Positions 1-64,000 of a stretch of DNA of 64,000 bases are shown here, piece after piece. The position numbers and the translations under genes were made by a program. The stretch comes from Eledone cirrhosa (Eukaryota), in NCBI GenBank assembly GCA_964016885.1, contig CAXHJY010000568.1:30786-94785 (forward strand), given 5' to 3'. Each line of letters starts with the position of its first letter. The stretch's first letter is position 1. Below the pieces are notes generated by a model. That model worked only from the letters and a program-made list of their open reading frames with translations, was not told the origin of the DNA and searched no databases.

Positions 1-159
1 ATTCGGGTTATCGTTATGTTTTCTTAACTTCATAAGGCATATTGTTGTTTGAGGGAATATTAATCAAAAACACCACATGCAAGTCTGCACAGTAGACACT
101 ACAGTTTTTAAGCCAAAAAAGAAACTTAACATTGTAACTTTAACACAGCTACTGAGCGA

Positions 160-188
160 CCCCGAGCAACGCCGGGCTTTACTGCTAG
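160..188 (+). mobile_element. Helitron-type 3' terminus (GC hairpin + CTAG|T)
   Basis: CCCGAGCAACGCCGGG hairpin, 8-nt spacer, CTAG followed by T. Similar motifs occur at 3036 (minus), 43999 and 44543. Confidence 0.65.
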
Positions 189-1735
189 TATGTTATAAAA
201 TAAATAGGATGTGTTGGGGGTCTCAATATGTAAACTAAATGACAAATTCTGGTTTAAAAAAAAATCAACTGAGACAACCTAGAAAAGTTACAGGATTTTC
301 CATCCCTTCCTGCTTATTCCCACTTCTCTATTATTTGGGACTCGAGAGTAACTTATAATGTCCTGTACCCCCTGAAACCACACTAGCAAGACATTTTTGA
401 AAAGTATAAAACAGATCTATGACTGTCTCATATTAAAAATTAAAGTTTGTTTTTTTAGGTTACTGCAAAATATGACAACAATCGGTCCACTAGTAAAGAT
501 ACAATAAGTATTTAGTACAAAAATGTACAGTTGACCACCACTTGTATAGTTCTAAATCTAATTCTGTGCAGTAAGATTACATTTTGTGTGAAATACTATG
601 TGTTTACGTAGTAAATGATAGTTAAAAGACTACCTATTACAAATGCTTCTCAAACTCAGAGAATATCGAACATAAGGTCATAGCACTTGTCTCAAAGATT
701 TGGGTAATTCTAACATTTTTTTTAAAATCTGAAATGCACACTTAAAATTTTCTACAGAAATAATATGCTGCTACAAAAGGAACTTCAAACATCACTGGTG
801 ACAACTTGCTATATTATACTAAAAGAAGAGAAATAAATAAAGAAATATATAGAAATATATTTTGTAAATAAGACAATAGAACCGTGTGGAAATGGAAGCA
901 CCAATTGAAACATAAGTTTTAAATCTCCGAAGCCGTTTATGAAAGTATTGAAAAAGACAAGAAAACACACTTCGATCTTCCGACGTGGAAGAGGCTCCTA
1001 TCAGAAGAAACCGTCACCGAATCATCATTTTTCTTACCTGTTGTACAAACCTGGCTGGACACAGAACACTGCACAAACATTCTAAAAGTTCTATAGAGTT
1101 ATGAAATAATACATATGAATAAGCCATAGATGACGAACATGATTAAGTAATGTCAGTTTCATGAGGAGATAAAACGCCTCCATCCTTTTGAAGGAAAAAA
1201 AAAAAAAAAATGAGTATAAATCCTGAAAACTGTAAGTCCGGTATTGAAAAAAAAAAAAAAAAAATCACAAGAGGTTGACACTCCAAATTCACTATTCTCC
1301 TTTTACTTTGCTCTACTTTTCAAATTAAACGGTTCAGTTATATTCAAATATTGTAAGCGCGTCCATTGAGAATATCGTTATGTTATTTGCGAAAATGAAA
1401 AACAAATCTTTATATCCCAGACAGAAATGTTGACTTTTATTTCTAGATACTTTTTTTTATATAATTGTCTGCTGGTGGATTTTGTATTTCGCTCTATATC
1501 TTCACTTGCACTATAACTGTATCGCATTACAAATTAAAGTCTTTAGTTTACAGCAACATTTCACAACAATCGGTCCACTAGTAAAAATATTTTAAATATG
1601 TGAATTAACAAACCTGGTTCTAGATATTTTCTGCTAAAACATTACAGGATACTAAGATAAGCTTTAGTATTACTCCATCCCAACCTTATAACTATAGGGG
1701 CTATACTTATTAGTTTATAACAATAGGGGTTATAC

Positions 1736-2189
1736 CAGGGGTCCCCAACCTTTTGGGTCCACAGGGCAGATAGCCATGCAGCGGTGGCTACGCGGACCGG
1801 ATGCACAATTAATACTACTTATATACAAATAAGTAATCATTTATTTATCCCTTATGTTAGATTTGAAACAAAATTCAATATTGATACTTAGAGCTGTCCC
1901 AAGCAGAAAAATACATTTAAACATTGTTTTATTCGGCAATATCGATAGATTGGGTGCAAATTTATTGCAAACTGTACCCTTTTTAGAACCCTCGCGAGCA
2001 GGATAAAGGCCTTCGCGGGCCAGATTGAAACCTTTCACGGGCCGGATTGAAACCCTTCGCGGGCCAGATTGAAACCCTTCACGGGCCAGATTGAAACCCT
2101 TCACGGGCCAGATTGAAACCCTTCACGGGCCAGATTGAAACCCTTCACGGGCCAGATATGGCCTGCGGGCCGGAGGTTGGGGACCCCTG
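1736..2189. mobile_element. Non-autonomous hAT (Charlie-like) MITE, 454 bp
   Basis: 16-bp TIRs CAGGGGTCCCCAACCT / AGGTTGGGGACCCCTG. Perfect 8-bp TSD GGTTATAC at 1728-1735 and 2190-2197. Confidence 0.93.
2010..2156. repeat. 22-bp tandem repeat inside the hAT MITE (CCTTCACGGGCCAGATTGAAAC, about 7 copies)
   Basis: Read directly. The unit contains the CGGGCC subterminal motif. Confidence 0.9.
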
Positions 2190-2621
2190 GGTTATACTGA
2201 TATCCTATTAGTTTATAACTATAGGGGCTCTACTGTTACCGTATTAGTTTATAACTATAGGGGTTTTACTTATGCTTTATTATTTTATAACTATAGGGGC
2301 TCTAGGGATAACTTATTAGTTTATAGCTATAGAGGCTCTACTGTTACCTTAGTTTATAACTATAGGGACTCTACTGATATCTTATTAGTTTATAACTATA
2401 GGGGCTCTATTGTTACCTTATTAGTTTATAACTTTAGGGATTTTACTGATATCCTATTATTTTATAACTATAGGGGATCTACTGACACTCAGGACAAGAT
2501 TGGTTGTAAATATATTAATGACATCTGTATTATGAAAGCATGTTTGGCACAACATAGAAAAGGAAGGGTCCCCCGCCCCCTCATTTACTTTGGGCATGAC
2601 TGGACATGGGTTTTGCATCCA

Positions 2622-2818
2622 TAACTAACAACAGTAACAACAGCAACAACAACAACAGAAACAACAGCAACAACAGTAATAACAACAACAACAGCAGTAA
2701 TAACAGCAGCAACAATAACAACAACAACAACAACAGCAGCTGCAACAACAACAACAGCGGTAATTACAGCAGCAACAATGACAACAACAACAACAACAGC
2801 CCCAACAACAAAAACAAT

Positions 2819-2852
<34 letters not shown>

Positions 2853-3020
2853 ACAACAACAGTAAGAAGAACAACAACAACAAAAAGAATAGCAACAGCA
2901 ACAACAACAACAGCCACAGCAGCAACAACAGCAACAAAAACAACAGCAACTACAACAGCAACAAAACTACCACTACAGCATCACCATCACCACCACCACC
3001 ACCATCACCACCACCATCAT
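2622..3020. repeat. Compound trinucleotide microsatellite (AAC/AGC)n then (CAC/CAT)n
   Basis: Read directly. Explains the poly-N/T/V/L/H ORFs. Confidence 0.95.
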
Positions 3021-3035
3021 AAATATATATATATA

Positions 3036-3480
3036 CTAGCAGAGGTACGCAGCGTTGCTCAGGTATTAAATAGCAGTTGTGTATACCATTTATGTCAATA
3101 CTTCAGTGCTGCTTCGAAAACTATACTTTTACAAAATCATCGGCTTTTTCCAAAAAGGGGTTCCTTCCCCCAGGGGTCCCCTACCCAAAATGTGCCAATT
3201 CTGAGAGTTCACATTCATCTGTAGGACAAACGTAGCATATGTGTCAAGTTTTGTGAAAATCGGTAGCGAACTCCAGAAGTTATGACGTTTTGTTGCATTG
3301 CACTGCAGTGCTTCAGTCGACCCCAAGGAAGTGGTTAAAGTGGTTAAAGGGGTTATCTGCCGGCGGGCCCTATAATCAATATCTGGAAAAATGACAGTGC
3401 CTATGACCATCCGGAGTACATAAGTAACATATGTCTTAAGTTTGGTGAAAATACTGTAGAAATGCATAAGGTTTATACAT
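3036..3480 (-). mobile_element. Non-autonomous Helitron-like element remnant
   Basis: Minus strand ends CCTGAGCAACGCTGCGTACCTCTGCTAG|T. Two internal copies of a CCGATTTTCACAAAACTTGACAC-like motif of the kind seen in small invertebrate Helitrons. Adjoins a (GT)n array. Confidence 0.6.
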
Positions 3481-3595
<115 letters not shown>

Positions 3596-3735
3596 TCCGT
3601 CGGGGCATACGTATGTACTGGCCTAAATCTTCACTATTTACTTTTACTATTTTAATAACCTCTGTCATTTTCGTTTTCAATTTTATTTACATCATTCTTA
3701 AACTCCGGGGCTGGAAATCATTCTGTTATTTTAAA

Positions 3736-3955
3736 TAGAATATTAGTCTAACGACTCCATTTACACCATAAACTTGGTCTTGTCTTTGCATGAAATTGTT
3801 CTTCACGCTCCACATAACGACGTATTATCTTCGCTTTTTCCCCCTTTCATTGCCAGGGAACGTCTTCACGAACCAAAATATCGTCTTCCTGTTTTCGTTC
3901 GGTTGCAACATTTCTCGAAATAATTACTTCTGCGTTCACAGATTACTCTCAGTTC
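3736..3955 (-). repeat. Unclassified dispersed repeat, inverted homolog of 38700-38910
   Basis: Shared blocks AATCTGT-AACGCAGAA, GTTGCAACCG, ACAGGAAGACGATA-TTTGGTTCGTG, GCAAAGACA, TTTATGGT, GTCGT-AGACTAAT. Confidence 0.75.
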
Positions 3956-4263
3956 AATTTGAATGGGAAATTCCTGTTTCATCGATTTTCTCCGTAACCA
4001 TGGAAGATTGTAGCTTGAAAGTCGACCCAACGACTCCTCGGGTCATTCTGCATAACTGTGTACATTTTCGCTGCATTCCACCAAGCCGTTTCGATGTTTA
4101 TCCGACTACACCTACACATACAACGTCCGACCACTTCCAATTTATATAGCAGATTTGTTTATATATGAATGACAAAAAGAAAAGTACAAAACTATACATG
4201 AATTGTTTCTATTAAACCTTCAATTTAAGACACAACCTACATATTTGATAGGACTCCAGCTCA

Positions 4264-4380
4264 CTTCTTCTTCTTCTTCTTCTTTTGCTCCTCCTGGAAC
4301 ATTGGGCTGCGAGCCATCCCACACAACGCCATGTTCTGAGTCTGCTTTTCAACTCCACCATGATGCACGGTGCGTCATGG
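4264..4380 (-). mobile_element. RTE-type LINE extreme 3' end with (GAA)n tail
   Basis: Minus strand ...GCCCAATGTTCCAGGAGGAGCAAAAGAAGAAGAAG resembles RTE 3' termini. Confidence 0.4.
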
Positions 4381-4712
4381 TGTATCTAACCATTTTTTTA
4401 GGTCTTACTACGGCTGATTTCTTCCAGAGAGAAAGAAAGAGATGGAAAAATGCAGAGAAGATTCATCCCCGGAGGAATAATAAAAAATGTTTACACTGCA
4501 TATTTCATTTTTTCAAAGCTAAAGCTGCCGATCCAAAATCAGTAATTCAACTCCCCGAAAACTTTCAAATATATGCTGTTCTAGCATGAATATTATGCTA
4601 AGGATAAGCTGTCCACAAAGTAAGAATTACTTGCATATCCCGCTCATATAAACACATAAATACATGCATACATACATTACAGTTGATATTTTTTTTTTAT
4701 TAAAGCGTTTTC

Positions 4713-4716
<4 letters not shown>

Positions 4717-4776
<60 letters not shown>
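4717..4776. repeat. (TA)n microsatellite
   Basis: Read directly. Further (TA)n tracts at about 9200, 9730, 26585, 43137 and 43394. Confidence 0.95.
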
Positions 4777-4780
<4 letters not shown>

Positions 4781-6119
4781 CGAAACATAAGTCAATTGCA
4801 TGAACTCATAATCCTTTATTTACTGCTTTATTTGTATGAAATTGTAAATAAGACAAAAGTATTAGAACAGAGGGAAATAACTCACCGAACGCGATAGTTT
4901 TGGAGCCCCAGGGACCACATTTTTCAAGTTAGAGATTTGAAACCTCGTCTATTTACTTCCTTGGTACTTTTTACATAGGTGTGTAAATTTTCATGTCAGT
5001 CCGACGACGTCTACTACCATTTAACTGTGCACATCTGAATTTCAACCACCACCCATTTCACAAATATATATTAGATATTTAGCCCATCATCAGATCAGAC
5101 CCAAGAAACAATATTCCCTGTAGTTATTTCATTGCTGATGCTATCTGCTGTCACAACTCTTCAACTCTGGACAGGAATAATTGGGTTAAAGCCTGAAGAC
5201 TAAAACTTTCTCTGAAAATATTTCAGCATCTGATCACTTATTGACTTTATTCAAGGTTCATATGTAACCCAGGTTGGAACTCTGCTTATATGTCTGGTAC
5301 AGTGCTTATGACACCCACCAATACATCCTAGACTGCATTTTAAAAACTGAATACGAAACAAGCATTTTAAGGCCCCCCCCCCCCCACACACACACACAAA
5401 AGAGCAGTTTATATGAGTAGAAAAAAGTACCAGTCATGTACGGTGGCAGAGGAGGAGAACCTTCTCATGTTGACAGGCCACATTCAGTTACTTGTAATAT
5501 AATTAAGAAACCATAATTATATATTCTTAACATTGTGATAATCACTGTCGTACTAAAGATCTCACTAACCAGCCACAGACAGTAATGGTTCCAGTCAAGC
5601 AGGAATTTAATGTACATTCTAGAATCACAGAACTAAAACATGAGTATAGAAAGTGTTGAAATGGTCCTTATGTTCTACTAATTTTTTAATTCTGGCTGTC
5701 TGTCAGTGTGGATTATTTCATTGAATTTTCTTTTACTCTTTGCTATTTAAAATATATTCATCTTATGGTTTAAATTAATATAATTAGACAGACAGAAACA
5801 TATTAATAACATTTTTTAATTTTTTGGAAATTTTGATTCATTCAAAGGTCCACACAGAATGGCATAGAAAGCCACACATGGCCTTAAGGTTACCTATCTC
5901 TGTACTGTGGGTTACCCATCTCTGTACTGTGGGTTAATTCATTATACTGTACGGTCAATTCATTATACTGTACGGTCCCTTATCCTTCTACACAAATATT
6001 GTCTGGTGCCAATATCAGAAAATAATAATTATGTGAAGCCATGTTTTACATTGTGTGTGATCAATAAAAACTGCTTAATTCATTGTAAATAACTATTTAA
6101 AACATTCTTATAAGAAGGC

Positions 6120-8725
6120 ATTGTTATTATAGAGTACTTATCATAAAGTATTTATCATAACATACAGTTATAAAGTACTTATAATAAAGTACTTATCATA
6201 ATATACAGTTATTATAACGTACTTATCATAAAACATTTTTATCGTAAATTAACTGTTACAATTATTATCATGAAGTAACTGTTAAGATTATTATCACAAA
6301 ACACTGTTATTATAAAGTATTTATCATAAAACACTGTTATTATAAAACACTGTTATTATAAAACACTGTTATTATAAAACACTGTTATTATAAAACACTT
6401 ATTATAAAACAACTGTTATTATAAAACAACTGTTATTATAAAACAACTTATTATAAAACGCTGTTATTATAAAACAACTGTTATTATAAAACAACTGTTA
6501 TTAGAAAACACTGTTATTATAAAACAGCTGTTATTATAAAACACTTATTATAAAACAACTGTTATTAGAAAACACTGTTGTTATAAAACAACTGTTATTA
6601 TAAAACACTGTTATTATAAAACACTGTTATTATAAAACAACTGTTATTATAAAACACTGTTATTATAAAACAACTGTTATTATAAAACAACTGTTATTAT
6701 AAAACACTGTTATTATAAAACAACTGTTATTATAAAACAATTGTTATTATAAAACACTGTTATTATAAAATATTGTTATTATAAAACACTGTTATTATAA
6801 AACACTGTTATTACAAAACAACTGTTATTATAAAACACTGTTATTATAAAACACTGTTATTACAAAACAACTGTTATTATAAAACAACTGTTATTATAAA
6901 ACAACTGTTATTATAAAACACTGTTATTATAAAACACTGTTATTATAAAACACTGTTATTATAAAACACTGTTATTATAAAACAATTGTTATTATAAAAC
7001 ACTGTTATTATAAAACACTGTTATTATAAAACAACTGTTATTATAAAACACTGTTATTATAAAACACTGCTATTATAAAACACTGCTATTATAAAACACT
7101 GTTATAAAAAACCACTGTTATCGCAAAACACTGCTATCATACAACGCCCTTATTACACAACACCTTTATAAACACTCTTATAAAACACAGTTATGATAAA
7201 GCACTCTTATCACAAAATACTGTTATCATTACACACTATTATCATAAACCCCTGCTATCACGAAAACTGTTATCAGAAAACACTGTTATCATAAAACATT
7301 GTTATCACAAAACACTATTATCATACAGCACACTTATCATAAAACACGCTTACAAAACAGTTATGATAAAGCATTGTTATCTTAAAACTCTCTGTTATCA
7401 TACTGTGCCTTTATCATAACACACACTTATAAAAAAACCGTTATTATAACATTCTGATATCATATGACACACACAGTGATCATAAAATTCTGCCATAAAA
7501 AAGACTGATATTTTAAAATATTGTCATCATAAAACACTGTTATAAAATACAGTTACGATAAAGCAATGGCATCATAATACATTCTTATAAAATACTTATA
7601 AAACACTGTTATCATAAAATATTGTTATCACAAACACTGTTCTCATAAAACGCTATTATCATGAAAAACTGTTATCATAAAACACTTCTCATAAACCACT
7701 GTTATCATGAAACACTGTTATCATAAACACTGTAATCATAAACATTGTTATCACAAAACACTGTTATCATGAAACACTGTTATAATAAAACACTGTTATC
7801 ATAAAACACTTATCATAAACACTGTTATCATAAAACACTGTTATCATGAAACACTGTTATCATAAACCACTGTTATAAAACACTGTTATCATAAACACTT
7901 TTATCATAAAACACTGTTATCATGAAGCACTTTTATCATAAAACACTGTTATCATGATACACTGTATCATAAAACGCTGTTATCATAAAACACTTATCAT
8001 AAAACAGTTATCATAAAACACTGTAGTCATAAAACACTTTTATCATAAAACACTGTTCTCATAAACCACTGTTATCATGAAACACTGTTATCATAAACAC
8101 TGTAATCATAAACACTGTTATCACAAAACACTGTTATCATGAAACACTGTTATAATAAAACACTGTTATCATAAAACACTTATCATAAACACTGTTATCA
8201 TAAAACACTGTTATCATGAAACACTGTTATCATAAACCACTGTTATAAAACACTGTTATCATAAACACTGTTATCATAAACACTTTTATCATAAAACACT
8301 GTTATCATGAAGCACTTTTATCATAAAACACTGTTATCATGATACACTGTATCATAAAACGCTGTTATCATAAAACACTTATCATAAAACAGTTATCATA
8401 AAACACTGTAGTCATAAAACACTTTTATCATAAAACACTGTTCTCATAAACCACTGTTATCATGAAACACTGTTATCATAAACACTGTAATCATAAACAC
8501 TGTTATCACAAAACACTGTTATCATGAAACACTGTTATCATAAAACACTGTTATCATAAAACACTTATCATAAACACTGTTATCATAAAACACTGTTATC
8601 ATGAAACACTGTTATCATAAACCACTGTTATAAAACACTGTTATCATAAACACTTTTATCATAAAACACTGTTATCATGAAACACTTTTATCATAAAACA
8701 CTGTTATCATGAAACACTTATCATA
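6120..8725. repeat. AT-rich 15-17-bp minisatellite (ATAAAACACTGTTATT grading into ATAAAACACTGTTATC) with 370/385-bp higher-order repeat
   Basis: Monomer visible throughout. Diagnostic TTCTCATAAACCACTG at 7686, 8056 and 8441; GTAGTCAT at 8023 and 8408. Confidence 0.92.
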
Positions 8726-9102
8726 AAATGGCTGTCATTTTATCTGTTTAAACTGTAAACTTCCTCTAATTTCCTCGACACAACTCCACACTGTATTAGA
8801 CTATGTATATGAACTACACATAAATAATACTTTAAAAACGAAACAAAACAAACGAACATTGTATTTGATGGTTCTGTATTTAGTGATTTATTATTTAAAG
8901 GGTTTAGTTATCTGTTTTTGAAAAAATACCCCACAAAATTATCTATAAATATGATTAACAAAAGTAAGAAACTATATATAAAGAATTGTTTTAACGGCTT
9001 GTAACTTCTTCATTCACTCATTCATTTGCTTATTCACACTCTGCTTAAACCATACGCTAAATATTAACTTCCTCTAATATTTAACCCTGCTAACCCAAGC
9101 AT

Positions 9103-9135
9103 CGAGCGCACCACGCTTCGGTTTTTGGCATCTAG
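9103..9135 (+). mobile_element. Helitron-type 3' terminus
   Basis: CGAGCG-CACCA-CGCTTCG imperfect hairpin, 11-nt spacer, CTAG|T. Confidence 0.45.
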
Positions 9136-9196
9136 TGTTCTGTATCGCACCTCTTTGTACCTCTCTACTCCATCCTCTCTTACGATACCTTAACCC

Positions 9197-9242
<46 letters not shown>

Positions 9243-9456
9243 TATAAGAAAATGCAAAGTAGTTTCAGATGTTAAAGTCCTTTAATGATAATGCTGTGAT
9301 ACATATTTCAATGTTGATAGTGGCCACACTATTCCGTGTACCCAGTGCCGTGACATCATCAGACAGCTTCTTACGTAATAAGGTTACGTCCCCGAAGCAA
9401 TCCAAATTGAATCGACAAGGGAACGGACAAAGTGGGTGTTCTTGAATCCTTCGCCC

Positions 9457-9564
<108 letters not shown>

Positions 9565-9726
9565 TGGTCCCAATAACTTTTTTTAGTTATTGATCGCACC
9601 AACTCTGAGGTATATGATTTTTAATGCGATGATATACCAATGATGGTTGGAAAATCACGGACGAAGGACTATTTTTATCATATGTAACCCATGTGCAACC
9701 ACGCAGTATTCTTCTTTCTTCTCATG

Positions 9727-9776
<50 letters not shown>

Positions 9777-9824
9777 GAGAGAGAGAGAGAAGGGAGACAA
9801 CATACCTACTCAATTACACACAAT

Positions 9825-9907
9825 AGAGATTAGCTGAAAAGTTCATAGGCTGACCAAGATACTCTCATGGAATGACAAAATGAAGTTTATTTTTCAACAT
9901 AGTCCCT
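9825..9907 (+). mobile_element. Tc1/mariner terminal remnant
   Basis: GCTGAAAAGTTCATAGGCTGAC...TTTTCAACATAGTCCC resembles mariner TIR/subterminal sequence. Related to 27185-27215. Confidence 0.45.
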
Positions 9908-10780
9908 GGAAAGAAACAATGCAGTTATTAATAAGAAGAGTCGCCAAGAATTAGCTTATGACCCTCATACAATAGAGAGTGAATGAAGGAGTTTCTCTCA
10001 AAATATTTTGAAGCAATCCTAGCCTCATGCATCATGATGGTGAAGCTAAGATGCTGGAATAGTCAAGTACCTTGACTTGGAGCATCACCTGATACTTAAA
10101 TATGGCGACAACAGTGATTTATTGTTGGAATTGTTCTTCTCCCTATCTCTCTTCTCACTCTCTCCTCTCTTTCTCTGTACCTCATCTCTCTCTCTCACTT
10201 TTTCCCCCTCTCTCTCTCTTACTCTCTTTCTCTCTCACTCTCTCTGGGGTGGGGTGGAGATGGGGTGGGAGAATAAGAGCATGGGTGGGAGGAGGTGGCG
10301 TGGCATGGGTTGGGTGGGGTGGTAGAATAAGAGCATGGATGTGTGGGGGTGGAAAGATCAGAGAAAAATGAATAAGCGCGGAGGATAGGACGACAATGAA
10401 GACGATGACGACGACGACGATGACCGCCATTAGAGACGAGAGACTACCCTAACCACAAGGCCACGTGACTTTATTTCTTCAGGTTTAATAAAAACAAAAC
10501 AAAAGAAACTATGTCAGACAAGAATTGGTTTTGAAGGGTATCGATAGAAGGAAGTAACAATTATTAGATAATCGATATTATAGTATTGATTATCTAATAA
10601 TATCATATTATATCTGTAGACAACGTAATACTACGGAGGATACATTACTGACGAATCTAGTGGAGGTGAAGGGTAGGTGTGGGGGACATGTGGGGAGTGC
10701 GGGGGTGGCTGGGGTAGGTGTGGGGTAGGTGTGGGGTTTGTAGAGAGGTGTGGGGGAGGTGTGGGGTAGGGTGCGGGAGG

Positions 10781-13700
10781 TGTAGTGTGGTATAGTGTAG
10801 TGTGGTGTAGTATAGTGTGGTGTAGTGTGATGTAGTGTAGTGTAGTGTGATGTAGTATAGTGTAGTGTGATGTAGTGTAGTGTGGTATAGTGTAGTGTGG
10901 TGTGATGTAGTGTGGTGTGGTGTGGTATAGTGTAGTGTGGTGTAGTGTAGTGTGGTGTGGTGTGGTGTGATGTAGTGTAGTGTAGTGTGATGTAGTATAG
11001 TGTAGTGTGATGTGGTATAGTGTAGTGTGGTGTTGTGTAGTGTGGTGTGGTGTGGTATAGTGTAGTGTGGTGTGATGTAGTGTGGTGTGGTGTGGTATAG
11101 TGTAGTGTGGTGTGGTGTGGTATAGTGTAGTGTGGTGTAGTGTAGTGTGGTGTGGTGTAGGGTGATGTAGTGTAGTGTAGTTTGATGTAGTATAGTGTAG
11201 TGTGATGTGGTATAGTGTAGTGTGGTGTTGTGTAGTGTGGTGTGGTGTGGTATAGTGTAGTGTGGTGTAGTGTGGTGTGGTGTGGTGTAGTGTGATGTAG
11301 TGTAGTGTGGTGTGGTGTAATGTGATGTAGTGTAGTGTAGTGTGATGTATTATAGTGTAGTGTGATGTAGTGTAGTGTGGTGTGATGTAGTGTGGTGTGG
11401 TATAGTGTAGTGTGGTGTAGTGTAGTGTGGTGTGGTGTAGTGTGATGTAGTGTAGTGTAGTGTGATGTAGTATAGTGTAGTGTGATGTAGTGTAGTGTGG
11501 TATAGTGTAGTGTGGTGTGATGTAGTGTGATGTGGTGTGGTATAGTGTAGTGTGGTGTAGTGTAGTGTGGTGTGGTGTGGTGTAGTGTGATGTAGTGTAG
11601 TGTAGTGTGATGTAGTATAGTGTAGTGTGATGTGGTATAGTGTAGTGTGGTGTTGTGTAGTGTGGTGTGGTGTGGTATAGTGTAGTGTGGTGTAGTGTAG
11701 TGTGGTGTGGTGTAGTGTGATGTAGTGTAGTGTAGTTTGATGTAGTATAGTGTAGTGTGATGTGGTATAGTGTAGTGTGGTGTTGTGTAGTGTGGTGTGG
11801 TGTGGTATAGTGTAGTGTGGTGTAGTGTGGTGTGGTGTGGTGTAGTGTAGTGTCGTGTAGTGTAGTGTGGTGTGGTGTAGTGTGATGTAGTGTAGTGTAG
11901 TGTGATGTATTATAGTGTAGTTGGATGTGGTATAGTGTAGTGTGGTGTTGTGTAGTGTGGTGTGGTGTGGTATAGTGTAGTGTGGTGTTGTGTAGTGTGG
12001 TGTGGTATTGTATAGTGTAGTGTGGTGTAGTGTAGTGTGGTGTGGTGTGGTGTAGTGTGATGTAGTGTAGTGTAGTGTGATGTAGTATAGTGTAGTGTGA
12101 TGTGGTATAGTGTAGTGTGGTGTTGTGTAGTGTGGTGTGGTGTGGTTTAGTGTAGTGTGGTGTAGTGTAGTGTGGTATAGTGTAGTGTGGTGTGATGTAG
12201 TGTGGTGTGGTATAGTATAGTGTGGTGTAGTGTAGTGTGGTATAGTGTAGTGTGGTGTGATGTAGTGTGGTGTGGTGTGGTATAGTGTAGTGTGGTGTAG
12301 TGTAGTGTAGTGTGGTGTGGTGTAGTGTGATGTAGTATAGTGTAGTGTGATGTGGTATAGTGTAGTGTGGTGTTGTGTAGTGTGGTGTGGTATAGTGTAG
12401 TGTGGTGTAGTGTAGTGTGGTGTGGTGTAGTGTAGGGTGGTGTAGTGTGGTGTAGTGTGATGTAGTATAGTGTAGTGTGATAAGGTATAGTGTAGTGTGG
12501 TGTAGTGTAGTGTGGTGTAGTGTAGTGTAGTGTAGTGTGGTGTAGTGTGATGTAGTGTAGTGTAGTGTGGTGTAGTGTGATGTAGTGTAGTGTGATGTGG
12601 TATCGTGTAGTGTGATGTAGTGTAGTGTGGTATAGTGTAGTGTGGTATGATGTAGTGTGGTGTCGTGTGGTATAGTGTAGTGTGGTGTAGTGTAGTGTCG
12701 TGTGGTGTGGTGTAGTGTGATGTAGTGTAGTGTAGTGTGATGTAGTATAGTGTAGTGTGGTGTGATGTAGTGTGGTGTAGTGTAGTGTGGTATAGTGTAG
12801 TGTGGTCTGATATAGTGTGGTGTGGTGTGGTATAGTGTAGTGTGGTGTAGTGTAGTGTGGTGTGGTGTGGTGTAGTGTGATGTAGTGTAGTGTAGTGTGA
12901 TGTGGTATAGTGTAGTGTGGTGTAGTGTAGTGTGGTATAGTGTAGTGTGGTGTGATGTAGTGTGGTGTGGTGTGGTATAGTGTGGTGTGGTGTAGTGTAG
13001 TGTGGTGTGGTGTAGTGTGATGTAGTATAGTGTAGCGTGATGTAGTATAGTGTAGTGTGATGTAGTGTAGTGTGGTATAGTGTAGTGTGGTGTGATGTAG
13101 TGTGGTGTGGTGTGGTATAGTGTAGTGTGGTGTAGTGTAGTGTGGTGTGGTGTGGTGTAGTGTGATGTAGTGTAGTGTAGTGTGATGTAGTATAGTGTAG
13201 TGTGATGTGGTATAATGTAGTGTGGTGTTGTGTAGTGTGGTGTGGTGTGGTATAGTGTAGTGTGGTGTGATGTAGTGTGGTGTGGTATAGTGTAGTGTGG
13301 TGTGGTGTGGTATAGTGTAGTGTCGTGTAGCGTAGTGTGGTGTGGTGTGGTGTATTGTGATGTAGTGTAGTGTAGTGTGATGTAGTATAGTGTAGTGTGA
13401 TGTAGTGTAGTGTGGTATAGTGTAGTGTGGTGTGATGTAGTGTGGTGTGGTGTGGTATAGTGTAGTGTGGTGTAGTGTAGTGTGGTGTGGTGTGGTGTAG
13501 TGTGATGTAGTGTAGTGTAGTGTGATGTAGTATAGTGTAGTGTGATGTGGTATAGTGTAGTGTGGTGTTGTGTAGTGTGGTGTGGTGTGGTATAGTGTAG
13601 TGTGGTGTAGTGTAGTGTGGTGTGGTGTAGTGTGATGTAGTGTAGTGTAGTTTGATGTAGTATAGTGTAGTGTGATGTGGTATAGTGTAGTGTGGTGTTG

Positions 13701-16700
13701 TGTAGTGTGGTGTGGTGTGGTATAGTGTAGTGTGGTGTAGTGTGGTGTGGTGTGGTGTAGTGTAGTGTCGTGTAGTGTAGTGTGGTGTGGTGTAGTGTGA
13801 TGTAGTGTAGTGTAGTGTGATGTATTATAGTGTAGTTGGATGTGGTATAGTGTAGTGTGGTGTTGTGTAGTGTGGTGTGGTGTGGTATAGTGTAGTGTGG
13901 TGTTGTGTAGTGTGGTGTGGTATTGTATAGTGTAGTGTGGTGTAGTGTAGTGTGGTGTGGTGTGGTGTAGTGTGATGTAGTGTAGTGTAGTGTGATGTAG
14001 TATAGTGTAGTGTGATGTGGTATAGTGTAGTGTGGTGTTGTGTAGTGTGGTGTGGTGTGGTTTAGTGTAGTGTGGTGTAGTGTAGTGTGGTATAGTGTAG
14101 TGTGGTGTGATGTAGTGTGGTGTGGTATAGTATAGTGTGGTGTAGTGTAGTGTGGTATAGTGTAGTGTGGTGTGATGTAGTGTGGTGTGGTGTGGTATAG
14201 TGTAGTGTGGTGTAGTGTAGTGTAGTGTGGTGTGGTGTAGTGTGATGTAGTATAGTGTAGTGTGATGTGGTATAGTGTAGTGTGGTGTTGTGTAGTGTGG
14301 TGTGGTATAGTGTAGTGTGGTGTAGTGTAGTGTGGTGTGGTGTAGTGTAGGGTGGTGTAGTGTGGTGTAGTGTGATGTAGTATAGTGTAGTGTGATAAGG
14401 TATAGTGTAGTGTGGTGTAGTGTAGTGTGGTGTAGTGTAGTGTAGTGTAGTGTAGTGTGGTGTAGTGTGATGTAGTGTAGTGTGGTGTAGTGTGATGTAG
14501 TGTAGTGTGATGTGGTATCGTGTAGTGTGATGTAGTGTAGTGTGGTATAGTGTAGTGTGGTATGATGTAGTGTGGTGTCGTGTGGTATAGTGTAGTGTGG
14601 TGTAGTGTAGTGTCGTGTGGTGTGGTGTAGTGTGATGTAGTGTAGTGTAGTGTGATGTAGTATAGTGTAGTGTGGTGTGATGTAGTGTGGTGTAGTGTAG
14701 TGTGGTATAGTGTAGTGTGGTCTGATATAGTGTGGTGTGGTGTGGTATAGTGTAGTGTGGTGTAGTGTAGTGTGGTGTGGTGTGGTGTAGTGTGATGTAG
14801 TGTAGTGTAGTGTGATGTGGTATAGTGTAGTGTGGTGTAGTGTAGTGTGGTATAGTGTAGTGTGGTGTGATGTAGTGTGGTGTGGTGTGGTATAGTGTGG
14901 TGTGGTGTAGTGTAGTGTGGTGTGGTGTAGTGTGATGTAGTATAGTGTAGCGTGATGTAGTATAGTGTAGTGTGATGTAGTGTAGTGTGGTATAGTGTAG
15001 TGTGGTGTGATGTAGTGTGGTGTGGTGTGGTATAGTGTAGTGTGGTGTAGTGTAGTGTGGTGTGGTGTGGTGTAGTGTGATGTAGTGTAGTGTAGTGTGA
15101 TGTAGTATAGTGTAGTGTGATGTGGTATAATGTAGTGTGGTGTTGTGTAGTGTGGTGTGGTGTGGTATAGTGTAGTGTGGTGTGATGTAGTGTGGTGTGG
15201 TATAGTGTAGTGTGGTGTGGTGTGGTATAGTGTAGTGTCGTGTAGCGTAGTGTGGTGTGGTGTGGTGTATTGTGATGTAGTGTAGTGTAGTGTGATGTAG
15301 TATAGTGTAGTGTGATGTGATATAGTGTAGTGTGGTGTGGTGTGGTATAGTGTAGTGTGGTTTAGTGTAGTGTGGTATAGTGTAGTGTGGTGTGATGTAG
15401 TGTGGTGTGGTGTGGTATAGTGAAGAGTGGTGTAGTGTAGTGTGGTGTGGTGTGGAGTAGTGTGATGTAGTGTAGTGTAGTGTGATGTAGTATAGTGTAG
15501 TGTGATGTGGCATAGTGTAGTGTGGTGTTGTGTAGTGTGGTGTGGTATAGTGTATTGTGGTATAGTGTAGTGTGGTATAGTGTAGTGTGGTGTAGTGTAG
15601 TGTGGTGTGATGTAGTGTGATGTAGTGTGATGTAGTGTAGTGTAGTGTGATGTGGTATAGTGTAGTGTGGTGTAGTGTAGTGTGGTATAGTGTAGTGTGG
15701 TGTGATGTAGTGTGGTGTGGTGTCGTATAGTGTAGTGTGGTGTAGAGTAGTGTGGTATAGTGTAGTGTGGTGTGATGTAGTGTGGTGTGGTTTGGTATAG
15801 TATAGTGTGGTGTAGTGTTGTGTAGTGTAGTGTGGTGTGGTGTGGTGTAGTGTGATGTAGTGTAGTGTAGTGTGATGTGGTATAGTGTAGTGTGGTATAG
15901 TGTAGTGTGGTATAGTGTAGTGTGGTGTGATGTAGTGTGGTGTGGTATAGTGTGGTGTGGTGTAGTGTAGTGTGGTGTGGTGTAGTGTGATGTAGTATAG
16001 TGTAGTGTGATGTAGTATAGTGTAGTGTGATGTAGTGTAGTGTGGTATAGTGTAGTGTGGTGTGATGTAGTGTGGTGTGGTGTGGTATAGTGTAGTGTGG
16101 TGTAGTGTAGTGTAGTGTGGTGTGGTGTAGTATGATGTAGTGTAGTATGGTGTGGTGTAGTGTGATATAGTGTAGTGTGATGTGGTATCATGTAGTGTGA
16201 TGTAGTGTAGTGTGGTATAGTGTAGTGTGGTATGATGTAGTGTGGTGTAGTGTGGTATAGTGTAGTGTGGTGTAGTGTAGTGTGGTGTGGTGTGGTGTAG
16301 TGTGATGTAGTGTAGTGTAGTGTGATGTAGTATAGTGTAGTGTGGTGTAATGTAGTGTGGTGTAGTGTAGTGTGGTTTAGTGTAGTGTGGTCTGATATAG
16401 TGTGGTGTGGTGTGGTATAGTGTAGTGTGGTGTAGTGTAGTGTGGTGTGGTGTGGTGTAGTGTGTTGTAGTGTAGTGTAGTGTGATGTGGTATAGTGTAG
16501 TGTGGTGTTGTGTAGTGTGGTATAGTGTAGTGTGGTGTGATGTAGTGTGGTGTGGTATAGTGTGGTGTGGTGTAGTGTAGTGTGGTGTGGTGTAGTGTGA
16601 TGTAGTGTAGTGTAGTGTGAGGTAGTATAGTGTAGTGTGATGTAGTGTAGTGTGGTATAGTGTAGTGTGGTGTGATGTAGTGTGGTGTGGTGTGGTATAG

Positions 16701-19700
16701 TGTAGTGTGGTGTAGTGTAGTGTGGTGTGGTGTGGTGTAGTGTGATGTAGTGTAGTGTGATGTAGTATAGTGTAGTGTGATGTGGTATAGTGTAGTGTGG
16801 TGTTGTGTAGTGTGGTGTGGTGTGGTATAGTGTAGTGTGGTGTGATGTAGTGTGGTGTGGTATAGTGTAGTGTGGTGTGGTGTGGTATAGTGTAGTGTGG
16901 TGTAGTGTGGTGTGGTGTGGTGTAGTGTAGTGTCGTGTAGCGAAGTGTGGTGTGGTGTGGTGTATTGTGATATAGTGTAGTGTAGTGTAGTGTGATGTAG
17001 TATAGTGTAGTGTGATGTGATATAGTGCAGTGTGGTGTTGTGTAGTGTGGTGTGGTGTGGTATAGTGTAGTGTGGTTTAGTGTAGTGTGGTATAGTGTAG
17101 TGTGGTGTGATGTAGTGTGGTGTGGTGTGGTATAGTGAAGAGTGGTGTAGTGTAGTGTGGTGTGGTTTGGAGTTGTGTGATGTAGTGTAGTGTAGTGTGA
17201 TGTAGTATAGTGTAGTGTGATGTGGCATAGTGTAGTGTGGTGTTGTGTAGTGTGGTGTGGTGTGGTATAGTGTAGTGTGGTGTAGTGTAGTGTGGTGTGG
17301 TGTGGTTTAGTGTGATGTAGTGTAGTGTAGTGTGATGTAGTATAGTGTAGTGTGATGTGGTATAGTGTAGCGTGGTGTTGTGTAGTGTGGTGTGGTATAG
17401 TGTATTGTGGTATAGTGTAGTGTGGTATAGTGTAGTGTGGTGTAGTGTAGTGTGGTGTGATGTAGTGTGATGTAGTGTGATGTAGCATAGTGTAGTGTGA
17501 TGTGGTATAGTGTAGTGTGGTGTAGTGTAGTGTGGTATAGTGTAGTGTGGTGTGATGTAGTGTGGTGTGGTGTGGTATAGTGTAGTGTGGTGTAGTGTAG
17601 TGTGGTGTAGTGTAGTGTGGTGTGATGTAGTGTGGTGTGGTGTGGTATAGTGTAGTGTGGTGTAGTGTAGTGTAGTGAGGTGTGGTGTGGTGTAGTGTGA
17701 TGTAGTATAGTATAGTGTGATGTGGTATAGTGTAGTGTGGTGTGATGTAGTGTGGTGTGGTGTGGTATAGTGTAGTGTGGTGTAGTGTAGTGTGGTATAG
17801 TGTAGTGTGGTGTGATGTAATGTGGTGTGGTTTGGTATAGTGTAGTGTGGTGTAGTGTGGTGTAGTGTAGTGTGGTGTGGTGTGGTGTAGTGTGATGTAG
17901 TGTAGTGTAGTGTGATGTGGTATAGTGTAGTGTGGTATAGTGTAGTGTGGTATAGTGTAGTGTGGTGTGATGTAGTGTGGTGTGGTATAGTGTGGTGTGG
18001 TGTAGTGTAGTGTGGTGTGGTGTAGTGTGATGTAGTATAGTGTAGTGTGATGTAGTATAGTGTACTGTGATGTAGTGTAGTGTGGTATAGTGTAGTGTGG
18101 TGTGATGTAGTGTGGTGTGGTGTGGTATAGTGTAGTGTGGTGTAGTGTAGTGTAGTGTGGTGTGGTGTAGTGTGATGTAGTGTAGTATGGTGTGGTGTAG
18201 TGTGATATAGTGTAGTGTAATGCGGTATCATGAAGTGTGATGTAGTGTAGTGTGGTATAGTGTAGTGAGGTATGATGTAGTGTGGTGTAGTGTGGTATAG
18301 TGTAGTGTGGTGTAGTGTAGTGTGGTGTGGTGTGGTATAGTGTGATGTAGTGTAGTGTAGTGTGATGTAGTATAGTGTAGTGTGGTGTGATGTAGTGTGG
18401 TGTAGTGTAGTGTGGTTTAGTGTAGTGTGGTCTGATATAGTGTGGTGTGGTGTGGTATAGTGTAGTGTGGTGTAGTGTAGTGTGGTGTGGTGTGGTGTAG
18501 TGTGATGTAGTGTAGTGTAGTGTGAGGTAGTATAGTGTAGTGTGATGTGGCATAGTGTAGTGTGGTGTTGTGTAGTGTGGTGTGGTATAGTGTAGTGTGG
18601 TGTGATGTAGTGTGGTGTGGTGTGGTATAGTGTAGTGTGGTGTAGTGTAGTGTGGTGTGGTTTGGTGTAGTGTGATGTAGTGTAGTGTAGTGTGATGTAG
18701 TATAGTGTAGTGTGATGTGGCATAGTGTAGTGTGGTGTTGTGTAGTGTGGTGTGGTATAGTGTAGTGTGGTGTGATGTAGTGTGGTGTGGTATAGCGTAG
18801 TGTGGTGTGGTGTGGCATAGTGTAGTGTGGTGTAGTGTGGTGTGGTGTGGTGTAGTGTAGTGTCGTGTAGCGAAGTGTGGTGTGGTGTGGTGTATTGTGA
18901 TGTAGTGTATTGTAGTGTAGTGTGATGTAGTATAGTGTAGTGTGATGTGATATAGTGCAGTGTGGTGTTGTGTAGTGTGGTGTGGTGTGGTATAGTGTAG
19001 TGTGGTTTAGTGTAGTGTGGTATAGTGTAGTGTGGTGTGATGTAGTGTGGTGTGGTGTGGTATAGTGAAGAGTGGTGTAGAGTAGTGTGGTGTGGTGTGG
19101 AGTAGTGTGATGTAGTGTAGTGTAGTGTGATGTAGTATAGTGTAGTGTGATGTGGCATAGTGTAGTGTGGTGTTGTGTAGTGTGGTGTGGTGTGGTATAG
19201 TGTAGTGTGGTGTAGTGTAGTGTGGTGTGGTGTGGTTTAGTGTGATGTAGTGTAGTGTAGTGTGATGTAGTATAGTGTAGTGTGATGTGGTATAGTGTAG
19301 TGTGGTGTTGTGTAGTGTGGTGTGGTATAGTGTATTGTGGTATAGTGTAGTGTGGTATAGTGTAGTGTGGTGTAGTGTAGTGTGGTGTGATGTAGTGTGA
19401 TGTAGTGTGATGTAGTGTAGTGTAGTGTGATGTGGTATAGTGTAGTGTGGTGTAGTGTAGTGTGGTATAGTGTAGTGTAGTGTGATGTAGTGTGGTGTGG
19501 TGTGGTATAGTGTAGTGTGGTGTAGTGTAGTGTGGTGTAGTGTAGTGTGGTGTGATGTAGTGTGGTGTGGTGTGGTATAGTGTAGTGTGGTGTAGTGTAG
19601 TGTAGTGAGGTGTGGTGTGGTGTAGTGTGATGTAGTATAGTATAGTGTGATGTGGTATAGTGTAGTGTGGTGTTGTGTAGTGTGGTATGGTGTGGTATAG

Positions 19701-22700
19701 TGTAGTGTGGTGTGATGTAGTGTGGTGTGGTGTGGTATAGTGTAGTGTGGTATAGTGTAGTGTGGTATAGTGTAGTGGGGTGTTGTGTAGTGTGGTGTGG
19801 TGTGGTATAGTGTAGTGTGGTGTAGTGTGGTGTGGTGTGGTGTAGTGTGATGTAGTGTAGTGTAGTGTGATGTAGTATAGTGTAGTGTGATGTGGTATAG
19901 TGTAGTGTGGTGTTGTGTAGTGTGGTGTGGTGTGGTATAGTTTAGTGTGGTGTGATGTAGTGTGGTGTGGTGTGGTATAGTGTAGTGTGGTGTGGTGTGG
20001 TATAGTGTAGTGTGGTGTAGTGTGGTGTGGTGTGGTGTGGTGTAGTGTAGTGTCGTGTAGCGTAGTGTGGTGTGGTGTGGTGTATTGTGGTGTAGTGTAG
20101 TGTGGTATAGTGTAGTGTGGTGTGATGTAGTGTGGTCTGGTATAGTGAAGAGTGGTGTAGTGTAGTGTGGTGTGGTGTGGTGTAGTGTGATGTAGTGTAG
20201 TGTAGTGTGATGTAGTATAGTCTAGTGTGATGTGGCATAGTGTAGTGTGGTGTTGTACAGTGTGGTGTGGTGTGGTGTGGTGTAGTGTAGTGTGGTGTAG
20301 TGTAGTGTGGTGTGGTGCGGTTTAGTGTGATGTAGTGTAGTGTAGTGTGATGTAGTATAGTGTAGTGTGATGTGGTATAGTGTAGTGTGGTGTAGTGTAG
20401 TGTGGTATAGTGTAGTGTGGTGTGATGTAGTGTGGTGTGGTGTGGTATAGTGTAGTGTGGTGTAGTGTAGTGTGGTGTAGTGTAGTGTGGTGTGATGTAG
20501 TGTGGTGTGGTGTGGTATAGTGTAGTGTGGTGTAGTGTAGTGTAGTGAGGTGTGGTGTGGTGTAGTGTGATGTAGTATAGTATAGTGTGATGTGGTATAG
20601 TGTAGTGTGGTGTTGTGTAGTGTGGTATAGTGTAGTGTGGTGTGATGTAGTGTGGTGTGGTGTGGTATAGTGTAGTGTGGTGTAGTGTAGTGTGGTATAG
20701 TGTAGTGTGGTGTGATGTAATGTGGTGTGGTTTGGTATAGTGTAGTGTGGTGTAGTGTGGTGTAGTGTAGTGTGGTGTGGTGTGGTGTAGTGTGATGTAG
20801 TGTAGTGTAGTGTGATGTGGTATAGTGTAGTGTGGTATAGTGTAGTGTGGTATAGTGTAGTGTGGTGTGATGTAGTGTGGTGTGGTATAGTGTGGTGTGG
20901 TGTAGTGTAGTGTGGTGTGGTGTAGTGTGATGTAGTATAGTGTAGTGTGATGTAGTATAGTGTAGTGTGATGTAGTGTAGTGTGGTATAGTGTAGTGTGG
21001 TGTGATGTAGTGTGGTGTGGTGTGGTATAGTGTAGTGTGGTGTAGTGTAGTGTAGTGTGGTGTGGTGTAGTGTGATGTAGTGTAGTATGGTGTGGTGTAG
21101 TGTGATATAGTGTAGTGTGATGTGGTATCATGAAGTGTGATGTAGTGTAGTGTGGTATAGTGTAGTGTGGTATGATGTAGTGTGGTGTAGTGTGGTATAG
21201 TGTAGTGTGGTGTAGTGTAGTGTGGTGTGGTATAGTGTGATGTAGTGTAGTGTAGTGTGATGTAGTATAGTGTAGTGTGGTGTGATGTAGTGTGGTGTAG
21301 TGTAGTGTGGTTTAGTGTAGTGTGGTCTGATATAGTGTGGTGTGGTGTGGTATAGTGTAGTGTGGTGTAGTGTAGTGTGGTGTGGTGTGGTGTAGTGTGA
21401 TGTAGTGTAGTGTAGTGTGAGGTAGTATAGTGTAGTGTGATGTAGTGTAGTGTGGTATAGTGTAGTGTGGTGTGATGTAGTGTGGTGTGGTGTGGTATAG
21501 TGTAGTGTGGTGTAGTGTAGTGTGGTGTGGTGTGGTGTAGTGTGATGTAGTGTAGTGTAGTGTGATGTAGTATAGTGTAGTGTGATGTGGTATAGTGTAG
21601 TGTGGTGTTGTGTAGTGTGGTGTGGTGTGGTATAGTGTAGTGTGGTGTGATGTAGTGTGGTGTGGTATAGTGTAGTGTGGTGTGGTGTGGTATAGTGTAG
21701 TGTGGTGTAGTGTGGTGTGGTGTGGTGTAGTGTAGTGTCGTGTAGCGAAGTGTGGTGTGGTGTGGTGTATTGTGATGTAGTGTATTGTAGTGTAGTGTGA
21801 TGTAGTATAGTGTAGTGTGATGTGATATAGTGCAGTGTGGTGTTGTGTAGTGTGGTTTGGTGTGGTATAGTGTAGTGTGGTTTAGTGTAGTGTGGTATAG
21901 TGTAGTGTGGTGTGATGTAGTGTGGTGTGGTGTGGTATAGTGAAGAGTGGTGTAGAGTAGTGTGGTGTGGTGTGGAGTAGTGTGATGTAGTGTAGTGTAG
22001 TGTGATGTAGTATAGTGTAGTGTGATGTGGCATAGTGTAGTGTGGTGTTGTGTAGTGTGGTGTGGTGTGGTATAGTGTAGTGTGGTGTAGTGTAGTGTGG
22101 TGTGGTGTGGTTTAGTGTGATGTAGTGTAGTGTAGTGTGATGTAGTATAGTGTAGTGTGATGTGGTATAGTGTAGTGTGGTGTTGTGTAGTGTGGTGTGG
22201 TATAGTGTATTGTGGTATAGTGTAGTGTGGTATAGTGTAGTGTGGTGTAGTGTAGTGTGGTGTGATGTAGTGTGATGTAGTGTGATGTAGTGTAGTGTAG
22301 TGTGATGTGGTATAGTGTAGTGTGGTGTAGTGTAGTGTGGTATAGTGTAGTGTGGTGTGATGTAGTGTGGTGTGGTGTGGTATAGTGTAGTGTGGTGTAG
22401 TGTAGTGTGGTGTAGTGTAGTGTGGTGTGATGTAGTGTGGTGTGGTGTGGTATAGTGTAGTGTGGTGTAGTGTAGTGTAGTGAGGTGTGGTGTGGTGTAG
22501 TGTGATGTAGTATAGTATAGTGTGATGTGGTATAGTGTAGTGTGGTGTTGTGTAGTGTGGTATGGTGTGGTATAGTGTAGTGTGGTGTGATGTAGTGTGG
22601 TGTGGTGTGGTATAGTGTAGTGTGGTATAGTGTAGTGTGGTATAGTGTAGTGGGGTGTTGTGTAGTGTGGTGTGGTGTGGTATAGTGTAGTGTGGTGTAG

Positions 22701-25700
22701 TGTGGTGTGGTGTGGTGTAGTGTGATGTAGTGTAGTGTAGTGTGATGTAGTATAGTGTAGTGTGATGTGGTATAGTGTAGTGTGGTGTTGTGTAGTGTGG
22801 TGTGGTGTGGTATAGTTTAGTGTGGTGTGATGTAGTGTGGTGTGGTGTGGTATAGTGTAGTGTGGTGTGGTGTGGTATAGTGTAGTGTGGTGTAGTGTGG
22901 TGTGGTGTGGTGTGGTGTAGTGTAGTGTCGTGTAGCGTAGTGTGGTGTGGTGTGGTGTATTGTGGTGTAGTGTAGTGTGGTATAGTGTAGTGTGGTGTGA
23001 TGTAGTGTGGTCTGGTATAGTGAAGAGTGGTGTAGTGTAGTGTGGTGTGGTGTGGTGTAGTGTGATGTAGTGTAGTGTAGTGTGATGTAGTATAGTCTAG
23101 TGTGATGTGGCATAGTGTAGTGTGGTGTTGTACAGTGTGGTGTGGTGTGGTGTGGTGTAGTGTAGTGTGGTGTAGTGTAGTGTGGTGTGGTGCGGTTTAG
23201 TGTGATGTAGTGTAGTGTAGTGTGATGTAGTATAGTGTAGTGTGATGTGGTATAGTGTAGTGTGGTGTTGTGTAGTGTGGTGTGGTATAGTGTAGTGTGG
23301 TATAGTGTAGTGTGGTATAGTGTAGTGTGGTGTGATGTAGTGTGGTGTGGTGTGGTATAGTGTTGTGTGGTGTAGTGTAGTGTGATGTAGTGTGATGTAG
23401 TGTAATGTAGTGTGGTGTAGTGTGTTGTAGTGTGATGTAGTATAGTGTAGTGTGGTGTAGTGTAGTGTGGTGTGATGTAGTGTGGTGTGGTGTGGGATAG
23501 TGTAGTGTGGTGTAGTGTAGTGTGGTATAGTGTAGTGTGGTGTGATGTAGTGTGGTGTGGTGTGGTATAGTGTAGTGTGGTGTAGTGTAGTGTGGTGTGG
23601 TGTGGTGTAGTGTGATGTACTGTAGTGTAGTGTGATGTGGCATAGTGTAGTGTGGTGTTGTGTAGTGTGGTGTGGTGTGGTATAGTGTAGTGTGGTGTGG
23701 TGTAGTGTGATGTAGTGTAGTGTAGTGTAGTGTGATGTAGTATAGTGTAGTGTGATGTGGCATAGTGTAGTGTGGTGTTGTGTAGTGTGGTGTGGTGTAG
23801 TGTGGTGTGGTGCGGTTTAGTGTGATGTAGTGTAGTGTAGTGTGATGTAGTATAGTGTAGTGTGATGTGGTATAGTGTAGTGTGGTGTTGTGTAGTGTGG
23901 TGTGGTGTGGTATAGTGTAGTGTGGTATAGTGTAGTTTGGTATAGTGTAGTGTGGTGTAGTGTAGTGTGGTGTGGTGTGGTATAGTGTAGTGTGGTATAG
24001 TGTAGTGTGGTATAGTGTAGTGTGGTGTGATGTAGTGTGGTGTGGTATAGCGTTGTGTGGTGTAGTGTAGTGTGGTGTGATGTAGTGTGATGTAGTGTGA
24101 TATAGTGTAGTGTAGTGTGATGTGGTATAGTGTAGTGTGGTGTAGTGTAGTGTGGTGTGGTGTGGTATAGTGTGATGTGGTATAGTGTAGTGTGGTGTTG
24201 TGTAGTGTGGTGTGGTGTGGTATAGTGTAGTGTGGTATAGTGTAGTGTGGTATAGTGTAGTGTGGTGTGATGTAGTGTGGTGTGGTATAGCGTTGTGTGG
24301 TGTAGTGTAGTGTGGTGTGATGTAGTGTGATATAGTGTGATATAGTGTAGTGTAGTGTGATGTGGTATAGTGTAGTGTGGTGTAGTGTAGTGTGGTATAG
24401 TGTAGTGTGGTGTGATGTAGTGTGGTGTGGTGTGGTATAGTGTAGTGTGGTGTAGTGTAGTGTGGTATAGTGTAGTGTGGTGTGATGTAGTGTGGTGTGG
24501 TGTGGTATAGTGTAGTGTGGTGTAGTGTAGTGTGGTGTGGTGTGGTGTGGTGTAGTGTGATGTAGTGTAGTGTAGTGTGATGTGGCATAGTGTAGTGTGG
24601 TGTTGTGTAGTGTGGTGTGGTGTGGTATTGTGTAGTGTGGTGTGATGTAGTGTAGTGTAGTGTGATGTAGTATAGTGTAGTGTGATGTAGCATAGTGTAG
24701 TGTGGTGTTGTGCAGTGTGGTGTGGTGTAGTGTAGTGTAGTGTGGTGTAGTGTAGTGTTGTGTGGTGCGGTTTAGTGTGATGTAGTGTAGTGTAGTGTGA
24801 TGTAGTATAGTGCAGTGTGATGTGGTATAGTGTAGTGTGGTGTTGTGTAGTGTGGTGTGGTGTGGTATAGTGTAGTGTGGTATAGTGTAGTGTGGTATAG
24901 TGTAGTGTGGTATAGTGTAGTGTGGTGTGATGTAGTGTGGTGTGGTGTGGTATAGTGTTGTGTGGTGTAGTGTAGTGTGGTGTGATGTAGTGTGATGTAA
25001 TGTGATGTAGTGTAGTGTAGTGTGATGTGGTATAGTGTAGTGTGGTGTAGTGTAGTGTGGTATAGTATAGTGTGGTGTGATGTAGTGTGGTGTGGTGTGG
25101 TATAGTGTAGTGTGGTATAGTGTAGTGTGGTATAGTGTAGTGTGGTGTGATGTAGTGTGGGTGTGGTATAGTGTAGTGTGGTGTAGTGTAGTGTAGTGTA
25201 GTGAGGTGTGGTGTGGTGTAGTGTGATGTAGTATAGTGTAGTGTGATGTGGCATAGTGTAGTGTGGTGTTGTGTAGTGTGGTGTGGTGTGGTATAGTGTA
25301 GTGTGGTGTAGTGTAGTCTGGTGTGGTGTAGTGTAGTGTGGTGTAGTGTGTTGTAGTGTGATGTAGTATAGTGTAGTGTGATATGGTATAGTGTAGTGTG
25401 GTGTAGTGTAGTGTGGTGTAGTGTAGTGTGGTATAGTGTATGTGGTGTGGTGTAGTGCGATGTAGTGTAGTGTGGTGTGGTGTAGTGTGATGTAGTGTAG
25501 TGTGATGTGGTATAGTGTAGTGTGGTGTAGTGTGATGTAGTGTAGTGTAGTGTGATGTAGTATAGTGTAGAGTGGTGTAGTGTAGTGTGGCGTGGTGTGG
25601 TGTAGTGTGATGTAGTATAGTGTAGTGTGATGTGGTATAGTGTAGTGTGGTATAGTGTAATGAGGTGTGGTGTAGTGTGGTGTGGTGAAGTGTGGTGTGG

Positions 25701-26190
25701 TGTAGTGTGATGTAGTATAGTATAGTGTGATGTGGTATAGTGTAGTGTGGTATAGTGTAGTATGGTATAGTGTCGTGTGATGTGATATAGTGCGGTGTGG
25801 TATAGTGTAGTGTGATGTGATATAGTGTGGTGTGGTGTAGTGTGGTGTGGTGTGGTGTAGTGTGGTATAGTGTAGTGTGATGTGGTATAGTGTAATGTGG
25901 TATAGTGTGTTATAGTGTGGTGTGGTGTAATGTGGTTTAGTGTAGTGTGGTGTGGTGTGATGTCGTATAGTGTGGTGTAGTGTAGTGTAGTGTAGTGTGG
26001 TGTGGTGTAGTGTGGTATAGTGTAGTGTGTTGTGATGTCGTATAGTGTAGTGTGTTGTGATGTAGTGTGGTGTGGTGTGATGTCGTATAGTGTGGTGTAG
26101 TATAGTGAAGTGTGTTGTGATGTAGTGTAGTGTAGTGTGGTGTAGTGTGGTATAGTGTAGTGTGTTGTGATGTAGTGTGGTGTGATGTGA
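10781..26190. repeat. 15.4-kb pentanucleotide satellite (TGTAG/TGTGG/TATAG/TGTGA) with kb-scale higher-order duplications
   Basis: Strict 5-bp register. Rare variant pentamers recur at 1915-bp, 1930-bp and 2875-bp offsets. Confidence 0.97.
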
Positions 26191-26581
26191 GATATCATTG
26201 TTGTAGCTTCCAGACAGTCCAACTGTGGTGGTTCTTTCATCATGTTGTGATTGATATATATATGGAACGACTGTTGTCAAATTGTACAATGGAAACATAT
26301 GTTTATATCTCGTGGTGGTGTGACTTTTCCGAATTGCTATATACTATCCATCGGTCGCAACTCCCAGGTAGACTACTGTATAACTATATTGTCAGGACAT
26401 AACGTATGACCCGGTCCATAATTCGAATCTACATTCCGGCACAATTGCAGAATTCCAAGTTCTACTGTTATATATTATATATATATATATATATAATATA
26501 TATATAAAATAAAGTACCAGTAATGTACTGGGTAATTGCTGGCCTTGTGCCTAAAGTAGAAACAATTATATATATAAATAC

Positions 26582-26642
<61 letters not shown>

Positions 26643-27184
26643 AATCATGATCACAACCACCAATATATATATAAGAATAAAAATGGTTTTCCATTGACGA
26701 AAGTGGCCACAGTTGAATAAGTTACTTAATACATTCACACACACATACACACACACATACATATATATACATATATATATATGTATATGTGTAAATAGAC
26801 TGAATATATAATATCTACACACATATACAAATAGACAAAATATAATTAGAGTCTCTCTCTCCCTCTCTCCTCCTTTCCCTTCCTCCACCCTACCCTAAGC
26901 GCTGAACATTTAACGTTCTGTTCCACATGAAAACGTATTACTTCATATAAGGGAGAAAACTCCAGCGCCTAAGGTTACAATTCTTTCCCTGGGTTTTCTT
27001 CACCTTCAGAGAATCCAACGTTACGCCTTTTACAAAACACCGCTGAACATAAATAAACACTGATACATTGAACATACGTGGTTCTTGGATAGGTTTGAGG
27101 GTTGGGAATTAATTTACAGTGTCAGATGTGATTCCAGTGTATATAAATTGTTGAAGGTGAGGGAGGGCAGAATCACTGATTAAG

Positions 27185-27345
27185 TACGAGAGTCGGCTGA
27201 ATACTTCATAGGCTCACTATGAAGGAGTGATGCTAAAGCTGTGAAATACTGCATGCATTAATTTCAACTATTAAATGTGTTACTGTGAAAGGGCACATTT
27301 ATAATGGAGGAATGCGAAAGCGAAAAGTAACTGACCGACATATAA
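27185..27345 (+). mobile_element. Mariner-like 5' end remnant
   Basis: TA|CGAGAGTCGGCTGAATACTTCATAGGCT TIR-like start, similar to 9830. A degenerate ATGGAGGAATGCGAAAG... may be the transposase start. Confidence 0.45.
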
Positions 27346-27435
27346 TGTATATTAGAGAGTTGTTTAGAACCCTAGTGTTGAGTAACATAGAATCATTAGA
27401 ACATCTGACCGATGAAATGACAAGTCAGTCAATCA

Positions 27436-27670
27436 TATTGGTGGCCTCCCCACTGCCCCGGCGGACAGAATGGAGAAGGCGTTCCCCGGAGGACGGCAAG
27501 GGAGACGCGCTGGAAAAGCCATTCCAGCTCGCGAGGCTCACACCTGCGGCTGGCCAGCTCAGCGCCTATGGTGGTGAGTAGGAACGACCGCAAACCTGTC
27601 GGAGAGCGACCGGTATTTGAAGAGTTTGGCCTCCTCAGCCCGACCTGCAGCAGATAAAAACAAGCTGAGG
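27436..27670 (+). mobile_element. GC-rich structured segment, probable LINE (RTE-type) 5' UTR remnant
   Basis: Abrupt GC rise. Nested helices GAATGG/CCATTC and GCGTTCCC/GGGAGACGC. Confidence 0.35.
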
Positions 27671-27735
27671 GAAGTGCAAGTGAGATTCAGTAAAGGAAGT
27701 TAAAATCTTTGCACTAAGGGACATAATAAAACTTA

Positions 27736-28085
27736 ACTTTTCTTTTTCTTCTCCCACTTATTCCTGAGAGGGTCGTGGGGGCACAGTCCTCAAACACTCA
27801 TTCCAGCGGGTTCTGTCAGAAGCAACAGTCTTCAACCGATCCCGCTGTATCTCCAAGCGTGACCAGCCAAGCTCATGTATGTTATATAACCATCTTGCTC
27901 GGGGCCTACCCTTGGGTATCCTGCTGGCTGGTTTTGCCCGTAAAATCTGTCCAGTTATTCTTTCCTGAAACATTCTAACTCCATGCTCAATTCGGAGAAG
28001 TAGCGGCTCTACATGGAGTGACACTCTGCTCTCTGAGCTACGAACTTTATCGAGTAACGTTACTCCAAAGACCGTTCGGAAACTC
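27736..28085 (-). mobile_element. RTE (Expander/Rex3-like) LINE 3' fragment
   Basis: VEPLLLRIE...RIPKGRPRARW...LGWSRLEI...PPRP matches the Expander/Rex3 RT C-terminus. Purine-rich tail follows the stop. Confidence 0.82.
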
Positions 28086-28435
28086 TTAACATCCTGTAAT
28101 GATTTAGTTGAAGATATCTAAATATTGGTTTGTTAATTCAAATGTTTATAGTATCTTTACGAGTGGTCATGTTGTAAAAGTTAGCAGTATTAATCTCTTA
28201 GCACCTTGTAATTATGAAGTGAAAAATATCTAAAAATGTGTTTGTTAATTTAGTTCAAAGGGTTTACTGTATCGTGACTAGGGGATAGATTGTGTGAAAA
28301 TTTGCAGTAAACTAAAGTAAAGACCTTAAATTTTAACGTGATGCAATCATAGTGTGGTTTCATACTTTTTAAGAGTATCTTGCTAATGTGGTTTTATGTT
28401 TTAAAGTCTGTCTCAAGCCAGGAGGTTCGTCAGAC

Positions 28436-28680
28436 CAGTGCTTAACCCGGTTTTGTGGCGTGAAGCGACTGAGAGTATAAGACTCCACCCGGACAGGATG
28501 TCAGTCCATCACAGGGTTAAATCCCCAGCTATTGGTGGGACTCATTTTCAGCTGAGTATACTAGAGTAATATAAAATGAAGTGTTTTGCTCTAGGACACA
28601 ACACACAACCCAGTCCAGGAATCGAACCCACGACATTATAATTGTAAGTCCAACACCCTTACCACTAGGCCACGCGTCTG
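28436..28680 (-). mobile_element. tRNA-derived CORE-like SINE
   Basis: A box TGGCCTAGTGG and B box GGTTCGATTCC, then a TGTGTCCTAGAGCAAAACACTT CORE-like domain and an L2-like 3' part. Confidence 0.8.
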
Positions 28681-28719
28681 CACTCGGTTTCGTGGGGTAC
28701 AGGATGTCAAGAGGTAAGT

Positions 28720-28810
28720 AGAATGTTCCACTGTACATCAATTTCATAGATTTAGAAAATCTTTTGTGCGTTCACAAGAGGATTCCTGAAAGAGCTTTCA
28801 ATACACGGGA
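28720..28810 (+). pseudogene. Tiny degenerate RTE reverse-transcriptase fragment
   Basis: Translates E*NVPLYINFIDLEN, resembling the RTE motif EWNxPLYINFIDFEKAFD. Confidence 0.45.
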
Positions 28811-29245
28811 GGATCGCCACTTTAGTAAATCTGTTCTATAGCCATTAGGGTATTCGGTTCACAATCGCAAGGACGTGAGTTTGATTCCCGGTGGCGCGTT
28901 GTACCCTGAGAAGTAACGGCTCTACTTCGAGTGACTCTCTGATCTCTGAGCTACAAATCTGTCCAGTGATTCTCAGACATTCTAACCGCAACATTAAATC
29001 AGACTAGACTATAAGAGTTGTCTCCCTTTTATCTTTCTCGTTTATCTGAATATTCTTAAAGATAGACTCGGGTGATTGAATGCGAGATAATAATAATAAT
29101 AATGGAATTATTGTGTAAAGTGCTCAGGTGCACTACAACTCGTCAAAATTACATGTATAGTACATAGAATAATATACAAATGTCAGGGAAGTGAATAGTG
29201 TATGAGTCATGATATACATGTGTGTCTGTGTATGGAGGGGGAACA

Positions 29246-32185
29246 TTAGGTGTAGTGTTGGCGAATCTCGGGAAGCATGGAGGTTTTAAAGGGTGCAGTG
29301 TCTCGACAGCTAACAACTGATGCAGGTAATTTGTTCCATGGAGGTTTTAAAGGATGCAGTGTCTCGACAGCTAACAACTGATGCAGGTAGTTTGTTCCAT
29401 GGAGGTTTTAAAGGATACAGTGTCTCGACAGCTAACAACTGATGCAGGTAGTTTGTTCCATGGAGGTTTTAAAGGATACAGTGTCTCGACAGCTAACAAC
29501 TGATGCAGGTAGTTTGTTCCATGCTTCAGCAACTCTGAGCGTGAAAAAATGTTTCCGAAAGTCATGGGAACTGTGCTGTTTTATGACTTTGTGGGCATAC
29601 CCACGTGTGTTAGACACATGGAAATCAAAAAGGTGTTCAGGGTTGTTGTTGGCAAGATGGTTAATAATTTTGTGGGTGTTTACCAAGTCAGTTGCCAAAC
29701 GTCGGAGCTTCAATGTATCCATGCCCAGGGAAGCAAAGCGTTCAGAATATGGTAGATGCCTGATGGAGGTTATTCGCTTGGTTGCACGTCTCTGAACAGT
29801 TTCCAGCTGGTCAATGTTCTGAGAAACATAGGGGTTAGAGACTGGTGATGCAAATTCTAAGCGTGGCTGCACCATAGCTATGTACAGCTTTAAATAGATA
29901 GCTGGAGAGCGGCTGACAAAGATCTTGCTGAGTGATGCTAAGACACCCTCGGCCTTCTTGACAATTTTAGAGACGTGCTTCGTCCAACGCAAATCGCTGC
30001 TGACAGTAATGCCCAGGTCACGTTCACAAGAAGACTTCTTGATATTAGTGTTGTGGAGGGAGTATGTGGACGCTGGGTTTTTACTCCCAAAATGCATGGT
30101 GGTGCATTTGTCCACAACTAGCTTGAGTTGCCAGTCAGTGATCCATTGTTGCATTGTGTCCAGGTCAGATTGCAGGCAAGATCTATAGTGTTCAGGATCT
30201 GTTCTTTTTATCTCAAGGTATAGCTTGATGTCATCTGCATATTTCAGTACTGTGGCATTCTTTAAGTTGGCATCTATGTCATTAATATATTCCACAAACA
30301 AAAGGAGGCCAAGAATAGATCCCTGTGGTACACCAGATGACATCTCATATGGTGAGGAATGCTGTCCTAGAACCGTGACTACCTCTCTTCGACTGAGAAT
30401 GAAGGACTTCAACCATTTAAAAAGAACGTCCTTCACACCCATTGCAGAGAGTTTTGCATAAGCCTTATGTGTGACACAGAATTGAAAGCTTTAGCAAAGT
30501 CAAGGTAAACAACATCTACCCATGAGCCGCCATCAGTGGTGATGTCTTCAAGAAACTCGATAAGCTGATCACAGCAGCTGGAGTTATGGATAAATCCAAA
30601 TTGCGAGGGCCGGATAAGACTGTGAGAGTTCCAGAAGTTCCAAAGTGTTTCTCTGACACAGGATTCCATCAGTTTGACAATGCAGCTAGTAAGACTAACT
30701 GGACGGTAGTTCACAGGTGATGTGCGGTCACCCTTTTTAAACAGAGGAATGACACTGGCAGTTTTCCACTGCTCCGGAGTAGCACCGTTGTTCAGACAGA
30801 ATTGGAAGAAGCGTGATAGCTGGTTTAGAAGCAAGTACCCACCACGTTTGAGAAGCAGGTATGTAACACCACCAAGATCAGGAGAGGCATAGTTGCGCTT
30901 ATTCTTAAGGTGTCGTCGCAGCATTGCAGGTGTAAATTCCATAGTTGTAACAGAATGCGGTGTCATAGGTGGTGGAGACGGTACACTCTGGTCTTCAATA
31001 GTGAAAATGCCTGCATATCATTCAGCAATGAGCTCTGCGCACTCCTTGGGGTCGTCTGTAATCTGGCTTGTGTGGGGATTGCGAAGAGGACCAACTGGAG
31101 AGTGAGGCCTCTGCTTTGAGTGAACATACTTCCAGAACACCTTACTGTCAGGGCTGGTTGCTATGCGCTGCTCAAATTGAAGCACTACCTTTTTTGTCAC
31201 CTGTTTGAGATGGTTGGATGATTTATTTCGTTTCTTCCTATTGATATCTGATTTATGCAGTTTGTACTCACGTTCAGCATTACGGCGTTCTTTTCTGGCA
31301 AGACGGACTGCTGAAGTCTCCCAAATTGCACTTTTGGTATGTTTTTTCTGCTTACGTGGCACCGATGCTGCACATACTGTACATATTGAGCTCAGGATGT
31401 TCTGGAGTACAGTGTTGACATCTCCAGAGTCGTAGAACTCAAGTCAGTTTGGACGTTGCAACTCGGTGCAGTAACAGTTCCAGTGTGCTTTATTACAGTC
31501 AAAGTGAGCAATTTGGAGATGGTTGTGGTTTTTGTTACTGCCTATGAGGGATAGATTGGCAATGATCATAGCAAGATCAGTCACTTAAAGGTTCCTCAAC
31601 AGTAACACTAATAACCGTTTCAGGAGTAGTGGTGAAGAGTTGGTCCAAAGTGTTGTCACCTCTTGTTGGGGAAGTGACTACTTGGGACCAATTCGAGTGC
31701 AGCACTAGCTCATGGAAGTCATTTGCATTTGGCGGCCAACGAAAGGTCTCCCAGTCAATCTCAGGGTGATTGAAGTCTCCTGCAATAAAAACATAAGTGG
31801 CTGTTTTCCTGGGAGTAGCTCTGAGGATATCACAAAGTTGAGTGTGCCGATGGTAATTTGGGGGACGGTAAACGACTCCAAGTAGCAGTGTTGACATGGT
31901 CATACGTATATCGCAGAAAAATACTTCCTGCTGCGATTGGTTCAAATCAGCAAAAGGAATTGCCGACAGATTTGACCGAACGTAGACCATTACACCACCA
32001 CCACCACCACGATTAATGCGGTCTTTACGAAACAGGTTGTAGCCAGTTATGCTGAAAACCCCATCACAGAATAAGGAATGTGCCCAAGTTTCCGTGACTG
32101 TAATTAAGTCAGGGTTGATACTTTTGACGTAGGAGTCAAAAAGATGAATCTTATTGCATAGACTACGTGCATTCAAGGACAACAA
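29246..32185 (-). pseudogene. Disrupted LINE ORF2 (AP endonuclease + reverse transcriptase)
   Basis: APE: LNARSL, ITVTETW, YRPP, AGDFNHPEIDW, TRGDNTLD. RT: NYRPVSLT, QFGF, YLDFAKAFNSV, SGVPQGSILG, YADD, ERDLGI, QRRATK. Broken near 31577, 31018, 30440 and by the 61-bp repeat. Original end probably FKTSMLPEIRQHYT*. Confidence 0.9.
29276..29519. repeat. 61-bp tandem repeat x4 within the LINE ORF2 C-terminus
   Basis: CATGG starts at 29276, 29337, 29398 and 29459. Confidence 0.95.
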
Positions 32186-32764
32186 TTTGTACCTTGATTC
32201 CAGGTTATTTGTTTGTTTGTGTGTGTGTGTTTGTGTGTATGTGTGTGCGTGTGTGTGTGTATGCAGTGGCGAACTGGGTCTAAAATATTCATTGCCAGGA
32301 GATAAAGGGACCCACCCACTTATAGAATGCTATCGTTTATTTTTTATAATGAATAAATAACATTTTCAAAAAATACATAAGTGAAAACAAAAAAATGCAA
32401 TCAAATTTCTGCAGAAATTAATGTATATATTTTTTTACTAATTATAGTGTATATATACAATACATATTACAGGCAGTATACAGTAATACCAAATGTAAAT
32501 ACAGACTATTATAAAAGAATTTAAAAATAATTGTGAATGTATAGTATACTGTATAGTATACTGTTTTACCTGCTCCAATAAAAAGTATAGACATCCAAGG
32601 AGTTTCAATAACGACCTTTGATCTTTCACACTCACTCAGTATATATAACTGGGAGTGTGTGTATGTTTACATGTACATGTGTATATATAGATTTATATAT
32701 ATGTATTTCAACTATACAGAAAAGAAGGGCTGATAGTACAACCCCCCCCCCCTCCTGCTTAACT

Positions 32765-33075
32765 CCCTTCAAGATATCTATACAACGTGTAGTTCCCAAG
32801 TCTGTTTTTACTTATGACTGGCAAGCGGCTCAGCGACCGTATCTGTATCAGTGAGCGGCTCAGCGACCGTATCTGTATCAGTGAGCGGCTCAGCGACCGT
32901 ATCTGTATCAGTGAGCTGCTCAACATTACCAGACTTAGACTAATTACATCAATTGTCAAGTCAAGAGTACTCAAACTATACGGCCATATAAAAAGATCAA
33001 CTCGTGGTGTGAGTAGGTTATGCCTGGAAGGAAGGTTGGCTGGTAAGAGAAGCAGAGGCCGGCAGCCAAAACGAT
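32765..33075 (+). mobile_element. RTE-type LINE RT C-terminal fragment containing a 30-bp x3 in-frame repeat
   Basis: LKLYGHIKR...LEGRLAGKRSRGRQPKR motif. GCGGCTCAGCGACCGTATCTGTATCAGTGA x3 at about 32825-32914. Confidence 0.75.
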
Positions 33076-33118
33076 CTTGTTTTTGTGTGTTGTGTGATTA
33101 GTTTGCGCATGCGTTACA

Positions 33119-33120
<2 letters not shown>

Positions 33121-33182
<62 letters not shown>
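33121..33182. repeat. (GT)n microsatellite
   Basis: Read directly. Confidence 0.95.
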
Positions 33183-33185
<3 letters not shown>

Positions 33186-33299
33186 ATTTATGTGTTTATT
33201 TACTTGTCACTCGCTGGTTGTTTGTTCTATCTGTTCTCTCTGTGTGTGTCTGATTTTTTTGTGTGTATGTCTGTATGTCTTCATTTTGTCCATAATTAC

Positions 33300-33668
33300 T
33301 AGTTGTGATGTTGCTATTCCACTCATGTTTTCTGTTTAATTTTGGTTGGAGTTCGCTCATGTTTGTTGCCTCTGTGATTTGTCTGAGCATTGCATTTTTT
33401 CTGTGTATGGATATAATTTTTATCTCTATGTTCTCTAATGTGCTCCTATGTTCTATTGTGGCATGTTGGTGGAGTACTGATGAGTTTTTCCCCTCTTGGA
33501 GTTCTCGCCAGTGTTCACTTATCCTTTCACCTATGCTATGGGATGTTTCACCTATGTATGTTGTGTTCTTATTCCTACACTGTCCCTCAGTACATCTTAT
33601 GTTATATACTACGTTCCTAGTTTTGCAGTTAGTTTGTGGCATTAATGTGCAGACTATGCATTTCCTAT
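33300..33668 (-). pseudogene. Penelope-like element GIY-YIG endonuclease fragment
   Basis: CIVC...NCKTRNVVYNIRC...YIGETSHSIGERISEH...VLHQH...RQITEA...PKLN. Confidence 0.88.
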
Positions 33669-33689
33669 CAGGGGGATCTTTGGAATGGG

Positions 33690-33800
33690 TATGTCCCACA
33701 AGACAACCCATTTGTCCCACAAAACAACGAAGATGTCCCACAAGACCACCAAGATGTCCTACAAGACGACACAGCTGTCCCATGAGACAACCCATATGAT
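33690..33800. repeat. Degenerate 21-bp tandem repeat (GATGTCCCACAAGACAACC..)
   Basis: About 5 units; gives the repeated CPTR peptide. Confidence 0.75.
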
Positions 33801-34104
33801 GACTTACCAAATATTACCTATACTCAACTTTAATCTAAATTAAACACTTTAGAAATAGATTTACAGTGAAAATTAAAGGTAAATGAATTATTTCTGTTTG
33901 TTACTTATTCTTTAAGTAATATTTCACAGGTAAAAGTCGGACTATTTTATTTACCTTTTCTACTAATTTACTGTACAGTAAACCTATGTTAAACGATTAG
34001 TAGTTTGTTGTAAAAAGTCCAGTAAACCCGAACTTGATTTATGTCTATGTAAGTTGTATTCGTATCAGGAATACGGTACAGTATATATATTATTTTGTTA
34101 TGCT

Positions 34105-34381
34105 GTGTGTTGTGTTCTTGATCAAGACACTTTATTTCACGTTGCTCCAGTTCACTCAGCTGTAGATATGAGTTGTGACGTCACTGGTGCCAAGCTGTAT
34201 CGGCCATAGCCTTTTCTTTGGACAACATCGATGGTGTGGAGAAGGGAAACTGGTATGTATGAGTGACTGCTGGTCTTCTACAAACAACCTTACCCACACA
34301 TGTGCTTCGGAGGAGATCTTTCTAGGTGTAAACCCCATGGTCATCGGTGACCGAAGGGGGTCTTTATCCTTTACCTTTACA
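34105..34381 (+). mobile_element. 5'-truncated CORE-like SINE with (CCTTTA)n tail
   Basis: TGTGTTCTTGATCAAGACACTT...CACTCAGCTG is homologous to the SINE at 28436-28680. Ends TTTATCCTTTACCTTTAC. Confidence 0.7.
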
Positions 34382-34529
34382 CTAAGCTTTACTGGTTCGG
34401 AAAACAGCTACTCCGGCACCTGTCTGGTCCCAAGCTTGCCGGATATGTGTGCTCCAGCATGTATTAATTATTCCGTTAGGAAAACAATATGTCACGTGCT
34501 GTGGTAACGATGGTTACTGATTTAGACAC

Positions 34530-34705
34530 AAGGCCAACAATTTTGGGTTAGGGGAAAGTCGATTAAATCGACCCTAGTACATTATTTTATCGACCTATAA
34601 GGATGAAAAGCTAAGCTAACCTTGGCGGGATTTGAACTCACAATGTAAAGGGACATAACTATTTATCGCAAAGTATGTTGTCCGACGCTCTACCAATTAC
34701 TTACA
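34530..34705 (-). mobile_element. tRNA-derived SINE (Octopus-type family)
   Basis: GTCGATTAAATCGACCC...AAGGATGAAA...GGCGGGATTTGAACTCA (B box on minus). Sibling copies at 45958 and 46507. Confidence 0.75.
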
Positions 34706-34929
34706 ATCCACCTCCCTCACACGCTGTAGTAATGATAGTAATATCCACCACTCGTGATTTCATGCCTATTTTATCATAAAAATTATTATATAAATTGATT
34801 AAGGGGAGTAACTCTAACGTTGACTATTTTTAGCCATTTAGCCATCAGGAGTTACGTACCTTGGAAGAAGTTTTAAATTCTATTCATCGATTAAAACCAG
34901 AAGCCTATTTTTGAACAGCTATATGCAAA

Positions 34930-35190
<261 letters not shown>

Positions 35191-36702
35191 TCTGGTTTTA
35201 TAATTTCACAAATTTTTTCCAATAGAGAGAGAGTCGGTTTCTAACATAGACACAAGACTCTCATTGGAATTTACACAACATAAACTAGGTAGATATGTAT
35301 GCATGTGTGCATGTATGTGTGTGCAGGTATGGATGTTATTGTATGTGTGGATGTGTATGTTTTGAGTTGTATGTGTGCATGTGTATATGCTTTGTATCTG
35401 TACATGTGTATATGCAGTTATTAGATGCAACATTTTTGGAATGTTTTACATATTTTTACTGTTCCATTAATGGATTGTATTTGTAATTTCCTAACTAGTT
35501 GTGTTCTTTCTGTGAAGCCTTGCTTCTCAAGATTTGTATTGAGGCAGTTACTAACATACCCCAGTGCCCCAATAATCACAGGTATAAATCTGAAAGTATA
35601 GTCAGGGTGGAGTATCTGCAGATTTCTCATTAGTTCTGCATAGATATTCTCCTTTCGCTAATCTTTGATATTATATTGGCATCTGCTGGACAGCTAACTT
35701 CCACTACTGTGCATGCCTTATTTTCCCTGTCCCATATCATTATATTTAGTCTGTTATGCCTGCATTTTATTGGGGTTTTTACTGGAACATTCCCCCAGTA
35801 TTCTTTCATATTATGTATACGGATGTCTTGCTGTAGCTTTTAATGTGTTTATTATTGGGGCTATCTTTTATACGGATTGCAATGTACAGTATTTTGGCCA
35901 CTACATCTTTTGTGAATCAGGTATTTCGTGTTAATTTCCTGTTCTTGGATTGAAAAAGCGTATCCTTCAAAGTGGGAGCCAATATAGCAACCGCTATATT
36001 GGCTCCCACTTTGGTCCAAGATAGACTACTTTTCTTATCTATATTACTTTCACTCTTGAGCTTCCTGGCAACATATCCATGCATGATTTTTTGCTGATAA
36101 GCATGCAGTTTTTCATCCATGGATTCACGGCGATACTGCTGAGCGACTTCCTTGGGTGTGAGTTTTTGATTATCACACAGGGAATATCTCTCGAGGAGTT
36201 CCTTCCCAACTCTCACGATCTTATCTGTTTCATGCAGATAGACTTGCTCGAGAGACGGGCTCCTACGCTTCGAGGTTCGTAGATGTTGTCGGAGGGATAT
36301 GATGCGACATTCAAATGCTGTCTGGACTGATGTTAGGCCTCTGCCTCCCTGCTTACGTTTTAAGTAAAGTCACTGTTGATGTGGAAGTATTTTTCGAGTT
36401 CTAACATCAACTGCTCGGATTTCATCTATCGTCCAATTGAGTATTCCAAACGTTGGTGTTAGGACAGGCACAGCAAACACACTGTGAGCCACTGTTTTGT
36501 TTTGCGCAGAGAGTTCCGATAACCAAATCTTTCTTAATTGGGTGTAATATTCCCTGGTTACGTGTTCCTTATTACAGATACCATTATAGGATATGTTCTC
36601 ATCTATCCCCAGGTATCTGTGGCAGTCCTCATCAGATATCGGTGAAACAGTTAGACCATTGATGAAAATGTTGCTAGATTGGGTTGTTGTTTTCCCCCAC
36701 TT
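35191..36702 (-). mobile_element. R4/Dong-type RLE non-LTR retrotransposon, 5'-truncated copy 1
   Basis: Minus-strand translation gives RYLGIDE...LRKIWLSELSAQNKTVAHSVFAVPVLT..FGILNWT...LYLKRKQGGRGL, then a decayed RLE domain ending PVIIGALG...CCI*, and a 3' UTR shared with copy 2. Confidence 0.85.
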
Positions 36703-36703
36703 T

Positions 36704-36794
36704 TATGTATGTATGTATGTATGTATGTATGTATGTATGTATGTATGTATGTATGTATGTATGTATGTATGTATGTATGTATGTATGTATGTAT
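36704..36794. repeat. (TATG)n microsatellite, about 22 units
   Basis: Read directly. Confidence 0.95.
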
Positions 36795-37363
36795 CATGGT
36801 CGGGTCGTTGGCGACTAAACTGGCAACCCCACCAAGGTTTCTTGGTGAGGAGGGTGACTTTGGAAATCCTGCAGGACTAAAAACAAAACTTGTCAAAGGG
36901 CAAAGGAGCTCTTAAGAGTCAATGGCCGTCCAAAATCACTGGGAGAATGACCCCTTAGCCTTTGTCAAGGCAGAATTCTAGGAGAAGGAAAACTCTGATA
37001 TAACACCTGCAACCCTGATGGTATCCAATGATGTTGACTTGTTCTTCTTTTTGGTAAATATCATCTTGGTTAAGAGAGTGGGACTGGCTTTGTGCAGTGC
37101 CTTTGCTCAATATAAAAGCTTCACGGCACAGGCATTGCTTTATATCTGGAGATCTCTCTGCACTTGTCATCACATGGTACCATGGGTCCAGCACTATGTG
37201 TCAATAATTGTCACAAGTGTAGTGTTTGTACCAGAGTTTTCAAGACGCTGGCTGGAGTAAAAAGTCACACTCGTTCAGCGCATCGGTAGGGGTTCTCCTA
37301 CATGGATATAAAGTAGTGGCCGTACTCGAAAACGAGTTGGCAGCCACCATGTATGTATGTATG
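36795..37363 (+). mobile_element. Internally deleted (bipartite) RTE-derived non-autonomous element with (ATGT)n tail
   Basis: 5' part has the RTE-like UTR motif TCTAGGAGAAGGAAAACTCTGAT. 3' part encodes CSVCTRVFKTLAGVKSHTRSAHR* (C2H2 finger), then a CTCGAAAACGAG hairpin and an ATGT tail. Confidence 0.6.
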
Positions 37364-38180
37364 TTCTTCTGGTTTTATAATTTCACAAATTTTTTGCCAA
37401 TAGAGAGAGAGTCGGTGTCTAACATAGATACAAGACTCTCTCATTGGAATTTACACAACATCAACTAGGTAGATTATGTATGCATGCATGTGTAGATATG
37501 GATGTTATTGTATGTGTGGATGTGTATGTTTTGAGTTGTATGTGTGCATGTGTATATGCTTTGTATCTGTACATGTGTATATGCAATTATTAGATGCAAC
37601 ATTTTTGGAATGTTTTACATATTTTTACTGTTCCATTAATGGATTGTACTTGTAATTTCCTAACTAGTTGTGTTCTTTCTGTTCCTGTGAAGCCTAGCTT
37701 GTCAAGATTTGTATTGAGGCAGTTACTAACATACCCCAGTGCTCCAATAATCACAGGCATAAATCTGAAGGTGTAATCAGGGTGGAGTATCTGCAGATTT
37801 CTCATCAGTTCTGCATAGATATTCTTCTTTTCGCTAATCTTTGAGATTATATTGGCATCTGCTGGGCAGCTAATTTCCACTACTGTGCATGCTTTCTTCT
37901 CCCTGTCCCATATCATAATATCTGGCCTGTTATGCCTGCATTTTACTATGGTTTTTACTGGAACATTCCACCAGTACTCTTTCATATTATGTACGTGGAT
38001 GTCTTCCACATTGCTGTAGCTTTTAATGTGTTTATTATCGGGCTATCTTTTTTACGGACTGCATTGTACAGTGTTTTGGCCAATACATCATGCCTCATAG
38101 GTAGATAGTACCGCGATGACATCTTTGGACAGCTGCTGATGACATGGGTGATATCCTCGATGTTAGTTCTGCAGAGTATT
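37364..38180 (-). mobile_element. R4/Dong-type RLE non-LTR retrotransposon, 5'-truncated copy 2
   Basis: CCHC remnant C..NIEDITHVISSC..RHD. RLE core HNRPDIMIWD...VVEISCP...EKKNIY...PVIIGALG. Confidence 0.9.
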
Positions 38181-38322
38181 TTACCTGCATCCTCAACTGA
38201 ATAAAGTTTGTTTACCTTTCTTGTTGTTTGTCTTCGATACTTCCTTAATTTTGTTGTTGATGTTGTGTTCAGCCAAGCTCTTTGTAGCAAATCATTGTAA
38301 AATGAATTATGTATTTAGTCGG

Positions 38323-38364
38323 ATATCTCTACGAATTCGAATAAAAGGTGTCTTCAGAAGATAT
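38323..38364 (-). ncRNA. Degenerate minimal hammerhead ribozyme relic (PLE pLTR)
   Basis: ATATCTT-CTGAAGA-caccttttattc-GAAT-TCG-TA-GAGATAT. 7-bp stem I intact; stem II and A15.1 decayed. Confidence 0.45.
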
Positions 38365-38699
38365 AGTTAGAAGAATAACCAGTTATTCAACATAGCTGTA
38401 GTTTTGGCATTACTGTCGGAGATAGCATTCATCTTAAATTTAATAAATAGTCTCCCACGCCAAAATATGCGACTGATCGCGTGACCGTTCTATATCGAAC
38501 CGCCATAAACACAGCTTTGATCATCACAAAAACAACAGCTACTTTATAATTACATGTCGCTTGAGGTACACCAATGTATATTTATATATATATACACACA
38601 TATATATATACACATATATATATTTATTAAAATAACAGATTAAAGTTTAAGCAAAGAATCGCTGCTTTCACCCTTAACGGGATCTTCTGAAACTAACAA

Positions 38700-38970
38700 A
38701 GTCAATCTGTAAACGCAGAACTGGATATTTCAAAAAACGTTGCAACCGGAGGAAGACAGGAAGACGATACTTTGGTTCGTGGTAACGTTCGCTGGCAAAG
38801 AACGGGAAAAAACGAATAATACGTCATTAATAGGAGCGGTGAAAAACAATTACGCGCAAAGACAGAACCACGTTTATGGTATAAAAGAGGTCGTAGACTA
38901 ATGTTCTCTTAGGTGGTGCATAGAGACGTTCTCTGGCAATGAACGAAAAAACGAAGATAATAAGTCATAC
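38700..38970 (+). repeat. Unclassified dispersed repeat (homolog of 3736-3955) with partial internal duplication
   Basis: See 3736-3955. ACGTTC.CTGGCAA.GAACG is repeated at about 38785 and 38926. Confidence 0.7.
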
Positions 38971-39203
38971 GGTTCTTATATATTTGATATATATTTTCCT
39001 TATCGAGCCCTCTTTGGATTATAGTCTTCAATTTTATTATTATTACTATACACACATATATATATATACATTAGAAAGTGAGTTTTTTTTACAAAATGAA
39101 AAATAACTGAGGTGTCCTACACGAGTGAAAGTATAAAGAAAAAAAGATGAAATCGAAAATGCAACTGGTATCTTATTTTTAAAAAAATATATATATTTAT
39201 TTG

Positions 39204-39247
39204 GTTCCTTTAACGGTTTCGCAGTTCTTCTGCTTTTCAAAAGTAGA
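39204..39247 (-). ncRNA. Minimal hammerhead motif, U3:A8 core variant (3' pLTR copy)
   Basis: CTT-TTGAAAA-GCAG AAGAA CTGC-GAAA-CCGT-TA-AAG. Confidence 0.6.
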
Positions 39248-40272
39248 GTTGAGATGGAGGGTCTGTGGTTTTTCTCACATCTGGTTGGTCTCTGAATGTT
39301 ACTTGTTTTATATGGAAAAAGTGGCTCGAAATGCCAGGTTTTTCGAGAAGTAATTTGATTGGTTGGTCAATAATTATAATAAATTTCGCGCCAGTTCGCG
39401 TTACAAAGTTCTTCAAACAAGGGGGGGGGGGTTGTCACAGGTTGTTTTTTCATATATGAGTGTTTGAATTTCTTTTTACTTAAAAAAAGGGGGCTCAAGA
39501 AGGCTTTTTTTTAATAAACGTAATTTGATTGGTTATAAATGAAATTATGGCTGTCACGTGAACAAGTTTTCATTAAATTTTCGCGCCCTTATTTGGAAAT
39601 CCATTCTGTAGCCTTTTTAGAGAATTTTATGATAAGTAAAAGATAATGGTCAAGAGAAATGGGATGGGAGAATTGTTCTGGTTCAGTGAATATGGTTAGT
39701 TCGCTGGGGTGTCAGAATTCAGATTTTCTATTGAATAAAGAAAGTAAAGATATGTATTTTTATTTGTGTGCTTGTGTGTGTATTGGAAGATGATTCTATT
39801 AGTAGAAATGGGGGAGGGAGTTGTGTGTATGGGTGTTATGTGTGTGTGTGTGGGAGTATGTTAAGATGGAGAGAATATATATTTTGTGTGTGTGTATATA
39901 TGTGTGTAGGAAAGTGATTCTATTAGTAGAAATGGGGGAGGGAGTTGTGTGTGTGGGTGTTGGGGTTGTTATATGTGTGTATGGGTGTTATGTGTGTGGG
40001 AGTATCGTTAGCATGTTAAGATGAAGAGAATATATATATATATATTGTGTGTGTGTATGTGTGTGTGTAGGAAAATGATTCCTTTAGTAGGAATATTTTT
40101 GAATGAACATATTTTCCTTTCTTATTCGTATTTGTTCTGTTGTATTGTCAGTGCAAACGTATGTTAAGGTTTATTTAGTTCGGGTTTTTATTTTCTAAAG
40201 TAGAAGTTGTTATGTGTGTGTGTATGTGTCTGTTTGGGTGGTTAGCATGTTATGGTGTTGACATAATGTATA

Positions 40273-42550
40273 TTAAACCATATTTAATGTTGGTCTATAT
40301 TTTTGAATAAACATATTTTCCTTATTTATTCGTATTTGTTCTGTTGTATTGTTAGCGCAAAGGTAAAATGGGAAGACTTGGAATTTGGGTGTCTTATTAC
40401 TTGCGCATATGTCTAGATGTGCGCTTAGTGGTATCTGTATCTGTCTCGTGGTTGGACCTCGTAATTGTTGGCGATGAACTGTCATTCTGTTTCTGAGTGT
40501 GAGTTTAGTTTGTCCTATATAATCTTCATTGCATCCTTTACATTTAATGGCATAAAGTAGATTTTTTGATGAGCAAGTGAAGTGATTTTTTACAGTAAAA
40601 TTTTGTCCTGATTTAAATGTATACGTGTTGCCTTCAATAAGGTGAGTGCAGGTTCCACAATTAGAGCGACCACATTTTTTGACACTTGGTTGTGGGTTTG
40701 TGGTAGGTAATTTGGCATTGGTGAGTAATGTTTTTAGTGATTTCGGTTGTCTTTTGCTTTTGATTATTTTGTGTGTTCAAGGGCTTTTTTTATTCTTGGG
40801 TTTTGTTTTAGTAGTGGGATGTTCTTGTGAATAGTGTTGTAAGCTTCCGCATTTCTTGGGTTGTGTGTTGAGATATATGATAGAATATTGGATGTATCTT
40901 GAATTTGTTTCTGTTTTCGTAATTCATCAATGCCTATTGCTTTAGCCCTTTCTATTCCATTATTTATTAGTAATAGTGGGTACTCTCTTTCGAGTAGAAT
41001 TTCCTTTAATTCTTGAAGTCTTTTATTTCGCGTTTCATAATTGGAGACAATTGTGCAAATTCTTCTTGCTAGGTTAAAAGAAATGTTCGTCTTCGTGTGC
41101 TTTGGATGGTTCGAGGTGAATAGCAGGTATTGTTTGGAATCTGTTGGTTTGTAGTGTATGTCAGTTTCAATATTTGTGTCTTTTTTAAAGATTAAGATGT
41201 CCAGAAATGGGAGTTGATCTTGGCTGTATTCCATTGTGAATTGGATGTAGTTATTGATGCCGTTTATTAAGTTTTTGAAATCCTTCAGTTGGTCGAGTGT
41301 GTGGAACCAAAGAATGAGAAAATCATCCAAGTAGCGTTTGCAATTCTCTGATAAATATTTGTGGAAGTTCAATCCGTATTTTGATTTGGACTGTTCATAT
41401 ATCTGGACTTCTAAGTATGTCATGACTAAGTTGGCATAAGTTGGAGCGGCTTTTGTACCCATCGCAGTCCCCGATATTTGCTTGTAAGTACTGCCATCGA
41501 AATAAAAAAAGTTGTTCTGTAAGATGAATTTTAATTCCTCGGTGATGAAGCTTTTTTCTATTCTGTCAGGTATCTCATTGGGATATTTCTCTAGCCAGAA
41601 TCCTATTGCTTCTAGTCCGTATTGGTGTGGGATCGTTGTGTAGAGATTCACTACATCGAAAGACACGATAATAGTGTCGATGTTGACATGTTTGGGGAGG
41701 TGGTTTAAGAGGTCCAGATCGTCTCTTACAAGGCTTGGTATGTGTTTGAGAATTGGTTTTAGTAGTATGTCTATAAAGTTGCTCAGTCTGTGTGTTTCAC
41801 ATTGTGGGCCCGCCACAATTGGTCTTAATTTAAGGTCTGTGGGGGTATTGTGTGTTCACGCAGGCTGAGGTGGATTGTTTACAGGCATCGTTAATTATTT
41901 TACACTTGTGGATCTTCGGAAGTCCGTAAAGGTTGCTGGTTTTGTATTCAAAATTTGTTAAATAATCGCGTTCCTTTTTAGTTAGGTCTTCCTGGTATCG
42001 ATAAATCAGTGTGTTTAATCTGGTCATTGTTTTTGATTGCTGGTAGTTTGTTTACTCTTTCATAGTAATTAGTATTTTGTAAGAGAGAGAACATAGAATT
42101 TTTATATTTTTCAGCCTCCATAATGACAACAGTACTTCCCTTGTCCGCTTCCTTAATTATAATGTCCGTATTGTTTTTTAGTTCATGGATAATCTCCCAT
42201 TCTCTTCGACTCGTGTTGGGTTTGGGTTTAGGTTGCGGTAGTTCATGGTATGGGAATGTAGCTATGTGGTCACAAAATTTGCCCAGAACTCTGTTTCTAC
42301 CTTTTGTTGGGTTGTAGCTGCTTTTATTCCGTACAATTGATTCGTCGTTATTCTCCTTGTCAAAGAATTCCTCTGTGAGACGTAATTTTCTACAGAAGTG
42401 TGAGATATCGTCATTTATCTCGTCGGGGTTAGAGTATTGTGGTGTTGGTGTGAATTTCAGTCCTTTGGAGAGAATTTTTACTTGTTGGGCTGAGAGGTTT
42501 GTATTTGAAAGGTTGATTATTTTCGGTTTTTCAAAATCGGTTTGTGCCAC
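40273..42550 (-). pseudogene. Frameshifted PLE polyprotein (RT + GIY-YIG endonuclease)
   Basis: LSKGLKFTPTP, IKEADKGSTVV, YGLPKIHK, SFDVVNLYT, GTAMGTKAAPTYANL, RYLDD, LPFLDI, HYKPTDS. Then CGRSNCGTC linker, LLYAIKCKGCNEDYIGQT...RMTVHR. Frameshifts near 42020, 41840 and 40770. Confidence 0.93.
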
Positions 42551-42643
42551 TGGGTGTCGTGGGTCCTGTAGCCTTGGTCTAAAAAATGATTTTTCTGGAA
42601 TGTTTTTTCAATGGTATTATTATATCTAATGGTATTTCCCCTG

Positions 42644-42687
42644 TTGTTTTTTGAAAAGCAGAAGAACTGCGAAACCGGTAAAGAAAC
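42644..42687 (+). ncRNA. Minimal hammerhead motif, U3:A8 core variant (inverted pLTR copy)
   Basis: TTTT-TTGAAAA-GCAG AAGAA CTGC-GAAA-C CG G-TA-AAGA. Palindromic stem III ACCGGT, GUA cleavage triplet, AATAAA just downstream. Confidence 0.68.
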
Positions 42688-42819
42688 CAAATAAATATAT
42701 ATATTTTTTAAAAAATAAGACTCTAGTTGCATTTTCGATTTCATATTTTTTTCTTTATATATATACACACACATATATATATACATATATATATTTATAC
42801 ATATATACATATATATATA

Positions 42820-43083
42820 TATCTTTCATCGTATTTTTGACTAAAGGAATTTTAGCCTGATAATGGGGTTTAGAACCCTCAGATAAATAGAAAAAGATGA
42901 GTATTGACGTACATGGGAGTCGAACCCACATCTTTGGTTATCGCGACCACTGTGCTACCACTACACCAACACATCACCCATCTCTTTCCATTCAAATTAG
43001 AAACTACATTCTTAGCGTTTTAAACTCGTTTTAAACCCATTATCAGGCTAAAATTCCTTTAGTAAAAAATACGGCGAAAGATA
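42820..43083. mobile_element. ~265-bp inverted-repeat element (TIR ~56 bp) enclosing a tRNA-like sequence
   Basis: TATCTTTCATCGTATTTTTGACTAAAGGAATTTTAGCCTGATAATGGG / CCCATTATCAGGCTAAAATTCCTTTAGTAAAAAATACGGCGAAAGATA. TA at both ends. Confidence 0.85.
42905..42975 (-). pseudogene. tRNA-like cloverleaf (pseudo-tRNA, non-canonical anticodon loop)
   Basis: Acceptor GATGTGT/GTACGTC, D arm GTGT-AGTGGTA-GCAC, anticodon arm GTGGT-CGCGATA-ACCAA, T arm GTGGG-TTCGACT-CCCAT. TTTTT about 10 nt downstream. Confidence 0.75.
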
Positions 43084-43131
43084 GATATTGTCTAATTTCA
43101 AACCTGCTCACTGTTTCAAAACATACTTACT

Positions 43132-43170
<39 letters not shown>

Positions 43171-43254
43171 AAAGGTAAACAGAAATAACAACACAATCGG
43201 TACAGTATATGGAAGGGATATATTAGGTTAACGCTTGATATAGCAGGAAGAGGG

Positions 43255-43292
43255 TCTTAACGTGGTTCGAACGCTAATCCATCATCAGAAGA
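43255..43292 (-). ncRNA. Degenerate minimal hammerhead (canonical CUGAUGA core) in a solo pLTR-like fragment between (TA)n tracts
   Basis: TCTT-CTGATGA-T-GGA TTAGCG TTC-GAAC-CACG-TT-AAGA. Confidence 0.5.
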
Positions 43293-43387
43293 GATAGTGA
43301 GAAATAAGATAGATTGAGGGTACGGGCGGGTTGGAATTGGAAAAAATGTCTTTAGATAGAAATATCACGTCCATTCATGTTGACATC

Positions 43388-43475
<88 letters not shown>

Positions 43476-43483
<8 letters not shown>

Positions 43484-43584
43484 ATGGCTTCAACAGGAAT
43501 AAAACTGTTTCATTCGAAGGAAATAGTCAGGAATGATTTCCTTCGAATGAAACAGTTCTAGTCCTGTACAAGCCATTTCTATAT
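43476..43584. other. ~110-bp palindrome/hairpin with 22-bp perfect core
   Basis: AACTGTTTCATTCGAAGGAAAT (43503-43524) pairs with 43536-43557. Outer pairs ACAGGA/TCCTGT and AATGGCTT/AAGCCATT. Confidence 0.9.
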
Positions 43585-43740
43585 TATGTATTGATTACCT
43601 TAATTACAGTGGTTACTCTCGATTGAACCGGGATACCCCCCCCCCCACACATGCCACCCCCCCCCACACATGCACCCCCCCACACACATACACATATATA
43701 TACATACATAAACACACACACATATACATACACACATGTA

Positions 43741-44026
43741 TATCTCTCTCCATATAACATTCTTTGCCTCTCTGTCTGTCTGTTCCTATGCATTCTCAAA
43801 CGGCTTGACCAAATCAAATTTTACAAGGTAATAGTGTTAGACCCCGGGAGTGTCAAAATCTAATTTTTATTTTATTTTAGATTAAAACAATATAACATTT
43901 CATCTTCACTTTTTATTAGGACTTCTGCATCAATTGGTGAACATACGACGAAACTGTTTCAGAAAGGAGGGATAAACATGCCAATCTATGTTTAGAATCC
44001 CGAACAACGCCGGGCCATTCTGCTAG
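43741..44026 (+). mobile_element. Non-autonomous Helitron-like element
   Basis: 5' region with (TCTG)n and AAACGGCTTGACCAAATC..ATTTTAC motif. 3' CCCGAACAACGCCGGG hairpin and CTAG|T. Confidence 0.65.
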
Positions 44027-44542
44027 TTTTATCTAAAATAATCTTTCTATAGTCAACTATAGTAAAATACATTTTATTTTCATTTGGATTAAAACAATAG
44101 TAAACAACACAACGATTACGACGTCACATTTTGTATATGAATATGTATGTGTCTGTGAGTGTGTATGTACATTATGTACATTATTAAATACACACACATT
44201 TACACATACATATGTGACGATTGACAAAAAAATGAGGTGAAAAGCTATGCGTGTGTCTGCTTGAATGTATGTCTGTGTGTGTCTGTCTTAGTATATGTAT
44301 GTGAGAGAGTATGTGTGTGAGTGTGCAGCAACAATTTATTCTTTGGGCACCAATAAAAAATTACTCAATGAATATTGTTTACCCTAAGGTGCTTCAAGAT
44401 TGACAGATTTTCATTTCTAAATTCTATTATCATTACAATTTTGATATTTTAAAAATAAAATATAGATATTTTGAAATAATTATGAGAAAAAAAACATATC
44501 TTCATATTTATTGTTTACTAATCTGAATAATAACAGCAGTAA

Positions 44543-44570
44543 CCCGGGAAACGCCGGCTAGTTCAGCTAG
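44543..44570 (+). mobile_element. Helitron-type 3' terminus
   Basis: CCCGGGAAACGCCGG...CTAG|T. Confidence 0.55.
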
Positions 44571-44984
44571 TATATATATATAAGTCCAGACAAATTAAGA
44601 AAACAACTGTACGTTTAGCAAAGTGAAGTTTAAGTTCAATGCGAGTTGATAATCAGTTGTTGTGAAGGGTGTAGAGCAGCTGGAGCTGATCCAATATTAC
44701 AGTCCAGTCACTGCATTATCTCTCTCTCTCTCTATCTCTCCCTCTCTCTTTCTCTCTCTCCCCCTCTCTCTCCTCCTCTCTCCCTCTCTCTCTCACTCTC
44801 TCTCCTTCTCTCTCTTTCTATATATAATTTGTATAGGTGCTCCTACATAGCGGGATACACATATAAATGTACGTATTGTATATTGGATAATATACGGGAT
44901 GTTTATGAAAAGCATTTGAAGGCCTTTCACTACTAAGTTTTAAGGTTGTGACCATCGTCACACTCCTAGCTTCAACAAAAGCAG

Positions 44985-45100
44985 GAAAAGAAATGGAAAA
45001 TGCAACTGGAGTCTTTTAAGAATATTTATTTATTTACTTTACCGGTTTCACAGTTCTTATGATTTTCAAAAGTAAAATTGAGATGGAGGTTTGTGTTGCT
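44985..45100 (-). mobile_element. Solo pLTR fragment of the same PLE family, with the third U3:A8 hammerhead copy (45033-45076)
   Basis: Homologous to 39145-39270. TTTACTT-TTGAAAA-tcataagaactgt-GAAACCGGTA-AAGTAAA has a perfect 7-bp stem I. Confidence 0.75.
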
Positions 45101-45741
45101 GTTGTGGTTTGTCGACGGCGGTGGGGATCGGGTGGGGTTGTTTGGAAAATTTGTAATTTTTCAAGGTTGTCTTCGTTTACTTTTGAAAAACCAAAATGAG
45201 TAATTTAGTTTACATATTGAGACCCCGACCCATCCTATTTATTTTATAACTTATGAGATTTCTAGTAATGTACTTTTTTGTCATGTATAATGTTTTTTAA
45301 TGTATAAAGAAAATTAATTGTCACAGGAATGCAACCAAATAAAAATAGAATTTCACCGGAGATAGATTAGCAAAATTTAAGGTGAGGGGTGGTGGAATAA
45401 GGGCGGTGGTGTGTGTGGAAAAAAATCTAAAAAATTGATAAGGGAGGGACGATTATTCGAGATCCAAGAGTAACCAAGTGCCTACATATATACAGAACCT
45501 TCCTAGCATACCATTTCTCGATGCCGCGGTTCTACTGGCAAATAAAAACTCACAAGAACAGCAGAACTGGAAGTATGTTTGATCATCTCCAGGACTAGAT
45601 TCCCTTACAGAAAATAGAATATAACGTGAAAAGAGGTAGAAGGCTAAACAATGCAAAATGGACTGTAAGATGAGGTAAGGAAAAAGTAAGTTAGCTGGTA
45701 ATCTTTGTTTTGTTTTTTTGGTGTTGCTGTTCTCTCTTCTG

Positions 45742-45778
45742 TCCAATATTTTGGAACCTAAAAGTCCCTTCTTCAGGA
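45742..45778 (-). ncRNA. Possible hammerhead relic
   Basis: CTGAAGA-A-GGGAC TTTTAG GTTCC-AAAA-TATT-GGA. 5-bp stem II; G12 lost. Confidence 0.3.
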
Positions 45779-45957
45779 TTTAAGGAACTTTCAGCGGATA
45801 ATGTTTCGGTTTTCTATCTTTGGGATTAAGGGTCATTTTATTTTCAAGAAAATAAAATAGCTCATGACAAGGCTATTGAAACCCTTAACAGCACACAACA
45901 CAACCGGCAACTTAATAGAGCTCTTCCAGAAAGTCCCCTAAAAGATAATTACTTCTG

Positions 45958-46080
45958 AGAGGGGAAGGTCGATTAAATCGACCCCAGTGCATTACTGGTG
46001 CTTCATTTCATGACCCCGTAAGGATGAAAATCAAAGTTAACCTCGGCGGGATTTGAACTCAGGACGTAAAGGGCCAAAGA
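45958..46080 (-). mobile_element. tRNA-derived SINE fragment
   Basis: Homologous to 34530-34705. Confidence 0.75.
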
Positions 46081-46164
46081 TAATAGTGGCCAATACCAGC
46101 TAGCAACTTAATAGAGCTCTCAAAGTCTCCTCCAAGATAATAGCAGCCAGCAAGTGTGTGTTCA

Positions 46165-46420
46165 GTCTAGATATATGTTCCGTGTACATCAGCAATAACA
46201 CCAGCAGAGGCCATACGTTGAGTTTGTCTGGTAAAGGAACTGAGACGCAGGACATACTTTTCGCTATCAAGCTTCACTTCTCTCATGAAATTCTGTCCAA
46301 CCAACACGTTCTTGTATAGAAACACCATATACAGGTACTCCAGTGGCTTCCCGACCGGATCCCGACTCAGCGGAACCCTGGTAAACATCGCGATGAGTGG
46401 TTTGGAAAAAAGAGAGCACT
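46165..46420 (+). pseudogene. Degenerate Penelope-type RT fragment
   Basis: LDICSVY...MKFCPTNTFLYRNTIYRYSSGFPTGSRLSGTLVNIAMSGLE resembles PLE RT motifs SLDVxSLF and GxPMGSPLSxxLANIxMxxLE. Confidence 0.65.
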
Positions 46421-46506
46421 ACATACCTGGTACATACATCGCATTAGTGACGATCCACTCCAGAGACGAGGCTGGGAGAGTACACGAGGCATATAACTTG
46501 CATGCA

Positions 46507-46660
46507 GGGCGGCGAATTGGCAGAGCAGTTAGAACATCGGATAAAATGTTTTATAGTATTTGTTCCAGCTCTCTGCTCTCTGAATTGAAATCTCGTCGGG
46601 GTCAACTTTGTCTTTCATCCATTCAATGTCAATAAAAATGGACCAGTCCAATACTGGAGA
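46507..46660 (+). mobile_element. tRNA-derived SINE fragment
   Basis: GGCGGCGAATTGGCAGA head and GGTCAACTTTGTCTTTCATCC body; reverse-complement homolog of 34530 and 45958. Confidence 0.65.
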
Positions 46661-46666
46661 CGATTC

Positions 46667-49600
46667 TTCCTCTCTATCTCTTTCCCACTTCTATTCCCTC
46701 ACTCTCTCTATCTCTTTCCCAGTTCTATTCCCTCACTCTCTCTATCTCTTTCCCACTTCCATTCCCTCTCACTCTCTCTATCTCTTTCCCACTTCCATTC
46801 CCTCTCACTCTCTCTATCTCTTTCCCACTACTATTCCCTCACTCTCTCTATCTCTTTCCCACTTCTATTCCCTCTCACTCTCTCTATCTCTTTCCCACTT
46901 CTATTCCCTCTCACTCTCTCTATCTCTTTCCCACTTCTATTCCATCTCACTCTCTCTATCTCTTTCCCACTTCTATTCTCTCACTCTCTCTATCTCTTTC
47001 CCACTTCTATTCTCTCACTCTCTCTATCTCTTTCCCACTTCTATTCTCTCACTCTCTCTATCTCTTTCCCACTTCTATTCTCTCACTCTCTCTATCTCTT
47101 TCCCACTTCTATTCTCTCACTCTCTCTATCTCTTTCCCACTTCCATTCCCTCACTCTCTCTATCTCTTTCCCACTTCTATTCCCTCTCACTCTCTCTATC
47201 TCTTTCCCACTTCTATTCCCTCTCACTCTCTCTATCTCTTTCCCACTTCCATTCCCTCTCATTCTCTCTATCTCTTTCCCACTTCTATTCTCTCACTCTC
47301 TCTATCTCTTTCCCACTTCCATTCCCTCTCACTCTCTCTATCTCTTTCCCACTTCCATTCCCTCACTCTCTCTATCTCTTTCCCACTTCCATTCCCTCTC
47401 ACTCTCTCTATCTCTTTCCCACTTCTATTCTCTCACTCTCTCTATCTCTTTCCCACTTCCATTCCCTCTCACTCTCTCTATCTCTTTCCCACTTCTATTC
47501 CCTCACTCTCTCTATCTCTTTCCCACTTCTATTCTCTCATTCTCTCTATCTCTTTCCCACTTCTATTCTCTCACTCTCTCTATCTCTTTCCCACTTCTAT
47601 TCCCTCTCACTCTCTCTATCTCTTTCCCACTTCTATTCTCTCACTCTCTCTATCTCTTTCCCACTTCTATTCTCTCACTCTCTCTATCTCTTTCCCACTT
47701 CCATTCCCTCTCACTCTCTCTATCTCTTTCCCACTTCTATTCCCTCACTCTCTCTATCTCTTTCCCACTTCTATTCCCTCACTCTCTCTCTATCTCTTTC
47801 CCACTTCCATTCCCTCTCATTCTCTCTATCTCTTTCCCACTTCTATTCTCTCACTCTCTCTATCTCTTTCCCACTTCCATTCCCTCTCATTCTCTCTATC
47901 TCTTTCCCACTTCTATTCTCTCACTCTCTCTATCTCTTTCCCACTTCTATTCTCTCACTCTCTCTATCTCTTTCCCACTTCTATTCCCTCACTCTCTCTC
48001 TATCTCTTTCCCACTTCCATTCCCTCTCATTCTCTCTATCTCTTTCCCACTTCTATTCTCTCACTCTCTATATCTCTTTCCCACTTCTATTCTCTCACTC
48101 TCTCTATCTCTTTCCCACTTCTATTCCCTCACTCTCTCTCTATCTCTTTCCCACTTCCATTCCCTCTCATTCTCTCTATCTCTTTCCCACTTCTATTTTC
48201 TCACTCTCTCTATCTCTTTCCCACTTCCATTCCCTCACTCTCTCTATCTCTTTCCCACTTCCATTCCCTCTCACTCTCTCTATCTCTTTCCCACTTCTAT
48301 TACCTCTCACTCTCTCTATCTCTTTCCCACTTCTATTCTCTCACTCTCTCTATCTCTTTCCCACTTCTATTCTCTCACTCTCTCTATCTCTTTCCCACTT
48401 CTATTCCCTCACTCTCTCTCTATCTCTTTCCCACTTCCATTCCCTCTCACTCTCTCTATCTCTTTCCCACTACTATTCCCTCTCACTCTCTCTATCTCTT
48501 TCCCACTTCCATTCCCTCTCACTCTCTCTATCTCTTTCCCACTACTATTCCCTCTCACTCTCTCTATCTCTTTCCCACTTCTATTCTCTCACTCTCTCTA
48601 TCTCTTTCCCACTTCTATTCCCTCACTCGCTCTCTATCTCTTTCCCACTTCCATTCCCTCTCACTCTCTCTATCTCTTTCCCACTACTATTCCCTCTCAC
48701 TCTCTCTATCTCTTTCCCACTTCCATTCCCTCTCACTCTCTCTATCTCTTTCCCACTTCTATTACCTCTCACTCTCTCTATCTCTTTCCCACTTCTATTC
48801 TCTCACTCTCTCTATCTCTTTCCCACTTCTATTCCCTCACTCTCTCTCTATCTCTTTCCCACTTCTATTCTCTCACTCTCTCTATCTCTTTCCCACTTCT
48901 ATTCTCTCACTCTCTCTATCTCTTTCCCACTTCTATTCTCTCACTCTCTCTATCTCTTTCCCACTTCTATTCTCTCACTCTCTCTATCTCTTTCCCACTT
49001 CTATTCCCTCACTCTCTCTCTATCTCTTTCCCACTTCCATTCCCTCTCACTCTCTCTATCTCTTTCCCACTACTATTCCCTCTCACTCTCTCTATCTCTT
49101 TCCCACTTCCATTCCCTCTCACTCTCTCTATCTCTTTCCCACTTCTATTCTCTCACTCTCTCTATCTCTTTCCCACTTCCATTCCCTCTCACTCTCTCTA
49201 TCTCTTTCCCACTACTATTCCCTCTCACTCTCTCTATCTCTTTCCCACTTCCATTCCCTCACTCGCTCTCTATCTCTTTCCCACTTACATTCCCTCACTC
49301 TCTCTATCTCTTTTCCACTTCTATTCCCTCTCACTCTCTCTATCTCTTTCCCACTACTATTCCCTCTCACTCTCTCTATCTCTTTCCCACTTCTATTACC
49401 TCTCACTCTCTCTATCTCTTTCCCACTTCTATTCTCTCACTCTCCCTATCTCTTTCCCACTTCTATTCCCTCACTCTCTCTATCTCTTTCCCACTTCTAT
49501 TCCCTCTCACTCTCTCTATCTCTTTCCCACTTCTATTCCCTCTCACTCTCTTTATCTCTTTCCCACTTCCATTCCCTCTCATTCTCTCTATCTCTTTCCC

Positions 49601-52600
49601 ACTTCTATTCTCTCACTCTCTCTATCTCTTTCCCACTTCTATTCTCTCACTCTCTCTATCTCTTTCCCACTTCTATTCCCTCACTCTCTCTCTATCTCTT
49701 TCCCACTTCCATTCCCTCTCATTCTCTCTATCTCTTTCCCACTTCTATTCTCTCACTCTCTCTATCTCTTTCCCACTTCTATTCCCTCACTCTCTCTCTA
49801 TCTCTTTCCCACTTCCATTCCCTCTCATTCTCTCTATCTCTTTCCCACTTCTATTCTCTCACTCTCTCTATCTCTTTCCCACTTCTATTCCCTCACTCTC
49901 TCTCTATCTCTTTCCCACTTCCATTCCCTCTCATTCTCTCTATCTCTTTCCCACTTCTATTCTCTCACTCTCTCTATCTCTTTCCCACTTCTATTCCCTC
50001 ACTCTCTCTCTATCTCTTTCCCACTTCCATTCCCTCTCATTCTCTCTATCTCTTTCCCACTTCTATTCTCTCACTCTCTCTATCTCTTTCCCACTTCTAT
50101 TCCCTCACTCTCTCTCTATCTCTTTCCCACTTCCATTCCCTCTCATTCTCTCTATCTCTTTCCCACTTCTATTCTCTCACTCTCTCTATCTCTTTCCCAC
50201 TTCTATTCCCTCACTCTCTCTCTATCTCTTTCCCACTTCCATTCCCTCTCATTCTCTCTATCTCTTTCCCACTTCTATTCCCTCTCACTCTCTCTATCTC
50301 TTTCCCACTTCTATTCCCTCACTCTCTCTCTATCTCTTTCCCACTTCCATTCCCTCTCACTCTCTCTATCTCTTTCCCACTTCTATTCTCTCACTCTCTC
50401 TATCTCTTTCCCACTTCTATTCCCTCACTCTCTCTCTATCTCTTTCCCACTTCCATTCCCTCTCACTCTCTCTATCTCTTTCCCACTACTATTCCCTCTC
50501 ACTCTCTCTATCTCTTTCCCACTTCCATTCCCTCTCACTCTCTCTATCTCTTTCCCACTACTATTCCCTCTCACTCTCTCTATCTCTTTCCCACTTCTAT
50601 TCTCTCACTCTCTCTATCTCTTTCCCACTTCTATTCCCTCACTCGCTCTCTATCTCTTTCCCACTTCCATTCCCTCTCACTCTCTCTATCTCTTTCCCAC
50701 TACTATTCCCTCTCACTCTCTCTATCTCTTTCCCACTTCCATTCCCTCTCACTCTCTCTATCTCTTTCCCACTTCTATTACCTCTCACTCTCTCTATCTC
50801 TTTCCCACTTCTATTCTCTCACTCTCTCTATCTCTTTCCCACTTCTATTCCCTCACTCTCTCTCTATCTCTTTCCCACTTCTATTCTCTCACTCTCTCTA
50901 TCTCTTTCCCACTACTATTCCCTCTCACTCTCTCTATCTCTTTCCCACTTCATTCCCTCTCATTCTCTCTATCTCTTTCCACTTCTATTCCTCTCACTCT
51001 CTCTATCTCTTTCCCACTTCTATTCCTCTCACTCTCTCTATCTCTTTCCCACTTCTATTCTCTCACTCTCTCTATCTCTTTCCCACTTCTATTCTCTCAC
51101 TCTCTCCTATCTCTTTCCCACTTCTATTCCCTCTCATCTCTCTATCTCTTCCCACTTCTATTCCCTCTCACTCTCTCTATCTCTTTCCCACTTCTATTCC
51201 CTCTCACTCTCTCTATCTCTTTCCACTTCCATTCCCTCTCATTCTCTCTATCTCTTTCCCACTTCTATTCTCTCACTCTCTCTATCTCTTTCCCACTTCT
51301 ATTCTCTCACTCTCTCTATCTCTTTCCCACTTCCTATTCCCTCTCTCTCTCTCTATCTCCTTCCCACTTCATTCTCTCTTCTCTCTATCTCTTTCCCACT
51401 TCTATTCTCTCACTCTCTCTATCTCTTTCCCACTTCTATTCCTCTCACTCTCTCTCTATCTCTTTCCCACTTCCATTCCCTCTCATTCTCTCTATCTCTT
51501 TCCACTTCTATTCTCTCACTCTCTCTATCTCTTTCCCACTTCTATTCCTCACTCTCTCTCTATCTCTTTCCCACTTCCATTCCTCTCACTCTCTCTATCT
51601 CTTTCCCACTTCTATTCTCTCACTCTCTCTATCTCTTTCCCACTCTATTCCCTCTCTCTCTCTCTATCTCTTTCCACTTCCATTCCTTCTCATTCTCTCT
51701 ATCTCTTTCCCACTTCTATTCTCTCACTCTCTCTATCTCTTTCCCACTTCTATTCCCTCACTCTCTCTCTATCTCTTTCCCACTTCCATTCCCTCTCATT
51801 CTCTCTATCTCTTTCCCACTTCTATTCCTCTCACTCTCTCTATCTCTTTCCCACTTCTATTCCCTCACTCTCTTCTATCTCTTTCCACTTCCATTCCCTC
51901 TCATTCTCTCTATCTCTTTCCCACTTCTATTCGCTCACTCTCTCTATTCTTTCCCAATTCTATTCTCTCACTCTCTCTCTATCTCTTTCCCACTTCCATT
52001 CCTCTCATTCTCTCTATCTCTTTCCCACTTCTATTCTCTCACTCTCTCTATCTCTTTCCTCTCTTCCTATTCCCTCACTCTCTCTCTATCTCTTTCCCAC
52101 TTCCATTCCCTCTCATTCTCTCTATCTCTTTCCCACTTCTATTCTCTCACTCTCTCTATCTCTTCCCACTTCTATTCTCTCACTCTCTCTATCTCTTTCC
52201 CACTTCTATTCTCTCACTCTCTCTATCTCTTTCCCACTTCTATTCTCTCACTCTCTCTATCTCTTTCCCACTTCTATTCCCTCACTCTCTCTATCTCTTT
52301 CCCACTTCTATTCCCTCTCACTCTCTCTATCTCTTTCCCACTTCTATTCCTCTCACTCTCTCTATCTCTTTCCACTTCCATTCCCTCTCATTCTCTCTAT
52401 CTCTTTCCCACTTCTATTCTCTCACTCTCTCTATCTCTTTCCCACTTCTATTCTCTCACTCTCTCTATCTCTTTCCCACTTCTATTCCCTCACTCTCTCT
52501 CTATCTCTCACTTCCTTCCCACTTTCCATTCCCTCTCATTCTCTCTATCTCTTTCCCACTTCTATTCTCTCACTCTCTCTATCTCTTTCCCACTTCTATT

Positions 52601-55600
52601 CCCTCACTCTCCTCTATCTCTTTCCCACTTCCATTCCCTCTCATCTCTCTATCTCTTTCCACTTCTATTCTCTCACTCTCTCTATCTCTTTCCCACTTCT
52701 ATTCCCTCACTCTCTCTCTATCTCTTTCCCACTTCCATTCCCTCTCATTCTCTCTATCTCTTTCCCACTTCTATTCTCTCACTCTCTCTATCTCTTTCCA
52801 CTTCTATTCCCTCACTCTCTCTCTATCTCTTTCCACTTCCATTCCTTCTCATTCTCTCTATCTCTTTCCCACTTCTATTCTCTCACTCTCTCTATCTCTT
52901 CCCACTTCTATTCCCTCACTCTCTCTCTATCTCTTCCACTTCATTCCCTCTCATTCTCTCTATCTCTTCCACTTCTTCCTCTCACTCTCTCTATCTCTTT
53001 CCCACTTCTATTCCCTCACTCTCTCTCTATCTCTTTCCCACTTCCATTCCCTCTCATTCTCTCTATCTCTTTCCACTTCTATTCCTCACTCTCCTATTCT
53101 TTCCCAATTCTATTCCTCACTCTCTCTCTATCTCTTTCCACTTCATTCCCTCTCATTCTCTCTATCTCTTTCCCACTTCTATTCTCTCACTCTCTCTATC
53201 TCTTTCCCACTTCTATTCCTCTCACTCTCTCTATCTCTTTCCCACTTCCATTCCCTCACTCTCTCTATCTCTTTCCCACTTCCATTCCCTCTCATTCTCT
53301 CTATCTCTTTCCACTTCTATTCTCTCACTCTCTCTATCTCTTTCCCACTTCTATTCCTCTCACTCTCTCTATCTCTTTCCACTTCTATTCCTCACTCTCT
53401 CTCTATCTCTTTCCCACTTCCATTCCCTCTCATTCTCTCTATCTCTTTCCCACTTCTATTCCCTCTCACTCTCTCTATCTCTTTCCCACTTCTATTCCCT
53501 CACTCTGTCTCTATCTCTTTCCCACTTCCATTCCCTCTCATTCTCTCTATCTCTTTCCCACTTCTATTCTCTCACTTCTCTCTATCTCTTTCCCACTTCT
53601 ATTCCCTCACTCTCTCTCTATCTCTTTCCACTTCCATTCCCTCTCATTCTCTCTATCTCTTTCCCACTTCTATTCTCTCACTCTCTCTATCTCTTTCCCA
53701 CTTCTATTCTCTCACTCTCTCTATCTCTTTCCCACTTCCATTCCCTCACTCTCTCTATCTCTTTCCCACTTCCATTCCTCTCATTCTCTCTATCTCTTTC
53801 CCACTTCTATTCTCTCACTCTCTCTATCTCTTTCCACTTCTATTCTCTCACTCTCTCTATCTCTTTCCACTTCATTCCTCACTCTCTCTATCTCTTTCCC
53901 ACTTCCATTCCCTCTCATTCTCTCTATCTCTTCCCACTTCCATTCCCTCTCACTCTCTCTATCTCTTTCCACTTCTATTCCCTCTCACTCTCTCTATCTC
54001 TTTCCCACTTCCATTCCCTCTCACTCTCTCTATCTCTCTCTCACTTCTATTCCCCTCACTCTCTCTATCTCTTTCCCACTTCTATTCTCTCACTCTCTCT
54101 ATCTCTTTCCCACTTCCATTCCTCTCACTCTCTCTATCTCTTTCCCACTTCTATTCCTCTCACTCTCTCTATCTCTTTCCCACTTCTATTCCCTCACTCT
54201 CTCTATCTCTTCCCACTTCTATTCTCTCTCACTCTCTCTATCTCTTTCCCACTTCTATTCTCTCACTCTCTCTATCTCTCTCCACTTCCATTCCCTCACT
54301 CTCTCAATCTCTCTCCCACTTCCATTCCCTCACTCTCTCTATCTCTCCATTCATTCCCTCTCACTCTCTCTATCTCTTTCCTACTTCTATTCCCTCACTC
54401 TCTCTCTATCTCTTTCCCACTTCTATTCCCTCACTCTCTCTCTATTTCTTCCCACTTCTATTCCCTCTCACTCTCTCTATCTCTTTCCCACTTCTATTCC
54501 CTCTCACTCTCTCTATTTCTTTCCCACTTCTATTCCTCACTCTCTCTATCTCTTCCCACTTCTATTCCCTCTCACTCTCTCTATCTCTTTCCCACTTCTA
54601 TTCTCTCACTCTCTCTATCTCTTTCCCACTTCTATTCTCTCACTCTCTCTATCTCTTTCCCACTTCCATTCCCTCACTCTCTCTATCTCTTTCCCACTTC
54701 TATTCCCTCTCACTCTCTCTATCTCTTTCCCACTTCCATTCCTCACTCTCTCTATCTCTTTCCCACTTCTATTCCCTCTCACTCTCTCTATCTCTTTCCC
54801 ACTTCTATTCCTCACTCTCTCTATCTCTTTCCCACTTCTATTCCCTCTCACTCTCTCTATCTCTTTCCCACTTCCATTCCCTCACTCTCTCTATCTCTTT
54901 CCCACTTCTATTCCCTCTCAACTCTCTCTATCTCTTTCCCACTTCTATTCCCTCACTCTCTCTATCTCTTTCCCACTTCTATTCCCTCACTCTCTCTCTA
55001 TCTCTTTCCACTTCCATTCCCTCTCATTCTCTCTATCTCTTTCCCACTTCATTCTCTCACACTCTCTATCTCTTTCCCACTTCTATTCCCTCACTCTCTC
55101 TCTATCTCTTTCCCACTTCCATTCCCTCTCACTCTCTCTATCTCTTTCCCACTTCTATTCTCTCACTCTCTCTATCTCTTTCCCACTTCCATTCCCTCAC
55201 TCTCTCTATCTCTTTCCCACTTCCATTCCCTCTCATTCTCTCTATCTCTTTCCCACTTCTATTCTCTCACTCTCTCTATCTCTTTCCCACTTCTATTCTC
55301 TCACTCTCTCTATCTCTTTCCACTTCCATTCCCTCACTCTCTCTATCTCTTTCCCACTTCCATTCCCTCTCATTCTCTCTATCTCTTTCCACTTCCATTC
55401 CCTCTCACTCTCTCTATCTCTTTCCACTTCTATTCCCTCTCACCCTCTCTATCTCTTTCCCACTTCCATTCCCTCTCACTCTCTCTATCTCTCTCCCACT
55501 TATATTCCCTCTCACTCTCTCTATCTCTTTCCCACTTCTATTCTCTCACTCTCTCTATCTCTTTCCCACTTCATTCCCTCTCACTCTCTCTATCTCTTTC

Positions 55601-58600
55601 CCACTTCTATTCCCTCTCACTCTCTCTATCTCTTTCCCACTTCTATTCCCTCACTCTCTCTATCTCTTTCCCACTTCTATTCTCTCTCACTCTCTCTGAT
55701 CTCTTTCCCTCTTCCATTCCCTCACTCTCTCTATCTCTCTCCCACTTCCATTCCCTCACTCTCTCTATCTCTCTCCCACTTCCATTCCCTCTCACTCTCT
55801 CTATCTCTTTCCCACTTCTATTCCCTCACTCTCTCTCTATCTCTTTCCCACTTCCATTCCCTCTCATTCTCTCTATCTCTTTCCCACTTCTATTCTCTCA
55901 CTCTCTCTATCTCTTTCCCACTTCTATTCTCTCACTCTCTCTATCTCTTCCCACTTCTATTCTCTCACTCTCTCTATCTCTTTCCCACTTCTATTCCCTC
56001 ACTCTCTCTCTATCTCTTCCACTTCCATTCCCTCTCACTCTCTCTATCTCTTTCCCACTACTATTCCCTCTCACTCTCTCTATTCTCTTCCCACTTCCAT
56101 TCCCTCTCACTCTCTCTATCTCTTTCCACTTCTATTCTCTCACTCTCTCTATCTCTTTCCCACTTCCATTCCCTCTCACTCTCTCTATCTCTTTCCCACT
56201 ACTATTCCCTCTCACTCTCTCTATCTCTTTCCCACTTCCATTCCCTCACTTCGCTCTCTATCTCTTTCCCACTTCCATTCCTCACTCTCTCTATCTCTTT
56301 TCCACTTCTATTCCTCTCACTCTCTTTATCTCTTTCCACTACTATTCCTCTCACTCTCTCTATCTCTTTCCACTTCTATTACCTCTCACTCTCTCTATCT
56401 CTTCCCACTTCTATTCTCTCACTCTCCCTATCTCTTTCCCACTTCTATCCCTCACTCTCTCTATCTCTTTCCCACTTCTATTCCCTCTCACTCTCTCTAT
56501 CTCTTTCCACTGCTATTTCCCTCTCACTCTCTCTATCTCGTCTTCCCACTTCCATTCCTCTCATTCTCTCTATCTCTTTCCACTTCTATTCTCTCACTCT
56601 CTCTATCTCTTTCCCCACTTCTATTCCCTCACTCTCTCTCTATCTCTTTCCCACTTCCATTCCCTCTCATTCTCTCTATCTCTTTCCCACTTCTATTCTC
56701 TCACTCTCTCTATCTCTTTCCCACTTCTATTCCCCCACTCTCTCTCTATCTCTTTCCACTTCCATTCCTCTCATTCTCTCTATCTCTTTCCACTTCTATT
56801 CTCTCACTCTCTCTATCTCTTTCCACTTCTATTCCCTCACTCTCTCTCTATCTCTTTCCCACTTCATTCCCTCTCATTCTCTCTATCTCTTTCCCACTTC
56901 TATTCCCTCTCACTCTCTCTATCTCTTCCCACTTCTATTCCCTCACTCTCTCTCTATCTCTTTCCCACTTCCATTCCCTCTCATTCTCTCTAGTCTCTTT
57001 CCCACTTCTATTCTCTCACTCTCTCTATCTCTTTCCCACTTCTATTCCTCACTCTCTCTCTATCTCTTTCCCACTTCCATTCCTCTCATTCTCTCTATCT
57101 CTTTCCACTTCTATTCTCTCACTCTCTCTATCTCTTTCCCACTTCTATTCTCTCACTCTCTCTATCTCTTTCCCACTTCCATTCCCTCACTCTCTCTATC
57201 TCTTTCCACTTCCATTCCCTCTCATTCTCTCTATCTCTTTCCCACTTCTATTCTCTCACTCTCTCTATCTCTTTCCCACTTCTATTGCCCTCTCACTCGT
57301 CTCTATCTCTTCCCACTTCTATTCCCTCACTCTCTCTCTATCTCTTCCCACTTCCATTACCTCTCTTCTCTCTATCTCTTTCCCACTTCTATTCCCTCTC
57401 ACTCTCTCTATCTCTTTCCCACTTCTATTCCCTCACTCTCTCTCTATCTCTTTCCCACTTCCATTCCCTCTCATTCTCTCTATCTCTTTCCCACTTCTAT
57501 TCTCTCACTCTCCTATCTCTTTCCACTTCTATTCCCTCACTCTCTCTCTATCTCTTTCCACTTCCATTCCTCTCATTCTCTCTATCTCTTCCCACTTCTA
57601 TTCTCTCACTCTCTCTATCTCTTTCCACTTCTATTCTCTCACTCTCTCTATCTCTTCCCACTTCCATTCCCTCACTCTCTCTATCTCTTTCCACTTCCAT
57701 TCCTCTCATTCTCTCTATCTCTTCCACTTCCATTCCCTCTCACTCTCTCTATCTCTTTCCACTTCTATTCCCTCTCACTCTCTCTATCTCTTCCCACTTC
57801 CATTCCCTCTCACTCTCTCTATCTCTCTCCCACTTCTATTCCCTCTCACTCTCTCTATCTCTTTCCCACTTCTATTCTCTCACTCTCTCTATCTCTTTCC
57901 CACTTCCTTTCCCTCTCACTCTCTCTATCTCTTTCCACTTCTATTCCCTCTCACTCTCTCTATCTCTTTCCCACTTCTATTCCCTCACTCTCTCTATCTC
58001 TTTCCCACTTCTATTCTCTCTCACTCTCTCTATCTCTTCCCACTTCTATTCTCTCACTCTCTCTATCTCTCTCCCACTTCCATTCCCTCACTCTCTCAAT
58101 CTCTCTCCACTTCCATTCCCTCTCACTCTCTCTATCTCTTTCCCACTTCCATTCCCTCACGTCTCTCTATCTCTTTCCACTTCCATTCCCTCTCACTCTC
58201 TCTATCTCTTTCCACTTCTATTCTCTCACTCTCTCTATCTCTTTCCACTTCCATTCCCTCTCACTCTCTCTATCTCTTTCCCACTTCTATTCCCTCACTC
58301 TCTCTATCTCTTTCCCACTTCTATCTCTCATTCTCTCTATCTCTTTCCCACTTCTATTCTCTCACTCTCTCTATCTCTTTCCACTTCTATTCCCTCTCAC
58401 TCTCTCTATCTCTTTCCCACTTCTATTCCCTCACTCTCTCTCTATCTCTTCCCACTTCTATTCCCTCTCACTCTCTCTATCTCTTTCCCACTTCTATTCT
58501 CTCAATCTCTCTATCTCTTTCCCACGTCTATTCTCTCACTCTCTCTATCTCTTTCCCACTTCTATTCCCTCTCACTCTCTCTATCTCTTTCCACTTCTAT

Positions 58601-61600
58601 TCCCTCACTCTCTCTATCTCTTCCACTTCCTTTCCCTCTCACTCTCTCTATCTCTTTCCCACTTCCATTCCCTCTCACTCTCTCTATCTCTTTCCCACTT
58701 CTATTCCCTCTCACGTCTCTCTATCTCTTTCCACTTCTATTCCCTCACTCTCTCTCTATCTCTTTCCCACTTCTATTCCCTCTCATTCTCTCTATCTCTT
58801 CCACTTCTATCTCTCACTCTCTCTATCTCTTTCCACTTCCATTCCTCTCATTCTCTCTATCTCTTTCCCACTTCTATTCTCTCACTCTCTCTATCTCTTC
58901 CACTTCTATTCCTCTCTCTCTCTATCTCTTTCCCACTTCTATTCCTCACTCTCGCTCTTCTCTTTCCACTTCCATTCCCTCTCATTCTCTCTATCTCTTT
59001 CCCACTTCTATTCTCTCACTCTCTATATCTCTTTCCCACTTCTATTCTCTCACGTCTCTCTAGCTCTTTCCACTTCTATTCCCTCACTCTCTCTCTATCT
59101 CTTTCCCACTTCCATTCCCTCTCATTCTCTCTATCTTTTCCCACTTCTATTCTCTCACTCTCTCTAGTCTCTTTCCACTTCCATTCCCTCACTCTCTCTA
59201 TCTCTTTCCCACTTCATTCCCTCTCACTCTCTCTATCTCTTTCCCACTTCTATTACCTCTCACTCTCTCTATCTCTTTCCCACTTCTATTCTCTCACTCT
59301 CTCTATCTCTTTCCACTTCTATTCTCTCACTCTCTCTATCTCTTTCCCACTTCTATTCCTCACTCTCTCTCTATCTCTTTCCCACGTCCATTCCCTCTCA
59401 CTCTCTCTATCTCTTTCCACTACTATTCCCTCTCACTCTCTCTATCTCTTTCCACTTCCATTCCCTCTCACTCTCTCTATCTCTTTCCCACTACTATTCC
59501 CTCTCACTCTCTCTATCTCTTTCCCACTTTCTAGTCTCTCACTCTCTCTATCTCTTTCCCACTTCTATTCCCTCACTCGCTCTCTATCTCTTTCCACTTC
59601 CATTCCCTCTCACTCTCTCTATCTCTTTCCACTACTATTCCCTCTCACTCTCTCTATCTCTTTCCACTTCCATTCCCTCTCACTCTCTCTATCTCTTTCC
59701 CACTTCTATTACCTCTCACTCTCTCTATCTCTTTCCACTTCTATTCTCTCACGTCTCTCTATCTCTTTCCACTTCTATTCCCTCACTCTCTCTCTATCTC
59801 TTTCCACTTCCATTCCCTCTCATTCTCTCTATCTCTTTCCCACTTCTATTCTCTCACTCTCTCTATCTCTTTCCACTTCTATTCTCTCACTCTCTCTATC
59901 TCTTTCCACTTCTTTCTCTCACTCTCTCTATCTCTTTCCACTTCTATTCCCTCACTCTCTCTCTATCTCTTTCCACTCCATTCCCTCTCACTCTCTCTAT
60001 CTCTTTCCCACTACTATTCCCTCTCACTCTCTCTCTCTATCTCTTTCCACTTCCAGTCCCTCTCACTCTCTCTATCTCTTTCCCACTTCTATTCTCTCAC
60101 TCTCTCTATCTCTTTCCCACTCCATTCCCTCTCACTCTCTCTATCTCTTTCCCACTACTATTTCCCTCTCACTCTCTCTATCTCTTTCCACTTCCATTCC
60201 CTCTCACTTCGCTCTCTATCTCTTTCCCACTTCCATTCCCTCACTCTCTCTATCTCTTTCCACTCTATTCCGTCTCACTCTCTCTATCTCTTTCCCACTA
60301 CTATTCCCTCTCACTCTCTCTATCTCTTTCCCACTTCTATTCCTCTCACTCTCTCTATCTCTTTCCCACTTCTATTCCTCTCACTCTCCTATCTCTTTCC
60401 CACTTCTATTCCCTCACTCTCTCTATCTCTTTCCCACTTCTATTCCCTCTCACTCTCTCTATCTCTTTCCCACTTCTATTCCCTCTCACTCTCTCTATCT
60501 CTTTCCCAGCTTCCAGTTCCCTCTCATTCTCTCTATCTCTTTCCACTTCTATTCTCTCACTCTCTCTATCTCTTCCCACTTCTATTCTCTCTCTCTCTAT
60601 CTCTTTCCACTTCTATTCCCTCACTCTCTCTCTATCTCTTTCCACGTCCTTTCCCTCTCATTCTCTCTATCTCTTCCACTTCTATTCTCTCACTCTCTCT
60701 ATCTCTTTCCCACTTCTATTCCTCACTCTCTCTCTATCTCTTTCCACTTCCTTTCCCTCTCATTCTCTCTATCTCTTTCCACTTCTATTCTCTCACTCTC
60801 TCTATCTCTTTCCCACTTCTATTCCCTCACTCTCTCTATCTCTTTCCCACTTCCATTCCCTCTCATTCTCTCTATCTCTTTCCACTTCTATTCTCTCACT
60901 CTCTCTATCTCTTTCCACTTCTATTCTCTCACTCTCTCTATCTCTTTCCCCACTTCCATTCCCTCACTCTCTCTATCTCTTTCCACTTCCATTCCTCTCA
61001 TTCTCTCTATCTCTTTCCACTTCTATTCTCTCACTCTCTCTATCTCTTTCCCACTTCTATTCCCTCTCACTCTCTCTATCTCTTTCCACTTCTATTCCTC
61101 ACTCTCTCTCTATCTCTTTCCACTTCCATTCCCTCTCATTCTCTCTATCTCTTTCCACTTCTATTTCCCTCTCACTCTCTCTAGTCTCTTTCCACTTCTA
61201 TTCCCTCACTCTCTCTCTATCTCTTCCCACTTCCATTCCCTCTCATTCTCTCTATCTCTTTCCCACTTCTATTCTCTCACTCTCTCTATCTCTTTCCCAC
61301 TTCTATTCCCTCACTCTCTCTCTATCTCTTCCCACTTCCATTCCTCTCATTCTCTCTATCTCTTTCCCACTTCTATTCTCTCACTCTCTCTATCTCTTTC
61401 CACTTCTATTCTCTCACTCTCTCTATCTCTTTCCACTTCCATTCCCTCACTCTCTCTATCTCTTTCCCACTTCCATTCCCTCTCATTCTCTCTATCTCTT
61501 TCCCACTTCTATTCTCTCACTCTCTCTATCTCTTTCCACTTCTATTCTCTCACTCTCTCTATCTCTTTCCCACTTCCATTCCCTCACTCTCTCTATCTCT

Positions 61601-64000
61601 TTCCCACTTCCATTCCCTCTCATTCTCTCTATCTCTTTCCCACTTCATTCCTCACTCTCTCTATCTCTTTCCCACTTCTATTCCCTCTCACTCTCTCTAT
61701 CTCTTTCCCACTTCCATTCCTCACTCTCTCTATCTCTTTCCCACTTCTATTCCTCTCACTCTCTCTATCTCTTTCCACTTCTATTCCCTCACGTCTCTCT
61801 ATCTCTTCCCACTTCTATTCCCTCTCACTCTCTCTATCTCTTTCCCACTTCCATTCCCTCACTCTCTCTATCTCTTTCCACTTCTATTCCCTCTCACTCT
61901 CTCTATCTCTTTCCCACTTCTATTTCCCTCACTCTCTCTCTATCTCTTTCCCACTTCCATTCCCTCTCATTCTCTCTATCTCTTTCCCACTTCTATTCTC
62001 TCACTCTCTCTATCTCTTTCCACTTCTATTCCCTCACTCTCTCTCTATCTCTGTCCACTTCCATTCCCTCTCACTCTCTCTATCTCTTTCCCACTTCTAT
62101 TCTCTCACTCTCTCTATCTCTTTCCACTTCCATTCCCTCACTCTCTCTATCTCTTTTCACTTCCATTCCCTCTCATTCTCTCTATCTCTTTCCCACTTCT
62201 ATTCTCTCACTCTCTCTATCTCTTTCCACTTCTATTCTCTCACTCTCTCTATCTCTTTCCCACTTCCATTCCCTCACTCTCTCTATCTCTTTCCCACTTC
62301 CATTCCCTCTCATTCTCTCTATCTCTTTCCCACTTCCATTCCCTCTCACTCTCTCTATCTCTTTCCACTTCTATTCCCTCTCACTCTCTCTATCTCTTTC
62401 CACTTCCATCCCTCTCACTCTCTCTATCTCTCTCCCACTTCTATTCCCGCTCACTCTCTCTATCTCTTTCCCACTTCTATTCTCTCACTCTCTCTATCTC
62501 TTTCCACTTCCATTCCTCTCACTCTCTCTATCTCTTTCCACTTCTATTCCCTCTCACTCTCTCTATCTCTTTCCACTTCTATTCCTCACTCTCTCTATCT
62601 CTTTCCCACTTCTATTCTCTCTCACTCTCTCTATCTCTTTCCTCTTCCATTCCCTCACTCTCTCTATTCTCTCTCCACTTCCATTCCCTCACTCTCTCTA
62701 TCTCTCTTCCCACTTCATTCCCTCTCACTCTCTCTATCTCTTTCCCACTTCTATTCCCTCACTCTCTCTCTATCTCTTTCCCACTTCCATTCCCTCTCAT
62801 TCTCTCTATCTCTTTCCCACTTCTATTCTCTCACTCTCTCTATCTCTGTTCCCACTTCTATTCTCTCACTCTCTCTATCTCTTTCCCACTTCTATTCTCG
62901 TCACTCTCTCTATCTCTTTCCACTTCTATTCCCTCACTCTCTCTCTATCTCTTCCCACTTCCATTCCCTCTCACTCTCTCTATCTCTTTCCCACTACTAT
63001 TTCCCTCTCACTCTCTCTATCTCTTTCCCACTTCCATTCCCTCTCACTCTCTCTATCTCTTCCCACTTCTATTCTCTCACTCTCTCTATCTCTTTCCCAC
63101 TTCCATTCCCTCACTCTCTCTATCTCTTTCCCACTTCCATTCCCTCTCATTCTCTCTATCTCTTTCCCACTTCCATTCCCTCTCACTCTCTCTATCTCTT
63201 TCCCACTTCTATTCCCTCTCACTCTCTCTATCTCTTTCCCACTTCCATTCCCTCTCACTCTCTCTATCTCTCTCCCACTTCTATTCCCTCTCACTCTCTC
63301 TATCTCTTTCCCACTTCTATTCTCTCACTCTCTCTATCTCTTTCCCACTTCCATTCCCTCTCACTCTCTCTATCTCTTTCCCACTTCTATTCCCTCTCAC
63401 TCTCTCTATCTCTTTCCCACTTCTATTCCCTCACTCTCTCTATCTCTTTCCCACTTCTATTCTCTCTCACTCTCTCTATCTCTTTCCCACTTCTATTCTC
63501 TCACTCTCTCTATCTCTCTCCCACTTCCATTCCCTCACTCTCTCAATCTCTCTCCCACTTCCATTCCCTCTCACTCTCTCTATCTCTTTCCCACTTCCAT
63601 TCCCTCACTCTCTCTATCTCTTTCCCACTTCCATTCCCTCTCACTCTCTCTATCTCTTTCCCACTTCTATTCTCTCACTCTCTCTATCTCTTTCCCACTT
63701 CCATTCCCTCTCACTCTCTCTATCTCTTTCCCACTTCTATTCCCTCACTCTCTCTATCTCTTTCCCACTTCTATTCCTCTCATTCTCTCTATCTCTTTCC
63801 CACTTCTATTCTCTCACTCTCTCTATCTCTTTCCCACTTCTATTCCCTCTCACTCTCTCTATCTCTTTCCCACTTCTATTCCCTCACTCTCTCTCTATCT
63901 CTTTCCCACTTCTATTCCCTCTCACTCTCTCTATCTCTTTCCCACTTCTATTCTCTCACTCTCTCTATCTCTTTCCCACTTCTATTCTCTCACTCTCTCT
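46667..64000. repeat. >17-kb polypyrimidine satellite, 34/36-bp unit TCTCTCTATCTCTTTCCCACTTC(T/C)ATTC(CC)TCTCAC
   Basis: Periods of 34 and 36 read directly. Plus strand almost free of G. Runs off the window end. Confidence 0.97.

Follow-up and report, generated by a model that had tools for sequence, protein, structure and literature searches.

Damaged hammerhead motifs with a U3:A8 core in the pseudo-LTRs of Neptune-type PLEs of Eledone cirrhosa

The stretch of Eledone cirrhosa DNA analyzed here (64,000 nucleotides; hereinafter the window) contains three 44-nt motifs resembling the type I hammerheads of PLE pseudo-LTRs (pLTRs), and these raise the question of whether they are genuine hammerhead descendants, whether the U3:A8 pair that replaces C3:G8 in their cores reflects selection, and whether any of them would still cleave. 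The motifs are at 39204-39247 (-), 42644-42687 (+) and 45033-45076 (-), exactly where the original prediction had placed them, and as it described all three (3/3) have the core TTGAAAA ... GAAAC with an AATAAA after it. We find that the motif is homologous to the PLE pLTR hammerheads. The AATAAA is not supported as the end signal of the element: copies run well beyond it, and a related family, D, has none at that place. The features of the locus are as follows:

39047..42759, minus strand: 5'-truncated, frameshifted Neptune-type PLE insertion belonging to subfamily A1 of family A, its 5' end bearing an inverted piece of pLTR
41978..42607, minus strand: N-terminal ORF piece, 209 aa from stop to stop, 5'-truncated, aligning to P0001 and to the full-length copy L366
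40764..41855, minus strand: reverse transcriptase ORF piece, 363 aa (RVT_1, E-value 4.5e-6, 27 bits)
40273..40776, minus strand: ORF piece with a C-x4-C-x2-C linker and a GIY-YIG endonuclease, 167 aa (GIY-YIG, 30.7 bits)
39204..39247, minus strand: hammerhead copy A, in the 3' pLTR of the insertion; core 39240-39234 with U3 at 39240 and A8 at 39235, stem II 39233-39221, H17 at 39211; stem I of 3 bp, palindrome broken, triplet UUA
39047..39203, minus strand: long pLTR tail downstream of the would-be cut site, recognized from the tail lengths of family A copies
42649..42759, plus strand: inverted pLTR piece with a short tail, holding copy B and recognized from the arms, the motif reading and the L366 alignment; core 42651-42657, stem II 42658-42670, GUA ending at 42680
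44985..45113, minus strand: a further, separate pLTR fragment, short and of subfamily C, that contains copy C (45033-45076) and is recognized from a family match of about 130 nt

The insertion is 94.7% identical to L366 over 2,884 nt and lies in (TA)n-rich DNA, the family sequence itself ending in (TA)n. L366 has a 938-aa open frame, in which the reverse transcriptase and, at the C terminus, a GIY-YIG domain form one ORF, and direct repeats of 1.07 kb that are 97.8% identical; in the window this ORF is broken into three frames. The GIY-YIG match (30.7 bits) exceeds its cut-off of 22.6, the RVT_1 match (27 bits) is below its cut-off of 29.6, and the N-terminal 209-aa piece gave no Pfam match. 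The 363-aa piece has 327 homologues, the named ones coming mainly from bivalves or mollusc-associated assemblies; scans of genome contigs and of metagenome contigs with single proteins recovered no relative, and alignment-based repeats of these scans did recover relatives. Direct or inverted pLTRs, 5' truncation and a tail are all seen in the family, with an inverted arm in the window and two principal tail lengths: among 80 family A copies scored, the tail past H17 is about 140 nt in 42, about 80 nt in 16 and 120-180 nt in 4, with 18 unclassified. The linker before the endonuclease and the copies ending in (TA)n are the features given for Neptune (a CX2-5CxxC linker and (TA)n targeting) in the available text of PMC8557442, and by these features we classify the element as Neptune-type, the linker being one that the same text also attributes to Nematis; the trees described below hold no named clade references.

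The state of the three window copies bears directly on cleavage. Copies A and B stem from a single insertion, of which they form the two arms (39132-39242 and 42649-42759, 94% complementary), rather than being two of the three diverged copies envisaged earlier, and read-through would hold copy A in a duplex of 111 bp with B's antisense. The position predicted for the cut, after 42680, is correct, and the GUA of copy B ends there; the predicted palindrome and GUA triplet are absent from copy A, which reads ACCGTT and UUA. The core N3 U4 G5 A6 N7 N8 A9 / G12 A13 A14 / A15.1-U16.1 / H17 with a Watson-Crick 3:8 pair is present in all three, and a 4-bp stem II adjoining the core (G10.1:C11.1) with G12 free is seen in copies A and B, as in family A, and not in copy C or its subfamily. 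Copy A shows no palindrome pairing in the dimer fold and P(stem I) of 0.01. Copy B starts two bases ahead of its core and keeps just those two from the 5' strand of its own stem I, with antisense ORF lying 5' of them; its P(stem I) is 0.00 and its palindrome pairs between molecules in part (0.5). Copy C, in a fragment 93-98% identical to its best relatives over about 130 nt, has a 7-bp stem I, a U in place of G10.1 and a shifted stem II in which G12 and A13 are paired (P(G12 paired) 0.97), with ACCGGU predicted to pair between molecules (P over 0.7). With the palindrome gone from A, stem I missing from B and G12 buried in C, the folding models suggest that these damaged copies likely do not cleave.

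The three had been merged into a consensus whose stem I has 7 bp and whose stem II has 4 bp, read as an efficient ribozyme. Each half is real in some subfamily, but the whole is a chimera of two: the 7-bp stem I is that of subfamily C, in whose commonest form stem II is broken (as in copy C, in 14 of 23 sampled copies), and the 4-bp G10.1:C11.1 stem II belongs to family A, with a stem I of 3 bp (A1) or 4 bp (A2). An A-type stem II joined to a C-type 3' stem I arm has one match in the 3.0 Gb genome, in a copy whose 5' arm also differs, and no subfamily combines both stems. The composite is refuted as a family consensus, and the efficient ribozyme built on it has next to no probability.

A genome-wide search with a descriptor allowing U3 and A8 recovered 19,280 exact matches, against 3 for a reversed control and far above chance. 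The other 3:8 states are rare (U3:G8, 77; C3:A8, 127; C3:G8, 9); the claim that the family has fixed U3:A8 thus holds. We rejected the idea that C3:G8 persists as a living state in family A: its nine matches comprise two B/C-type pLTRs, one junction artefact, four from the older families F and H, one tandem repeat and one unassigned, and the single-change counts lead one to expect about 0.5 double changes. Collecting loci by the endonuclease, with the motif not a criterion, placed a motif at most 1.5 kb downstream in 21 of 30 loci, 20 with U3:A8 and one with C3:G8. The same core with a Watson-Crick 3:8 pair is found in families A, C, E, F and J; the sister family D departs from it by A13C (97 of 100 rows among the matches listed) and itself has 11,268 matches. 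U3:A8 occupies 100 of 100 rows in D and 98 of 100 in E-H among the matches listed, and we found no family with a mismatched 3:8 state. As anticipated, CUGANGA descriptors miss the motif, and Rfam misses it as well: none of 77 Rfam matches at E-values up to 10 in positions 26000-47000 belongs to a hammerhead family.

Phylogenetic analysis united families A, D and E as a clade (100/98) and, with J added, again recovered a single clade (SH-aLRT 99) with the C3:G8 elements outside it (trees omitting 2 of 36 rows for short coverage); U3:A8 thus marks a clade of four families. When A2, D, E and J are compared with one another, 14-16 of the 16 letters of the core are kept and the flanks mostly score no better than shuffles; stem II covaries (GCAG/CUGC versus GCAU/AUGC), as do the first stem I pairs (UU/AA, AA/UU, AU/AU), and N7, which is free, may be A, U or C, with U4 G5 A6 A9 G12 A14 kept. 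In PLEs of other hosts all 27 motifs, which are not mutually independent, are Watson-Crick at 3:8 when any letter is allowed, 7 of them with a pair other than C:G, and this bears out the swap as compensatory across PLE lineages; one of these elements, L198, has the ACCGGU palindrome with C3:G8. In L251 the motif is on the opposite strand and about 4 kb off, and in L197, L210 and L216 it is upstream, so that in these four its link to the ORF is uncertain. These data bear on a reading of the motif as a plain vestige, in which A+T-biased drift made both changes, C3 to U and G8 to A, and what likeness remains is an inheritance with no selection behind it. The A+T-rich genome, the G/C to A/U direction of both changes, the damaging changes fixed in C and D and the neutral decay among copies all suit it. 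It is opposed by the survival of G5, G12 and the palindromic CCGG across families that have unalignable flanks and are separated by about 0.7 amino-acid changes per site, by the lack of any family mismatched at 3:8 and by the consistent external pairing; it is largely refuted for the history of the clade, and we consider it very improbable overall.

The expectation that the core outlasts its flanks holds between families, where the core is constrained; within a family, genomic copies preserve the core no better than they do the flanks (13/804 versus 34/2,428 with one biased position dropped; 26/858 for the core with it). As only neutral decay is seen there, within-family conservation cannot test selection, and three copies, two from one event, cannot show it. 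Copies within families are also too alike for covariation testing. Moreover, family-wide fixation does not show present cleavage, since sister families have fixed changes expected to cripple it.

Folding models separate the subfamilies. A1 makes up about 39 of 100 exact-core copies among the matches listed, and its 3-bp stem I is unstable. A2, the youngest subfamily and not represented in the window, has a 4-bp stem I; six of seven long-frame family A loci carry the motif, all nine of whose copies are A2, and a full-length copy has two A2 motifs about 5 kb apart. The lowest-energy fold of the A2 dimer is a predicted double hammerhead, like those of the C3:G8 controls L189 and L198, with a stem I P of about 0.7; in A1 and families D, E and J stem I is not formed (P at most 0.04). 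In A1, A2, C, D and E the ACCGGU palindrome pairs between molecules (P 0.73-1.0) even where the hammerhead fold fails. Stem II of family E starts with U10.1-U11.1. U3 pairs with A17 at P 0.53 in the A2 dimer versus 0.00 in the C3 controls, the equivalent of the G17-C3 trap that the accessible part of PMC3884650 describes in minimal hammerheads; in the external motifs A17 occurs in 7 of 20 with C:G and 1 of 5 with U:A, too few for a link between U3 and avoidance of A17. Together with the buried G12 of subfamily C, the A13C sister family at about 11,000 copies and the 80-140-nt tails, the modeled U3-A17 pairing is among the signs of weak catalysis.

These signs could also fit a true hammerhead descendant with no useful cutting rate, kept for a non-catalytic job such as RNA pairing via the palindrome or protein binding. 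That reading draws on the persistent palindrome pairing, on the amplification of D and C despite A13C and the buried G12, on the U3-A17 trap, on insertions deriving from RNA uncut at the 3' motif, and on Naiad PLEs, which thrive without canonical hammerheads (PMC8557442, available text). Conversely, the letters kept are the catalytic ones while N7 is free to vary, and the youngest subfamily A2 gained a fourth stem I pair; we judge it unlikely, while giving it more weight than the vestige. A related and marginally less probable proposal, raised because A13C or a buried G12 became fixed in sister families that yet kept the ACCGGU palindrome, is that a core trapped by U3:A8 with the GUA site was repurposed as an RNA-dimerization or protein-loading signal rather than a ribozyme; if true, one genome would hold an active-to-dead series of natural motifs that could test what PLE hammerheads are for.

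We probably deal instead with damaged type I hammerheads of PLE pLTRs, in which U3:A8 arose once in the ancestor of the four families and, according to the folding models, A2 alone folds. C3:G8 would have given way to U3:A8, likely once, before A, D, E and J diverged. In vitro activity is attributed to U3:A8 ribozymes in PMC3088659 (available text). Two pLTR motifs in one tandem transcript may pair via the ACCGGU palindrome, and A2 is the only subfamily predicted to reach the dimeric cutting shape; cleavage behind GUA in the upstream pLTR would release an element RNA whose first AUG lies about 170 nt on. Cleavage is likely weak and perhaps aided by the element's protein; the PLE hammerhead of Anolis needs the protein of the element in order to cleave, and its main insertion template is uncut RNA (PMC11167929, as far as its accessible text goes). 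Inserted copies here extend 80-140 nt beyond the downstream motif, so their reverse transcription likely drew on RNA left uncut there.

The find is sound but ordinary: its core claim is in print and it changes no model. Its use is practical. Standard descriptors and Rfam overlook more than 30,000 hammerhead-like motifs in one genome (19,280 and 11,268, nearly disjoint), and the clade supplies matched natural variants: the intact A2, A1 whose stem I is weak, C in which G12 is buried, D carrying A13C and E carrying U10.1-U11.1. Together with an outgroup of the same genome that has C3:G8, they would allow a test of whether cleavage has a bearing on transposition; what PLE hammerheads do is still called unclear (PMC8557442, available text).

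The U3:A8 swap is already published for PLE pLTRs and for hammerheads generally; a literature search found no text naming hammerhead C3U+G8A, U3A8 or A13C, and mollusc U3:A8 or A13C variants may nonetheless be in print already. Minimal hammerheads with U3-A8 were reported in PLE pLTRs of Schistosoma mansoni with about 1,300 matches (Cervera and De la Pena 2014, PMC4209133), in the Cercyon families Sm3 and Sm4 (PMC4209133 supplement). The present motifs share with Cercyon the core swap (its alignment holding both UUGAAAA and UUGAUAA), the place in the pLTR, a short stem I, a copy number above one thousand with most copies solitary, and nearby opposite-strand pairs; unlike Cercyon they belong to a Neptune-type element and have a 6-nt palindromic helix III (Cercyon none), a shorter stem II (4-5 bp), a GUA triplet and more than 19,000 copies. 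Judged by element type, the swap likely arose independently of Cercyon. Natural U3-A8 covariants and U10.1-U11.1 variants appear in the accessible text of Perreault et al. 2011 (PMC3088659), which matches ours in the compensatory pair and in tolerating the U-U stem II start seen here in family E, and which does not there describe them as a high-copy PLE clade. The Poseidon element PAc of Anolis carolinensis resembles ours in its pLTR hammerhead, tail past the cut and A+T-rich targets; it differs in having C3:G8 and an ORF start inside stem II, whereas here the first AUG follows about 170 nt after the cut in L366 (PMC11167929, accessible text). Finally, the type I order, the palindrome and the predicted double-hammerhead dimer are shared with the PLE hammerheads with small palindromic helix III of Drosophila, rotifer, shrimp and mosquito (PMC4209133) and with the C3:G8 elements L198, L193, L270 and L189, from which our motifs differ in U3:A8, a weaker stem I and a possible U3-A17 pair.

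The three motifs proposed from the sequence all lie where they had been placed in the window, each comprising TTGAAAA, a 13-nt segment and GAAAC, and we are close to certain that they are homologous to hammerheads:

39204-39247, minus strand: copy A; stem I of 3 bp; ACCGTT/UUA
42644-42687, plus strand: copy B; core within the inverted arm 42649-42759
45033-45076, minus strand: copy C; separate 130-nt fragment of a different subfamily, ~77% identical to family A

As witnesses they are unequal, copies A and B occupying arms (39132-39242 and 42649-42759, respectively) that are 94% complementary. When compared with L366, a full-length family-A element, the ORF-sense match extends to 42648 and the inverted arm begins two bases ahead of the copy B core; hence the apparent 5' strand of its stem I is antisense ORF. 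Adjoining the tail of copy B, 42815-43088 has 56-bp inverted arms flanking a tRNA-like sequence (42905-42975, minus strand; Rfam tRNA, 41.2 bits) and is likely a tRNA-derived short repeat. A 45-bp inverted repeat next to a (TA)n run at 43480-43580 derives from another repeat family as a fold-back remnant; other copies of that family have a CTGATGA core and non-palindromic helix III.

Between copies A and B the minus strand bears three ORF pieces (N-terminal part, RT and GIY-YIG), of which the GIY-YIG piece scores above the cut-off and the RT piece under it (RVT_1, E 4.5e-6). The ORF has a C-x4-C-x2-C linker and element copies terminate in (TA)n, features that a section of PMC8557442 attributes to Neptune PLEs while also recording the linker in Nematis; by linker and ends the element appears Neptune-type, and may less probably be Nematis. 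Most named homologues, at ~50% identity, are from bivalves or from assemblies associated with molluscs, making a mollusc host likely. L366 itself has a 938-aa open frame flanked by two direct 1.07-kb pLTRs, 97.8% identical, with the motif in each. Elsewhere in the window we noted by eye a second GIY-YIG-like ORF remnant from another PLE family (33196-33813, minus strand), with no Pfam match and, in a motif scan of the window, no hammerhead nearby, and decayed non-LTR retrotransposon ORF pieces at 29432-32329 (minus strand) and 35917-38042 (plus strand), of AP-endonuclease and RT and of restriction-like endonuclease types. At ~10600-26000 and 46600-64000 lie two simple satellites, both very long and of extreme strand skew: one a G/T-rich array of short period, the other a pyrimidine-rich 34-36-bp array.

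The original prediction, borne out in part as to observation and supported in part as to interpretation, had merged the copies into one motif with a 7-bp stem I and a 4-bp stem II; this composite proved to be a chimera, its halves coming from different subfamilies. In family A the 4-bp stem II is combined with a stem I of 3 bp (subfamily A1) or 4 bp (A2); the 7-bp stem I is that of subfamily C, where U replaces G10.1; a family-A stem II followed by the subfamily C stem I 3' arm matches once genome-wide. There are 11,085 exact family-A matches, with A2 accounting for 61 of the first 100 listed (hand count). At most one flank mismatch was seen in 34/37 copies of A2 and 24/36 of A1 (biased samples), and A2 looks the younger. 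All nine motifs of the long-frame family-A loci, found in six of seven loci, are A2. Given this abundance of A2, intact motifs are present by the thousands elsewhere in the genome, and none within the window.

The proposed fixation of U3:A8 was borne out. A single scaffold pattern, with most of the core fixed, recovered from the 3.0-Gb genome (control counts in parentheses) 19,280 (3) matches with U3:A8 versus 9 (0) with C3:G8, along with 127 (5) C3:A8 and 77 (3) U3:G8. Because such patterns fix most of the core, loci were also sampled by endonuclease: a motif lay no more than 1.5 kb downstream in 21 of 30 GIY-YIG loci (none in the other 9), belonging to the sister families E (12) and D (6) and to A (2), all U3:A8, and in one case being C3:G8, i.e., 20/21 with the swap. 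A second set of 20 loci, selected by length of open frame, contributed family J (U3:A8, GUC) as well as further C3:G8 outgroup copies. Families A, D and E fall into a single clade (support 100/98; 34/36 rows included), which persists with J added (SH-aLRT 99; 23 rows, quick method), and C3:G8 elements fall outside it. The simplest reading would be a single origin of U3:A8 in the A-D-E-J clade. The upstream flank of family D resembles family A (z 7.0), yet its RT groups with family E, which hints at recombination. Contigs filed under bacterial MAGs (L270-L282) also contain PLE sequences of animal type, some of which have hammerhead motifs; this is likely host DNA inside bacterial bins.

A2, D, E and J agree at 14-16 of 16 core letters, and for most flanks the alignment scores no higher than with shuffled sequence (exceptions: A2-D upstream, z 7.0; A2-E downstream, z 3.4); N7 is variable, and differences between families in stems I and II are paired. 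When 126 PLE loci of other hosts were searched with positions 3 and 8 left free, 27 distinct motifs emerged, of which 26 lie on the coding strand; every one of the 27, though related and non-independent, is Watson-Crick at 3:8 (20 C:G, 5 U:A, 1 A:U, 1 G:C), the U:A cases being scattered across the RT tree. The A3:U8 and G3:C8 swaps come from metagenome contigs (L222:1968 and L239:116). Because the core is kept between families and every external 3:8 pair is Watson-Crick, these comparisons identify a true hammerhead homologue whose 3:8 pair covaries. Among family-A genomic copies, core changes (26/858) versus flank changes (34/2,428) indicate similar decay, as expected for dead copies; leaving out position 16.2, where the sample is enriched for copy A's own variant, the core count is 13/804.

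Forcing the hammerhead fold on monomers is predicted to cost 3.0 kcal/mol in A2, 4.7-7.7 in the window copies and 12.5 in D; for comparison, two C3:G8 controls cost 1.5 and 3.0. In the dimer model the lowest-energy fold of A2 is a double hammerhead, the same as in the controls; A1, D and E retain the palindrome duplex and lose stem I. In subfamily C a shifted stem II is predicted to pair G12 (P 0.97), and upon read-through from upstream, a long duplex between copy A and copy B antisense is predicted (-139 kcal/mol). Self-cleavage by any window copy seems very improbable; measurable cleavage by A2 is slightly more likely than not. As a side effect of the swap, U3 is predicted to be able to pair with A17 (P 0.53 in A2, 0.00 in controls), a counterpart of the G17-C3 trap that part of PMC3884650 proposes for minimal hammerheads.

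The main rival, that the same letters serve a non-catalytic role, we consider unlikely though not negligible. Family D (e.g., L346-L365) has ~11,000 U3:A8 motif copies, with A13C fixed: among the first 100 listed of 11,268 matches, 97 read GCAA (A13C), 2 GAAA and 1 GGAA. Changes at A13 are expected to cripple hammerheads, and A13C in family D is a sign that cleavage is dispensable. A13 belongs to the consensus core presented in a section of PMC3088659. A second such sign is that family-A insertions extend ~80 or 140 nt beyond the cut-site nucleotide H17 and were thus likely copied from a template whose 3' motif had not been cut; for an Anolis PLE, portions of PMC11167929 likewise describe uncut RNA as the main template and a hammerhead requiring the element's protein. 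In the mechanism that we consider most likely, two pLTR motifs of one tandem transcript pair via ACCGGU, and the upstream pLTR is then cut after GUA, slowly and perhaps with help from a protein, which would free the element RNA ~170 nt ahead of the first AUG (read from L366).

Other repeat families here carry intact-looking hammerhead motifs, most C3:G8 (L046, L094, L153, L156, L333). At L069 (G000:C910:422-3452) a 310-bp tandem repeat forms two arrays in opposite orientation (4.6 and 4.5 copies, 99% matches), whose units contain a C3:G8 motif with palindromic helix III; this locus looks like a non-LTR retrozyme. Among published hammerheads, Perreault 2011 (PMC3088659) describes U3-A8 as a natural covariant and U10.1-U11.1 as tolerated, and the dimer model is reviewed in PMC6765202. 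Since C3:G8 is the state of all three mollusc rows examined in the 2014 alignment (PMC4209133), and a literature search on U3-A8 yielded only that paper, a Neptune-type mollusc U3:A8 case may be absent from print. The closest parallel comes from Cervera and De la Pena 2014 (PMC4209133), who report low activity for PLE motif dimers: in the Cercyon PLEs of S. mansoni the pLTR hammerheads (~1,300 hits) have U3-A8, as do the Eledone family-A motifs.
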